The position numbers were made by a program, and so were the translations under genes. A stretch of 64,000 nucleotides of DNA from Squalus acanthias (Eukaryota), in the NCBI GenBank assembly GCA_030390025.1, contig CM059432.1, positions 71,984,001-72,048,000 on the forward strand, written 5' to 3'. Each line of letters opens with the position of its first letter. Position 1 is the stretch's first letter. Positions 1 to 64,000 of this stretch are shown piece by piece. A model generated the notes under the pieces. It was not told where the DNA came from. It saw only the letters and a program-made list of their open reading frames with translations, and did no database searches.

Positions 1-103
1 CAGTGCTTCCGACATGTCTTCCTTTTTCCTCAACCGAGGATTCCCCTCTACAGTGGTTGACACGGCCCTTAACCGTGTCCGTTCCATCTCCCGCACTTCT
101 GCC
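1..103 (+). mobile_element. Penelope-like element, part upstream of the proviral insertion (continues beyond window start)
   Basis: Removing 104-12803 rejoins ...CGCACTTCTGCC|CTCACCCCGG..., reading RTSALTPAPPSRNHDRVPLVLTFHP in frame with the GIY-YIG ORF at 12800-13460. Confidence 0.85.
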
Positions 104-1724
104 TGTAAGGGATTCTGACCCTGCGTGTCTCGCAGCCTGTGAGATTCACGCGGCTCTGTGCAGCCTGTATGTCAGTGCGGGTCTAGGCCTCGTTGCCTGT
201 TCTGGTCTCCAGCCAGTCTGGGAACACTAGACACACCTGTGAGTGGTTCGAATCACTGTCCCTTACGGTTCTAGACACTGGACTTAGATGCGAGAGCAGT
301 AATGGAGATGAAACTCATGTAGACTCGGTTTGAATGGTACGAAATGGAAAATCTTTATTGCATGATACTTAAGATTATGAAATACATGTCATAAGCACAG
401 ATTAATGACAGTACAATCTTACAAACAGTTATATAGTCGATCTTAGGGAAACGAGGAACGAACGGCACAAAGTAAATAGGGGCACACATTACAAATATCC
501 TTAATCCTTAAACCCTCCCCTATCAATATCTATCCTAAACTAGATTCGTAGGATCTCGAGACTCATGCTCACCACTCGTGATAACTCGGAGAAATTCCGA
601 ATAGCTGATTGGATGTTTTTCACCGCAGCACCCACGTGTCGGTCAGGAGATCTCCTGGTCCCACTTGTTTACTTGCTTCTGCTGCTCCGGCTAGCAGGCT
701 GGAACGTCTGCTGTGATGAAGACCTGTGTTGGTTGGTTTAACAGGTACTTTTCGAGCACAGTTGTCAATATCATCGATACGATATGTTTCCTTGCAAGTT
801 CGAAGAAGTCTTCCTGGCAAGGAAAACTTGGCTAATCGACCTACAGGCGCGGTCGGGATTTACTGACCGTGGCGATGGATATGGTCTTCCTCTCTTCTCA
901 TCTCATCTCATCTCATCTCATCTCGGGCCTTTGGTTCCGCTGCCAGTTACCAACATAGGTCTTCGTTACGCGACACGAGGTAGATCCGAACGGATCAGAA
1001 AGTTCAACAGTCCTTTTCAAAAGAGGCAACAGGCAAGCAGAAGCCCAACTACGAGTACACAGGAGCAGCCACGATGATAAGAGCAGCAAGAGAAAGATGG
1101 ACGGTTTGGAGCCTGCAATTATAGTGCAAAATCTTCCGTTTCCCGCCCAACTATAATGTCCATTCTTTTGTTTAGGGTTTGGCGCTCAAATGTCTTGTAT
1201 GGGTGATCTCCGTTCTTAATGGGTTTCGGGGCTACTCGTAAATGTCTGAGTACCTGTTAATATTTCTCCCATTGTTAAATCGGTCGGTGTTCTCCCTGGA
1301 GGGGTTTGGGGCTTCCAAGTGTCCTGTATAACTACCTGCTAACGGCTCTCTCATCGTAGAGTCGTTGGGATTTTACATATTAATGTCTTTTGGATGGGCC
1401 CTTGATTACTCGGTACAATGGCTTTCCTTTGTACCTGGGAGACCGATTTCAGTATCTATGTGTATACTGCAAACCCATAATGTCTCGTGTAATTATCTTC
1501 ACTGTGCTGACTCTTAATCGATCTTGCACAAATGTTTATTGGAACGCCATCTTGTCTGCCTGTTGAAAAGTCTAGAATGTTCTGTCACGAGGTGCGGCGG
1601 CCATTTTACAGGCTGCTTGTGTCCACTTTAAACCTGTCAGCATTCTGCTGAAATAAAAGCTGTTTGAACGAAACTCTGTGTTTTCTCCTTATTAACAAAA
1701 TCGCGATATATTGCGAATTCTACA
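104..1724 (-). repeat. 3' LTR (1621 bp)
   Basis: Direct repeat of 11159-12799; begins TGTAAGGG, ends TTCTACA; contains (TCTCA)5 at 896-920. Confidence 0.97.
354..359 (-). promoter_or_regulatory. Candidate LTR polyadenylation signal AATAAA
   Basis: TTTATT on plus strand, about 250 bp from the LTR 3' end in element orientation, compatible with an R/U5 boundary. A second AATAAA near 1535 lies in the probable U3. Confidence 0.45.
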
Positions 1725-1736
1725 GTCCCTCCTGTT
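1725..1736 (-). promoter_or_regulatory. Polypurine tract
   Basis: AACAGGAGGGAC directly abuts the TG of the 3' LTR on the minus strand. Confidence 0.75.
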
Positions 1737-2176
1737 GATGCGAATAACTCCGCTTATCGTATCAAAAATCATAGTGGTGAGCAATATTATCTCGATTTCT
1801 CTCCGAATCCAGCAAATTAATCCCATAAATTTAACCTATCTAGGGTCTCTGTGTCGTCCTTATTTCCCGAGAAAATTACATTTTATATCACCGTAGGCAT
1901 TATTTGCCCTTAAACTTACACCACTTGTTTTCCTTCCCGGCGTAACCAGGCCGATGCCTCTCGTATCACCTGTATATTCATCTTTTATTCAGGGAAAGGA
2001 AAAACAAAACTCAAAACCAAAACAATCATTTTTAACTGTAACACCATCACCAAAATAATCAACACCAACTCTTAAAACATGTCGAGTTCCCAACGTATTT
2101 ACAATCTCTGAAGAATCATGATCGAGTACAAACTTCCGCGGCGCACGTGGCGAGCGGGAGTGACGCCATTTTCCGA

Positions 2177-4528
2177 TCACACGGTACTTTCATCGTGCAC
2201 GCGCACGTAACGTTCTCGCCACTCTCCCGTGTTTTCATGCTTGGTGAGGCGCTTGTCTCTTTTACAATGTACGACCAATAGGTACACTACAATAAACACT
2301 TGGCATACGACTAAAATGTGGGAGGCTATTCTAATCCATGAAGGCACTTCAATATTGGTGAACAGATTCCACCACGGTGGAACTACTATATCCAAAATGT
2401 CTGTTCCTATTTCGACAGTTTTCTGTTCTAATGTGTAAAAGTGTTTCTGTGACACCGCGACGGCTTTTAAAAGCTTGGTGAGGTGTTCAGGGAGAGGGGG
2501 AATGAGGTATCCAAAATGCGCGACGAATCGCTGCAAGTCGGTGAAATTCTCTTTTACTGTGAGATGAACAGTGGATGGTTCAGGGATTGGGATAATTCGC
2601 TGTTGTGCTACTTGAACTTCCGCCCTGGGTTTAAAACAGAAACTGCTGTCACTCACCGGACACCGGCTACGGTTTCCATGCTGGTAGTGTTGCGCTGCAG
2701 TGGTAACACAATATGTTCCACCCCCGATGTATGCTAACTGCGGAGGCACATGATCTTGTGCCATTGCCTCCATGGTGCAATTCATGGACTTGGCGCCAGT
2801 CGTTCTGAACCCGCACTGTGGTGTTAAAAAGGCATTCAAGTGCTGGGGGCACAGTATTATGTGTGCTCCCCTGCCACGACAACCAGAGAGATCTGTACCT
2901 GTCATCGTTTGCTCCCAGCGGATGACGTAAGGTGGAACCGCTGCATAACGAATGTGGGCTCCCCCCTGAATGACACCAATGTTCTCTACCCGATACACCG
3001 GGGCGGGCTTTGCTGTGTCGCCCAAAACCGGCATACGTAATACTATTCCCATAATAGTATGGTTTGAACGTCCGCAGTCCACGGGGACTGGGTATGCTTC
3101 TGAAGCTAGCCTGAGCTGGCATGGACTTAATGCGTTCTGAAAAGGGTGGAGCGCCCGCAGGTGTTTGTTACTTATCCAGGACGGAACCAAACCTTGTTTT
3201 AAATCCTCCAAATTACTGCGGCCCTCGCCCAGTAACCACGCCCCGTAAAGCACGCACACCTCGTTCTGCGCAGCTTGATCGGATGCATTCCGATCTTCCC
3301 TAATCAGGGCATTTACCGTCTTTGCATGTTTCTCCAACTCTGCTATAATTTCCTTTAAATGGAGAGTCATGGCTTGGTCCTCGTGTAAACCTGACCCTAC
3401 CACTTTATTCTCATCTGTTAGAATGTCTTTTAATTGTGTCTTTAAACCATTAATCTGGGTCTGCAGCTCCACACTGTCTAGAGCGTTGACCACAGATGTA
3501 CCCGTGTTAAAAGCAGTGAACGCATCGTTCACCAAACCCCTTCTTTGCCTCCCTGCTTGATTCAAAACTTCCTGTGGTGCGGTGTACAAACTTGTTTTAT
3601 CAATTTCCGCGAAATCGAATTCGTAAAATTGTCTGAACATCTTGGTCAACAGGACCTGGTACAACTGTTCCGTCTTTTTGGGGCACCACTCTGGTAACCG
3701 CACCTCGGTGAGATTTAAAATCACCGAGGCCACCGCGTAATGTACCCCCTGAAATAGTATCTGGTCTGTGGGGACTAGTACCAAACCATTCCCGGGTCCC
3801 TTACTAGTTTTAGGGCACCCTTCTTCCTCAGCTAGAACCACCGGAATCGTGGGCGGGGCTTTGCGTGGGCGCGTAATGAGCTCAGTGGCATTTACTGGGA
3901 TCGGGGAGAACGGGGCTCCGCACCCCCTGGTGCTCGCATCCCACCTCATCCCCTGTCCGTTATCCTGCCATTGATTAATGAAAAATATGGAGATGCCTTT
4001 GGGGCAAACGTACTTTGACCCCCACATACATACATAAATTCCCTCGTCCGGTTCCCACCATTTGTCCCAACAGACTTTCACTTGTCCGTTTGTCCCCGTA
4101 ATTGTCCGATGGGTATTATTACCCAGTCGTTCCCACTCGACCGAAGAGTTCCTCATAGTTTTGCTCAGCTTTCGCAGCCACCACCATCGGCTCAATGGGA
4201 CCTTCCCACTACAAGTCAAACAAATCCGTTTGCCGACGGTGACGCTGATCCTGGGTGCGATGATCCTTACTTTGGGGCACAGTAAAGAAGTCTCTTTGTA
4301 GGCAAACCCCGATGTGCTAGAATACTCCGTTGAGTTCGTTCCTAGCCATCCTGGCCACCTTCCCTTGTGGAAATAGGTGCTGGTCTCCTCTGCCTCCCGT
4401 CTTCCGGTCCCATCCACCGCGATGGGGGCCGTGTCCCCGGAACATCCAAACACCACGACATCCTTGGTGCGGCCTCGATAGGCCAATCCACATCCGATTG
4501 CCACGAGCAATACTAGAATTCGTTCCAT
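2177..4528 (-). CDS. env: Envelope glycoprotein (~783 aa from M62 of the 844-aa ORF): signal peptide, Ig-like domain, class I fusion protein resembling paramyxo/pneumovirus F, TM anchor
   Basis: Signal peptide MERILVLLVAIGCGLA; furin site RQRR|GLVNDAFTAF (3550-3539) followed by a heptad repeat; Cys-rich region; TM IASHILVVCQVFIVVYLLVVHC; about 10 N-x-S/T sequons; located between pol and the 3' LTR. Confidence 0.9.
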   Translation of the reverse strand: MERILVLLVAIGCGLAYRGRTKDVVVFGCSGDTAPIAVDGTGRREAEETSTYFHKGRWPGWLGTNSTEYSSTSGFAYKETSLLCPKVRIIAPRISVTVGKRICLTCSGKVPLSRWWWLRKLSKTMRNSSVEWERLGNNTHRTITGTNGQVKVCWDKWWEPDEGIYVCMWGSKYVCPKGISIFFINQWQDNGQGMRWDASTRGCGAPFSPIPVNATELITRPRKAPPTIPVVLAEEEGCPKTSKGPGNGLVLVPTDQILFQGVHYAVASVILNLTEVRLPEWCPKKTEQLYQVLLTKMFRQFYEFDFAEIDKTSLYTAPQEVLNQAGRQRRGLVNDAFTAFNTGTSVVNALDSVELQTQINGLKTQLKDILTDENKVVGSGLHEDQAMTLHLKEIIAELEKHAKTVNALIREDRNASDQAAQNEVCVLYGAWLLGEGRSNLEDLKQGLVPSWISNKHLRALHPFQNALSPCQLRLASEAYPVPVDCGRSNHTIMGIVLRMPVLGDTAKPAPVYRVENIGVIQGGAHIRYAAVPPYVIRWEQTMTGTDLSGCRGRGAHIILCPQHLNAFLTPQCGFRTTGAKSMNCTMEAMAQDHVPPQLAYIGGGTYCVTTAAQHYQHGNRSRCPVSDSSFCFKPRAEVQVAQQRIIPIPEPSTVHLTVKENFTDLQRFVAHFGYLIPPLPEHLTKLLKAVAVSQKHFYTLEQKTVEIGTDILDIVVPPWWNLFTNIEVPSWIRIASHILVVCQVFIVVYLLVVHCKRDKRLTKHENTGEWRERYVRVHDESTV

Positions 4529-4818
4529 CTTTCCTTGGTTCCTGTGATCAGATAGAATGAGGTAGCCAGCCTCGCAAGAGTCTCTGGCTTTTGTGAAGGG
4601 TGAGCGGGTCCCCTGACCTCGCCTCACGTAAACTTCAACGTTCGCTGAATAAACTTTAACTAAACCTATCTTTAAAACTCCCATCATTTTATCGTTTTCT
4701 GTTAAAAACACTACAAACTTAACCTTAAACTATAAACTTAAAACTTAACCTTGAACTATAAACTTAAAACTTAGAACTTCTTACTATACAGTGCCGCCCG
4801 TTCTCAGGGCGGCCCCCT

Positions 4819-7800
4819 TTAAATTCTGAGAAGGCTGCTGCGAGCTCTTCCCGACGGTGGGAGGGCACTGACCCTTCCCTCTGATCTGCCGCAGCCTGTT
4901 ACTGCGCTGACCCTTCCCTCTGATCTGCCGCAGCCTGTTACTGCTGCGATGTGGCCGGTCTGTATCTGGGTTATCTTAACCTTAAATTTTCGCCTTGGGG
5001 CAGTCTGGGGACATGACCACATCCTCCTGGGCTGGGGTTCTCTACTTGACCTACGGGGAGTTGCTATGGGCGGGGGTTCCGTGACGGACGGACCGGGTTC
5101 CGAGACTTCCATCGGGATGACCTGGGGTTCCATCACAGTCGCTGGCTCCGCCTCCGCTGACTCCGCCTCCCTAACCTCGGGGCTGGCAGTTCGTGGCTCC
5201 GCCCTGCTCGGCCCAGCAGGCGGCCCTTCACTCGTGATCTCTGCCTCCCCCGAGGACTGGACGTTCAAAGCGGGCGGCCACATCTCTGGGAGCCACACCG
5301 GTACTCTCTGTGCTCCCATAGCGGCTGGCCCTGCCTCCTCTAGCTCCTCCCTCCTGTCCTCGGGACCTGCAGCTTGTGTGTCCACCCTGTGTGGATCTCT
5401 ACCTACAGCCCCCATTCCCTCCAGACCGTTCCTCAGGAACCACCCGTCATCATCACTATGCTCATCTGCACTATCCTCATCTGACCAGGGTACCCTGAAT
5501 TCTTCCTCATCTAACCCCCAATTCCAGAAAAACGCTGCATGATCGTCCGGGATGTCCCTTCCCCTGATGCAAGCTGCTATGCCTGCCTGTGTGCCTTGTG
5601 GTCCTACCTGGGGCTGTGCTTTCCCATTGGCGGGATTTACCCCTGTAGTTTTCCCTTGCGCACCTGGCTGGTACAGTTTGCATTGGTTTATGTGGAACCA
5701 CTTAGTGCGCCGTGGTACTTTTACGGCGTAAACCATGGGACTCGCCTTGTCTACAATGTTGTAGGGTCCCATATACAGTGGTTCCAGACTCCCTACTCTG
5801 GCGTAGTTTCTGACCATGACCTGGTCTCCCACTTCCCACTCCCGCGTTGTGCGGGGTTCCAGCAACAAGCGATTGCCCTGATGCTGCCTTCCCATGTTCC
5901 CAGCCGCCTGCTCATAAACTTGCTTCAGGCGCTCCAAGAGAGTCTGGGCGAACTTGTCCCTGCTTATCTCCTGGAGCTGACCCTCAGTGAGCACCGGGGC
6001 TAGCACATGGGTGGGGGTTCGCATGAGCCTCCCGGTCATTACCTCGTGCGGGGAGTACCCCGTACTTTTTGACTGACTGGCCCGGACCCCCATGAGGACT
6101 AAAGGCAGAACTTCCGCCCATTTTTGGGGCGAGTTCCTAGTCTCTTTCCTCAATTTCTCCTTCAGGGTCCGGTTCATGCGTTCAACAATCCCGGATGACT
6201 GGGGATTGTGTGCTACGTGCCACTTCCCTTCAATGCCCAAAAGCATGAGGGTGTTCTGCATCACCTGGCCGGTGAAATGACTCCCTTGGTCTGACTCCAC
6301 AAAACGGGGGAGTCCCCACCGCGAGAACACTTCCCGGACCAAGATTTTTGCTGTACCCAGTGCCGTAGCTGTTCGACAAGGGAAGGCTTCCACCCACTTG
6401 GAAAACACATCCACCAGGACGAGGCAGTACTTATAACCTCCCTGGGTGGTGGGCAGGGGTCCTATATAGTCGATCTGTATCGACTGCCATGGTCCCTCTA
6501 CCCTTCTTACGTGTCCCATGGGCACCTTCCTTTTCTGGGGGTCTGGGTTGTTTGCAGCGCACACAAGACAGTTTGCGCAGAACTCGCGGACTTGTTCCCT
6601 GAGCCCTGGCCACCATCCCGCTTGCTCTACCCGTTGCCAGGTAACCTCGGGCCCGGGGTGCCCTGCCCCTGGTCCCTCGTGAGCCAACTGGAGGAATTCC
6701 CTCCTGTGCTGCTGCGGCACAACCCACTGCTCCTCGCGGAACAGCATGCCTTCCTTAACTGAGAGGGTTGCCGTACTGTACGGACCTTCTACCTGCCTCC
6801 CCTCAGCAATCGTTTTTAGGACTGCTTTTAGGGCGGGATCCTGGGCTTGGACGGTCTTAAGGTCTAGGGGCAATGCTACCCTGGGGTTCCCGGGATTCCC
6901 GTCCCCGCCTCGGACCGCTGCTATGGGTCCGGTCCTATAGGGGTTCCAGAAAGTGCCGTCGCGGGCACCCTCCCTGGCTAGCGCATCCGCCTGCCGGTTG
7001 CCCTCCCCACGGGGCTCTGTGGAGGAGTGAGCTTTCACCTTATGGATGAAAATCTCTCCTTCCTCCCCCACTGCTGCTGCTAAGATCTTTTCCAGCAAGG
7101 GCTTCACCGTTAAAGGTCGCCCGTCCGCGGAGGTGTATCCGCGGCGGGACCAAATGGCCAGGTATTCCGTACACGAATTGCAGGTGAACATGCTGTCCGA
7201 GCAAATCGTGTATGGGGTTGGGAAAATGTCTGGGTGGGTCACAACGTACACCACGGCAGACAGCTCAGCTTCCTGCGCGCTCATAGTGCTAGGGAGCTTG
7301 ATCGCCAGGGCAAGGTCTGCCGCAGGGTCATAAACTCCACACCCTGTGAGTCGCTCGCCAGCAGATACTGTGCTAGACCCATCAACATAAATCTCGCGCC
7401 CAGTGGGATGTATCCCGGCCCGTAAACCTATGTTGACGTCCCATACCCCTTCCACCGAACACCGGTGGGCTGTACCGGGGTATACCAAATTGGCCGCAAG
7501 CCTTGGCTCGCAAAGACCTTTTACTCTGAGATCCAACTGGGAGAGGAGAAGGGTCCAACGCGCAATGCGTGCGCTGCTTACGGTCCCGTCTTTAATCCTC
7601 CCATCCAGAAGCATCTTAGTTGGTGTGTGATGTGTGAGGAGAGTGATGGGAGAGAGCCCTGTGAAGATCGCTGATCTTTTCACAGCCCAATGCGTGGCTA
7701 AAAGGTGCCTTTCGCAATTGGAGAAACTTCTCTCCACATCCGTTAACACCCTGGATGAATAGGCAACCGGCCTCAGCTTGCCGTGACGCTCTTGGAGCAG

Positions 7801-9342
7801 TACGGCGCTTAAGCTGTCTCCGCTGGCAGCTACCTCCAGGAAAAACTCCTTCCCCCCATCTATGGCCCCTAAGGCTGGCGCGGTCTGCAGATCCCTTTTT
7901 AACTTCTCGAAGGCTGCTTGGCAGCCCTCGTCCCAAAACCACTCCACCCCCTTATGGAGGAGTCGGAGGAGCGGCGCCGCTGTGGCCGCATAATCTTCGA
8001 TAAAATCCCTGCAGTAACCGGTCAGTCCCAAGAAGGACCTCACACCCCTTACGTTGTTGGGAATCGGTAATTCTTGCACCGACTCCCTCCTCGCTTTGTC
8101 TATGGCTCTTTCTCCAGCGCGTATGGTCAGTCCCAGGAAGTTTACTTCCCGCTGACCGATACGTGCTTTCTTAGGGTTTATTTTAAAACCCTTTCTCGCT
8201 AACAGCTCCAATAACTCGTCCAGTAGTGGTCCGTGCTCCTCCCTTGAGTCCGTAAATAGGAGCAAATCATCCACATACTGGACTATCTGATTGGGCTGAC
8301 TAAACTCCTTTAAACTTCCTGCCATACACTGATGAAAAATACTGGGGCTATTGTGGAAACCCTGTGGCAGACAGTTCCACGTGTACTGTTGCCCTTTGAA
8401 AGTAAAGGCAAACTTGTACTGGTCCTCTCGCCGCAGCGGGATGGACCAAAAACCGTTCGAGATATCCAGCACCGTGAACGTGGTCGCGGACGCTGGGATG
8501 CTCCCTATTAGGTCAGCAACTGCTGCTACTGTGGGCGCGCAGGCGGGAATGTTACTGTTAAGGACTCTGTAGTCCACCGTGGCTCTCCACGAATTATCCG
8601 GCTTCCTAACCGGCCATAATGGGGAGTTCACGTGTGTGGCTATCGGCCTCAACACGCCCTGCTGCACCAAGGAAGACATTGCTGTCTCCATATCGGGTTC
8701 GGCTTCTTTGGGGAAGTTATACTGCTTTTGGGGTCGGGTCATGGGGTCCCCATCTACGCTGACCTCAAACCCGACCACTCTCCCACAATCGTGCTTGTGG
8801 GTTGCAAACGCGTGCATATTATCTGACACGTACGTTTGCATGTCCGTTGGGACATCTGCGACCATAAGCCTGAGGTCGTAGCCTCCGGATGGCTGTACGG
8901 TACACAGGACCCCTGTTTCTTCCTCCCCCGGAATCACTATTACCTCGCCTTTTTCACCTTTAGCCCCCCAGAGACAGTGATTTCTGAGGTCCACGAGGAT
9001 CCCGTGTCCCGCTAGGAGATCAGACCCGAGAATACCTCTTCCACCCCCCTTTTGCCATGCCATCAGTATACACTTCCACTTAAGGCGAAGTGTTCCTAAA
9101 CGAATGGATAGCGGAAGGGAAAACGTGCCAGCCTGTTCTTTTCCTGTGAACCCTGCTAACGTGAATGGGACCTTGGTAGATAGCGGCGAGTCAAAAGGGT
9201 TATCTGTATGGATTATGGTGCAAGAAGCTCCCGTGTCCAACAAATAACTACCCTTCTGTTTCTCTACCTCCATCTCCACCACAGGTCGCCTCCACGCATC
9301 ATAGCTAAGCGGACACAGGTAGACGGGCTGCGCCGGTTCTAG
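4819..9342 (-). CDS. pol: Pol polyprotein (protease, RT, degenerate RNase H tether, RNase H, integrase, C-terminal extension), in frame with gag
   Basis: LLDTGAS; LPQG..YVDD; tether FFLEVAAS..RPVAYSSR; RNase H IYVDGS/AQEAEL/CSDS/HKVKAH/GNRQAD; IN HHCC, QIDYIGP, ESDQGSHF, GIVERMN, GPY. Frame is open from the gag stop onward. Confidence 0.97.
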   Translation of the reverse strand, partial: LEPAQPVYLCPLSYDAWRRPVVEMEVEKQKGSYLLDTGASCTIIHTDNPFDSPLSTKVPFTLAGFTGKEQAGTFSLPLSIRLGTLRLKWKCILMAWQKGGGRGILGSDLLAGHGILVDLRNHCLWGAKGEKGEVIVIPGEEETGVLCTVQPSGGYDLRLMVADVPTDMQTYVSDNMHAFATHKHDCGRVVGFEVSVDGDPMTRPQKQYNFPKEAEPDMETAMSSLVQQGVLRPIATHVNSPLWPVRKPDNSWRATVDYRVLNSNIPACAPTVAAVADLIGSIPASATTFTVLDISNGFWSIPLRREDQYKFAFTFKGQQYTWNCLPQGFHNSPSIFHQCMAGSLKEFSQPNQIVQYVDDLLLFTDSREEHGPLLDELLELLARKGFKINPKKARIGQREVNFLGLTIRAGERAIDKARRESVQELPIPNNVRGVRSFLGLTGYCRDFIEDYAATAAPLLRLLHKGVEWFWDEGCQAAFEKLKRDLQTAPALGAIDGGKEFFLEVAASGDSLSAVLLQERHGKLRPVAYSSRVLTDVERSFSNCERHLLATHWAVKRSAIFTGLSPITLLTHHTPTKMLLDGRIKDGTVSSARIARWTLLLSQLDLRVKGLCEPRLAANLVYPGTAHRCSVEGVWDVNIGLRAGIHPTGREIYVDGSSTVSAGERLTGCGVYDPAADLALAIKLPSTMSAQEAELSAVVYVVTHPDIFPTPYTICSDSMFTCNSCTEYLAIWSRRGYTSADGRPLTVKPLLEKILAAAVGEEGEIFIHKVKAHSSTEPRGEGNRQADALAREGARDGTFWNPYRTGPIAAVRGGDGNPGNPRVALPLDLKTVQAQDPALKAVLKTIAEGRQVEGPYSTATLSVKEGMLFREEQWVVPQQHRREFLQLAHEGPGAGHPGPEVTWQRVEQAGWWPGLREQVREFCANCLVCAANNPDPQKRKVPMGHVRRVEGPWQSIQIDYIGPLPTTQGGYKYCLVLVDVFSKWVEAFPCRTATALGTAKILVREVFSRWGLPRFVESDQGSHFTGQVMQNTLMLLGIEGKWHVAHNPQSSGIVERMNRTLKEKLRKETRNSPQKWAEVLPLVLMGVRASQSKSTGYSPHEVMTGRLMRTPTHVLAPVLTEGQLQEISRDKFAQTLLERLKQVYEQAAGNMGRQHQGNRLLLEPRTTREWEVGDQVMVRNYARVGSLEPLYMGPYNIVDKASPMVYAVKVPRRTKWFHINQCKLYQPGAQGKTTGVNPANGKAQPQVGPQGTQAGIAACIRGRDIPDDHAAFFWNWGLDEEEFRVPWSDEDSADEHSDDDGWFLRNGLEGMGAVGRDPHRVDTQAAGPEDRREELEEAGPAAMGAQRVPVWLPEMWPPALNVQSSGEAEITSEGPPAGPSRAEPRTASPEVREAESAEAEPATVMEPQVIPMEVSEPGPSVTEPPPIATPRRSSREPQPRRMWSCPQTAPRRKFKVKITQIQTGHIAAVTGCGRSEGRVSAVTGCGRSEGRVSALPPSGRARSSLLRI

Positions 9343-11154
9343 TCATGGGGTACTATTAGACGGTCCTTCGGCACCTACGGGGCCGGTTGCGACCGCCACC
9401 TGTCCACGCGCATTCAAGACCAGCTTGCGCATGGCTCCTAACACTGCTTCGAGGTCGTCGGGAGGGGTGGGAGCACTAGCTTCCCTAGCCGGGACAGGCG
9501 CCTGGGCTCGGACCGCGGGATTTTTATCCTTGGAATCCTTCCAAGGGTTCCTGCAATGCTTGCGCCAGTGCCCTGTCTTCCCACACCCGTAACAAGCATT
9601 ACCTGCCTGTGGGGCGCGATTACCCTCCTGATGCCACTCTCTTTGATACGGGGCTGCGGGTCGTACCTCATGTACTTTTCCCTTAAGGGGACGTGTTGCC
9701 ATACCCCTTATATTGCAATAACCTAACGTGAGTCGATTCAAGACCGACTCTTCCGTAATGTTGGGGTCATTGGGATCAAACCATGCTTTTGCCTGCTCTC
9801 TGACGGCTGGTAAACTGTTGGCTATTATGCACCTAAGCCAATGAGTTAAAGCGGTGCCTTCCACATCTTCGCGCTCGGGCGCACCTAGGCAGCTGCGCTC
9901 ATATACTGGCCACAGCCTGTCGGCAAAAACCTTCGGGGGTTCTCCCTCCATCTGCACTGTCTGTCCCACTCTAGCAAACGGACCTTCGTCGTTCGCCCCC
10001 AACACTTCCAGGACCTCATTCTTTAATTCCTCATAACTCTTGGTTCCCCTCTTGCTCTCGCCTGAGAGACACTGAAGGACCGAGCTGTCTAATGAGAACA
10101 GCAGCATTTTTGCTGTCTCCCCATCATCGCAGCCGTTAATGGCTGCGGCTTGCTCAACTTCTCTGAAATGTACGGAAGGGTCGTCTGCCTCGGTCAGCTT
10201 CCGTACGTGATTTATCATAGCTCTCAGCTGATGTGAACTGTGAGGCAACACCAGCTGTCCGAGGAGATCCCCCGGTTCTTCCCCACCGTTTCTGCTTGGG
10301 CCCCTTTTAATACCCGTTACTGGATACAACGATCCCTTTCCTACTTCTTTTTCAATGGGCTCTTTTGTTTCTTCCATTGCTTCCTCCCTAACCCAGGTTT
10401 CTGAATAGCTGGGTGGCGCGGAGGGCGCAGTGGCTACTACTTCTTCTGCTTTACTTGGTGGGGATTTTCTAAATCTCTCATTTACTAGCGGCTGGTGTGC
10501 CGACGGATTGATGAGGCACACCATGCCGTTCGCATTGTTCACGGCCTTTTTGAGGTGCTCTATCTCCCTTTGGCAGGCGCTATGATCGGCTCCCTGAAAC
10601 TTATCCTCAAGGGCCAACTTATATGCCGCCCTAACCCCCGTTAAGCTCTCTTCTTGAGTTCTTATCTGGGCAGCTTGGCGGTTACATCTCTCCTTTAACC
10701 TGCTTTCATTCAACTTCGCCTCAGTGACCTGGCACTCGAGATAATCTATCCTTGTTTTAAGGTGACTGGAGACTTCCTGGCTTTCTTGGTGTAACTCATT
10801 TAAATTCTTAATGAGCACCTCCCCTCCAGAAACCTTCTCATCCATTTCTCCCTCTAAATGACTGATTCGAGCTACTAGCGCTGTAATGGTCTGGTTTGAA
10901 ATCTGAACCTGCCTTTTGTAACACATAAGCCAGACTGCTTTCTCAAGTGTCTTTCTATGTTCTTTACTATCTGTCCACCTTTCGGCTGCCTCTAGCGGAC
11001 TTTTATCCGCTAACAATTCACTTATCCATTTCTTAGTTAGATTAACCTTTCCAAACACATAATCTGCTATCTTTTCCTGCATAACATTTCGTACAGTCAT
11101 TCCAAAGTCTAACACACTACCCTCTCGCTGCCAGTGTCCTGCCGCGGTCGCCAT
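9343..11154 (-). CDS. gag: Gag polyprotein (603 aa)
   Basis: First ORF after the 5' LTR; N-terminal coiled-coil-like region, PSAPPSY motif, CCHC knuckle CYGCGKTGHWRKHC. Confidence 0.95.
   Translation of the reverse strand: MATAAGHWQREGSVLDFGMTVRNVMQEKIADYVFGKVNLTKKWISELLADKSPLEAAERWTDSKEHRKTLEKAVWLMCYKRQVQISNQTITALVARISHLEGEMDEKVSGGEVLIKNLNELHQESQEVSSHLKTRIDYLECQVTEAKLNESRLKERCNRQAAQIRTQEESLTGVRAAYKLALEDKFQGADHSACQREIEHLKKAVNNANGMVCLINPSAHQPLVNERFRKSPPSKAEEVVATAPSAPPSYSETWVREEAMEETKEPIEKEVGKGSLYPVTGIKRGPSRNGGEEPGDLLGQLVLPHSSHQLRAMINHVRKLTEADDPSVHFREVEQAAAINGCDDGETAKMLLFSLDSSVLQCLSGESKRGTKSYEELKNEVLEVLGANDEGPFARVGQTVQMEGEPPKVFADRLWPVYERSCLGAPEREDVEGTALTHWLRCIIANSLPAVREQAKAWFDPNDPNITEESVLNRLTLGYCNIRGMATRPLKGKVHEVRPAAPYQREWHQEGNRAPQAGNACYGCGKTGHWRKHCRNPWKDSKDKNPAVRAQAPVPAREASAPTPPDDLEAVLGAMRKLVLNARGQVAVATGPVGAEGPSNSTP
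11136..11153 (-). promoter_or_regulatory. Primer-binding site, tRNA-Ser-like (imperfect), overlapping gag ATG
   Basis: TGGCGACCGCGGCAGGAC starts 5 nt after the LTR end. TGGCG...GGCAGGA resembles the complement of vertebrate tRNA-Ser 3' ends, with internal mismatches. Confidence 0.6.
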
Positions 11155-11158
11155 TTTC

Positions 11159-12799
11159 TGTAAGGGATTCTGACCCTGCGTGTCTCGCAGCCTGTGAGAT
11201 TCACGCGGCTCTGTGCAGCCTGTATGTCAGTGCGGGTCTAGGCCTCGTTGCCTGTTCTGGTCTCCAGCCAGTCTGGGAACACTAGACACACCTGTGAGTG
11301 GTTCGAATCACTCTCCCTTATGGTTCTAGACACTGGACTTAGATGCGAGAGCAGTAATGGAGATGAAAGTCATGTAGACTCGGTTTGAATGGTACGAAAT
11401 GGAAAATCTTTATTGCATGATACTTAAGATTATGAAATACATGTCATAAGCACAGATTAATGACAGTACAATCTTACAAACAGTTATATAGTCGATCTTA
11501 GGGAAACGAGGAACGAACGGCACAAAGTAAATAGGGGCACACATTACAAATATCCTTAATCCTTAAACCCTCCCCTATCAATATCTATCCTAAACTAGAT
11601 TCGTAGGATCTCGAGACTCATGCTCACCACTCGTGATAACTCGGAGAAATTCCGAATAGCTGATCGGATGTTTTTCACCGCAGCACCCACGTGTCGGTCA
11701 GGAGATCTCCTGGTCCCACTTGTTTACTTGCTTCTGCTGCTCCGGCTAGCAGGCTGGAACGTCTGCTGTGATGAAGACCTGTGTTGGTTGGTTTAACAGG
11801 TACTTTTCGAGCACAGTTGTCGATATCATCGATACGATATGTTTCTTTGCAAGTTCGAAGAAGTCTTCCTGGCAAGGAAAACTTGGCTAATCGACCTACA
11901 GGCGCGGTCGGGATTTACTGACCGTGGCGATGGATATGGTCTTCCTCTCTTCTCATCTCATCTCATCTCATCTCATCTCATCTCATCTCATCTCATCTCG
12001 GGCCTTCGGTTCCGCTGCCAGTTACCAACATAGGTCTTCGTTACGCGACACGAGGTAGATCCGAACGGATCAGAAAGTTCAACAGTCCTTTTTCAAAAGA
12101 GGCAACAGGCAAGCAGAAGCCCAACTACGAGTACACAGGAGCAGCCACGATGATAAGAGCAGCAAGAGAAAGATGGACGGTTTGGAGCCTGCAATTATAG
12201 TGCAAAATCTTCCGTTTCCCGCCCAACTATAATGTCCATTCTTTTGTTTAGGGTTTGGCGCTCAAATGTCTTGTATGGGTGATCTCCGTTCTTAATGGGT
12301 TTCGGGGCTACTCGTAAATGTCTGAGTACCTGTTAATATTTCTCCCATTGTTAAATCGGTCGGTGTTCTCCCTGGAGGGGTTTGGGGCTTCCAAGTGTCC
12401 TGTATAACTACCTGCTAACGGCTCTCTCATCGTAGAGTCGTTGGGATTTTACATATTAATGTCTTTTGGATGGGCCCTTGATTACTCGGTACAATGGCTT
12501 TCCTTTGTACCTGGGAGACCGATTTCAGTATCTATGTGTATACTGCAAACCCATAATGTCTCGTGTATTATCTTCACTGTGCTGACTCTTAATCGATCTT
12601 GCACAAATGTTTATTGGAACGCCATCTTGTCTGCCTGTTGAAAAGTCTAGAATGTTCTGTCACGAGGTGCGGCGGCCATTTTACAGGCTGCTTGTGTCCA
12701 CTTTAAACCTGTCAGCATTCTGCTGAAATAAAAGCTGTTTGAACGAAACTCTGTGTTTTCTCCTTATTAACAAAATCGCGATATATTGCGAATTCTACA
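11159..12799 (-). repeat. 5' LTR (1641 bp)
   Basis: Direct repeat of 104-1724; (TCTCA)9 at 11951-11995. Confidence 0.97.
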
Positions 12800-13460
12800 T
12801 GCCCTCACCCCGGCCCCTCCCTCCCGGAACCACGATAGAGTTCCCCTTGTCCTCACCTTTCACCCCACCAGCCTCCACATTCAATGTATCATCCTCCGCC
12901 ATTTCCGCCACCTCCAGCGTGATCCCACCACCAAACGCATCTTCCCCTCACCTCCCCTTTCAGCATTCCGTAGGGACCGCTCCCTCCGCGACACCCTGGT
13001 CCACTCCTCTATCGCCCCCAACACCCTTTCCCCTTCACCCGGCACCTTCCCGTGCAAGCGCAGGAGATGCAACACATGCCCTTATACCTCCCCACTTCCC
13101 ACTGTCCAGGGCCCCAAACACCCCTTCCAGGTGAAACAGCGATTTACTTGTACTTCTTGCAATTTAGTATACTGTATTCGCTGCTCACGATGTGGTCTCC
13201 TCTACATTGGGGAGACCAAACGCAGATTGGGTGACCGCTTTGTGGAACACCTCCGTTCAGTCCGTAAGGGGGACCCCGAGCTTCCGGTCGCCTGTCACTT
13301 TAATTCACTGCTCCACTCCCACTCAGACCTCACCGTCCTCGGCCTCTTGCATTGTTCCACGGAAGCGCAGCGTAAGCTCGAGGAACAGCACCTCATCTTT
13401 CGATTAGGCACTTTACAGCCTTCTGGACTCAACATAGAATTCAACAATTTCAGATCATAA
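12800..13460 (+). pseudogene. Penelope-like element ORF C-terminus (linker + GIY-YIG endonuclease), interrupted by the provirus
   Basis: CKRRRCNTC, NLVYCIRCSRCGLLYIGETKRRLGDRFVEH, VACHF, EEQHLIFRLGTLQPSGLNIEF are typical PLE GIY-YIG motifs. Confidence 0.92.
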
Positions 13461-13851
13461 CATATATATATATTTTTTATCCATACTTTTGTTCTGTTCT
13501 CTCCCACAGGGCAGCTGTCTTCCATTCTGCCAGCGCAATTTACACTTCATCTAGAGCCATCCTTTGTTTCTTAACCTGTCCCATTACCATCCCCTTTTGC
13601 CTTGAATATCTCTTAATGTTTCTCAATGTCTCTTAATCTCTCCTGCCTTCCAGCCTATCACAGGCCTTCCCTTTTGTTCTTTCATCCCCCCACCCCCATT
13701 TCCCAGCCACTACACTTGCTTAAAAATCTGTTCCATTTCCTGCTTTTTTCCAGTTCTGACGAAAGGTCATCGACATGAAACGTTAATTCTGTTTCTCTCT
13801 TCACAGATGTTGCCTGACCTGCTGAGTATTTCCAGCATTTTCTGTTTTTAT
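13461..13851 (+). mobile_element. Penelope 3' region / pseudo-LTR
   Basis: Follows the GIY-YIG ORF; its last ~100 bp recur at 41371-41505 and 47450-47570. Confidence 0.7.
13752..13788 (+). ncRNA. Minimal type I hammerhead ribozyme motif
   Basis: AGTT-CTGACGA-aaggtcatcgacat-GAAAC-GTT-AATT: CUGANGA and GAAA cores, stem II, palindromic AACGTT in place of stem III. Confidence 0.7.
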
Positions 13852-16533
13852 CTGCAGAATCATCGTGGTTTGCTATGCCCTGCACAACATCGCACTTACC
13901 GCTGCCTGAGGAACAAATGGCTCAGTGCACAGCCTCCTCCTCCTCAGAGGAGGAGGAGGAGGAGGCGGCAGATGAGGAAGACCTTGCGGAGGCGGATGCG
14001 CCAGTTCCACCAACATGCGAGCACATTGCTGGCCGTGAGGCAAGGGATGCACTAATCCATGCCAGATTCGCGTAAGTTTACGCAGCAAACACATGTGGCT
14101 GGCACACTGAAATGAGTGTCTGACCGACCTTCTTAACACACCATACAACATCTGTACAATAAACTGTGGGTTCCTATCACTCTCACTACCATCATTACAG
14201 ATGAAAGGCACCCTGACCCCTCACTGTGCAACTTCCATTTCTGAGCAGACATAGGCCAACTCTTTGAATCTTTGCCATCGCATTTCTTTATTACAATTGA
14301 AATAACGATGAGAAACTTCACTTTGTATTAGATCAAAACACCCAAGTGACTACCCTTGTGACTATTTGTGTGTTAACTTTCTCTTACGCGTGCTTCTACG
14401 TGATACTTCCCCTGCACTTCAACAGATGTTGAGGCACCTTGCTCACTTGCATGCTGCGCCTTTGGCAGGTGTCTTCTGGGTTTGGGAGCCTGGGAGGGCT
14501 CGGCAACAGTCTGCTCCTCCTGCGGCTGTGCAGGGGCTGAGACGGCGATTTCAGTTGGGTGAGGAATCGAGGGCTCTGACCGAGGGCTCCACAGTGGCAT
14601 GGGAGTGTGAGCGCTTGGAGAGGAGCCCACACTTCCTTGTTGTTGACCACCAACATCCCTCGCATGGGTCACCCACACTTCACTGCTAGCAAGTAGCTGG
14701 AGAGCACCTTGCTGCACATCAGTGGGGCCATGAGGACCCATCTCTGTACTGACAGTCCTCATAACGGGGACGTCCATGTACCTCTGGTTCCTCTCCTCAA
14801 TAGATGCCCATCTATCCTCCATAGCAGACCATCTATTTAGAAGAGTCACCATGTTAATTTGAGTCTGGCGATTTATGTCCTCCATGGAGGTTGCCATCCT
14901 TTCCATGGCGGCACCTACATTCGCCATTGCGTGCACCATGGCATTGCTCATGTTTGAGATGGACTCCTCCATTTTCTGCACACTCGCTGTTACCGTGGAT
15001 GCAAACCCTGTCAGAGACTCCTGCACTTGTTCCTGAAGTTCCAGCACTGCTCTCTTTCTGGATGGCCCCAGAGGCACAGCGTCTACATGCAGCTGAGCAG
15101 AGCTAGGAGCCTCCTGCAACCTCCGACGAGGACTCTCCACTGCTGTCCCTGTCTCCACCATCTGCTGATGCTCACCTGTGAGCTGTGATTCACCAGGTGA
15201 CAACACTAATCTATCTCGCGAATGACCCACCGAGGTGTGCGTCTCTGCGCTGGTGCTGGGTGCGCTCAATTCTGCTGATGCTGCTCCCTCAGAGGCTGCA
15301 GCTTCCTCTGTGGAGTCTTTCGGCTCTTCCTCCTGGACAGTGGGGAGGGGGGCTCTCGATGGTCCTGTGGGGGAGTAAAGGCATGATTTAGACATGTGAT
15401 ATTAATGTAGCAGACACATCCCATTGTGCAGATGATCAGAACTCAATCTGTATGAACATCAGATGCCATATCAGTCACTCATGCAATCTAAATGAGAGGG
15501 CTGCAGATCTATTCTGTCACCAGCTTGCTCTACTGTGCCCGTCTCTCCGTCACCCACTTCCAGCTCCTCAGCACCTCCGACGATGTCGATAGCAGCCTCC
15601 TCAGCGGTGGTCAATTGCGCCAAGGAAGCTGGCCCTTCTCCTGTCCTGCCCCTCTCCCTCTTATTGTGGGCTCTCATTTCCTGCAATGAGGGACACAAGT
15701 GGCGTTTGAGTGAGAATGATGGAGTGAGTGTAGAGAATCCATAGCATAGATGCTTAGAAGGAGACAAAGATGGAGTGTGGTGCCAGTACCAAGGGCCCTC
15801 CCTGTGTGTTGTTAGTTGTTGTCATTGCATAACAGTGATAGCGAGAGTGAGGGGTGCATATTAGAATGGTGAAGTGATTCTGTACATAGAGAGAGGGATG
15901 GATAAGGGTGCAAGGGATGTAAGGGTAGGTTGGGATGTGCAGGAGTAGGTTGACAATGCAGAGTGCTGGTGATGAGAGGAGATGGGGAGCAGATTGAAGG
16001 TAAGTGTGATGTTATACTCACTTTTGCTGAGCATAGCAGGTCATTGAACCTTTTCCTGCACTGAACCCAGGTGCGTGCACACAAAGACCTGGCGCTAACC
16101 TCCTCAGCAATTTGCAGCCAGGCAGTCTTCGTTTGCTGAGGAGGCTTCCTACGTCCATTTGAGGGGAACAGAATCTCCTTGCACCCTCTCACTCCCTCCA
16201 CAAGAGCATGGAGGGAGTCATCATCAAATCTTGGAGAAGCCTTGGCTCTTGAAGCAGTCATCTCGCTATCAGTAACACTGAGAAGCAGCAGAATGTGAAT
16301 GAAATACCCAAAGGCTGCATGGGCCCCTTAAATGCAGCTGAATTGAAGACATCAGCAGAGACGAGCAGCAGACCCGAACCCACTGATTGGGCCGGGTAGC
16401 GCACACGGCGGTCTTAATAAGCCCAGTTAAGGCAAAATAGTTATTTCAGAGCGGCTGAAACCGGCAGCGGGACCGGAACCCACCGACTAGCCAACCCAAC
16501 TCCAACCCGCCACCTATGGTAAAATCACAGCCC
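13852..16533. mobile_element. PIF/Harbinger element A: transposase 3' remnant (+, 13852-14075) and convergent Myb/SANT-like gene (-)
   Basis: RIIVVCYALHN..poly-E..ARDALIHARF matches the C-terminus of the transposase at 33644-34804. Right boundary approximate. Confidence 0.8.
14373..16261 (-). CDS. Harbinger Myb/SANT-like (trihelix) protein, 3 predicted exons 16261-16022, 15680-15521, 15364-14373 (~463 aa)
   Basis: PRF..LVE..LFP..W.QIAEEV..RTWVQCRKRFNDL domain; GT-AG introns in phases 0 and 1 giving one open frame; same exon layout as the copies at 35-37 kb and 49-51 kb. Confidence 0.75.
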
Positions 16534-16539
16534 ATGTTT

Positions 16540-16807
16540 AGGACAGCTGGGGAATTCATCCAATTTGCCATGACAGCTAGGTAGTAAGATGACAGGGCAA
16601 TGTGATATTATCATGTTATCCTGGGTTCCCCAACTCCAGAATGCAATAGATGGCATGCACATTGCATTGCGAGTTCTTACAGGTAATCCCCTGAACTTTC
16701 TGAATAGAAAGGGGCACTTCTCACTTAATGTCCAGATTGTGTGTTCACAGATGCTAAGAATCCTGCACATCAGTGACAGATTTTCTGGAAGTTGTCATGA
16801 TTCCTAA
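16540..16807 (+). pseudogene. Harbinger transposase fragment
   Basis: AIDGMHIAL..NRKGHFSLNVQIVC..FSGSCHD. Confidence 0.8.
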
Positions 16808-16859
16808 GGAATTTAACCTTCCATGAGCTCTTCAAAGAAGATAGTCAATGAGGCAGAGA

Positions 16860-17052
16860 AGCGATCGGGATGGAGCGAGGCGATCGAGAGGGAGGTGAAC
16901 AATCAAGTGAGAGGGGCGATCGAGAGGGAGGGGCGATCGAGAGGGAGGGACGATCAGGAGGCAGGGGTGATCAGGTAGGTGGGGGTGATTGGGAGAGGGG
17001 AGAAGCGATCAGGAGAGGGGATGGCGATTGGGTGGGCGCCGATCGGGAGCCG
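16860..17052. repeat. Purine-rich degenerate tandem repeat (GCGATCGRGAGGGAG-like)
   Basis: About ten GCGATC/GATC cores separated by G/A runs. Confidence 0.6.
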
Positions 17053-17645
17053 ACAACGGTCTTCAGCTCCTGCTCCTCCCGGCTCCACTTTCATGTAAAT
17101 ATTTTTTTAACAAACTTACCTTTTTGGTGGCGGCCTGCAGTGGCCCATTTAAGGACACATGTAGACCATGTTTTCATGAATGCAGCCAGCCAGGCACCGG
17201 TTGCATTCAAGGCAGCCCAATCTTGTAATAGGGGCCTCAAACATTTGTATATGCAAAGAGCCTAATGCTTGTTTTAGACATGGGCTGAAATGAGGCTGAA
17301 TGCCTCTTTTTCTGCCTTTACCAATATGGCCTGGCGTGAAATCTGTGTGCGCATACCCCCAACTTACATACCCCCAACTTATTGGGCACTTTGCCACCTG
17401 TTTTACGCATGTAATTCTTGATTGCTTGTACTATTAGTATTAACATGCATACATTTTTCTAATGAATGGGCCGTTTAATAAACCATTTTTCCATATCTGC
17501 CTATAAATTGTTTTTTCTATCTACAGCCATTCACATTTTCTTTCCTGCAATATTCCTTTTCTGATAGAGAACACCTCATATTCTTATCTACATCACTGAC
17601 ATTCCCATTATCAGCAGGTTGAAAAATACATTTTACTCCACATTC

Positions 17646-18037
17646 GTGACTTAGCGTTAGCATTCTCACCTCTGAGTCAGAATGGATTGGGCTCAAGTCC
17701 GCTGCAGAGACCTGAGCATATAATCCAGGCTGACACCTCAGTACTGCATTGTCAGAGTTACGGTCTAGCGAATGAGATGTTTAAATCGAGAACCCATCTG
17801 CTCTCTCAAGTGGATGTAAAAAATCCCATGGCACTATTCGAAGAGAGCAAGTTCTTCCAGTGTCCTGGCCAATAGTTATCCCTCAACCAACACTACTAAA
17901 ACTGTTTTATGGGTCATTTATCTCACTGCTGTTTGTGGGACCTTGTGCACAAATTATCTGCCGCGTTTCCTTATGTTACAACAGTGACTGCACTTCAATA
18001 AGTACTTCATTGACTGTGAAGTGCTTTGGGATGTCAT
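17646..18037 (+). mobile_element. tRNA-derived DeuSINE (SacSINE1-like), diverged
   Basis: Similar to 44441-44892; ATCCCATGGCACT..GTGTCCTGGCCAA Deu-like core. Confidence 0.75.
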
Positions 18038-19773
18038 AGGAACATAGGAACAGGAGTAGGTCATTCAGCCCCTCGAACCTGTTCTGCCATTCAATGAGAT
18101 CATGGCTGATCTGCGACCTAACTCCATATACCTGCCTTTGGCCCATATCCCTTAATACCTTTAGTTAACAAAAAGCTATCAATCCCAGATTTAAAATTAA
18201 CAATTGATCTAGCATCAATTGCCATTTGCAGAAGAGAGTTCCAAACTTCGACCACCCTTTGTGTGTAGAAGTGATTCCTAATTTTATTCCTGAAAGTTCT
18301 GGCTCTAATTTTTAGACTATATCCCCTAGTCCTAGACTCACCAACCAACGGAAATAGTTTCTCTCTATCTACCCTATCTGTTCCCTTTAATATCTTGAAA
18401 ACTTTGATCAAATCACCCCTTACCTTTCAAAATTCTAGGGAATACAAATACTAATTTGTGTAATCTCGCCTCGAAATTTAACCCGTGGAATCCGAGAATC
18501 ATTCTGGTAAACCTACGCTGCACTCCCTCCAAGGCCAATATATCCTTCCTAAGGTGTGGTGCCCAGAACTGTTCACAGTACTCCAGGTGTGGTCTAACCA
18601 GGGTTTTGTACAGCTGCAGTATAACTTCTATCCCCTTGTATTCTAGTCCTCTAGATATAAAGGCTAGCATTCCATTAGCCTTTTTGATTATTTTCTGTAC
18701 CTGTTCATGACATTTTAATGATCTCTGTACCTGGACCACCAAGTCTCTTTGGACCTCCACTATTTTTAGATTTTGACTATTTAGAAAGTACCCTGTTCTA
18801 TCCTTTTTAGGTCCAAAGTGGATGACCTCACATTTGCCTATATTGAAATCCATTTGCCACAGTTTTGATCATTCACTTTGTAATTTTATGCTTTCATCTA
18901 CACTGCCTACAATGCCGCCTATCTTTGTGTCATCGGCAAATTTGGATATGTAGCTTTCTATGCCATCATCTAAATTGTGAATAAATACAGTGAATAGTTG
19001 TGGCCCTGCAGGACACCACGAGTCACATCCTGCCAATTAGAGTATCTGCCCGTTATCCCTACTCTCTGTCTCCTGCCGCTCAGCCAATTTCTGAACCAGG
19101 TCAATAATTTGCCTTCAATTCCATGGGCTTCAACCTTAGTTAACAATCTCTTATGCAGGACTTCATGAAATGCCTTCTGGAAGTCTATATAAATAGCATC
19201 CATAGACATTCTCCTGTCCAGTACTTTAGTCACCTCTTCAAAAAATTCAATCAGGTTTGTCAGGCTTGAACTATCTTTCAGAAATCCACGCTGGCTCTCT
19301 GATCAGCTGAAAATTTTCGAGGTGTTCAGTCACCCTATCCTTAATTATAGACTCTAGTAATTTCCTGACAACAGATGTTAGGCTAACTGGTCTATAATTC
19401 CCTGGTTTCCCTCTCTCGCTATTCTTAAATAGCGGAGTGACATGCACAATTTTCCAATCTAAAGGGAAGCTTCCTGAATCAAGAAAACTTTGGAAGATTA
19501 TAGGATTATAGTCAGGACATCTGCAATGTGCTCACCTACTTCCTTTAAAACCCTGGGATGGAAACCATTTGGTCCTGGGGATTTGTCACTCTTTAGTGCC
19601 ATTATTTTTTTCATTACTGCTATTTTGCTTCCGTTAATTTTATTGAGTCCCTGTCCCTGATTCAATATTAGTTTCCTTGGGATTTCCGGCCTGCTATCCT
19701 CTTTCTCTACTGTAAATACTGACGCAAAGTAATTATTCAACATGTCCGCCATTTCCTTATTATCAATGACATT

Positions 19774-20517
19774 GGCCCAGAAATTGATCTCGCTCTGTTC
19801 CCGCGGGGGTAAGCCTTCCCCGCGATGTCTCACCTCGCTTATGCTTTTTCTGATCCAGCTCGCACGAACTTGATGTTCCAGACATCAGCTGTGCTGGGCT
19901 TGCGTATCCCAGCGGCGTAGTGAATTCGTGCGAGCTGTGGGATCACGTGACTCAGTTAGAGCCAATGGCAGCACACCATCTTCCATTCATAAGTCTCACA
20001 GCATAGCTGTGAAATCTATGAATCTTACACCCCCCCAAAATAACAGCTAAACCTCAATTAAATTTAAAAAAAAAACCATCACATTAATAAAATAAGTATA
20101 GTTAATTAAATTAACCATTTTAAATAAAAAATTAAATTTTTGAAAAAATTTAAAATCTTTTAAAAAGTTATAAAAATAAACTTACCTGTCTTTAAAGTCT
20201 ATAAAAAAGATATACCTGTAAAAAAAAATTCAAAAAAATACTTAATTCACTACTTACCTTCTTAAAAGCGGGTCTTACTCCTCCTTTTTACATTTCCAAA
20301 ATCTTCCCTACTTACCTGCGCGTCCAAAGCATGAAGTGCACAGCGTGCGCGCAGCCTGTAGCGCGCACGCGATGCACCCAGGCCCCGCCCCCTTTTCAGA
20401 AGAGCAATTGCCGGTTTTCAGCGCATGCGCAGGGCATGCAGAAAACCGGCAATTGGAGTGGGAACACGCGAGAGTACGCAGTGCGTACTCTCGCGTCCCG
20501 GGATCAATTTTCGGCCC
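19774..20517. mobile_element. Non-autonomous Harbinger-type MITE (744 bp) inside CR1
   Basis: Imperfect TIRs GGCCCAGAAATTGATC / GATCAATTTTCGGCCC, flanks ATT/AAT; removal restores the CR1 reading TDIGDI|VIDNKEMAD. Confidence 0.8.
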
Positions 20518-20901
20518 AATATCACCAATATCAGTTTTCAAGGGGCCAACATTGCCCCTTACCACGCTCTTTTTCCTAATATAATTGTAAAAATTATTTG
20601 TGTTGATTTTAATATCCCTTGCAAGTTTCTTTTCATACTCCCTTTTTGTAGATCTTACTATCTGTTTTGTGACTCTTTGCTGTTCGTTGTATCTTTCCCA
20701 TTCACTAGGATCTGTGTTATTTTTTGCATTTTTATATGCTTTTTCTTTTAGTATTATGCTGTCTCTTACCTCTTTAGTCATCCATGATTGTTTTTTTTTT
20801 GGCAAGTAGAGCTCTTGCCCCTCAGGGGTATAAACTGGTTCTGTGTCACGTTAATTTCTTTTTGAATACCTCCTACTGATCTTCTGTCGTTTTACCCATT
20901 A

Positions 20902-21093
20902 CCGAACCTTCATCGTCGCTGGGTCAAAATCCTGGAACTCCCTACCTAACAGCACTGTGGGAGAACCTTCAACACATGGACTGCAGTGATTCAAGAAGGC
21001 GGCTCACCACCACTTTCTCAAGGGCAATTAGGGATGGGCAATAAATGCTGGCCTTGCCAGCGACGCCCACATCCCATAAACGAATATTAAAAA
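20902..21093 (+). mobile_element. Short retroposon 3' end inserted in CR1
   Basis: TTCTCAAGGGCAATTAGGGATGGGCAATAAATGCTGGCC tail also seen at ~28580-28650 and, reversed, at ~62855-63035. Confidence 0.75.
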
Positions 21094-22315
21094 AAATAGA
21101 TTTGCCCAGTTTATTGTGGACAGTCTCTTTCTCATCCCATTGAAGTTGGCCTTACCTAAATCTAAAATCTTATCTGTTTCGTGTTTCTCCCTTTCAAACA
21201 CTACTTTGAACTCAATCATGTTATGATCGCTATTGGATAAATGTTCACGCACCGTTAGGCTATTAAGTAAATCTGGCTCATTACTCATTACTAAATCTAA
21301 TATGGCATGCCCCCTTGTTAGCTCCAGGACATATTGTTGTAGAAAAAATATCCTGGACACACTCAAGAAATTCACTACCTTTCTGACAGGTGCTAGTCTA
21401 CTTATCCCAATCTATATGAAAGTTATAATCTCGCATTAAAACCACTCTGCCTTTACTACACGCTTGTCTAATCTCCACACTTATACAATCCAGCACCTCA
21501 CAGCTGCTACTGGAGGCCTATACACAACTCCCACTACAGTCTTAAATCCTTTCCTATTTCTTAATTCTATCCATAAAGTCTCTCGTTATATCTTCTCTTA
21601 CCATTGAAGTGATTTCATCCTTAATCGCTAAGACTACTCCACCCCTTCACCATTTCCCCTATCTTTCCTGTAGACTGAGGCTGTGAAAGATGCTATAATA
21701 ATGCAAGTTCTTTCTTTCTTTAAACCCCAATAAGGAGTTAAAGACCAGGGCCAAGTCCAGTTGGGCTCAGTGCAGTTCTTCCTGTAAGGTTATACTTTAC
21801 TAACAGATGGCAACTATTAACTGCCTTTTGTGTTAGCGATGGAGACTGTATGAACAGCTGGGATTTGGTTAAACTTGCCAGCATTTTTTGTAAAAAATAT
21901 ACTTGGTTAGCTTATAATCGACTTTCAACTCTCATAGTGAAGTCAGAGAGATAAAGAGGCAGAAAGCGAAGGATTTGGTATACAGCACCCCAGCCAGAGC
22001 TCAACTGTGTTTCTGTGCACACTATTTCATTCCAAGGAGCAAATTGTTAACATTGTACTAACAATCAGCAAAGATGACAAAGTTTGTTCACAATAGGGTA
22101 GATTATCTATTAGATTATGCCCGATTAATGGGCAGAAAGCAACTGTAACGGATCAGAAAAATGGGTACAGATCCATTATGCAAGATTTCCACACATTTAG
22201 CACCCCATTCAATTTTCTGGTTGGATTTTGTATTAGCACCCACCTGTTTGCAGTTAATTATATTAAAATTAGCCTCTGGTTATGTTATTTAGACATCCAC
22301 CTAACCTCCCAACAT

Positions 22316-25300
22316 TCCAGGATGGTATGTTGCCTCCCTGGTGCAAGGGTCAAGGATGTCTCGGAGCGGCTGCAGAACATTCTGGAAAGGGAGGGTGAAG
22401 AGCCAGCTGTCGTGGTGCATGTAGGTACCAACGATATAGATAAAAAGCGGGAAGAGGTGCTACAAGCAGAATTTAGGGAGCTAGGAGCTAAATTGAAAAG
22501 TAGGACCTCAAAGGTAGTAATCTCTGGGTTGCTACCAGCCACGTGCTAATCAGAGTAGCATGAACAGGATAGCGAGATTAAATACGTGGCTTGAGCAGTG
22601 GTGCAGGAGGGAGGGATTCAAATACCTGAGGCATTGGAACCAGTTCTGGGGGAAGTGGGACCTGTACAAAAGGGACGGTCTGCACTTGGGCAGGACTGGA
22701 ACCAATGTCCTCGGGGTAATATTTGCTAAGGCAGTTCGGGAGGATTTAAACTAATATGGCAGGGGAATGGGAACCTATGTAGCGAAACAGGGGGAAGTAA
22801 TATGCAGTCAGAAACAAATGTTAGAAGGGTGAGAAACAATAAGGGTAATCCGAGTAAACAAAGGCAAGAAACACAAAGGGCCATACTAAATCATAAGTCT
22901 AAAAGGACAAAGGGTGTTAATAAAACAAGCCTAAAGGCTCTGTGTCTTAATGCAAGGAGTATCCGTAGTAAGGTGGATGAATTGACTGTGCAAATTGATG
23001 TTAACGGATATGATGTGATTGGGATTACAGAGACGTGGCTCCAGAACAATCAAGACTGGGAACTGAATATCCAGGGGTATTCAACATTCAGGAAGGATAG
23101 AATAAAAGGAAAAGGGGGTGGGGTAGCATTGCTGGTTAAAAAGGAGATTAATGCAATAGCTAGGAAGGACATTAGCTTGGAGGATGTGGAATCAATATGG
23201 GTTGAGCTGCAGAACACCAAAGGGCAGAAAACGTTAGTGGGGGTTGTGTACAGACCTCCAAACAGTAGTAGTGAGGTGGGGGAGGGTATGAAACAGGAAA
23301 TCAGAGGTGCATGCAAAAAAGGCGCTGCAGTTATCATGGGTGACTTTAATATGCATATAGATTGGGCTACTCAAACTGGAAGCAATACGGTGGAGGAGGA
23401 TTTCCTGGAGTGTTTAAGGGATGGTTTCCTAAACCAATATGTTGAGGAACCAACTAGAGGGGAGGCCATCCTGGACTGGGTGTTGTGTAATGAGGAAGGA
23501 CTAATCAGCAATCTTGTGGTGCGAGGCCCCTTGGGGAAGAGTGACCATAGTATGGTGGAGTTCTACATTAGGATGGAGAAGGAAACAGTTAATTCAGAGA
23601 CCATGGTCCAGAACTTAAATAAGGGCAACTTTGAGGGTATGAGGCGTGAATTGGCGAGGTTAGATTGGCAAGCGATATTTAAGGGGTTATCAGTGGAAGG
23701 GCAATGGCAGACATTTAGAGATCGCATGGATGAACTACAGCAATTGTACATCCCTGTCTGGCGTAAAAATAAAAAAGGGAAGATGGCTCAACCATGGCTA
23801 ACAAGGGAAATCAGGGATAGTATTAAAAGCAAGGAAGTGGCATACAAATTGGCCAGAAGTAGCAGCAAACCCGGGGACTGGGAGAACTTTAAAACTCAGC
23901 AGAGGAGGACGAAGGGTTTGATTAGGGCAGGGAAAATAAAATATGAAAGGAAGCTTGCGGAGAACATTAAAACGGACTGCAAAAGCTTCTATAAATATGT
24001 AAAAAGAAAGAGGTTAGTAAAAACAAACGTAGGTCCCCTGCAGTCAGAAACAGGGGAAGTCATAATGGGGAACAAAGAAATGGCAGATCAATTGAACAAG
24101 TACTTTGGTTCGGTGTTTACTGTGGAGGACACAAACAACCTTCCGGAAATAAAAGAGATCAAAGGATCTGGTAAGAGGGAGGAGCTGAGGGAAATCCTTA
24201 TCAGTCGGGAAAAGGTGTTGGGGAAATTGATGGGACTGAAGGCTGATAAATCCCCAGGGCTTGATGGTCTGCATCCCAGAGTACTTAAGGAGGTGGCCTT
24301 GGAAATAGTGGATGCATTGACGATCATTTTCCAACATTCCTTAGACTCTGGATCAGTTCCGAAGGAGTGGAGGGTGGCTAATGTAACCCCTCTTTTTAAA
24401 AAAGGAGGGAGGGAGAAAGCAGGGAATTATAGACCGGTCAGCCTGACATCGGTGGTGGGTAAAATGATGGAATCAATTATTAAAGATGTCATAACAGACC
24501 ATTTGGAAAGTGGCGACATGATAGGTCCAAGTCAGCATGGATTTGTGAAAGGGAAATCATGCTTGACAAATCTTCTGGATTTTTTTGAGGATGTTTCCAA
24601 TAGGGTGGACGGGGGGGGAACCAGTAGATGTGGTGTATTTGGACTTTCAGAAGGCCTTCGACAAGGTCCCACACAAGAGATTGGTGTGCAAAGTTAAAGC
24701 ACATGGGATTGGGGGTAATGTGTTGACATGGATTGAGAACTGGTTGGCACACAGGAAACAAAGAGTAGGAGTAAATGGGTACTTTTCAGAATGGCAGGCA
24801 GTGACCAGCGGTGTACCGCAGGGTTCAGTGCTGGGGCCCCAGCTGTTTACATTATATATTAATGATTTGGACGAAGGGATTAATTGTAATATCTCCAAAT
24901 TTGCGGATGACACTAAATTGGGAGGCAGTGTGAACAATGAGGAGGATGCTAGGAGGCTACAGAGTGACTTGGACAGGTTGGGTGAATGGGCAAATGTATG
25001 GCAGATGAAGTACAATGTGGATAAATGTGAGGTTATCCACTTTGGTGGTAAAAATAGGGAGGCAGACTATTACCTGAATGGTGGCAGATTAGGGAAAGGG
25101 GAGGTGCAACGAGACCTGGGCGTCATGGTACATCAGTCACTGAAGGTGGGAAGGCAAGTGCAGCAGGCAGTCAAGAAAGCAAATGGCATGATGGCCTTCA
25201 TAGCAAGGGGATTTGAGTACAGGAGTAGGGAGGTGATGCTACAGTTGTACAGGGCCTTGGTGAGGCCACACCTGGAGTATTGTGTGCAGTTTTGGTCTCC

Positions 25301-25830
25301 TAACTTGAGGAAGGACATTCTTGCTATTGAGGGAGTGCAACGAAGGTTCACTAGATTGATTCCTGGGATGTCCAGACTGACATATCAAGAAAGACTGGAT
25401 CAACTGAACTTGTATCCTCTGGAGTTCAGAAGAATGAGGGGGGATCTTATAGAGACGTTTAAAATCCTGACTGGTTTAGACAAATTAGATGCGGGCAGAA
25501 TGTTTCCAATGTTAGGGAAAACTAAAACCAGGGGTCACAGTCTAAGGATAAAGGGGAAGCCATTTAAGACTGAGATGAGGAGGAATTTCTTCACCCAGAG
25601 AGTGGTGAGTCTGTGGAATTCTCTGCCACAGAAGGTTGTTGAGGCCAGTTCGCTAAATATATTCAAAAGGGAGTTAGATATAATACTCACATCTAGGGGG
25701 ATCAAGGGGTATGGCGAGAAAGCAGGAATGGGGTACTGAGGTAGCATGTTCAGCCATGAACACATTAAATGGCGGTGCAGGCTCGAAGGACCGAATAGTC
25801 TACTCCTGCACCTATTTTCTATTTTTCTAT
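22316..25830 (+). mobile_element. 5'-truncated young CR1 LINE (ORF1 SGNH esterase end + ORF2 + 3' UTR)
   Basis: ORF1 CCLPGA..VVHVGTND..RDGLHL (frameshift near 22540); ORF2; TTTCTAT-type tail interrupted by the MITE at 25831. Confidence 0.95.
22802..25739 (+). pseudogene. CR1 ORF2 apurinic endonuclease-reverse transcriptase with one frameshift in the G8 run at 24611-24618
   Basis: EN: NARS, ITETWL, GDFN, SDH; RT: YRPVSL, DFQKAFD, GVPQGSVLGP, FADD. The 631-aa and 384-aa ORFs overlap at the homopolymer. Confidence 0.93.
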
Positions 25831-26718
25831 GGGGGAAAAATTCAGTTGGTTGCGCCTCCCGTTAGCGCCTTAAGAGGGCGCTAATGGGGCGCAAAGCATC
25901 TAGCGCCCAGGCGCGGCGAAGTTTGCGCCGCTCGCGAAATTAACTAGACATTTTGCGGCGGCACTAAACACTACCGCCACGATCTCCTGCGCGGCAGATC
26001 GTGACGTCACTCGAGTGCGCAACGCCCCGGTATCGCCCCGGAGCGGATATTGAGTGGCGCCCCCTGCCTTACCGCCTGACGCTAGCAACGACAGGTTGAG
26101 GGGAGCGTTCTGCAGTCATGAAGGGAACGGGGGAGCGCTATTTAAAGGTGACCGCTTCCTGCCTTTTATTGTTGGTGCCATTTTTGAACTACGCATTCTG
26201 AGCGAGAGAGAGACTTCTGGAGAGATTCAACGTTGTGTGAAGGAGTTTTGGGTACTGAGCAGCACTTTGCAGGTTCATTTTGATTTGCCATTCCTTGTAT
26301 CGATTTAGAAGAGACTGTGGGGGCTGCACTCTGAGCTCTTTGCCTGGTACTCTCCATTGATCTTTCCAGCAGATTTGATGTGCAGGTCTCTCCAGGCCGA
26401 GATTCAAGGCTGCAATGAGCAGGATGTGGATGGAAAGCAAGATTAACCATCCCCTTTAAGAACTGGCCCGTGTCATTGTGTGTGTGTTCCATTGTTGACT
26501 GACATTACATGAGCTTCGCCAGTGCTCTGAGGTAGCGCCTCGCTCCTCGGCCTTTGCGCCTTAAGACAGGTGTGAAGCGCCTGATTTAGCGCTCCAATCA
26601 CCTCCAGGGGCGATAAAAGTCAAGTTTGCAGTCGGTGGCGATAATTAGCGCCAGGCGCTAATCTTTGCGCCCGGCCGACAATTGCGCCCCAAATGGGGCG
26701 AAACTGAATTTCTCCCCC
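25831..26718. mobile_element. Harbinger MITE (888 bp) related to element 33132-37279
   Basis: TIRs GGGGGAAAAATTCAGTT / AACTGAATTTCTCCCCC, perfect TAT TSD; both ends match the ends of the 4.1-kb element; no coding region. Confidence 0.93.
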
Positions 26719-26974
26719 TATGTTTCTATTAGTATGCTCCAAAGGACCAACACTGTCAATGGCAGAAACAGCCAGCTGCGCCTTCAAGTTCTGTTCCTCT
26801 ACCTCCTTACATTATGCTGCAGTGATGTCCTTTGGGGAGGGTACTCTGGAGAGGCATGCAGAGGCATGCTCCTCACTACTACTTCATTCTACGCTGCATA
26901 CACTTCACCAGTCAGCAAACAAAAAGTTGGACTGTTGCATTGTTAGCCTCAAACTTAGATTCCTCTCTCCATTT

Positions 26975-27295
26975 ATCCCTGGTTGCCCTGAGAAAGTGGT
27001 AGTGGGCCTGTTTGAACTGCTTTCTTTATAGCAGTTTTGATACAACTGTAGAGGCCAGTTAAGAGTCAATCACATTGGTGTGGGACTGGAGTCACGTATA
27101 GGCCAGACTGGGTTAGAGCAGCAAGTTTCCTCCCCTAAAGGACATTAGTGACCCAAATGTTTTTTTAGGACAAGCCAGCAGCTTCATGGTGACTTTATTT
27201 CCAGATTAAACTGAATTCAAATTCTTAAACTGCTATGGTGGTATTTGAACATTGTCTGGATTATTAGTCCTAGTCTCTGAGTTTACTAGTCCAAA
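26975..27295 (-). mobile_element. SINE-like repeat
   Basis: Shares CAGTTAAGAGTCAA(C/T)CACATTG..GGAGTCAC..GGCCAGAC with 63150-63207; tRNA-like head at the right end. Family not identified. Confidence 0.55.
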
Positions 27296-27403
27296 GTAAA
27301 TGAAGTTTAGGCTATTAAGGACTTGCTAAAGGCCAATTTAAGGTACCTTGCAGAAAACTTTGCAGCCTTGGACCTCCCACAGCAAAGGCTTCTACTTAAC
27401 CAC

Positions 27404-28655
27404 ATCGTTGGGTATTCTGCGGCGAGTGTCTCACCTCCTGACTCCCCAAAGCCTTTCCGCTATCTACAAGGCACAAGTCAGGAGTGTGATGGAATACTCT
27501 CCACTTGCCTGCATGAGTGCAACTGCAACAACACTCAAGAAGCTTGACACCATCCAGGACAAAGCAGCTCGCTTGATTGACCCATTGAGAGAGAGTGACA
27601 GCCCTTGACATCAAGGCAGCATTTGACCGAGTGTGGCTTCAAGGAGTCCCAGTACAATTGAGGTCAATGGGAATCGGGGGAAAGCTCTTCACTGGCTGGA
27701 GTCATACCTAGCACAAAGGAAGATGGTTGTCGTTGTTGGAGGTCAATCATCTCAGCCCCAGGACATCGCTGCAGGAGTTCCTCAGGGCAGTGTCCTAGGC
27801 GCAACCATCTTCAGCTGCTTCATCAATGACCTTCCCTCCATCATAAGGTCAGAAGTGGGGATGTTCGCTGATGATTGCACGGTGTTCAGTTTGATTTGCA
27901 ACTCCTCAGATAATGAAGCAGTCCATGCCTGCATGCAGCAAGACTTGGACGACATTCAGGCTTGGGCTGATAAGTGGCAAGTGACATTCATGCCCCACAA
28001 GAGCCAGGCAATGGTTATCTCCAACAAGAGAAAGTCTAACCACAGTCCCGACATTCAATGGCATTACCATCGTCGAACCCCCCACCATCAACATCCTGCG
28101 GGTCACCATTGACCAGAAACATAACTGGACCAGCCACATAAATACTGTGGCAGCAAGAACTGGTCACAGGCTGGGTATTCTGCAGCGTGTTTCACCTCCT
28201 GATTCCCCAAAGCCTTTCCACCATCTACAAGGCACAAGTCAGGAGTGTGATGGAATACTCTCCACTTGCTTGGATGAGTGCAGCTCCAACAACACTCAAG
28301 AAGCTCGACACCATCCAGGACAAAAGCAGCCCGCTTGATTGGCATCCCTTCCACCACCTTAAACATTCACTCCCTCCACCACCAGCGTACCGTGGCTGCA
28401 GTGTGTACCATCCACTAGATGCACTGCAGCAACTCGCCAAGGCTTCTTCGTCAGCACCTCCTAAACCCGTAGCCTCTACCACCTAGAAGGACAAGGGCAG
28501 CAGGTACATGGGAACACCACCACCTCCAAGTTCCCCTCCAAGTCACACACCATCCTGAAATATAGGCTCATTACCACCTTCTCAAGGGCAATTAGGGATG
28601 GGCAACAAATGCTGGCCTTGCCAGCGACGCCCACATCCCAGGAACAAATAAAATA
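27404..28655 (+). mobile_element. CR1-group LINE RT and 3' end, rearranged and decayed
   Basis: AGVPQGSVLG, MFADD, WADKWQV, YKAQVRSVMEY; segment ~28170-28340 is duplicated at ~27405-27580. Confidence 0.85.
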
Positions 28656-29049
28656 AATCACCTGACAAATGTATTTATCCATTGTACAGACTGCTTCTGT
28701 TGAGAAGAACCATGTTAAAGTTCCAACTGTTGGATGATTGATGTAAGATGGCAGTTAAACTACAGCAGATAGAAACATACAGCCTATTAAACATTCGCAG
28801 TATTTTGCTTTTGTCGAAATGTACAGCTTGTTGTTTCTGAACACACTGGGGTGTAAAACACGGGTGGGGAAAGGTGGAGGGGGAGGTTATTTTGGCCAAA
28901 GGATGAAAACAGGCACTAAATGGGTGCTGTGCTAAGAAGAAACTCCTGTTTTAAAGTCAATATTTAGCCTGCAATTTTTCGGCTAATTGATGATTACCAG
29001 AATTTGAACTTGCCTGCAGGCACTAACCAGACACCTGCAGGTATAGCGC

Positions 29050-29942
29050 TCAAGTGCTGATTAGACACAATTCTCGTGGTGCAGTGTACGTGGGCTCCAC
29101 GCACCAACTTCCACTGAAGGCGTGAAGTGCTCTGGCTGATACACAGTGGCACATTTCAGGATGCTCAGGGACCGAGGGAGAGGGGACACAGGTTCTCGGA
29201 TGTGGTACTGGAGGTCCTGGTGGAGGAAGTCCAGAGGAGGAGGGAAGTCCTGTACTCGCAGGGGAGAAGGACGCCACCTCACCTTCCTCGCCCTCTTGTC
29301 CCTCTCTCCTGCAGCAGCTGGTTCTCCTCTGCCTGGCCTCATGTGCTCCCCCCATTCCTCGTCCAGACCAAGGGGGACCCGTAACAAGATGCCGATGACC
29401 AAGCACTCCCTTTCTCCTGATGACTCATAAAGTGGAGTAGCACAGCACTTACTCTTTTTAGGTGAAGTTCTCAGGGAATTTTCGGAATAAATGTTGATCG
29501 AGTGTTGGTGAAGGCTGGACAAAGTGTCCCAGAAAGTCTCCCGATGTGTTTCAGAGGTCCTCTTCGCAGCTCCAGCAGTAATGACTGTGAAATGGAGAGT
29601 ATCCCTTTAAGTGGTGAGTATTCCTTTAAGTAGCGCTTGAAATCAACATCAATGCCATGTTTACTCCCAAACAGCTGGTCGCTGTTAAGAGAGGGCATTA
29701 GTTGATGTGCTAGCCACCAAAATGCTGTGCAGCCTCTTTAATGAGCGCTAGCAGGCATTTTAAGTGGCAATCAGCTGTTTAACAAGCCTCTGGGCGGCTG
29801 TTCCTTGAGCAGGCTTGAATTCCTTTACCAAGATGGCATCTTGGCGCTAAATGCAGACTAAACTGGCGTTTCAGCTTAAGACCCCATCTTGGTCACCTCT
29901 TTACCTCTTTAACGCCTAAAGTATTTGACGAAAATCGGCCCC
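29050..29942 (-). mobile_element. Decayed Harbinger end with transposase 5' remnant
   Basis: Arg-rich/PPRVY-like start resembling 59.7-59.9 kb; GCGCT-type subterminal motifs; ends AAAATCGGCCC. Confidence 0.45.
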
Positions 29943-31719
29943 TTCTATTCTAATTTGCATTTCTTTAATATTGGCTAGAATCCAAAGTGCCAATGGCACT
30001 CATTTTTGTGTCTAACTTTATTTGAATATTGACTCACAATTCCAAGTGCAAACTGTTGGTTCTAGGGATGACACCAATGACAGGAGATGAAAATTGTGTG
30101 TAAGTTAAATTTAAGGGATGGCAACAATTAAAGGGGAGTGTCACAAGGCGGGGGAGAGCTCACTGGAGCAGGTTAAAATTGGGAATGGTCAGCTAGCGGA
30201 GGTTTCAGTGTGGGTAAATAACCTGGACAATTTTAACTGCCCACCTGCCAAATTTCTGCTGGGCTGGTAGAGTTAATATCCCCGCCCCTATTTCTGGGCT
30301 CTTACAAGCCAGGACCTCTGCCTGTAGACCCCAGTAGGCCCCACTTCTACCCCTTACCTGATTTGTAATCATCTTGATTTGCACCGTTCAGCTTAAAAAA
30401 GTTTTACCCATAAAGTTGCTGAAAGTGCGAGCTGCCAACAGTGCAGGAAGAGAAACAGGGCATCTGGGACATGAGTGAACAAGGCAACCAACAGGGTTCA
30501 TTGGCAGTCATTAATACTTAAACAATCAGGGTGGCTAAGGGCAAGATGCCATTTTCGCGAAGCTGACGGTGGAGTGGCCCAACTCAAACAGCAACTTTTG
30601 GATATTCATATTTAACTGCATATCTGCTCTTCACCTGAAGTTGCTGTACCAGTTACCTGTAAATAACGGCGACACCACTAGCCTTGCCATTACTTTGAAA
30701 GCAAATTCTGGCCCAATGTTTGCGGTGCACTGAGATTCTGCCCACCTCAGTCCCAAATGGAATTTGGCTGGCTTGAATGGGATCCGTCATAGCCACGTCC
30801 CATCTGATTTTGCTCAGGTAAACTCTACACTCTCAGCCGACTTGTGCCTAGAATGCACCTCTGGCCCTGAGGAAATTCGGTGCCATTAAGTACGACCTCA
30901 GAAATAAGAATATTCTTTGCTTTAAGCTAGATCTCTGTGTTAGATACGCAGTGATACTGAGACAATTATGATTGAAATGCCCTGCAGAATACTGAGCCAC
31001 AAATTACAAGGTCAGGTTGTAAATGTTATTTTCATTCTCTAGCATGTCCTATTAAATGTGAATCCACAAGATACTGGGAAAACAGGAAACAAACACAGCT
31101 ATTATTTAATTTTTACCACATGTTCAAAACTTGTTTGCTTCATCCCTTTTTTGCTTACAGGACAGAGTAAAGAAAAGCTTACAAATGTCCTGATTATTCA
31201 CAATTGCTTTCAAGTGCCAGTCTCAGAGACACAGCTTAAATGCCTTTTCCTGTGTGACAGGCATCTTACACTCGAACCTCATGACTTCTGCTGAGGCATC
31301 TGATCTGATTTCCACTTCACAGTTTGCAAAATTAATGACTTGGTCCAGGAGTCAGCAGATATGTATCTTTGAACTGGTGAGAAATCATATCAAATGACCA
31401 GCAAGGACTGCTCCAACTAACAATCATTTAACGCAGGCTGCATGGTTCCCATTACAGGCCTCAGTAAGTGCAGGGCCTTCCAGGTATATTGGGTTTCCCA
31501 CGCTTCCAGCTGAGTTGATCAAATTGAAGAGCATCTAATTTTAACTTTGAGCAATAGTGTAAAATGAGTCCTGGTGAATCGGCAGACCATTTTACATTGA
31601 AGTCGGGAGAAAAATAAAACAGGCTGCCGATTTGCTATCAACCATTTTCCACTCACCCCATAGAGTACACAGCCACATTAACAAACTTTAGTAGATTCTA
31701 GCTCACTAAGCAGCTCTTT

Positions 31720-31900
31720 AGCAGCTTAGCAAGTGGATCAGTGGTGGGAGATGTGAGCAGAACGGGAAGGAGCTTGGCGAGATTAGCTTCCAGTGGGCGT
31801 GTGGGCATGAAGGTCAGCGAGAGAGGAGGATGGAGCAGTTGCAGTGGCTTCTCACAAGGAGACAGCGAGGAGTGCCTCATGAGGCTTTCAGAGAATACTG
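31720..31900 (-). mobile_element. L2-like LINE fragment
   Basis: ANLAKLLPV peptide matches the L2 copy near 48300-48480. Confidence 0.55.
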
Positions 31901-33643
31901 AGCAAAGCATCCATTTTAGAAACCGTTGATTTTCATTTCCTTTGAAATCGTTGGGAATGACAATCAGATAGTCTGTAACAGGCAGCCGATCCGCAACCCA
32001 GTTATACACCCGGGCGGCAAGTTAAAAATCTACCCCCCTATTTACCAGACTAAATATATGACCTAAAGTCTGAGCCGTGAATCAGTTGAAGTGCTACAAA
32101 TTATTTTGTAAATCAATAAATAAAACCTTTTCTCTGTGTATTTTTGTCCAATTACAGTTGTAAAGCAATCTCATTCATTGCATCAGATGTTTTATTTTTT
32201 TGAAAAAGGACTTCCAAAAATGTGCATCTGTAAAGGGTTCATGGACTTTGAACCAGACAATATCTTCTCAGTGAAATAATACCCCATACAGATAGGCACG
32301 TTTTCCAGAAAAGAAAATGAGATAATAGAATCATCGAGATTGTGAAACATAAGAAGGGTGTTACTCCATGATGCAATGGGTGATCCTTCACCAGAGCTAT
32401 CTACTCTAATCTTACTTCTCTACTCTATTCCTGGGAGAAATATTTTTCTGCTTCAAGAGTTTATCGATGCAATCATAAAAGTTGTGATTGACTCAACTCT
32501 AATGGCCACGAGTCAGGGATAACAGATATATGTCTTGACAATGGAGAAGTGATCTGAAGACTGAACTCCATATGGATTCGCAATAGAGAAAATGAATGTT
32601 TCCAGAGGCAAACTAGCTTCTTGGGAAATGTACACCCAGTCTGAGGCAAAGAGCAGCCTTCCTCCGTGTCAATGAATGTATGGCAAAATGAGCAAGCACG
32701 GATTGAGGCTTCCAAGCTAATGATTTTCTCCTCAGGGAGTACTCTCAAAAGAGTTGGAGTAGTTTTACATGGGTAATTGCTAATATGGGCTGCAGCTTCT
32801 GTTAAAGAAGTTATATTCTCTCTGAGCCTTTGTTGGTAGCGACGAAGCTTAAAATTGCACGGCTGCATTAGTTTTTGATAATAGCCGTAAACATAGTTGA
32901 ATAAATCAACAGGGAACTTTGATTCAGTAAAAATAGAAGTGGCTTTGCATTTCCTTTACAGAGCTATATTCCCAACGCGAACGTATGAGTTCCCTCCCCG
33001 CCTCCCCGTAAATATCGGGGCCTTTATCTCACAATCGCTGTATTTCGTTTTGCAAAGTGTAGTTTATGAAAAGTGCATATTGACCAGAATTCTGAATTAT
33101 TCGTGCTCTGAGAAAGGAGTGAAAACAGAAAGGGGTAAAAATTCACTTGGTTGCGCCTCCCGTTAGCGCCTTAAGAGGGCGCTAATGGGGCGTTAAGCCG
33201 CTAACGCCCGGGCGCAGCGCTGTTTGCGCCGCTCGAGAACTTAACTTGAGATTGTGCGGCGGCGCTAAAACTTACCGCTGCGACCACCTGCGCGCGCAGA
33301 TTGTGACGTCATTTCATGGTGCAACGCCCTTGGGGCGCCCCGGAGCGGAAATTGAGTGGCGCCCCCTGCCTTACCGCCTGGCGCTTCCAACGACCGGAAG
33401 ACTGGAACGTTATCAATCGGTGTGGGGCTGGGGGGGGCGCTATTTAAAGGGGGCCTCTTCCTGTCTTTTTCTGTGGTCGACATTTATGCACCACTCGTTC
33501 TGAGAGAGAGAGAGAGATTCGGAGAGAGAGAGAGAGAGACTTCTACATTGACTCAACGCTTTGTGAGGTAGTTTGGCCTAGTTCATCCTAACTTTGTTGC
33601 TACTTTAGTTGCTGTACCTCATTACTTTTCTGGCAAAGAGAAT

Positions 33644-34804
33644 ATGGGGGCTGCAATGATTGGGGGCGTCGTCCTGCTCCAGCTGAATCGGAGGATAGTG
33701 AGACGCAGACAGAGAGTGGCAATGATGGCCAGACGGAGGAGGGCCATCAGGCGCATGTACAGGAGAGCTTACCCTCCCAGGGTATATCGTGAACAGCTCT
33801 CCTACATCCATATGTCCGAGGAGCTGTGTTTGCGAAGGCTGCGATTCAGCAAGGAGGTGGTCACTGAGCTCTGCCACCTGCTGCAGCCAGATCTGCAGCC
33901 TCAGCTGAGGTCCAGGACGTCTCTGTCGGTGGCAGTGAAGGTCACAGTGGCTTTGAACTTCTACGCCACTGGCTCATTCCAAGCTGCTGTTGGGGACCTC
34001 GCCAATATCTCCCAGTTTGCGGTGCATCGCTGCATCCGGCAGGTCACCAATGCCCTCTTCAGAAGGAGACGAGACTTCATCTCTTTCCCTATGACCCCAG
34101 ACAAGCAGCATGACCGTGCTATGGGCTTTGCGAGGGTAGCGGGCTTCCCCATGGTGCAGGGCGCCATTGACTGCACGCATGTGGCTTTGCGTGCTCCGCG
34201 AGAGAATGCAGAGGAATTCAGGAACAGAAAGGGGTTCCATTCCTTGAATGTGCAGTTGGTCTGTGACCACAGACAGGTGATTCTCGTTGTCAATGCCCAC
34301 TATCCGGGCAGCTGCCACGATGCTTTCATCCTGCGCCAGACTACTGTGGCAGAACTTTTCGAGGCACCGCATCAGCCAGTTGGTTGGCTTCTGGGGGACA
34401 AGGGGTACGCATTGAGCACCTGGCTGATGACACCGCTCCATACGCCAAACACCCCTGCTGAGCTGCGGTACCAGGAAAGCCATCAAGCAACCAGGAACAT
34501 TATTGAGCGCACAATCGGCATGCTGAAACAACGGTTCCGCTGTCTGGACCATTCCGGAGGAGCCCTGCAGTACTCGCCTGAGCAAGTTTCGAACTTCGTA
34601 GTCGTGTGCTGCATGTTGCACAACATGGCAATCCTCAGGACCCAGCCAATGCCACCAGGCCTTGTAGCACCACCAGAGGAGGAGGAGGAAGAGGAGGAAC
34701 AGGACGAGGACGATGATCATCAGCAGCACCAAGGCAGGAGGGCGGCCCACAATGGTCAAACTGCAAGGGCCGTCCGTCAACGACTAATAGCAAGCCGCTT
34801 CTAG
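33644..34804 (+). CDS. Harbinger DDE transposase (HARBI1-like, 386 aa), intact
   Basis: GAIDCTHV, NRKGFHSLNVQ, YPGSCHD, LLGDKGY, RNIIERTIGMLKQRF, CCMLHN, acidic tail. Confidence 0.95.
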   Translation: MGAAMIGGVVLLQLNRRIVRRRQRVAMMARRRRAIRRMYRRAYPPRVYREQLSYIHMSEELCLRRLRFSKEVVTELCHLLQPDLQPQLRSRTSLSVAVKVTVALNFYATGSFQAAVGDLANISQFAVHRCIRQVTNALFRRRRDFISFPMTPDKQHDRAMGFARVAGFPMVQGAIDCTHVALRAPRENAEEFRNRKGFHSLNVQLVCDHRQVILVVNAHYPGSCHDAFILRQTTVAELFEAPHQPVGWLLGDKGYALSTWLMTPLHTPNTPAELRYQESHQATRNIIERTIGMLKQRFRCLDHSGGALQYSPEQVSNFVVVCCMLHNMAILRTQPMPPGLVAPPEEEEEEEEQDEDDDHQQHQGRRAAHNGQTARAVRQRLIASRF

Positions 34805-35098
34805 GGCCCCTGCCATTGCTACAAACACTAATCAACCCAGCACGCAACCCCTAAGCCGGCCAAGGCACCAATAATTCCAACCACCAGCCATGTATATTTT
34901 GAATACAGAAACTTATTTATTTTACAAACTCTGTGTGTGTCAATTCCTCATGACAAACTCATAGAAATAAACACAAAAAAACAGTCAATAACATAACTGG
35001 TTCTCACAACCTGGAGATAATGTCCAAAACACTAAACAAAAGTTGGACCATGAACCTCGGCCTTTAATAAAAAAATGACCAGCATTTTGGCACACCTC

Positions 35099-36922
35099 CT
35101 ACTTTTTGCCCTTCGAGGGTGATCTCCTTCCCTTGCGCACTTCCCCCCTTCTAACCCTACTGCTCCTCCATAATGGGACCTCAGTGGCTGCAGCAAGGCT
35201 GGTGGAAGGCTGCTGCTCGTCAGACCCTGACACTGCAGATGCCCCTGAAGGACGGCCTCGACCACTTCTGGGCCTGGAGGGCCCGGCTGCAGACTGCACC
35301 AACTCTGCATGGGCGGCAGCAGTCTGTCCTACAGGCGGTGGCAAGTGCAGTGGAGAAGTGACAGTGTTGGCAGCAGGAATGCTGTCATCGTGAGAGAGGA
35401 CAGCAACTCCCTGCTCGCCCGACACACTGGCACTCCCACGGGGCAGCACTTCAGCATCCGGAGCAATTTGCCGGAGAACAGATTGCTGGCCTGCTGCGGC
35501 GCGGTGACAGCCCCGGGGACATGTGCACGAACCATTGAGGATGGCAGCAGTCAGTGCTCGCGTGGCCTCAATCTGAGTCTGCATGAGAGCAGTCTCAGAT
35601 GGGTTCCTGGCAGCCAGTGACTGAATTGCAGCACTAAGCTTTAGTGTGGCATCCGCCTGTGCTACAGCGAAGTGCTCCACACTCCTTGCCAGTGACTCAA
35701 TGCATTCGGGCACCCTTCCCACTGCACCCATGAGCTCAGTGTGCATGCCCACCGCCTGGCTGTTCATTTCTGCAATCAGCCGCTCCTCCTCTGCGCCCAT
35801 TGCAGTAGGAGTGTCTGGCATACTCTCCCTCTGGGGAGAAGGCTCCCGTTCTTCCCTCCCCCCCCCCATGGCGTTGCTGCAGCCCACTGGGTCCTGGAGC
35901 TTCACCATCATCAGCCCCTTCCCCCCTGCCCCCCTCCGGGGAAGGCGTGTTCCCAGTGTGGGCATGGGCTTCCTCGGGAGAGGGTGGCACTGATGCTCCG
36001 GCTTCCTCTTCCTCCTCAGCTGCAGCATCACTCCCAGTGGCAGCTTCAGGGCCCGTCTCCTCAGCTGGTGAATCACCATCTGAAAGCAGGGAGGTACAAG
36101 AGTGGCTTTAGCGTGAGGACAGGGTGGCAGTAAGGGAGGAATAAGTGCAGCGAGTTAGCAAGTTGGATTGAAAGTGTCAAAGGCTGGTATTGTGAGGGAC
36201 AAGTGGAAGGACAGAGGACAAAAAGGTGATGACCTTACCATTGCTGTCCACAACGGGGTCGGCGTCCCCAGTGGCGACGGGACCGATCACCCGGCTTGCC
36301 ACAATCCTGTGGACGCGCTCCTCCAGATCGCTGAGGGGTTGCAGCTGAAGCCGCCCTCCACCCGTCCGTTGCTGCTGTCTCCGATTATGAGCCAGTTTAG
36401 CCTGCAAGAAAAAGGACAGCATCTGAGTAAATATACAGCCATGGTCTTGCCTGATGTGCCTCCCATAGGTGAATAGCCCTTACAATATGCAGCCATGGTC
36501 TTGCCTGATGTGCCTCCCATAGGTGAATAGCCCTTACTGTATGCAAAGTGTGGAATGTGTGTGTGTGTTTGATGAAAGGGCCATAGGTGTTGCATGAGTG
36601 TTGTGCATTGGGGTTTTAAGACCCTCTGGCCATAGAGTGAGGTTGAGATGGAGGGATGGAGAGGTATTGAGAAAAAGCCACTCACCCTGACGACCCGAGT
36701 GAGGTCGTTGAACTTTTTGCGGCACTGAACATGGGTCCTGGGCACCATGCTCCTGGAGGAGACGCTCTGAGCCACCTCCCTCCACACTCTTCTGAACTCG
36801 CGTGGCAAAGGCCTCCTGCCACTCTCCGGGAACAGCATGCATCGTCTGCGCTCCACTGCGTCAACCAGAGCATCCAAGGCCCGCTCGGTGAAGCGATGAG
36901 CGCGTTCTCTCACCCTCTCCAT
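35099..36922 (-). CDS. Harbinger Myb/SANT-like protein, exons 36922-36686, 36401-36239, 36079-35099; +1 frameshift in C10 run 35858-35867
   Basis: RFTERALDALV..W.EVAQSV..QCRKKFNDL; GT-AG sites conserved in the sibling copy, which is in frame at the homopolymer position. Confidence 0.85.
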
Positions 36923-37365
36923 GCTTGGCAGCAAAATGGATTACAGGTCTCTCCAGGCTGAGATTCAAGGCTGCAATGAGCAGGGTGTGGCTGGGGAGCA
37001 AGTGCCCCCCCCCGCTTTAAGAAGTGTCCGGCGCCAGTGTGTCTGTGTTCCCTCGCTAACTGGCAGCAGCTGCGCTGCGCTCGTGCGCTGAGGTAGCGCC
37101 TCACTCCTAGGCCTTTGCGCCTTAAGAGAGGTGTGCAGCGCCTAATTTAGCGCTCCACTCACCTCCCGGGGCGGTAAAAGTGAAGTTTCCTGTCAGTGCC
37201 GATAATTAGCGCCAGGCGCTAATATTTGCGCCCAGACGATATTTGCGCCCCAAATGGGGCGCGACCTAATTTCTACCCCAAAGTCTATTATCTTCTGTTA
37301 GATAAATTACTTGTAAAAAGTAACCCCTTAGTGAATTGATGACTAACAAGAAAGCAAGATATTCT

Positions 37366-40300
37366 GGCTTAGAAATTCGGTCACGCTAAACAGCCTCCTA
37401 AGCCTCCAATATGGGCATAAAGCATACGCTCATTACAAGACAGAACTGCACTGCCTGTGGTATTGATATAGGGCATCTAGGGCCCATGCCTCAAACAGAC
37501 ATTAGGCACCTTGCACATGAAAATAAGGGGCCTAATGCCTGTTTGAAGCTCCCTCTGCAATATTGGTTCACTCTGAGGCAGCCAACACCAGCTGCATTCA
37601 GCAAAACCAGGTCTACATGCGGCTTAATAGGTGGTCCTTAAAATAACCGCGTCATATGGTGACAGACATTTGCAGCCTGCTGGAACAAGACCTGCTACCA
37701 ACTGGACCTGGAGCCACGCTTTACCAGTGGTTGTCAAAGTCACCACCGCCCTCAACTTTTTTGCCTCTGGATCCTTCCAGGGTTCTGCTGGAGACATTTG
37801 CAGGATCTCACAGCCGGCGGCCCACAAATGCATAAGACAGGTGGCTGATTGCTTCTTTGCCAGGGTCAGCAATTATGTGAACTTCACCTGCGATGACGCC
37901 AGTCAGAATGAGCGGGCGCTTGGGTTTGCGGCTCTGGTTGGCTTACCAAAGGTGCAGGGTGTCATCGACTGCACACATGTGGCAATTCTGGCACTCATAG
38001 ATCACCCAGGAGTGTTCGTCAACTGCAAGGGCTTTCACTCCATCAATGTGCAGCTGCTGTGCAACCACAAAAAGATCTTCATGCAGGTGTGCTCAAGATT
38101 CCCGGGCAGCTGCCATGACACTTTTGTTCTGTGGCAGTTCAACATGCCTGATTTCTTCACACCTCAAAGCAGGGTTATCGGCTGGCTGCTTGGAGAACAG
38201 GGATACCCACTTAAAACGTGGCTGATGACGCCCTGCAGAAACCCGAGGAATGAGGCCCAGGAGTGATACAATGAATGCCATATGTGTCATCAAACAAGCC
38301 TGCTGAAGATGCGCTTCAGGTGCATGGGCAGATCTGCAGGTGCTCTTCAGTCTGCACCAGCCAGGGTCTCCAGAATGGTCGTGGTCTGCTGCGCTCTGTA
38401 CAAAATTGCGCAGCAGCAAGGTTTGGACCTGCAGGAGGAACAAGTTGCAGAGCACAGAGCCTCTTCTGGATGATTCCGAGGAGGAGGAGGAGGTGGAAGA
38501 TGAGGAGGAGGAAGCGGAAGGTGATGCGGGCAATGCAACACCAGCGGCACACATTGCTGCCTGGGATGCCCTCATTATTGCGAGGTTCATTTAGGTTCCA
38601 CTGGTGCACCCATCTGTCAACCACATGCAAAAGCCACTTTTGACCCCCACCCCCACCCCAATGCCAGTAACACAAAGCAGTCCTGCAAACAACCAAGCCT
38701 TCCTTTCGCAGCCCCCCAATTGCTCGGCGTCAATTCATGTCTTCCCATTCATCATCACACAATTGAAAAGGCCACTTGCCCGCCAGCAAGCAAGAATGAG
38801 CAAGATGGGAAAGTGGTGCAAAGTTTATGTGGCTCACATATAAAACAGAAACGTAACATTCTAACAATGTGTAACGCACCCATGTGCATACACTCGTGCA
38901 ACTACAAATCTTTACTCTTCCTCTTCCTAGCACTCCTACGTGGTGCAACACCTGTGGCTTCAGCAGAGGTAGAGGCAGGCTACTCAGATCCCTGCTCTGA
39001 CTACTGAGATGCTCTTGGCCGATGTCCTCTGGGTTTTTGTGCCTGTGAGGGCCTCGCCAAAGACCTGCGCAGGGGCAGACACGGCCATCGGGACATGAGG
39101 CCGCATGTGGGGTACTGACTGAGGGGGTGTGGGCAATGGGTGAGAAGTGGAAGCGCTTTGAGCAGAGTCCCCACTTCAATGTCCCCTTTCACCATCATAC
39201 CTCTCATGGCCCAGCCGCAATTCCCTGCTAGCAATGAGCTGGAGAACACTTTGCTGCAGATCAGTGGGGCGATGAACAGTCAAGGCTAGGGTATCAGTCA
39301 TCTTATGTAAGGTGGCATTCATAGCGTGAAAGCCATTGTTGAAGGCCTGCATGCACTCATGTGATTGCCGCGTTTGATGCTCCATGCAGGTGGCCACTCT
39401 TTCCATGGACGAAGACATAATCACAAAGGCCTGCGACATCATGCCACTCATGCTTGAGACATACTCCTCCAATCTCTCTGCAAACGTGCACAGTGCGGCT
39501 GGAATGCATGCCAGTACATCGCACATTCTTTGCTGGTGCTCTAGAAGTATCCTGTTCGTCGACGGCCCCCGAGGTACAGCATCTGCGTCCAGCTGAGCAG
39601 AGCTTGGAGTGTCTTGCGCCCACAGACGCGGACTTTCCACAGCTGTCCCTGTCTCCACCGTCTACTCTTGCTCACGTGTGATGTGTGAGTCACCAGGCGA
39701 AAACCCAACTATCTGCCTTACTGGTCCCACCGAAGTGTGAGTATCTGAGCTAGTGCATGGTCTGCCTGAGTCCTGTGATGGTGCACACTCAGAGGATTAA
39801 CCTACTCTGAGGAGTCAGCAGTGGCAGACAGCTGGACTACCTCCTGCGGGACACGTGAAGGCCCTGTGGGAGATAAAAGACATGAATGAATGCTGTCACG
39901 GTAAGAATGTTTGAAGTTATCATTATACACATGATCATATTTCACTTGCTGTTGACATCAAGTCAACATGAGTCAGCATTGTATGCCATGTGGCTGTCTG
40001 ATATTTAATTCTGTCACCAGGTACCTGGGAGGCCCCCCCCCCCCACATCTCCTCATCTCCAATGGCCAGGCTCGCCGAGACTCCAATGATTTCCAGCGCC
40101 TGCTCCTCTACACTTGTTAACTGTGTGATGGCTGGAGGACCACCTCCGTTTCTCTGCCTCTCCCTCATGTTCTGTGCTCTCTTCTCCTGCAAGGAGGGAA
40201 AGAAGAGACTTATGAGTGAGAGTAATGGCATGTGTTGAACGGATGGATGGAGAGCATTTGTTGAGGGTGACTATGTGGGAGAGGCATAACATTGCATAAG

Positions 40301-40506
40301 GATGAGGGTGAGTGTCAGTGGTGGATGGACAGATGGGGATGTGAGGAAGTGCATAGACAGAGAGGGATGGGCGTACCTGCAAGTTGGTGTGAGGAGTGAT
40401 GCGCTGGAGTAGGCTTGAGATTGTGATGTGTGAGTCACCAGGTGAAAACCCAACTATCTGCCTTACTGGTCCCACCGAAGTGCAAGTATCTGAGCTGGTG
40501 CATGGT
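37366..40506. mobile_element. Decayed Harbinger C: transposase pseudogene (+, ~37680-38594) and Myb-gene exons 2-3 (-), right end missing
   Basis: TIR-like GGCTTAGAAATT; GVIDCTHV, FPGSCHD, LLGEQGY with stops and deletions. Confidence 0.85.
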
Positions 40507-40689
40507 GTTGTAAGTTGCAATTTGGTGTAAATTAACACACTGTTTCTCCCAGCCTCCTGAGCATGTTGTAAAACCTTATGGAATCTGTCTTACGTTGTAT
40601 TGAACATTGATTATGGAAGTCTTGGAATACACTAGCTGTCGATGGGGAAAGACATAGTTGACGAGAAGAGGGGAGGAAAAAGCTGACAA

Positions 40690-40915
40690 AAAATTATCTG
40701 GATCTAATCTGTTATGATCTGGAATTTACTGCCTGAAGGGTGGTAGAAGCAGGTTCAATAGTAAGTTACAAAAGGGAATTAGATAAATAATATAAAGGGA
40801 AAAAAATTACATGGCTATGGGGAAAGAGCAGGGGAGTGGGATTAATTGGATAGCTCTATGAAGGAGCCGGCACAGGCACAATGGGTTGAATGGCCTCCTT
40901 CTGTGCTGTATAAAG
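40690..40915 (+). mobile_element. CR1 3' end fragment
   Basis: Resembles the ORF2 end and 3' UTR (GGCTATGGGGAAAGAGCAGG..GAATGGCCTCCTTCTGTGCTG). Confidence 0.7.
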
Positions 40916-41370
40916 GATGAAAGTAATTCATACTGCAAGCAAACCCAATGGAGAGAGATGAAAGTAAGATGAACTCTGTTGCTGCATAAGCAGTTCTGCT
41001 TTTCCAGTTTGGAATGTTTATTACATTGTTGCTTTGGAAGAAAGAAACATCTTTTCATGAATGAAAAACCAGACAAAAAGATTTGATACCTAGTGCAGCC
41101 TTGTAAAATCAGGTTGTGGGCATTTTAAAAAGTGTACCAAGAAAACAGCACTGATAATTACTTTATACGTTAGATGGCATGACAACAGATTGCAGCTGGA
41201 GATAACTTTCAGGACACGGGTCTCATAAAATTGACCCTGCTGGGTCCTGGAAGCAGAAAAAGACTTGAACATTGCCTGAGAGAGAGAGAGCATCACAGGC
41301 AGAAAAAGCAGTATGCGCAATTTAGCCATTGGCACTCAGCACGGATTTTTAAAATTGATATAAAATGCTG

Positions 41371-41505
41371 AGTTCTGACGAAAAGTCATCAACCTGAAAC
41401 GTTAACTTTGTTTCTCTCTCCACCGATGCTGCCTGACCTGCTGAGTATTTCCAGCATTTTCTGTTTATATTTCAGATTTCCAGCATCCGTTTTATTTTGC
41501 TTTTG
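41371..41505 (+). mobile_element. Short Penelope-derived repeat with hammerhead motif (41371-41407)
   Basis: AGTT-CTGACGA..GAAACGTT-AACT; homologous to 13752-13851. Confidence 0.75.
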
Positions 41506-41639
41506 TAGAATACTGAGTTGTTGTCTTCCTGACATAAACAAGAAGGCTTGGATTAAGCAAGAGAAGTTCTATTCTTGAAACAGAGAATCCTTAAATTCTT
41601 TGCTCAAAAAGAGAAATATTAAAGAACGTGGGGACAAAG

Positions 41640-42345
41640 AATCTGAAACCTTTCCTCAGCAATATCTTGTTAGCCATACATTGATGTATCTAATCTGTTC
41701 CTCTCTAACTTGACCAGTACATTGCACAGGAGTAATCCTGAAATACCTGTCTAGAACCTAACTCTTCAAGCTTTTTTGAAAGACTTCCAACCTATTCTTT
41801 CTCATGTCATTGGTTCCTATGTGAACCATGACCTCTGGCTTTGAGCCCAAGTTTCTGGGATATCCTCCAGCCACCTCTAGCAAAGCCATTTGGGGGAGGG
41901 CGAGGCTGGGGCAGGGGAAGAGACTGCTTATGTTGGGAATTCACAGTCTTCAGAGGAACCTGGCTGATGGTCACTGACTCACTGGAGGTCTGCCTGGTTA
42001 GAGCATGTGAACTCCTTGCCCACCAGTGAGCGTGGGGACCACCTGGGGGTCCAGGCCAGGATTGAGGCAACAATTTCTTTTTCATTTATTAGAGCAGTCC
42101 TCTTTGTAAGGTGGTCATGGCACTACCTGCAGGTGCCTTCCAGGGAGGAGATCCACTTGCTGGATTGTCTATTCTTATTGCTGTGTCCCAATTGCACTCT
42201 CAGTTGAGTGGGCATCCGCCAACGGAATTCAAACTAGGGTACTTTCCCTGGTCCAGAAAGTTCATGAGGCAAGTGACGAAGGTTCTCGGTGGGTGCCTTC
42301 CTGCCGTAATTGCTGGGCACATTAGCCTGCAGAGTTGGGAGCATT
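41640..42345 (-). mobile_element. Decayed CR1 ORF1 (esterase) region
   Basis: VHIGTNDMRK..IRYINVWL pieces homologous to the esterase at 22.3-22.7 kb. Confidence 0.6.
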
Positions 42346-42410
42346 AAGTATAAAAGCAAAGAAGCGATGCTGAATTTGTACAAGTCATAAGGTACATAGA
42401 GGGAGGTTAT

Positions 42411-43790
42411 GGCCTAGAAATTCGTGGCCACCACAAAAGCTGCCAGTGCCACCGCAGCCGGGGGTTAACGGCCACTGAAAGTGGTGGCGCTAGCAGAACT
42501 GAAAAATTGGCGCTGGTGAATAATGATTATTAGCTCAGCGCTAAACTCACCGTGTAACGCCCTCCTGGTCGCATTCGTCCCGGCATCAGGCCCCAATGTG
42601 GCGTCCACAGGCAGCGTTGCAGCTTTGCACAGCCTCTGAAAGCGGGGCTGTGATTTTGCAAAGCATTGTGGGATATTAAAAGGCCAATGCATTGTCGTTT
42701 TCTTAAAAGCCTTCAGAAATGATAAAAATAAAAATGATGTAAAAATATGCAGTTTTCAGCCCTTACAGCTCAACTGCCTTCTGAAAAACAAATTACCATT
42801 AAAAAGAATTCCCAAATGGAGACTTCAGCTCTTAAAGCTAAATTCCCTTCAGAACCTCAAAAAATGGGAAAAGTGCTTCAGCACTATCACATATGGCTTA
42901 TCAAGCCAGGGAAGGGGCACCCAGGGTCTGGCACACAGCACTCCAGCTTTGTGCAGGGGGTCAACACTGCAAGAGAGGTCCTCTGTCCACAGAGGCCAGG
43001 AGGCCCTCCAGAAACAACAATGCGGAACCAGATCACCGAGGCCATCACTGCCAGCAGCGTCGCCCCCACCACCTGGCTCCAGTGCCCAAAGAAGCTTCAT
43101 GACCTCAGACCACTGGTCAATGACAATGAATGCATCTTCAAAAGCCGTCTCCTACCAACTTCTTCACTAGCCTCACACACTTCTCAATGCACGACTCCTC
43201 CTCCCCCCATCACTCACCTACCAACAATCTGTACCAATCACAAGGCACATCTCCCATTCCTAGCTTCACCTCACCCCCTTGGAGGAGATGGTGCTGGCCA
43301 TTCTTGGCAGGGGCATGGCTGAGCCCTTGGCCAGTGATGGGGCTGAAGGGATACAAGATGCTGGTATCCTCATACGTTATCATTCTTCGCGCAGGCACCT
43401 CTTGCTTTCCCGCCCTCCCCTCACCACAACTCCACCCTTGTGCCTTCCTCATTTCACACACCCAAGAAATGCAGCCTGCCCAGCCAGTGGTTGACCAAGA
43501 TGAGGGAGAGGAGAGTGAAGAAGAAGAAGAAGAAGATACACCATCACTTGATTTCACACTCCCAGCCACCAGCTCTTCAAGGTCGACCAGTAAGGCCATG
43601 TCCCCCACAGAAAGTCAGCAGCCCTCCACCAGCCATGCTGCAGCCACTGGGGTAGCACTGCATGACATTAGTAGGATAGGCAAAGGCACACACAAGACAG
43701 TCACTAAGGGAATGCATAAGGGTGCTGAGTTGATTTCTTGATGTCATATTGGATAGATAGATGTATTTATTTGTTAACACTGATTATTTA
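42411..43790 (+). mobile_element. Decayed Harbinger D end with Myb-gene remnants
   Basis: TIR GGCCTAGAAATT; TWLQCPKKLHDL; SQQPSTSHAAATGVAL C-terminal motif shared with the other Myb genes. Confidence 0.75.
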
Positions 43791-44440
43791 TACGAACTGA
43801 TAATTAGTAAATTAGTTAACAGATTTATTCACTAACTTAACACCCTCTGCTCGTTAGGCAATTGGTGAGCAATTTAATTGTGCTCATTACTGTACTAATT
43901 GCACAGTTATTAATTTAAAAGCCGCTGAGTGGCCTGCGTGGGACCTCCAGACCGCTACGCGACCGCACGGCTTAACGCGAACATTGGTGTGCGGCCCTCA
44001 ACAGCTCAACAAAACTTGTTAAGTGGCTCTCTAGTCGAAATAATTGCCCACCCCTGGATTAGAGTAAGCAGCTCCAGTTGAAGAACCAGCACCTGCATTG
44101 GCACAATGAACCGAATGGCTGTCCTGTAATTTCCATAATTCTATGTCCAATATTTCTTAATAATGTAGTCAACTTTCTAATTCTGATGATGTGGCTTGAA
44201 AGAAAAAAAATAAAATCAGTTGGCATGAAACAAGTGTGCATAGTTTATAGTCCTCTTATGCTTGAAATATTATCAGGAAAAAGTAATTTTGAAATTGCTT
44301 TGCTATTGATCGCTGCAACACACTATCAGTCATCATCAATCTAACTTCAATGCTAATGAATTATTGGGGCTTAGGTGTTCACTGAGGTAGAAGAGTTATC
44401 GAGTGACCTAACAGAACCATAAACCACATACCATAAGCTG

Positions 44441-44892
44441 GCATGGTCAGTTGGTAGCACTCTTGCCTCTGCATCACAAGGTTGTGGGTTCAAGTCCCAC
44501 TCCAGAAACTTGAGCACAGAAATCTCGGCCTACACTCCAGTGCAGTGCTAAGGGAGTGCTGCACTGTCAGAGGTACCGTCTTTCGGATGAGATGTTAAAC
44601 CGAGGCCCTGTTTGCCATCTCAGGTGGACGTAAAATATCCCGTGACACTATTTCGAAGAAGAGCAGGGGAGTTATCCCTGGTGCCCTGGCCAATATTTAT
44701 CACTCAATTAACATCACAAACAGATTATCTTGTCATTATCACATTGCTGTTTGTGGGATCTTGCTGCGCAAATTGGCTGCCACGTTTCCTACATGACAAC
44801 AGTGACTACACTTCAAAAGTACTTCATTGGCTGTAAAGTGCTTTGGGACATCCTGAGGTCGTGAAAGATGCTATATAAATGCAAGTCTTTTT
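44441..44892 (+). mobile_element. tRNA-derived DeuSINE (SacSINE1-like), near full length
   Basis: A box TGGTCAGTTGG, B box GGTTCAAGTCC, GATGAGATGTTAAACCGAGG..CCTGGCCAA Deu-like core, L2-type tail GCTATATAAATGCAAGT. Confidence 0.85.
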
Positions 44893-45379
44893 CGTTGAAG
44901 TCTAAACAAATAAATCATAGCTGGAATAATGCTTGTCTTTTCTTTTATCTTTGTTGTACAAGGGATTTGTTTTTAAGATATATTTCCTCCAATGTTCCAT
45001 GCTGTTCTCTTCATGCTATTGTAACAATCCTGAGGGACTGAGGTATAGGATGGGGAAGTTATGGCTCCTTTTAACCCTAGGGAAGGGAAGGGGTAAGTTG
45101 GGAATATAAAGCAAAACTCAAAAGGCTGGAGAGACAGAGAGAGAGATTGATGGAAGGCAAACTGCTGGTGCACTTGCTAACTTGCATTATTATTACTTGT
45201 TATTATTAAATACACTGGGCCCAAAACCAATGATCCCGCTCCACTGCCTTAACTATGGTGGAGTGAGGCCTTGCCCCATTGGTGACCCGCTTTGTCTGGC
45301 CAGCAGTCTGCTCCAGCCCAATGAACTTTGGGGCCAATCTGGTTTATAGATATAGCCATGTTTGAAGCACTGCTGATGA

Positions 45380-45842
45380 CACCATCATCCATGCTTTGTC
45401 ACCTCCATACTCAACTGTTTCAATACTCTCCTGGCTGGCCTCACATTTTCCACCCTCTGTACACTTCAGCTGATCCAAAACTCTACTACCCATATCCTAT
45501 CCTGCACTAGGTCCCGCTCACCTATCACCCCTGCCCTCACTGACACACATTGGCTCCACTTCCCCAATGCTTCAAATTGAAAATTTTCATCCTTATGCTT
45601 AAAATCCTTCATGGCCTTGCCCCGCCCCTCCCTATCCCTGTAATCTTCTCCAGCCTTACAACCCCACTCCTTCTTTAAGGCCCTTCTTAAAACCCACCTC
45701 TTTAACCAAACTTTTGGACAACCCTCTGAATATTTCCTTCGTTGGCTCAGTGTTCGTTTTTTTGATTATGCATCTGTGAAGTGCCTTGGGATATTTTTCA
45801 ATGTTAAAGGTACCATATAAATGCAAGTTGTTGTTATTGTTT
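45380..45842 (+). mobile_element. L2 LINE 3' fragment
   Basis: Homologous to 53910-54425; tail ATAAATGCAAGTTGTTG. Confidence 0.75.
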
Positions 45843-46499
45843 GTCTGGGAGATGTTAAATTGCTGCCATCCAGTGTATACGTGTGTCTTCACACCATAAA
45901 CCGTCCAGGCCATGAGCTCCCAGGTCTCCATCAATGTTATTCTGAAACTGGCCACAAGGCTTTTCATAGATACTTTGGGATTTCATCAAGTGCACTCTCC
46001 ACTATTGAACCCGTCTGTCATTGGTAAAGCAAAGGGGTGGGAGTGGAATTGGTCAATTTTACACAAATACAGTTTGTCCATTAATAGATGAAAATATCAG
46101 TATGTTGAGTTAAGTGAGTTCAGGAAAGAAATTGGCATTAACCCATATAATTTTCCTAATATCTTTTTATACATTGTTTGCATCATGCACTAATGCATTT
46201 AATAATACATATCTCACTAGAAGGTATTCAAATATTTAGATATTATACATAATGTAAACTATCAAATAAGGCTTATACAATGTGTTTGGGGTTATTGTAT
46301 CAAATTCTGAAATCAATCTGTAAATGTTAGAGTATCAATGATTAGCAATATTCTAAAAAGGGGACCATATCTGGAAATACATGCCCTCAACGTTTTAACA
46401 GGTTATACTCTCTGACGTAACAATATTTCACAGCCTTACTAGTGCTTTGGGGAGGAGGGAGAGCGGAAGTGAGAAATTCTCTACCAAAAAGAACAGAAA

Positions 46500-46868
46500 A
46501 AAGAAAGACTTGCATTTATATAGCGCCTTTCACAACCACTCGATTTCTCAAAGTGCTTTACAGCCAGTGAAGTACTTTTGAAGTGGAGTCACTGTTGTAA
46601 TGTGGGAAACGCAGCAGCCAATTTGCGCACGGCAAGCTCCCACAAACAGTAATGTGCTAATGACCAGATAATCTGTTTTTGTTATGTTGATTGAGGGATA
46701 AATATTGGCCAGGACACCAGGGATAACTCCCCTGCTCTTCTTCGAAATAGTGCCATGGGACCTTTTACGGCCACCTGAGAGACCAGACGGGGTTTAACGT
46801 CTCATCCAAAAGACGGCACCTCTGACAGTGCAGCACTCCCTCAGCACTGCACTGGGGTGTCAGCCTAG
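46500..46868 (-). mobile_element. DeuSINE copy, 5'-truncated
   Basis: Reverse complement of ~44525-44892. Confidence 0.85.
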
Positions 46869-47449
46869 CTAAAAAGCAAACAAAAATAAATGAACTAGAT
46901 TTCCCACTGGACCATCCAATGGGATCAGGGTCTGAGTTTATACAGGTGTGAGTGATGTGCAGAATCTCAATAAGGATGTAGTGATGGACTGATTGAATAG
47001 AGAAACAAGACCAATACATATGAATTATCCTTCTGTTTCCCCATAGCTTTTCTAACAATCGGTTAAAACAGTTTTGTTTCATTTAGAGAGATGGAATGAT
47101 TTTTTTTTAATTAATTAATTTTTCTTGCTAATTTTTATCTGGGACATCCTGAGGATGTGAAAGGCGCTATATAAATGCAATGCCCAATGCCTCTTTCTTC
47201 CCTTCCTAAAGGCATTGACCTCGAAATTCATCTCGGGCGGTGGCGCAACACGGGCGGTATCAGATCAGCCGCCCGTTATACACGTGCCTGATATTCAGCT
47301 CCATTGACTGCAATAGAACGATGTGAGAGTCTGGATAATGAGGTTCTGAATGTGCTCAATTTTTTAAGTGTTCCTTTTGTGCCAGAATGACAATTGTACT
47401 CACTGCAAATTGGAGTGTATCCAGTTTCTGCCGGGTTTCCACCTCGTCA

Positions 47450-47570
47450 TACGAAGAGAAAGGTCATCAACGTGAAACGTTAACTCTGTTTCTCTCTTCA
47501 CCGATGCTGCCTGGCCTGACGAGTGTTTTACAGCATTTTCTGTTTTTATTTTATATTAAATATTTGCAGC
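47450..47570 (+). mobile_element. Short Penelope-derived repeat, hammerhead core degenerate
   Basis: AGGTCATCAACGTGAAACGTTAACTCTGTTTCTCTC matches the other two copies; CTGANGA is lost. Confidence 0.7.
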
Positions 47571-48009
47571 TCCTCTGTATGTGAATGGAACACTTCCACT
47601 TCAAGGCTCTCAGAACACTTTTTTAAAAGACAGATGCATCTCTCTCTTTTAGAAACTTCCTTCTCAAAATGAATCAACAATATTCTCAGGCCTTTCAAGT
47701 CTTGTTTAATTTCAGTGACATTCAGTATTTTTTCCTGGGAAGAAACGAACCTCTTGCTGTGTGTCTCATTGCTGCGGAAAAGCATAGTTCATGCTTAATA
47801 TTAAAATATGAAATCTGATTATCCAATTCGTAGCTTGGATTTGCATATCAAATCAAACAGTCTGAACCACAAATCCAAACGTCTGATTGGGAATGTACAT
47901 AGCACAGGGGAGGATCTCCAATGCCAGGTTAAACTCTTGCATATTGCTGAGGTGTGCAATCATGCACCTGTTTATGTGGTTACTACATTTAACCAGACCT
48001 ATGTAACCT

Positions 48010-49053
48010 GAGCTTTTCCCCTGTGTCCATTCGCACTTTGGTTGCCGCTCCAGACCCGAGCCAATCATTTTTTTTCCACTTTTTCTCCCCCTTTTCCTTT
48101 TCTCTCTATCCCTCCCTGACCGCTCTCTCCTGTCGTCATGCCTCCTTTCATCTCTCCTCTCTCGGATACTCTGCCCTCCCAAATCCCTATCCCAATCCTT
48201 CATTACTCTTCGACCTTCCTACTCTCCTGCCGCTATCCCAGGCTTGACTCCCTTTTAGATAAGCCTACAGCTTCCCTCTGTGCTTCTCTTGGCATCCTAC
48301 GAAGGGCCCATCGAGGCAGTTGTCACTGCCTCCTTAGGAGCAGCAATCCCATCTGTTCCATCCTACTCTCTCGCCGACCTTCCCGCCCAGCACACCCACT
48401 GGGGACTAATCTTGCCAAACTCCTCCCCGTCCAATTCACACCCCGCCCCAGCGCTGACCCTGTGGACACTGGCAGTGGGTCAGCCATCACCGACCCTCTC
48501 CGCATCTCCCTCCAGAATGTCCGTTCACTTGCGAACAAGGTGATTGCATCGACATCATGGCCCTGATGGAAACTTGGTTGAGGGGTGATGACAACTTACC
48601 CTTACCCTTAAATAAAGCCTCCCTGCCTGGCTATACCTTCCACCACTCAGACCGCCGTGGTGGCGGTGTGGCTCTCATCACCAAATCACACCTTGGTCTG
48701 TCCCCCGACTCCACTGGGACTTTCTCCTCCTTTGAGCACCTCACCTTATTCCACCCCTCTCACCTCTCAATTAAAATTCTCGTCCTCGACCACCCACCCA
48801 AGAACCATAAAAACTTTATTACCGAGATATCTTCACTGCTTTCCTGCCTCAGCCTCTGCACCGAATGACTTCTCACCCTACTTCCTTCTGTGTCCACCCC
48901 TGGAAAAATCTCTCTTCCCAACTCTCTTACAACTGCACCTATGAAATCCCAACTGTCCAGCCTTTGACCCTCCATTCACTATGACAGCGACTGATCTGCT
49001 CAACCATACCCTCACCACCACCTTTGATGACCTAGTCCCTATTAAAACAATTA
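48010..49053 (+). mobile_element. L2 LINE, endonuclease portion (decayed)
   Basis: LQNVRSLANK, ALMETWL, RRGGGVALI, SSFEHL. Confidence 0.85.
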
Positions 49054-49414
49054 GGGGGAGAAATTCAGTATCGCCCCATTTGGGGCGCAATTATCGGCCA
49101 GGCGCAAAGATTAGCGCCTGGCGCTAATTATCGCCTCCGACTGCAAACTTGACTTTTATCGCCCCTGGAGGTGATTGGAGCGCTAAATCAGGCGCTACAC
49201 ACCTGTCTTAAGGCGCAAAGGCCGAGGAGCGAGGCGCTACCTCAGAGCGCGGGTGCAGCGCAGGTGCTGTCAGTTAGCGATGGAACACAGACACACTGGC
49301 GCCGGACAGTTCATAAAGGGGAGGGTCGATCTTGCACTCCAGCCACACCCTGCTCATTGGAGCCTTGAATCTCGGCCCGGAGAGACCTGTGCCTAAATCT
49401 TCCAGCCAAGGACT

Positions 49415-51233
49415 ATGGAGAGGGTGAGAGAACGAGCTCAGCGCTTCAGCGAGCGGGCCTTGGATGCTCTGGTTGGCGCGGTGGAGCGCAGAAGATCTAT
49501 ACTCTTCCCTGAGAGTGGCAGGAGGCCTTTGCCGCGCAAGTACAGAAGAGTGTGGAGGCAGGTGGCTCAGAGCGTCTCCTCCAGGAGCATGGTGCCCAGG
49601 ACCCATATACAATGTCGAAAAAAGTTCAACGACCTCACTCGGGTCGTCAGGGTGAGTGGCTTATTTTCAATACCTCTCCATCCCTCCATCTCAACCTCAC
49701 TCTATGGCCAGATGGTCTTAAAACCCCAATGCCCAACACTCATCCAACACCTATGGCCCTCTCATGAAACACACACGCACATTCCACACTTTGCATACAG
49801 TAAGGGCTATTCAACTATGGGAGGCACATCAAGCAAGACCATGGCTGCATACAGTAAGGGCTATTCTCCTATGGGAGGCACATCAGGCAAGACCATGGCT
49901 GTATATTTACTCAGACGCCGTCCTTTTTCTTGCAGGCCAAGCTATCTCATAATAGGAGACAGCAGCAACGGACGGGTGGAGGGCGGCCTCAGCTGCAACC
50001 CCTCAGCGATCTTGAGGCGCGCGTCCACAGGATTGTGGCAAGCCGGGTGATCGGTCCCGTCACCACTGGAGACGCCGGCCCCGTTCTGGACAGTAATGGT
50101 AAGGTCATCACCTTTTTGTCCTCTGTCCTTCCACTTGTCCCTCACAACACCAGCCTTTAACACTTTCAATCCAACTTACTAAATCGCTGCACTCATTCCT
50201 CCCTTACTGCCCCCCTGTCCTCACGCTAAAGCCACTCTTGTACCTCCCTGCTTTCAGATGGTGATTCACCAGCTGAGGAGACGGGCCCTCAAGCTGCCAG
50301 TGGGAGTGAAGCTGCAGGCGAGGAGGAAGATGAAGCCGAAGCATCAGCGCCACCCTCTCCCGAGGAAGCCCATGCCCACACTGGGAACACGCCTTCCCTG
50401 GAGGGGAGCAGGGGGGTAGGGTCTGATGCGGGTGAAGCTCCAGGACCCAGCGGGCTGCAGCAACGCGATGGGGGTAGGGAAGCTCTGGGGCCTTCTCCCC
50501 GGAGGGAGAGTATGCCAGCGAGTCCTACTGCACTGGACGCAGAGGAGGAACGGCTCATCGCTGAAATGAACACCCAGGCGGTGGACATGCACACTGAGCT
50601 CATGGGTGCAGTGGGAAGGGTGCCCGAATGCATTGAATCACTGGCAAGAAGTGTGGAGCACTTCGCTGTAGCACAGGCGGATGGCACGCAAATGTTTAGT
50701 GCTGCAATTCAGTCAATGGCTGCCATGGCCCCATCTCTGACTGCTCTCATGCAGACTCAGATTGAGGCCACACGAGCACTGATGCTGCCATCCTGGCTGG
50801 TTCGGACACATTTCCCCGGGGCTCTCACCGCGCTGCAGCAGGCCAGCAATCTGTGCTCCAGCAGATTGCTCCGGATGCTGAAGTGCTGCCCCGTGGGAGT
50901 GCCAGTGTGTCGGTCGAGCAGGGAGTTGCTGTCCTCTCTCAAGATGACAGCATTCCTGCTGCCACCACTGTCACTTCTCCACTGCACTTGCCACCGCCTG
51001 TAGGACAGACTGCTGCCGCCCATGCAGAGTTGGTGCAGTCTGCAGCCGGGCCCTCCAGGCCCAGAGCTGGTCGAGGCCGTCCTTCAAGGGCATATGCAGT
51101 CTCAGGTTCTGACAATCAGCAGCCTTCCACCAGCCTTGCTGCGGCCACTGGGGTCCCATTACGGAGGAGCAGTAGGGTGGGAAGGGGGAAAGTGCGCAAG
51201 GGAAGGAGATCACCCTCGAAGGGCAAAAAGTAG
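49415..51233 (+). pseudogene. Myb/SANT-like gene of Harbinger E, exons 49415-49651, 49936-50098, 50258-51233; frameshift near 50785
   Basis: Same exons and splice sites as B; CTGATGCTGCC versus CTGACTGCTGCC 1-nt deletion. Confidence 0.85.
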
Positions 51234-51544
51234 GAGGTGTGACAAAATGTTGGTCACTTTTTTATTAAAGGCCGAGGTTCGTGGTCAAACTTTTGTTTAG
51301 TGTTTTGGACATTATCTCCTGGTTGTGAGAACCAGTTATGTTAATGACTGTTTTTTTGTGTTTATTTCTATTAGTTTGTCATGAGGAAATGACACACACA
51401 GAGTTTGTAAAATAAATAAGTTTTTGTATTCAAAATGTACATGTTTGGTCTTTGGAATCATTGCTGCCTTGGCCGGCTTAGGGGTTGCGGGTTGGTTTCA
51501 TTCATATTGTTCTCAATGGCAGAAGCCATTTCCTCAGCAGGGGC

Positions 51545-52705
51545 CTAGAAGCGGCTTGCTATCAGCCGTTGACGGACGGCCCTTCCAGTTTCTACATTGT
51601 GGGCCTCCCTCCCGCCTTGGTGCTGCTGATGATCATCCTCCTCCTCTTCCTCCTCCTCTTCCTCCTCCTCCTCTGGTGGTGCTCCAAGGCCTGGTGGCAT
51701 TGGCTGGGTCCTGAGGATTGCCAGGTTATGCAGCATGCAGCACACAACTACGAAGTGGGAAACTTGCTCAGGCGAGTACTGCAGGGCTCCTCCAGAATGG
51801 TCCAGACAGCGGAACCGTTGCTTCAGCACACCAATTGTGTGGTCAACGATGTTCCTGGTAGCTTGATGGCTCTCGTTGTACCGCAGCTCAGCAGGGGTGT
51901 TGGGCGTACGGAGCGGTGTCATCAGCCAGGTGCTCAGTGGATATCCCTTGTCCCCGAGAAGCCAACCAAGTGGCTGATGCGGTGCCTGGAAAAGTTCTGC
52001 CACAGTAGTCTGGCGCAGGATGAATGCATCGTGGCAGCTGCCAGGATAGTGGGCATTGACAGCGAGTATCAGCTGTCTGTGGTCACAGACCAACTGAACG
52101 TTTAAGGAATGGATCCCCTTTCTGTTGCGGAAATCTTCGGCATTCTCATGCGGAGCACGCAAAGCCACATACGTGCAGTCAATGGCGCCCTGCACCATGG
52201 GGAAGCCCGCTATCCTAACAAAGCCCATTGCGCGTTCTTGCTGCTTGTCTGGGGTCATGGGGAAAGAGATGTACTCTCTTCTCCTTTTAAAGAGGGCATT
52301 TGTGACCTGACGGATGCAGCAATGCACCGCGAACTGGGAGATATTGCCGATGTCCCCAGTAGCTGATTGAAATGAGCCAGTGGCATAAAAGTTCAGAGCC
52401 ACTGTGATCTTCACTGCCACCGACAGAGGCGTCCTGGACCTCAGTTGAGGCTGCAGATCTGGCTGCAGCAGGTGGCAGAGCTCAGTGACTACCTCCTAGT
52501 TGAAGCGCAGCCTTCGCAAACACAGCTCCTCAGACATATTAATATATGTGAATTGTTGGCGATATACCCTTGGAGGGCAAGGTCTCCTGTACAGAGGCCT
52601 GTTGGCCCTCCTCCATCTGGCCATGATTGCCACTCTCTCTCTGCGTATCTGTGTCCTCCGATTCTGGTGGCGCAGGACGACGCCCCCAATCAGTGCAGCC
52701 CCCAT
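51545..52705 (-). pseudogene. Harbinger E transposase with a single nonsense codon (TAG at 52498-52496)
   Basis: MGAALIGGVV..RLRFN* continues in frame into the 291-aa DDE ORF. Confidence 0.92.
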
Positions 52706-52950
52706 AGTCTCTTGGCAATCAAAGTTATGAATGTCAAAAACCAAAGTACCTGCAAAGTTATGATCAGTAGCCAAAACTACCTCACACAGCGTTGACTCAA
52801 TGCAGAAGTCTCTCTTTCTCTCTCTCCGAATCTCTCTCTCTCTCTTTCAGAACGAGTGGTGCAAAAATGTCTACCACAGAGAAAGACAGGAAGAGGCCCC
52901 CTTTAAATAGCGCCCCCCCAGCCCCACAGCGACTGGGGAGCGTTCCAGTC

Positions 52951-54425
52951 TTCCGCCCTTGCCACAGTACCGAAATGGCTCTCATCAAAGTCACAAATGA
53001 CATCCTTTGTGACTGTGACAAAGGTAAACTATCACTCCTCGTCCTTCTTGACTTGTCTGCAGCCTTTCACACGGTTGACCACTCCATCCTTCTCCACCGT
53101 CGTCCAGCTGGGTGGGACTGCACTCGCCTGGTTCCATTCTTATCTATCTAATCGTAGCCAGAGAATTACCTGCAACGGCTTCTCTTCCCGCTCCCGCATC
53201 ATTACCTCTGGTGTCCCCCAAGCATCTATCCTTGGCCCCCTCCTATTTCTCATCTATATGCTGCCCCTTGGCGACATTATCCGAAAACACAGCGTTAGTT
53301 TCCACATGTACACTGATGACACCCAGCTCTACCTCACCACCACGTCTCTCGACCCCTCCACGGTCTCTAAATTGTCAGACTGCTTGTCCGACATCCAGTT
53401 CTGGATGAGCAGAAATTTTCTCCAATTAAATATTGGGAAGACCGAAGCCATTGTTTTCAGTCCCCGCCACAAACTCCGTTCCCTAGCCACTGACTCCATC
53501 CCTCTCCCTAACATCTGTCTGAGGCTGAACCACACTGTTCGCAAACTTGGTGTCATATTCGACCCTGAAATGAGCTTCCAACCACATATCCGTCGCATAA
53601 GTAAGACCGCCTATTTCCACCTCCGTAACATCGCCTGTCTCCGCCCTTGCCTCAGTTCATTCACTGCGGAAACCCTCATCCATGCCTTTGTTACCTCTAG
53701 ACTTGACTATTCCAACGCACTAAAAACATAAGAAATAGGAGCAGGAGTAGGCCATACAGCCCCTCGAGCCTGCTCCGCCATTCAATAAGGTCATGGCTGA
53801 TCATCGACCTCAACTCCACTTTCCCGCCCCATGCATTCCATGAACTCGTCCTCCAGACTACCTTTGCCAATTTGATTTGTCCAGTCTATATGAAGATTAA
53901 AGCCTCCCACTTGCTACCTACATAAACTGGAGGTCATCCAAAACTCGGCTGCCCGTGTCCTAAATCGCACCAAGTCCTGTGCACCCAGCACCCCTGTGCT
54001 CGCTGACCGGTTAAGCAATGCCTCAATTTCAAAATTCTCATCCTTGTTTTCAAATCTCTCCATGGCCTTGCCCCTCCCTATCTCTGTAATCTCCTCCAGC
54101 CCCACAATCCCCTGAGATATCTGTGCTCCTCTAATTCTGCCCTCTTGAGCATCCCTGATTATAATCGCTCAACCATTGGTGGCCGTGCCTTCTGTTGCCT
54201 CGGCCCTAAGCTATGGAATTCCCTGCCTAAACCTCTCCACCTCTCTACCACTCTTTCCTCCTTTAAGACACTCCTTAAAACCTACCTCTTTGACCAAGCT
54301 TTGGGTCACCTGCCCTAATTTATCCTTACTTGACTCCAAATTTTTTGTCTTCTAATACTCCTGTGAAGCGCCTTGGGATGTTTTACTACGTTAAAGGCGC
54401 TATATAAATACAAGTTGTTGTTGTT
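52951..54425 (+). mobile_element. L2 LINE RT and 3' end, with a small CR1 tail insertion (~53722-53905)
   Basis: [51 protein letters not shown]; tail GGCGCTATATAAATACAAG(TTG)n. Confidence 0.92.
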
Positions 54426-57400
54426 GGTTTTCATGTAAATGAGTGGAATATAGACGGCAGCGGTCTCAAGTCATCGCTTCCTGGATGATCAGAAATTGAC
54501 ATTAACGATGATTATAAAGATGTCTGCAATTCTGGCCTGCCTTTTCCCTCTCAGTCTAAGTGGGATATATAATACTGGTTGGCTTAGAACAACAGGAAAA
54601 TTGAGGTGGGGGTAATCAGGAGAACATAAATCCCTATTTACTTCCATGATCTGTGATTGAGGCACCAAGCAAATACCAGCTAAATGTGCACTGTTAATAG
54701 ATATACCGCTCACATTTATTTTAATTCCTGCCACTCATATAATTTTCGTGAACACGTACATGATATTTAATGACACCTGTCCAATAGGACTGTTCTGTCT
54801 ACATATCATAAAGTTTTGCAGAGGTGAATCATTTAACATTTAATTATATTAATTAAAACTGATGTGGATTACACAAGTGTGTTGTCAACCACTAAAGCGT
54901 AAAACACAGGGTTAATTATGAATATCATTTGATTGTCATTTGTACTTTAAAGCTGCTTTCTTTCAGTCCCAGCAATTCTGCACCATGTCGCAGTGGAAGT
55001 AAACCTGTTGCGGTCAGTGGTGACATACTAAGAATTTGAGCAATGGTAATTAAAGACATAGTCATCCTGCTGTGGAAAGGAGTTGACGTTATTTCATTAT
55101 CAAATTTTGCTCAGCCGAGATTGCAAACCCTTCAATAAAATTCAAGCTTTCAACATAAATTGGATTTAAAAAAAAGCACCTCCACTTATTATTAGCATTG
55201 TATGTGGACTCTATACAGATCATAGCCTAGAATGATTATATAGAGTATTCCTGCATTGTATATTTTCCTGGTAATTACTTAAGGTCAATTAAAGTTGAAC
55301 AATTATGTTTCTAGTAAAAAAAACATTTTGAGGGAAAAGCTAAATCATTTTGAGGGCAAAAACTAGATTTAAAACCTATGGCCTAGAAATTGGATATGGC
55401 CCAAAAATGGGCGGTGTCATGGGCCAGCGCTATTTGCCTGCGCCCATTCAAAGTGGTGCAAGCAGCCCGCAAAATGAGTGCTGCCTGCTCATTATAATGA
55501 TTGGAGCACTGATCTCAACGCTAAACAAGCTAAACAGAGGGACTAATATCGGGTGCAGTCTAATGGCCAATAATGTTTGGCCTAGGCTCTCTGCACTACT
55601 TAAAGGGGATGTGCTTTGTTGCAGAAGCACCTCATTGCCATTGTAGAGCAAGCCATAGCACAGCAACCAAGGGAGCGAACAAGAAGGTTCTCAGATGCTG
55701 CACTGGAGGCCTTGATCCTGGCCGTGCAACCAAGGTAGGCTGTCCTTACCCATAGGGTGACAGGAGGCCATCCGAGGCCATTTGCAGAAAGCTGTGGGAG
55801 GAGATAGCCACCAGTGTGGTCCCAAGGACCTGGATCCAGTGCCGAAAAAATTTAATGACCTCACACGGCAGTGGACTATGTGATGGCCAGCGCTGTGGTG
55901 TCACAGTCCACCATCCAGTGCAGGAAGAAATTTAATGGCCTCACACAGCAGGTCAAGGTGAGTGAAGGCTTCAGCAAATGCCATATCCCACCATCTGCAC
56001 CACAAGCCTCACACACTGCTCAATGCACCGCACCCCCATCACTCACCTACCAGCAATCTCTAGCTATCACCACTCAGACCTCACAATCATGGCTTCACTT
56101 CACCCTCACAACCTTATCACTGCTGCAACACTCACACCCACATCTCACACCTTGCACACACTGACAGCTAGTCAACTCTGGCGGTCACATCACCCAAACA
56201 CATTGCACTACACTCACGGACACACTTCCCTTTCTCTTGCAGGCAAAGGTGGCACGTAACAGGAGGGAGCAGCAACAGATGGGAGGTGGCCAAGCCGCTA
56301 TACAGGACCTCACCTGGAAGAATCGGTGCTAGACATTATTGGAGGGGCAGTGACTGAGTCCGTGGCCACCGGAGAAGTTGAAGCCGTTGCTGATGATGGC
56401 GGTATGGTCATCCCTAATCCCTCTTCTCACATCCCACTTCCCCCTCATCCCACAATCTCTTCTCACTTACAAGCTGCTGATGGTGTATGCATGGATATCT
56501 TGCTTGCCCCCCTCCCTTCACCACGACCTGACCCTTATGACTTTTTGCTTTCAGATGCCCAAGAACTGCCAGCAGGCCAGCCTGTCCCTCATAATATTGA
56601 CCAAAGTGAAGGAGGAGACGAACAAGAAGAAGAAGAGACACCGTCATTGCATCTGAAACTCGCAAACACCAGCTCAGAAAATGGCACTGCGTGGATTTTA
56701 GAGGGTAGTATAGAGGCAGGATCTGCACATGGTGAGGCACTGGGCATGAGTGGGCTGCAGCCAAGCCAGAGGAAAAGGGTAGCTCAGGTGCCAGCTCCCC
56801 CGAGGGTGAGTTTGCGCACGAGTTCAGCTGCACAGGACTCAGATGATGACCTCGATGGGGCAGTCTGCAGAAGAAGGGTGATGGAAATGCACACAGAAAT
56901 GCTAGGTGCAATTGCAAGCCTGCCAGAGAGCCTCTTGTCAGTGTCAACGAGCATGGAGGAGTCTGGCTCCAACATTGGACTGGGCTTTGCGCAGAGCTTG
57001 GAGCCCATGATTTCCAGGATGAAAATGATGGACAACGGCAGGAAAGAACTTGTGGACCCAGCCATGATGCTGCATGTGGTGGGCGATGTCGCGGCTTCCA
57101 TTGCAGCACAGGCGTAGGCGACCTAACGTTTCAGTGCTGCAGTGGAAGTGCAGACTGCTCTCCTGCAGGTTCAGCTTGCTGCCACACAAGCTCAGACTGC
57201 TGCCATCGTCGCTGGGTTTACAAGTGTCGAAAGGGGCTTGCAGGATGTTACAGCAGTCCAGCAAACTGTCCTCCAACAGATTGCTAGGAATGCTGAGGCA
57301 CCGCCCCAGTGGAGTGACAGTGAGTCTGTGGAGCAAGAACCTGCTGTCCTCTCTCAGGATGACAGCATTCCTATGTCCACCACTGCCACTCCGCCATTGC

Positions 57401-58418
57401 CCTTGCCGCTGCCTATCAGCCAGCCCAGACTGCTGCCACCTATGCTGAGGTGGTGCAGTCTACAGCCGGGCCTTCTAGGTCCACAGCTGGCCGAAGTTGT
57501 CGTGCAAGGCCATCTGTAGTCTCCGCCACTGAGAGTCAGCAGCCTTCCAACAGCCATGCTGCAGCCACTGGGGTGCACTGCGTAGGAGCACTAGAATAGG
57601 TAAAACCACACGAACGGCAGACACAAAGGGAATGCACAAGGGTGATTAGCTGATATTGTAATTTTGTTTGCATTCGGATAAATTTATGATTTTTGTTTGG
57701 AATGTGTCTTTTGTTTTGCCCAGGAGGACACTGTGATGTTCGTGACAGAGGGATGGTATGATGGGGAAGTGGTGAACAACAGGGATCTGGGGTTTCATTC
57801 ACTGGAATTGGAGTCTGATGAGGTGCGCACGGACAGCCCGTCCGGAACAGAGATCTGCAGCCTGCCTCCTCCCTTCCTCCTCTTCCTCCTCCTCCTCTTC
57901 CTTCTCTTCTTCCTCCTCCTCCTGAGGTGGTCCCGCGATCCCCGAATACTGGAGGGCTCCTCCTGAGCGGTTAAGGCAGCGGAACCATTGCTTCAGCACC
58001 CCAATGGTCTGCTCAATAATGTTGCTGGTGGCAGCATGGGTGTCATTATATGAATGCTGGCCGCGAGTGGTGGGGTTGCAGAGGGGAGTCATCAGCCAGG
58101 TGCAGAATGGATAGCCCTTGTCTCCGAGGAGCCATCCTTGGGTTTGATGTGTTGGCTGGAAGATTGCTGGCACACCAGACTGGCACAGAATGAAGGCATC
58201 ATGACTACTGCCAGGATAGCGGGCATTCACCATCACAATGCACTGAGTGTGGTCGCACAACAACTTAAGTGAGTGGTAGCCTTTGCGGTTACGGAACATC
58301 TCAGGATTGGTATACGGTGCCCGCAAAGCCATGTGGTGCAGTCGATGGCGCCCTGCACCATGGGGAAGCCCGCTATCCTGGCAAAGCCACATGCACGCCC
58401 CTCCTGCTTCTCTCTGTT

Positions 58419-58780
58419 TAAGAAATAAGAGCAGGAGTAGGCCATATGGCCTTTCGAGCCTACTCCGCCATTCAACAAAATCATGGCTGATCATCGACCT
58501 CAACTCCACTTTCCCGCCCCATCTCCGTATCCCTTGATTCCCCTAGAGTCCAAAAATCTATCTATCTCAGCCTTGAATATACTCAAAGACTCTGGGGCAG
58601 AGAATTCCAAAGATTCACAACCCTCTGAGTGAAGAAATTCCTCCTCATCTCAGTCTTAAATGGCCTACCCCTTATCCTGAGACTATGCCCCCTAGTTCTA
58701 GACAGTCCAGCCAGGGGAAACAACCTCTCAGCATCTACCCTGTCAATCCCCTTCAGAATCTTGTATGTGTTAATGAGATC
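58419..58780 (-). mobile_element. CR1 3' end (RT C-terminus + UTR) inserted in the Harbinger F transposase
   Basis: DLINTYKILKGIDRVDAERLFPLAG..FFTQRVVNLWNSLPQ. Confidence 0.92.
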
Positions 58781-59460
58781 GGGGACATTCACACACTCAC
58801 TCAAACACTGTCTACACTGGGCTCCCTGGGCCTGATATTGTGACGAGCCGCTCTCCCCCGGGCCGGACCGCCCGCGGGGCCAGTGATAGGGGACATTCAC
58901 ACGCTCGCTCAAACACTGTCTACATTGGACTACCTAGGTCTGATATTGTGGTGAGCTGCTCTCCCTTGGGCTGCCCGCGGGGCCAGTGATAGGGGACATT
59001 CACACGCTCGCTCAAACACTGTCTACATTGGACTACCTGGGTCTGATATTGTGGTGAGCTGCTCTCCCCTGGGCCGCCCGTGGGGCCAGTGATTGGGGAC
59101 ATTCACACGCTCACTCACAGACTGACAACACTGGACTACCTGGGTCTGATACTGTGACGAGCCGCTCTCCCTGGGCCGGACCGCCCACGGGGCCAGTGAT
59201 TGGGGACATTCACACGCTCACTCACACACTGACTACACTGGGCTCCCGGGGCCTGATATTGTGACGAGCCGCTCTCCCTGGGCTGGACCGCCCACGGGGC
59301 CGGTGCTCAGGGACAGTCACAAGCTCACAATGACTACACTGGGTTCCCTGGGCCTGATATTGTGGAGAGCCGCTCTCCCTGGGCCGCCCGCGGGGCCAGT
59401 GATCGGGGACATTCACACGCTCACTCACACACTGTCTACACTGGGCTCCCAGGGCCTGGG
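58781..59460. repeat. GC-rich minisatellite, about 6.5 units of 96-108 bp
   Basis: Units begin GGGGACATTCACAC (or a variant) at 58781, 58889, 58992, 59095, 59202, ~59309, 59405. Confidence 0.95.
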
Positions 59461-60699
59461 TCTTAGAGAGAAGACAATTTAGTATCTTCTCCTGGAGTAG
59501 GGAGCCTCTGTGACATCCTGGATGCAGCGATGGACGGCGAACAGTGAGATGTTAGCAATGTCTCCTGCTGCAGACTGGAAGGATCTGCTGGCGAAGAAAT
59601 TGAGGGCCACGGTGACCTTGAGGGCCACTGGGAGAGCCGTGGTCGCCCAGCTCTGAGGCTGCAGGTCTGGTTGCAGGAGGTGGCAGAGTTCTGTGGCTAC
59701 CTCCTTGGTGAAGCGAAGCCGCCTAATACACTGCTCCTCGCTTAATTGGAGATAAGCAAAGTGCTCTCAGAAGACTCTAGTTGGGTAAGGCCTCCTGTTG
59801 AGAGCCCTCCTGGCCCTCCTCCTTCCTCTGCAAGCATCTTCTCTTTGCTGCTTCCACTCCCTCTCCTGAAGATACTTGAACGCAAGGGGGGCTGCAAGTA
59901 GAGCCCCCATGACTGTGAGCCAGTGGTGTGAGCAGAAACCTCCACTTGCAGCAACACTCCCTGTGACCTCAGCAACTTAAAACAAGTTTAGAAAGCTGCA
60001 AGAGTTGCAGAAACTTAGACAGAGCCAGTGAAACTGAGAAATTATGTCAGCTGCAAGTTGTTGATGATTCCCTTTAAAGATCGCTGCTGGGGGCTCCTTC
60101 CTGCTGCTGAACACTCGGTCAGCTGGTCGTGATTAGGAGAGGGCGGTAAGTGGAGCGGCGATGTCGAAAATGGCAGATCGTGCGTCAAATGAGCGTTGCA
60201 CACACTCATTGACGTCCCAAGCTGCCTCATTTCCATTTCTGCAGTGAGCGTCGGCAATAGCAATGCTGCCGACTTGCCAAAAATGGCAGCCGCCGCGGAA
60301 CCCACCAGAAGTGGGTCGGCCACCATTTTTTCATCAAAACGGGCCTTAATGGGTGGTGCTAAAGCCCCCGAATTTCTAGGCCTAAGATTTCACCTCTGGG
60401 TTCCAGCAGATGCAAGGCTACATTGAAAATGACTAAACTTTGGGGTTCATTGCTGTTCATTTTGGTGGCCTTACTTAGAAAGTCTATAATGCCAATTTTG
60501 ATACGCAGTGTAAATCAGATGGGCAGAGTGGAACAGAGCGACATTTTGCCTGTCCAATAGGAAGCCCATGTCATTTTCGTGGATGGGCCTAATTTACATG
60601 GAATTGATTGCCAGGTACTAATCATGCTCCCGAAAGACAACTTGCCAATTGGGACTTTGGGAAATCCAGTGCAGCAGTTGTTACTTAAAGGCAGCCTGC

Positions 60700-62570
60700 A
60701 ACACCTTAAAGGGAAGGTTCACTTTTTGATGGTAGAAAGTGGACAGCGATTTTCTGGAGCAGCAGGTCCAGGTCCCTGGCTTCAACCAGGGTCCCCAGAT
60801 TCTCAGATGCATCAGTGGAGGTGCTCATTAACCAACCGAACAGAAGGAAGAAGGTCCTCTTCCACGCTAATATGCAACAGGTGCCCAGACAAACTTTTCA
60901 GTAACAATGGAGAAAAGTGACAGAAAGATAAATTGTCACAAGGATTGTCCCAAGGACCTAGTTGCAGTGCAGAAAATGTTTTAATGATCTCACCAGGACT
61001 GCTAACATAAGATACCCCTTCATATCGCTTGCATTCTCTGCACAGCCATGCACCACCCTATATTAGCTCCAGCACTATCAATCGTTCCCTCCCCTTATTT
61101 CTATGCCTCTCCTCCAATCAGAAAGAGACTGCATCTTCTTTCTACTTGCACTCACACTCTCAAAACCAGCTACTGCCCTCACAACTACTTCTCCCTCTCA
61201 GCCATACTTGCTGCTTCTTCCTGGCATCATCCATCATGCTTTGTACATCTTGAAAACCCTTCAACAGGACTCATACTAACCCAATACCACTCTTCTTGTA
61301 TGAGAAGTTGGCACACAACAGGAGGGAAACATCCAAAACAGAAGGAAGTCCTGCCACTCTGCAGACACTGACACCAATGGTAGAGCTGCCCTTCAACATT
61401 ATTAGCAGGGAGAAAGCACGCAGCATTGAAGTTAGCCAGGCTGGAGGCCACGCACAGCAGGGTGTTTAGGCATCTTCCCTCTCTCACTCACACACTCAGC
61501 ATGACAACCTGGTGCTGCGTTGTGCTGCCTCTTATCTGATATTGCTTACCCTCACCACTATATGCTAACTCTTGTCCCGCTCCCATTTTTCGAGATCCAT
61601 CAGAAGACGTGGGCCTTGCAACTGCACAGCCCGATGTGGAGAAACCTCCTGAAGATGCACCATCACTCGCTCTCGCTATTCTAATCACCAGCACAGAAAT
61701 CGGCACCCTATATGGTATAGATAGTGAGTTAGAGGGGTCTGCACTGGGCGATTCAGCAAGCACAAGTGAGCAGGAGCAAGTGCAGGTGGCAAGAATGGAC
61801 CAGGAAACAGGTAACCTTGTGCCCTAACTTTGCTGAAGAGGACAGAGGTGCAAACGTTAAGGGCCCAACTTTTAAAAGAAGGATGATTTATGTGCACCAA
61901 CATTTGCTTAATGCTTTGGACTGCCTGCCAGTGAGCTTCCAGAACATGTCGGAGAGTGTGGAGGAGTCCACTACCAACTTTTGTGGAGTTCTGGTGCAGG
62001 GCATCAACACGCTGCAGTCAACCATGATTCGTGTGATTACCTCAAAGGACACTGCAGCTGGGCTCTCACTACAGGAAACTGTGGCACCTGTAGCAGCATC
62101 TCTCAAGGATGCTCCTATTGTACAGGCTCTGGGTTCAATCAATTCCTCTACCTTGGAGAGGCTAGGAGACCAAATGGATAGGGGCTTCCGTCACATCACA
62201 CATGTCCTACAGTCTGCTCTCCTGCAGATAAGTGGAAGTGCTGAGATGCATCCTGATAACAGGGGCAGTCATGTAATGGGAATGGAACATGTTGCCATCT
62301 CTCAGGATGATAGGACATGGAGACCCTCATGACCTCCTCAAGCAGTGTCCACCCGGGTGCCACAAAGCCATCAAGTTGTTGCAATCATCAGCTGGGCCCT
62401 CTCAGGCCAAAGCTCCTAGAGGTTGCCAACCACAAGCATTTCAAGAATTCTTGACACAACAGCCTTCCCCCTCCCATGCCACAGCCACTGGAGAAGCACT
62501 GTGAAGAAGCACTAGAGTAGGTTACAGAGCATTTATACAGACACTAGGGGCTCACACCTGGGGTATAATT
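60700..62570 (+). pseudogene. Decayed Harbinger-type Myb/SANT-like gene (element G)
   Basis: RT*LQCRKCFNDL remnant near 60955-60990; DAPSL, AISQDD, QQPSPSHATATGEAL motifs shared with the other copies. Confidence 0.7.
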
Positions 62571-62849
62571 AGTGTGTAGACATTGTGTAAACCAGTTAAA
62601 TTATAATCCTTTTTGAAATCTGTGTGTGGAGAAAGTGTTCCTGTAGTAGCTGGTGACCCTGAAAGTTAGTGGATACGAATATTAATGTTGGTTTTGGGTT
62701 CACTTGATGAGGCAGAACTGGAGGAGCTGTTGGGCATGACTGTTACTACACAGGAAGAAAGATTGTTCAGCTGAAGCGCCCTTTAATGAACTGTTACTGA
62801 ACAGCTCTGAATGCAGGCAACTGTTGGAGCCCTCCCACCTCTTCACCTT

Positions 62850-63210
62850 TTTTGTATTCATTCATGGGATGTGGGCATCACTAGCAAGGCCAGCATTTAT
62901 TGCCCATCCCTAATTTCCCTTGAGAAGGTGGTAGTGAGCCGCCTTCTTGAACCGCTGCAGTCCATGTGGTGAAGATACTCCCACAGTGCTGTTAGGATGG
63001 GAGTTCCAGGATTTTGACCCAGCGACGATGAAGGAACGGCAATCCAAATCCGGTGCCTAGGTCGATGCCACATGATCCGTCTGGTTTTATTATTATTGTT
63101 TTTCGTAGCGGTTTGTTACAACTGAGTGGTTTGCTAGGCCATTTCAGAGGGCAGTTAAGAGTCAACCACATTGCTGTGGGTCTGGAGTCACATGTAGGCC
63201 AGACCAAGTA
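62850..63210 (-). mobile_element. SINE-like repeat carrying the CR1-group LINE tail
   Basis: Left part is the reverse complement of 20902-21085; right part matches 27055-27110. Confidence 0.7.
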
Positions 63211-63397
63211 ACAAGAAAGTAATTTCTATATGAAAACAGCCTGCTCAGTAAAGGGAAACATCACATCGATGCACTGAAGTGCTCTTCTGAGATTTATTGG
63301 GATATATTTTCCTCTGTTCACTAAAGTTGTTAGTAAAAAATTAGGTGTGAATATAAAACTTTTTTTGCTAATATCAGCATATGGAGGGAAATTCATT

Positions 63398-63577
63398 GGG
63401 CAGAACTTTCAACTTTGGAGGGGGCATAAAACAGGTGGTAACAGATCGACCACCCATACCCCGCCTGATTTTCCACTCTGTTGAAGTCACTGGAAAGGAA
63501 ATTCAGGCGGGGTGTATCGGGGCAGCCAATCCGCTACCGCCCATTTTATGCCCCCACCAAAGTTGATAATTCCACCC
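63398..63577. mobile_element. 180-bp hairpin MITE
   Basis: About 43-bp imperfect inverted repeats GGGCAGAACTTTCAACTTTGGAGGGGGCATAAAA.. / ..TTTTATGCCCCCACCAAAGTTGATAATTCCACCC; flanks ATT/GTT. Confidence 0.75.
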
Positions 63578-64000
63578 GTTGTGTGAGCAACCTAAGGGTA
63601 AACTCTGCAACTAACACTTCTACACCATGATGCTGCTTAGTATAAAGTAGGAAAAAATTTTCATTTCCCCATTGTTGCAATCACTTACACTCACTCAAGA
63701 AATTCTTCAAATATAAAATTAACTTTTGAATTCTACTTTTTATGATATAAAAACTAAGACACAGTGTGCCACAAATTCACTTTTTGACAATAAAATATTC
63801 TTGTGGAAAATACAATGCTGGTTAGGCACCATTTCAAAAATATGCTCAGTCAGAATTTATCACTTCTTCCCTGGAGCACAGCATAATAATCAAAATGCAA
63901 ATTACAACTTAACATTAGATTGCCCACACAATCCTGGGTCAGGAATTTCCTGTGGGTGGTATAGTTACTGCCTGATATTGTGACTCCACTTACCTGTCTG

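Follow-up and report, generated by a model that had tools for sequence, protein, structure and literature searches.

The window (the whole analysed stretch of 64,000 nucleotides from Squalus acanthias) contains an intact provirus that is probably a basal canonical retrovirus of the SnRV-related grade (clade Huo, class III broadly); its family has reached about two thousand copies in a shark germ line through a recent amplification. The features of the provirus and its flanks are as follows.

12799 to 104, minus strand: whole provirus, in intact LTR-gag-pol-env-LTR order
12800..12803: target-site duplication TGCC, right copy, 4 bp
11159..12799, minus strand: 5' LTR, 1641 nt, TG..CA ends
11136..11153, minus strand: primer binding site (PBS), 18/18 complementary to host tRNA-Arg(TCG) plus CCA
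9343..11154, minus strand: gag, 603 aa, open frame
9339..9345, minus strand: in-frame TGA stop between gag and pol, with CTAG immediately after it, a predicted stop-codon readthrough site
4819..9342, minus strand: pol, 1507 aa, open frame
2177..4528, minus strand: env, 783 aa, open frame with its own ATG and signal peptide
4019..4273, minus strand: probable Ig-like domain in the surface part of Env (aa ~86-170), a lead
1725..1737, minus strand: short polypurine tract, directly before the 3' LTR
104..1724, minus strand: 3' LTR, 1621 nt, TG..CA ends
100..103: target-site duplication TGCC, left copy, 4 bp

The LTRs are 99.6% identical, with seven substitutions over 1620 aligned sites (0.43%) and three indels, one of them a 20-nt microsatellite change. 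Read by eye, the 5' LTR has a TATA-like TATATAA (11490-11484) and an AATAAA (11414-11409), which indicate a long U3 and a U5 of about 230 nt. The insertion splits a Penelope-type GIY-YIG frame, which resumes 3' of the right TGCC and continues up to 13460. Together, gag, pol and env provide 8.7 kb of open coding sequence, the sole internal stop being the in-frame gag-pol TGA; downstream of env, no sense ATG ORF longer than 50 codons was found that could serve as an accessory gene. The initial annotation of a complete, young insertion with a target-site duplication and no disabling stop is thus upheld, as is its guess of a cartilaginous-fish host, given 89% identity over 261 aa to a zinc-finger gene of a sawshark and the closest Env relatives, which come from skate and sharks; frog elements also have this Env family. 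Of the host markers tried, the zinc-finger gene alone was informative: a flanking LINE pointed to no useful taxon in the Atlas, a sawshark cadherin matched protocadherins for the most part, and with a beta-globin exon the shark chains did not come first.

The PBS begins 5 nt past the 5' LTR, overlapping the gag ATG. Gag, for which no Pfam family was matched, has an N-terminal coiled coil, a PSAP late-domain-like motif and a single CCHC zinc knuckle at aa 521. Pol has the expected catalytic motifs in place and consists of protease (DTG at aa 36), RT (YVDD at aa 356), a degenerate RNase-H-like tether (aa ~473-612), a second RNase H (aa 650-793), integrase with HHCC and DD35E, and an acidic, proline-rich C-terminal tail of 270 aa.

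Env has a furin site, RQRR, at aa 327-330 and a transmembrane helix at aa ~734-755. By structure comparison, its class I fusion core (aa ~244-710) has the paramyxo/pneumovirus F fold (Z 12.2). Thus, both the dual RNase H and the likeness of Env to Mononegavirales fusion glycoproteins, proposed in the initial annotation, are confirmed. At the sequence level, Env has no matches to PDB sequences at E 1, no Pfam family and, specifically, no PF00523 match. Foldseek also found the F-like fold in Env models of the walleye epsilonretroviruses WEHV-1 and WDSV, and the Env of SnRV (locus L009) matches the profile of our Env family (89% probability, E 2.3e-6, 343 columns), the pairwise BLASTP comparison of the window and SnRV Envs being not significant. 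This supports the view that an Env of the F type is not specific for lokiretroviruses but occurs widely among the basal branches of the retrovirus tree.

The surface head of Env is probably an Ig-like domain, judging by Atlas features of aa ~86-170 (0.88-0.91 to Ig clusters) and weak Pfam Ig matches in Env homologues. This domain stays a lead, because the single-sequence fold of the N-terminal part of Env yielded no usable structure (pLDDT 33.5) and a five-sequence profile matched no Ig chain in PDB.

To place the element, we used an RT tree of 70 rows, comprising one lokiretrovirus sequence (P0114, identified by eye against the published Dataset S3), SnRV (L009, identified by RT) and no Odin sequence, with published SnRV-like ERVs and ERV-L/S absent. 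The Retroviridae clade, with the lokiretrovirus as the outgroup, is supported at 100/99 and 100/98. Within it, the window element sits among frog and coelacanth elements near SnRV, and outside the gamma/epsilon, delta and foamy clades, the foamy rows forming their own 100/100 clade; fish foamy-like ERVs were compared with the window RT by eye only. A gamma/epsilon (class I) ERV is ruled out by the RT lying outside the class I clade and by the absence of the CX6CC motif from Env, and Spumaretrovirinae or foamy-like ERVs, by the RT lying outside the foamy clade. Foamy viruses have a separate pol start, which the window element lacks; the foamy and walleye epsilonretrovirus Envs share the F-like fusion fold with the window Env, but the window RT belongs to neither clade.

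Among named viruses, RT identity is highest for SnRV (44%, compared to 35% for the lokiretrovirus and 31-37% for MLV and foamy viruses). Both elements have a primer site of the arginine-tRNA type, although the SnRV PBS in L009 differs in sequence from that of the window; SnRV itself is said, in a 1996 account by Hart et al., to be primed by tRNA-Arg. Also in common are a single reading frame for gag and pol with a stop between them, a coiled-coil Gag with one zinc knuckle, a homologous Env core, and the C-terminal tail of Pol. The differences are in the junction (UAG-GGC in SnRV, UGA-CUAG in the window element), the LTR length (518 nt and 1.6 kb, respectively), the overlap of the gag ATG with the PBS and the own ATG and signal peptide of env in the window element, its integrase being nearer to that of lokiretroviruses, and its family being endogenous and of high copy number; the 3' accessory ORF and the upstream env leader exon of SnRV are features of SnRV itself rather than of its clade. 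SnRV-like, or clade Huo, ERVs have been described earlier (Naville and Volff, 2016, PMC4977317; Xu et al., 2018, PMC6001957). We found in the openly accessible literature no account of this provirus family, nor of lokiretroviruses in sharks, and a prior annotation in subscription papers, Repbase or Dfam is possible.

There is some chance that the frog, coelacanth and shark elements form a separate, earliest-branching canonical lineage distinct from SnRV proper, with an ancestral F-type Env, tether, and an integrase of the loki/NYNRIN type. Indeed, the window RT belongs to its own clade of ten RTs (94/85), which in the 70-row tree takes a basal position among the canonical retroviruses; tether identity is 42% to the lokiretrovirus and 27% to SnRV, integrase identity is 41% and 35%, respectively, the distances to the lokiretrovirus are short for both tether and integrase, and the Env family is shared with frog elements. 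However, the basal nodes are weak (81/58 and 93/78), and the union of the window RT with SnRV, while not recovered in the free tree, is not rejected by the AU test (p=0.158). In the integrase trees, both with NYNRIN left out, a weak grouping with the lokiretrovirus in the quick tree gave way to a polytomy in the careful one; the SnRV integrase groups with the foamy integrase (93/95), and pairwise identity of RNase H is 25-31% to every reference group. Moreover, coelacanth, amphibian and shark elements have already been grouped as SnRV-like in the literature. A separate lineage is mostly compatible with the SnRV-related placement, the difference being that of naming and rank.

The copy count proposed earlier was performed using junction sequences. 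The gag-pol junction has 1221 exact 15-mer matches genome-wide, compared to five for the control, and the junction of pol-deleted copies that keep gag and env has 1063 matches, that is, ~1,220 and ~1,060 copies, respectively. The LTR-end count, 1899, is below twice the junction counts, which may be explained by divergence of LTR subfamilies (85-97%); the assembly may also hold uncollapsed haplotypes. The family may cover ~0.7% of the shark genome.

We sampled 20 copies by position on contig C1, each covered from the 5' LTR through env codon 465, and additionally 12 3' LTRs, retaining in the counts L055, with an anomalous second LTR, and L048, with a gag deletion and a tandem junction. All 20 copies are colinear with the window provirus at 93-98% identity, 13 of them have open gag and pol frames and an env that is open over the 465 codons covered, and 19 have the identical PBS; the identical polypurine tract precedes the 3' LTR in 11 out of 12. 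The LTR pairs of 12 copies differ by 0-0.34%, four pairs being identical. The LTR lineages of the sampled copies are 22-121 substitutions away from the LTR of the window copy, and several of them each include identical-LTR insertions; the window copy is not the youngest of the family. Among the best candidates only, no stop was found in 26 out of 31 pol and 53 out of 54 env matches, a set biased to intact copies and hence unused for rates. Because substitutions accumulate slowly in sharks, insertions with identical LTRs may date back as much as a few million years, and LTRs can also be made alike by gene conversion.

The dN/dS ratio of env among the sampled copies is 0.05-0.19 (first 465 codons), and pN/pS of shared env variants, 0.06, is the lowest among the genes, across many lineages. 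We propose the following life cycle. The LTR would drive genomic RNA, from which Gag would be translated starting at the ATG overlapping the primer site, with occasional readthrough of UGA-CUAG yielding Gag-Pol. Reverse transcription would be primed by tRNA-Arg(TCG), and integration would create the 4-bp duplications. Env, probably translated from a spliced RNA, would be a furin-cleaved class I fusion protein of the F type, whose receptor-binding head is probably Ig-like. Since env is under strong purifying selection among the copies, the family most likely spread by reinfection, with enveloped particles infecting further cells, and not by purely intracellular retrotransposition, and the pol-deleted subfamily with gag and env has probably been mobilised in trans as a helper-dependent passenger. 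Readthrough, splicing, particle formation, reinfection and present-day activity are what we infer from these genomic data. Contigs from four sequencing runs, of uncertain RNA status, showed no splice joint, which weighs neither for nor against splicing. Alternatively, the selection on env could stem from passage between cells within the gonad, or from exogenous strains having diverged before they entered the germ line separately.

It is unlikely that the copies arose by intracellular retrotransposition or by segmental or tandem duplication, with env being a passenger or kept for a benefit to the host. Tandem copies of the provirus do exist, among the 12 sampled loci one has duplicated flanks and another lacks a target duplication, and the pol-deleted copies must move in trans. 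Nevertheless, ten out of 12 loci have their own 4-bp target duplications, the shared variants show the strongest constraint in env over many lineages, and even the pol-deleted class retains env. Host co-option, in turn, would normally involve a single locus or a few.

The initial annotation regarded the element as a member or relative of lokiretroviruses. Membership, which would make it the first lokiretrovirus of cartilaginous fishes, is very improbable. Lokiretroviruses are defined by RT, and the window RT, when inspected by eye against the full published set of 24 loki RTs, has no loki RT motifs; the canonical retroviruses, including the window element, exclude P0114 at 100/98, and grouping of the window RT with the lokiretrovirus is rejected by the AU test (p=0.036). 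The degenerate loki RT motif has no exact match anywhere in the genome. We reject membership on RT, which nests in canonical Retroviridae, an outcome that the initial annotation had itself set against its proposal; relationship holds loosely, as the tether and integrase are nearer to the lokiretrovirus than to SnRV, with the integrase tree being a polytomy. The nearest Pol proteins bear the name NYNRIN-like, and the loki integrase has been reported to be close to CGIN1/NYNRIN. The layout of Env, when inspected by eye, also resembles the Loki-Xtr Env passage. Still, the dual RNase H and the F-like Env are not diagnostic of lokiretroviruses, because the former is common to all retroviruses and the latter occurs in foamy viruses, walleye epsilonretroviruses and SnRV. 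For foamy virus Env, an F-protein-like fusion fold has been published (PMC11468914). Comparison with the described lokiretroviruses (Wang and Han, 2021, PMC7947760) gives the dual RNase H, an F-like Env with an RXKR-type cleavage site, and a similar tether and integrase as common features, but the window RT lies outside their clade and the window element has no smc gene. None of six chondrichthyan genomes was positive in that loki screen (PMC7947760, Fig. S1), in agreement with the host list given in the initial annotation, and relatives of the window Env are present in three shark species scored negative there. The Odin elements (PMC9040795) differ in having no env.

An ordinary Ty3/gypsy (Metaviridae) retrotransposon with a captured env can be dismissed, since, although among single PDB sequences Pol scores highest against Ty3 Gag-Pol (244 bits), narrowly above MLV RT (238 bits), the second RNase H, the LPQG motif and the RT position inside Retroviridae refute it.

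The previously described SnRV-related ERVs of cartilaginous fishes are few and old, whereas the window family is large, with many open copies. Lineage I of CmiERV from the elephant shark (Han, 2015, PMC4422223), likened here by description rather than by sequence, is an SnRV-related ERV in a cartilaginous fish with one complete copy, whose LTRs are 3.3% apart and which has been dated to ~75 My, the total ERV content of that genome being ~0.007%; in contrast, the window family has thousands of copies, LTRs 0-0.4% apart, and open genes. The published list of invading ERVs (ERVi), such as koala retrovirus, covers 37 host orders and no cartilaginous fish (Wang and Han, 2023, PMC10435555). The window family resembles ERVi in its identical-LTR copies (four out of 12 pairs) and open genes (13 out of 20 copies over the part examined), insertional polymorphism being the third ERVi criterion. 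One contig, from run X9, joins 99 to 12800 as an apparent empty site; we did not count it as polymorphism, as the target is a high-copy Penelope repeat. With this family, germ-line invasion that depends on an envelope can be put to the test in hosts not represented on that list, and its many natural variants lend themselves to studies of how retroviral envelopes of the F type are built and which receptors they use.

A bolder reading, which we hold to be rather doubtful, is that this enveloped retrovirus of the earliest-branching canonical lineage has preserved an ancestral F-type Env, headed by an Ig-like domain, and an integrase of the loki kind. It would at present be entering the germ lines of a number of related sharks while exogenous forms continue to circulate, and a gag-plus-env element would travel with it as a passenger. 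If true, it would be to sharks what koala retrovirus is to the koala, and a surviving link from lokiretroviruses to the canonical ones.

As regards the gag-pol junction, no stable RNA fold was found 3' of the gag stop (z +0.99). The UGA-CUAG class of stop-codon readthrough motifs has been listed for alphaviruses and cellular genes, with retroviruses not among them (PMC13517186); hence, a retroviral junction in this context, with readthrough being predicted, falls outside the groups listed there.

The provirus is most likely a member of the basal retroviruses related to snakehead retrovirus (SnRV), and neither a lokiretrovirus, the initial annotation having proposed a member or relative of that lineage, nor a new kind of element. 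Lokiretroviruses are defined by their reverse transcriptase (RT), and in the published alignment the window RT has LPQGFHNSP where theirs have CPFGY or LPFGY/MPFGY, SnRV being its nearest row as judged by eye (PMC7947760). SnRV was represented by locus L009, which is 10,688 nt long and whose RT matches the published row exactly, the gamma, delta and foamy viruses by L010–L045, and the lokiretroviruses by one protein with their RT motifs, P0114. RT identity to the window is 44% for SnRV, 35% for P0114, 31–37% for MLV-type and foamy viruses, and 44–54% for “NYNRIN-like” Pols of frogs and coelacanth.

In the 70-row RT tree, P0114, the single lokiretroviral sequence, is sister to all canonical retroviruses, while the window RT lies inside the canonical clade (support 100/98), grouped near its base with nine other elements (94/85), including five named from frogs and coelacanth and one further frog entry; the 34-row tree agrees with this placement. 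According to the AU test, forcing the window group with the lokiretroviruses is rejected (p = 0.036), and forcing it with SnRV is not rejected (p = 0.158). The RT phylogeny, the AU test and the RT motifs together contradict lokiretroviral membership. There is also evidence against a simple SnRV label: the tether (42% vs. 27% identity) and the integrase (41% vs. 35%) are more similar to the lokiretroviral protein than to SnRV, and the integrase tree is a polytomy. SnRV-related endogenous retroviruses have been reported in elephant shark, coelacanth and amphibians (PMC4422223, PMC6001957, PMC4977317). No description of the present family was found in the openly accessible literature; its distinctive features are scale, youth, retention of env, a passenger class and the readthrough context.

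The window features are as follows.

12799 to 104, minus strand: provirus with LTR pair, flanked by the target duplication
22730–25739; 33572–36940; 37631–38266; 49397–52495; 57799–58542: CR1-type LINE and Harbinger-type transposons (coordinates given jointly)

The LINE has two long frames, and the several Harbinger-type transposons carry DDE_Tnp_4 and Myb/SANT genes.

The claim of an intact provirus holds. Its LTRs (1641 and 1621 nt, both TG..CA) differ by 7 substitutions over 1620 sites and 3 indels, TGCC is duplicated on either flank, and the insertion interrupts a Penelope-type GIY-YIG frame. Open frames of 603, 1507 and 783 codons make up gag, pol and env, respectively; gag starts 4 nt 3' of the 5' LTR, its ATG overlapping the primer binding site (PBS), and ends in TGA-CTAG, with pol in frame beyond. 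In Pol, Pfam identifies protease and RT domains, a tether that resembles RNase H, another RNase H and an integrase, which bears out a dual RNase H, and Pol retains DTG, YVDD, the RNase H acidic residues, HHCC and DD35E.

The C-terminal tail of Pol (window 5637–4822) is acidic and proline-rich and contains a 39-nt duplication; its dN/dS among copies is ~0.2–1.3, yet the pol-deleted class described below keeps it. The pol–env interval (window 4819–4528) has T-rich 26-nt repeats and an acceptor-like TTTTTAACAG near 4700. Since two in-frame ATGs lie 53 codons upstream of its signal peptide, Env could carry a long leader. Several AAAATGGCG-like motifs, putative YY1 sites, occur in U3, at the PBS and just 3' of env (window 12683–12674 and 12628–12619, 11159–11145, 2170–2160).

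Env has no sequence match in Pfam or PDB. Its relatives are found in skate (76% identity), sawshark (53–72%) and cloudy catshark (68%), and at 17–32% in whale shark, bamboo shark, smooth-hound and frogs; the frog Mantella aurantiaca has 16 nearly identical predicted Envs that belong to this family (P0088 cluster), most of them 677 aa long, perhaps as the result of a parallel young expansion. For the window Env, the AlphaFold model (mean pLDDT 61.9, core 85–95) resembles the F proteins of paramyxo- and pneumoviruses, with a Foldseek E value of 4e-11, a Z of 12.2 and an rmsd of 7.6 over 333 residues, and the F-like Env of the initial reading stands. Its value as a lokiretroviral marker does not, because F-like Envs are also found in walleye epsilonretroviruses (models of WEHV-1/WDSV), in SnRV and in foamy viruses, the last of these being a published case (PMC11468914). 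SnRV Env (L009 6131–9535) matches the Env family profile (89% probability, E 2e-6), its pairwise comparison with the window Env is not significant, and our literature search found no paper describing an F-like Env for SnRV.

The Env head is probably Ig-like, judging from a cysteine/tryptophan pattern of Ig type at residues 86–170, Atlas features of this region (0.88–0.91 to Ig clusters) and weak Ig hits in two homologues; neither fold prediction nor the profile test recovered an Ig fold there. Ig-like receptor-binding domains are known for gamma-type Envs (bioRxiv 2024.03.17.585361).

Copies were counted as junction matches against controls in the 3.71 Gb assembly. The 15-mer at the TGA-CTAG gag–pol junction has 1221 exact matches (controls 5), and a pol-deleted form with a common breakpoint has 1063 (controls 0); these amount to ~25 Mb, 0.7% of the assembly, if all copies are complete, and may include haplotype duplicates. 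The LTR-end count, 1899, is below the expectation from the junctions. The first 20 junction matches by position on contig C1 of the genome (G000) are all colinear between the 5' LTR and the sampled part of env, with 93–98% identity. Of these copies, 18 have an open gag, 16 an open pol and 16 an open frame over the first 465 env codons; 13 combine all three. Head-to-tail tandem copies with common LTRs, at 7.7-kb and 11.1-kb spacing, were observed at four places.

G000:C1 143.65–143.68 Mb: tandem copies
G000:C1 204.98–205.00 Mb: tandem copies
G000:C6 53.08 Mb: tandem copies
G000:C22 50.76 Mb: tandem copies

In the two pol-deleted copies examined, L081 (1921–2165) and L082, which lie on G000:C1 near 20.947 Mb and near 74.304 Mb, ~3.6 kb of pol is replaced by a 245-nt foreign stretch encoding a Gag-like coiled coil. 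Both hold the 603-codon gag and reach env, one with an open env frame, and the frame after the gag stop continues uninterrupted across the Pol tail, for 382 and 373 codons. Their sequence points to recombination with a related virus, and readthrough might yield a Gag product that lacks the enzymes; this class would require Pol in trans.

The UGA-CUAG context would permit Gag-Pol synthesis by stop-codon readthrough. According to a 2026 review, readthrough is intrinsic to the motif UGACUA(G) in alphaviruses and human genes, while the retroviruses treated there have other contexts (PMC13517186); no stable RNA structure was predicted downstream of the gag stop. The PBS, identical in 19 of the 20 sampled copies, is complementary to the 3' terminus of a host tRNA called tRNA-Arg(TCG) by ARAGORN. 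Genes for this tRNA and tRNA-Ser(GCT) form large tandem arrays with a 1.62-kb unit (G000:C26 38.99–42.2 Mb; 424 matches genome-wide).

Pairwise dN/dS against the window copy is 0.17–0.32 for gag (one deleted copy apart), 0.05–0.20 for the pol core and 0.05–0.19 for env, and env pN/pS is 0.06 for variants in 2–17 copies vs. 0.20 for singletons (Fisher p = 0.005). Based on the distinction of three amplification modes (PMC10435555), such conservation of env across many lineages favours reinfection over intracellular retrotransposition; most likely, the element spread as an enveloped retrovirus through repeated reinfection of the germ line. It would form particles and spliced RNA, and may be active at present.

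The proposed youth is borne out by the 0.43% divergence of the window LTRs, corresponding to ~1 My at the mammalian rate and 10 My at a tenfold slower shark rate (Han 2015, PMC4422223). The window copy is older than all of the first 12 sampled copies, whose LTR pairs are 0–0.34% apart (identical in four, spread over different LTR lineages) and ten of which, one at an anomalous locus, have an exact 4-bp duplication.

The host, initially taken for a cartilaginous fish, is very probably a shark, judging from sequence matches: a sawshark zinc-finger protein has 89% identity over 261 aa in the genome vs. 73% at the next full-length loci, and all named close Env relatives are elasmobranch. Other host markers (a flanking LINE, a sawshark cadherin and a beta-globin exon) gave no informative match. 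Among sequencing runs X1–X20, five organisms contain over half of the words sampled from the element, and may be close relatives or reflect cross-species spread; in runs X6, X9, X14 and X19 all 30 bins are covered at at least 90%.
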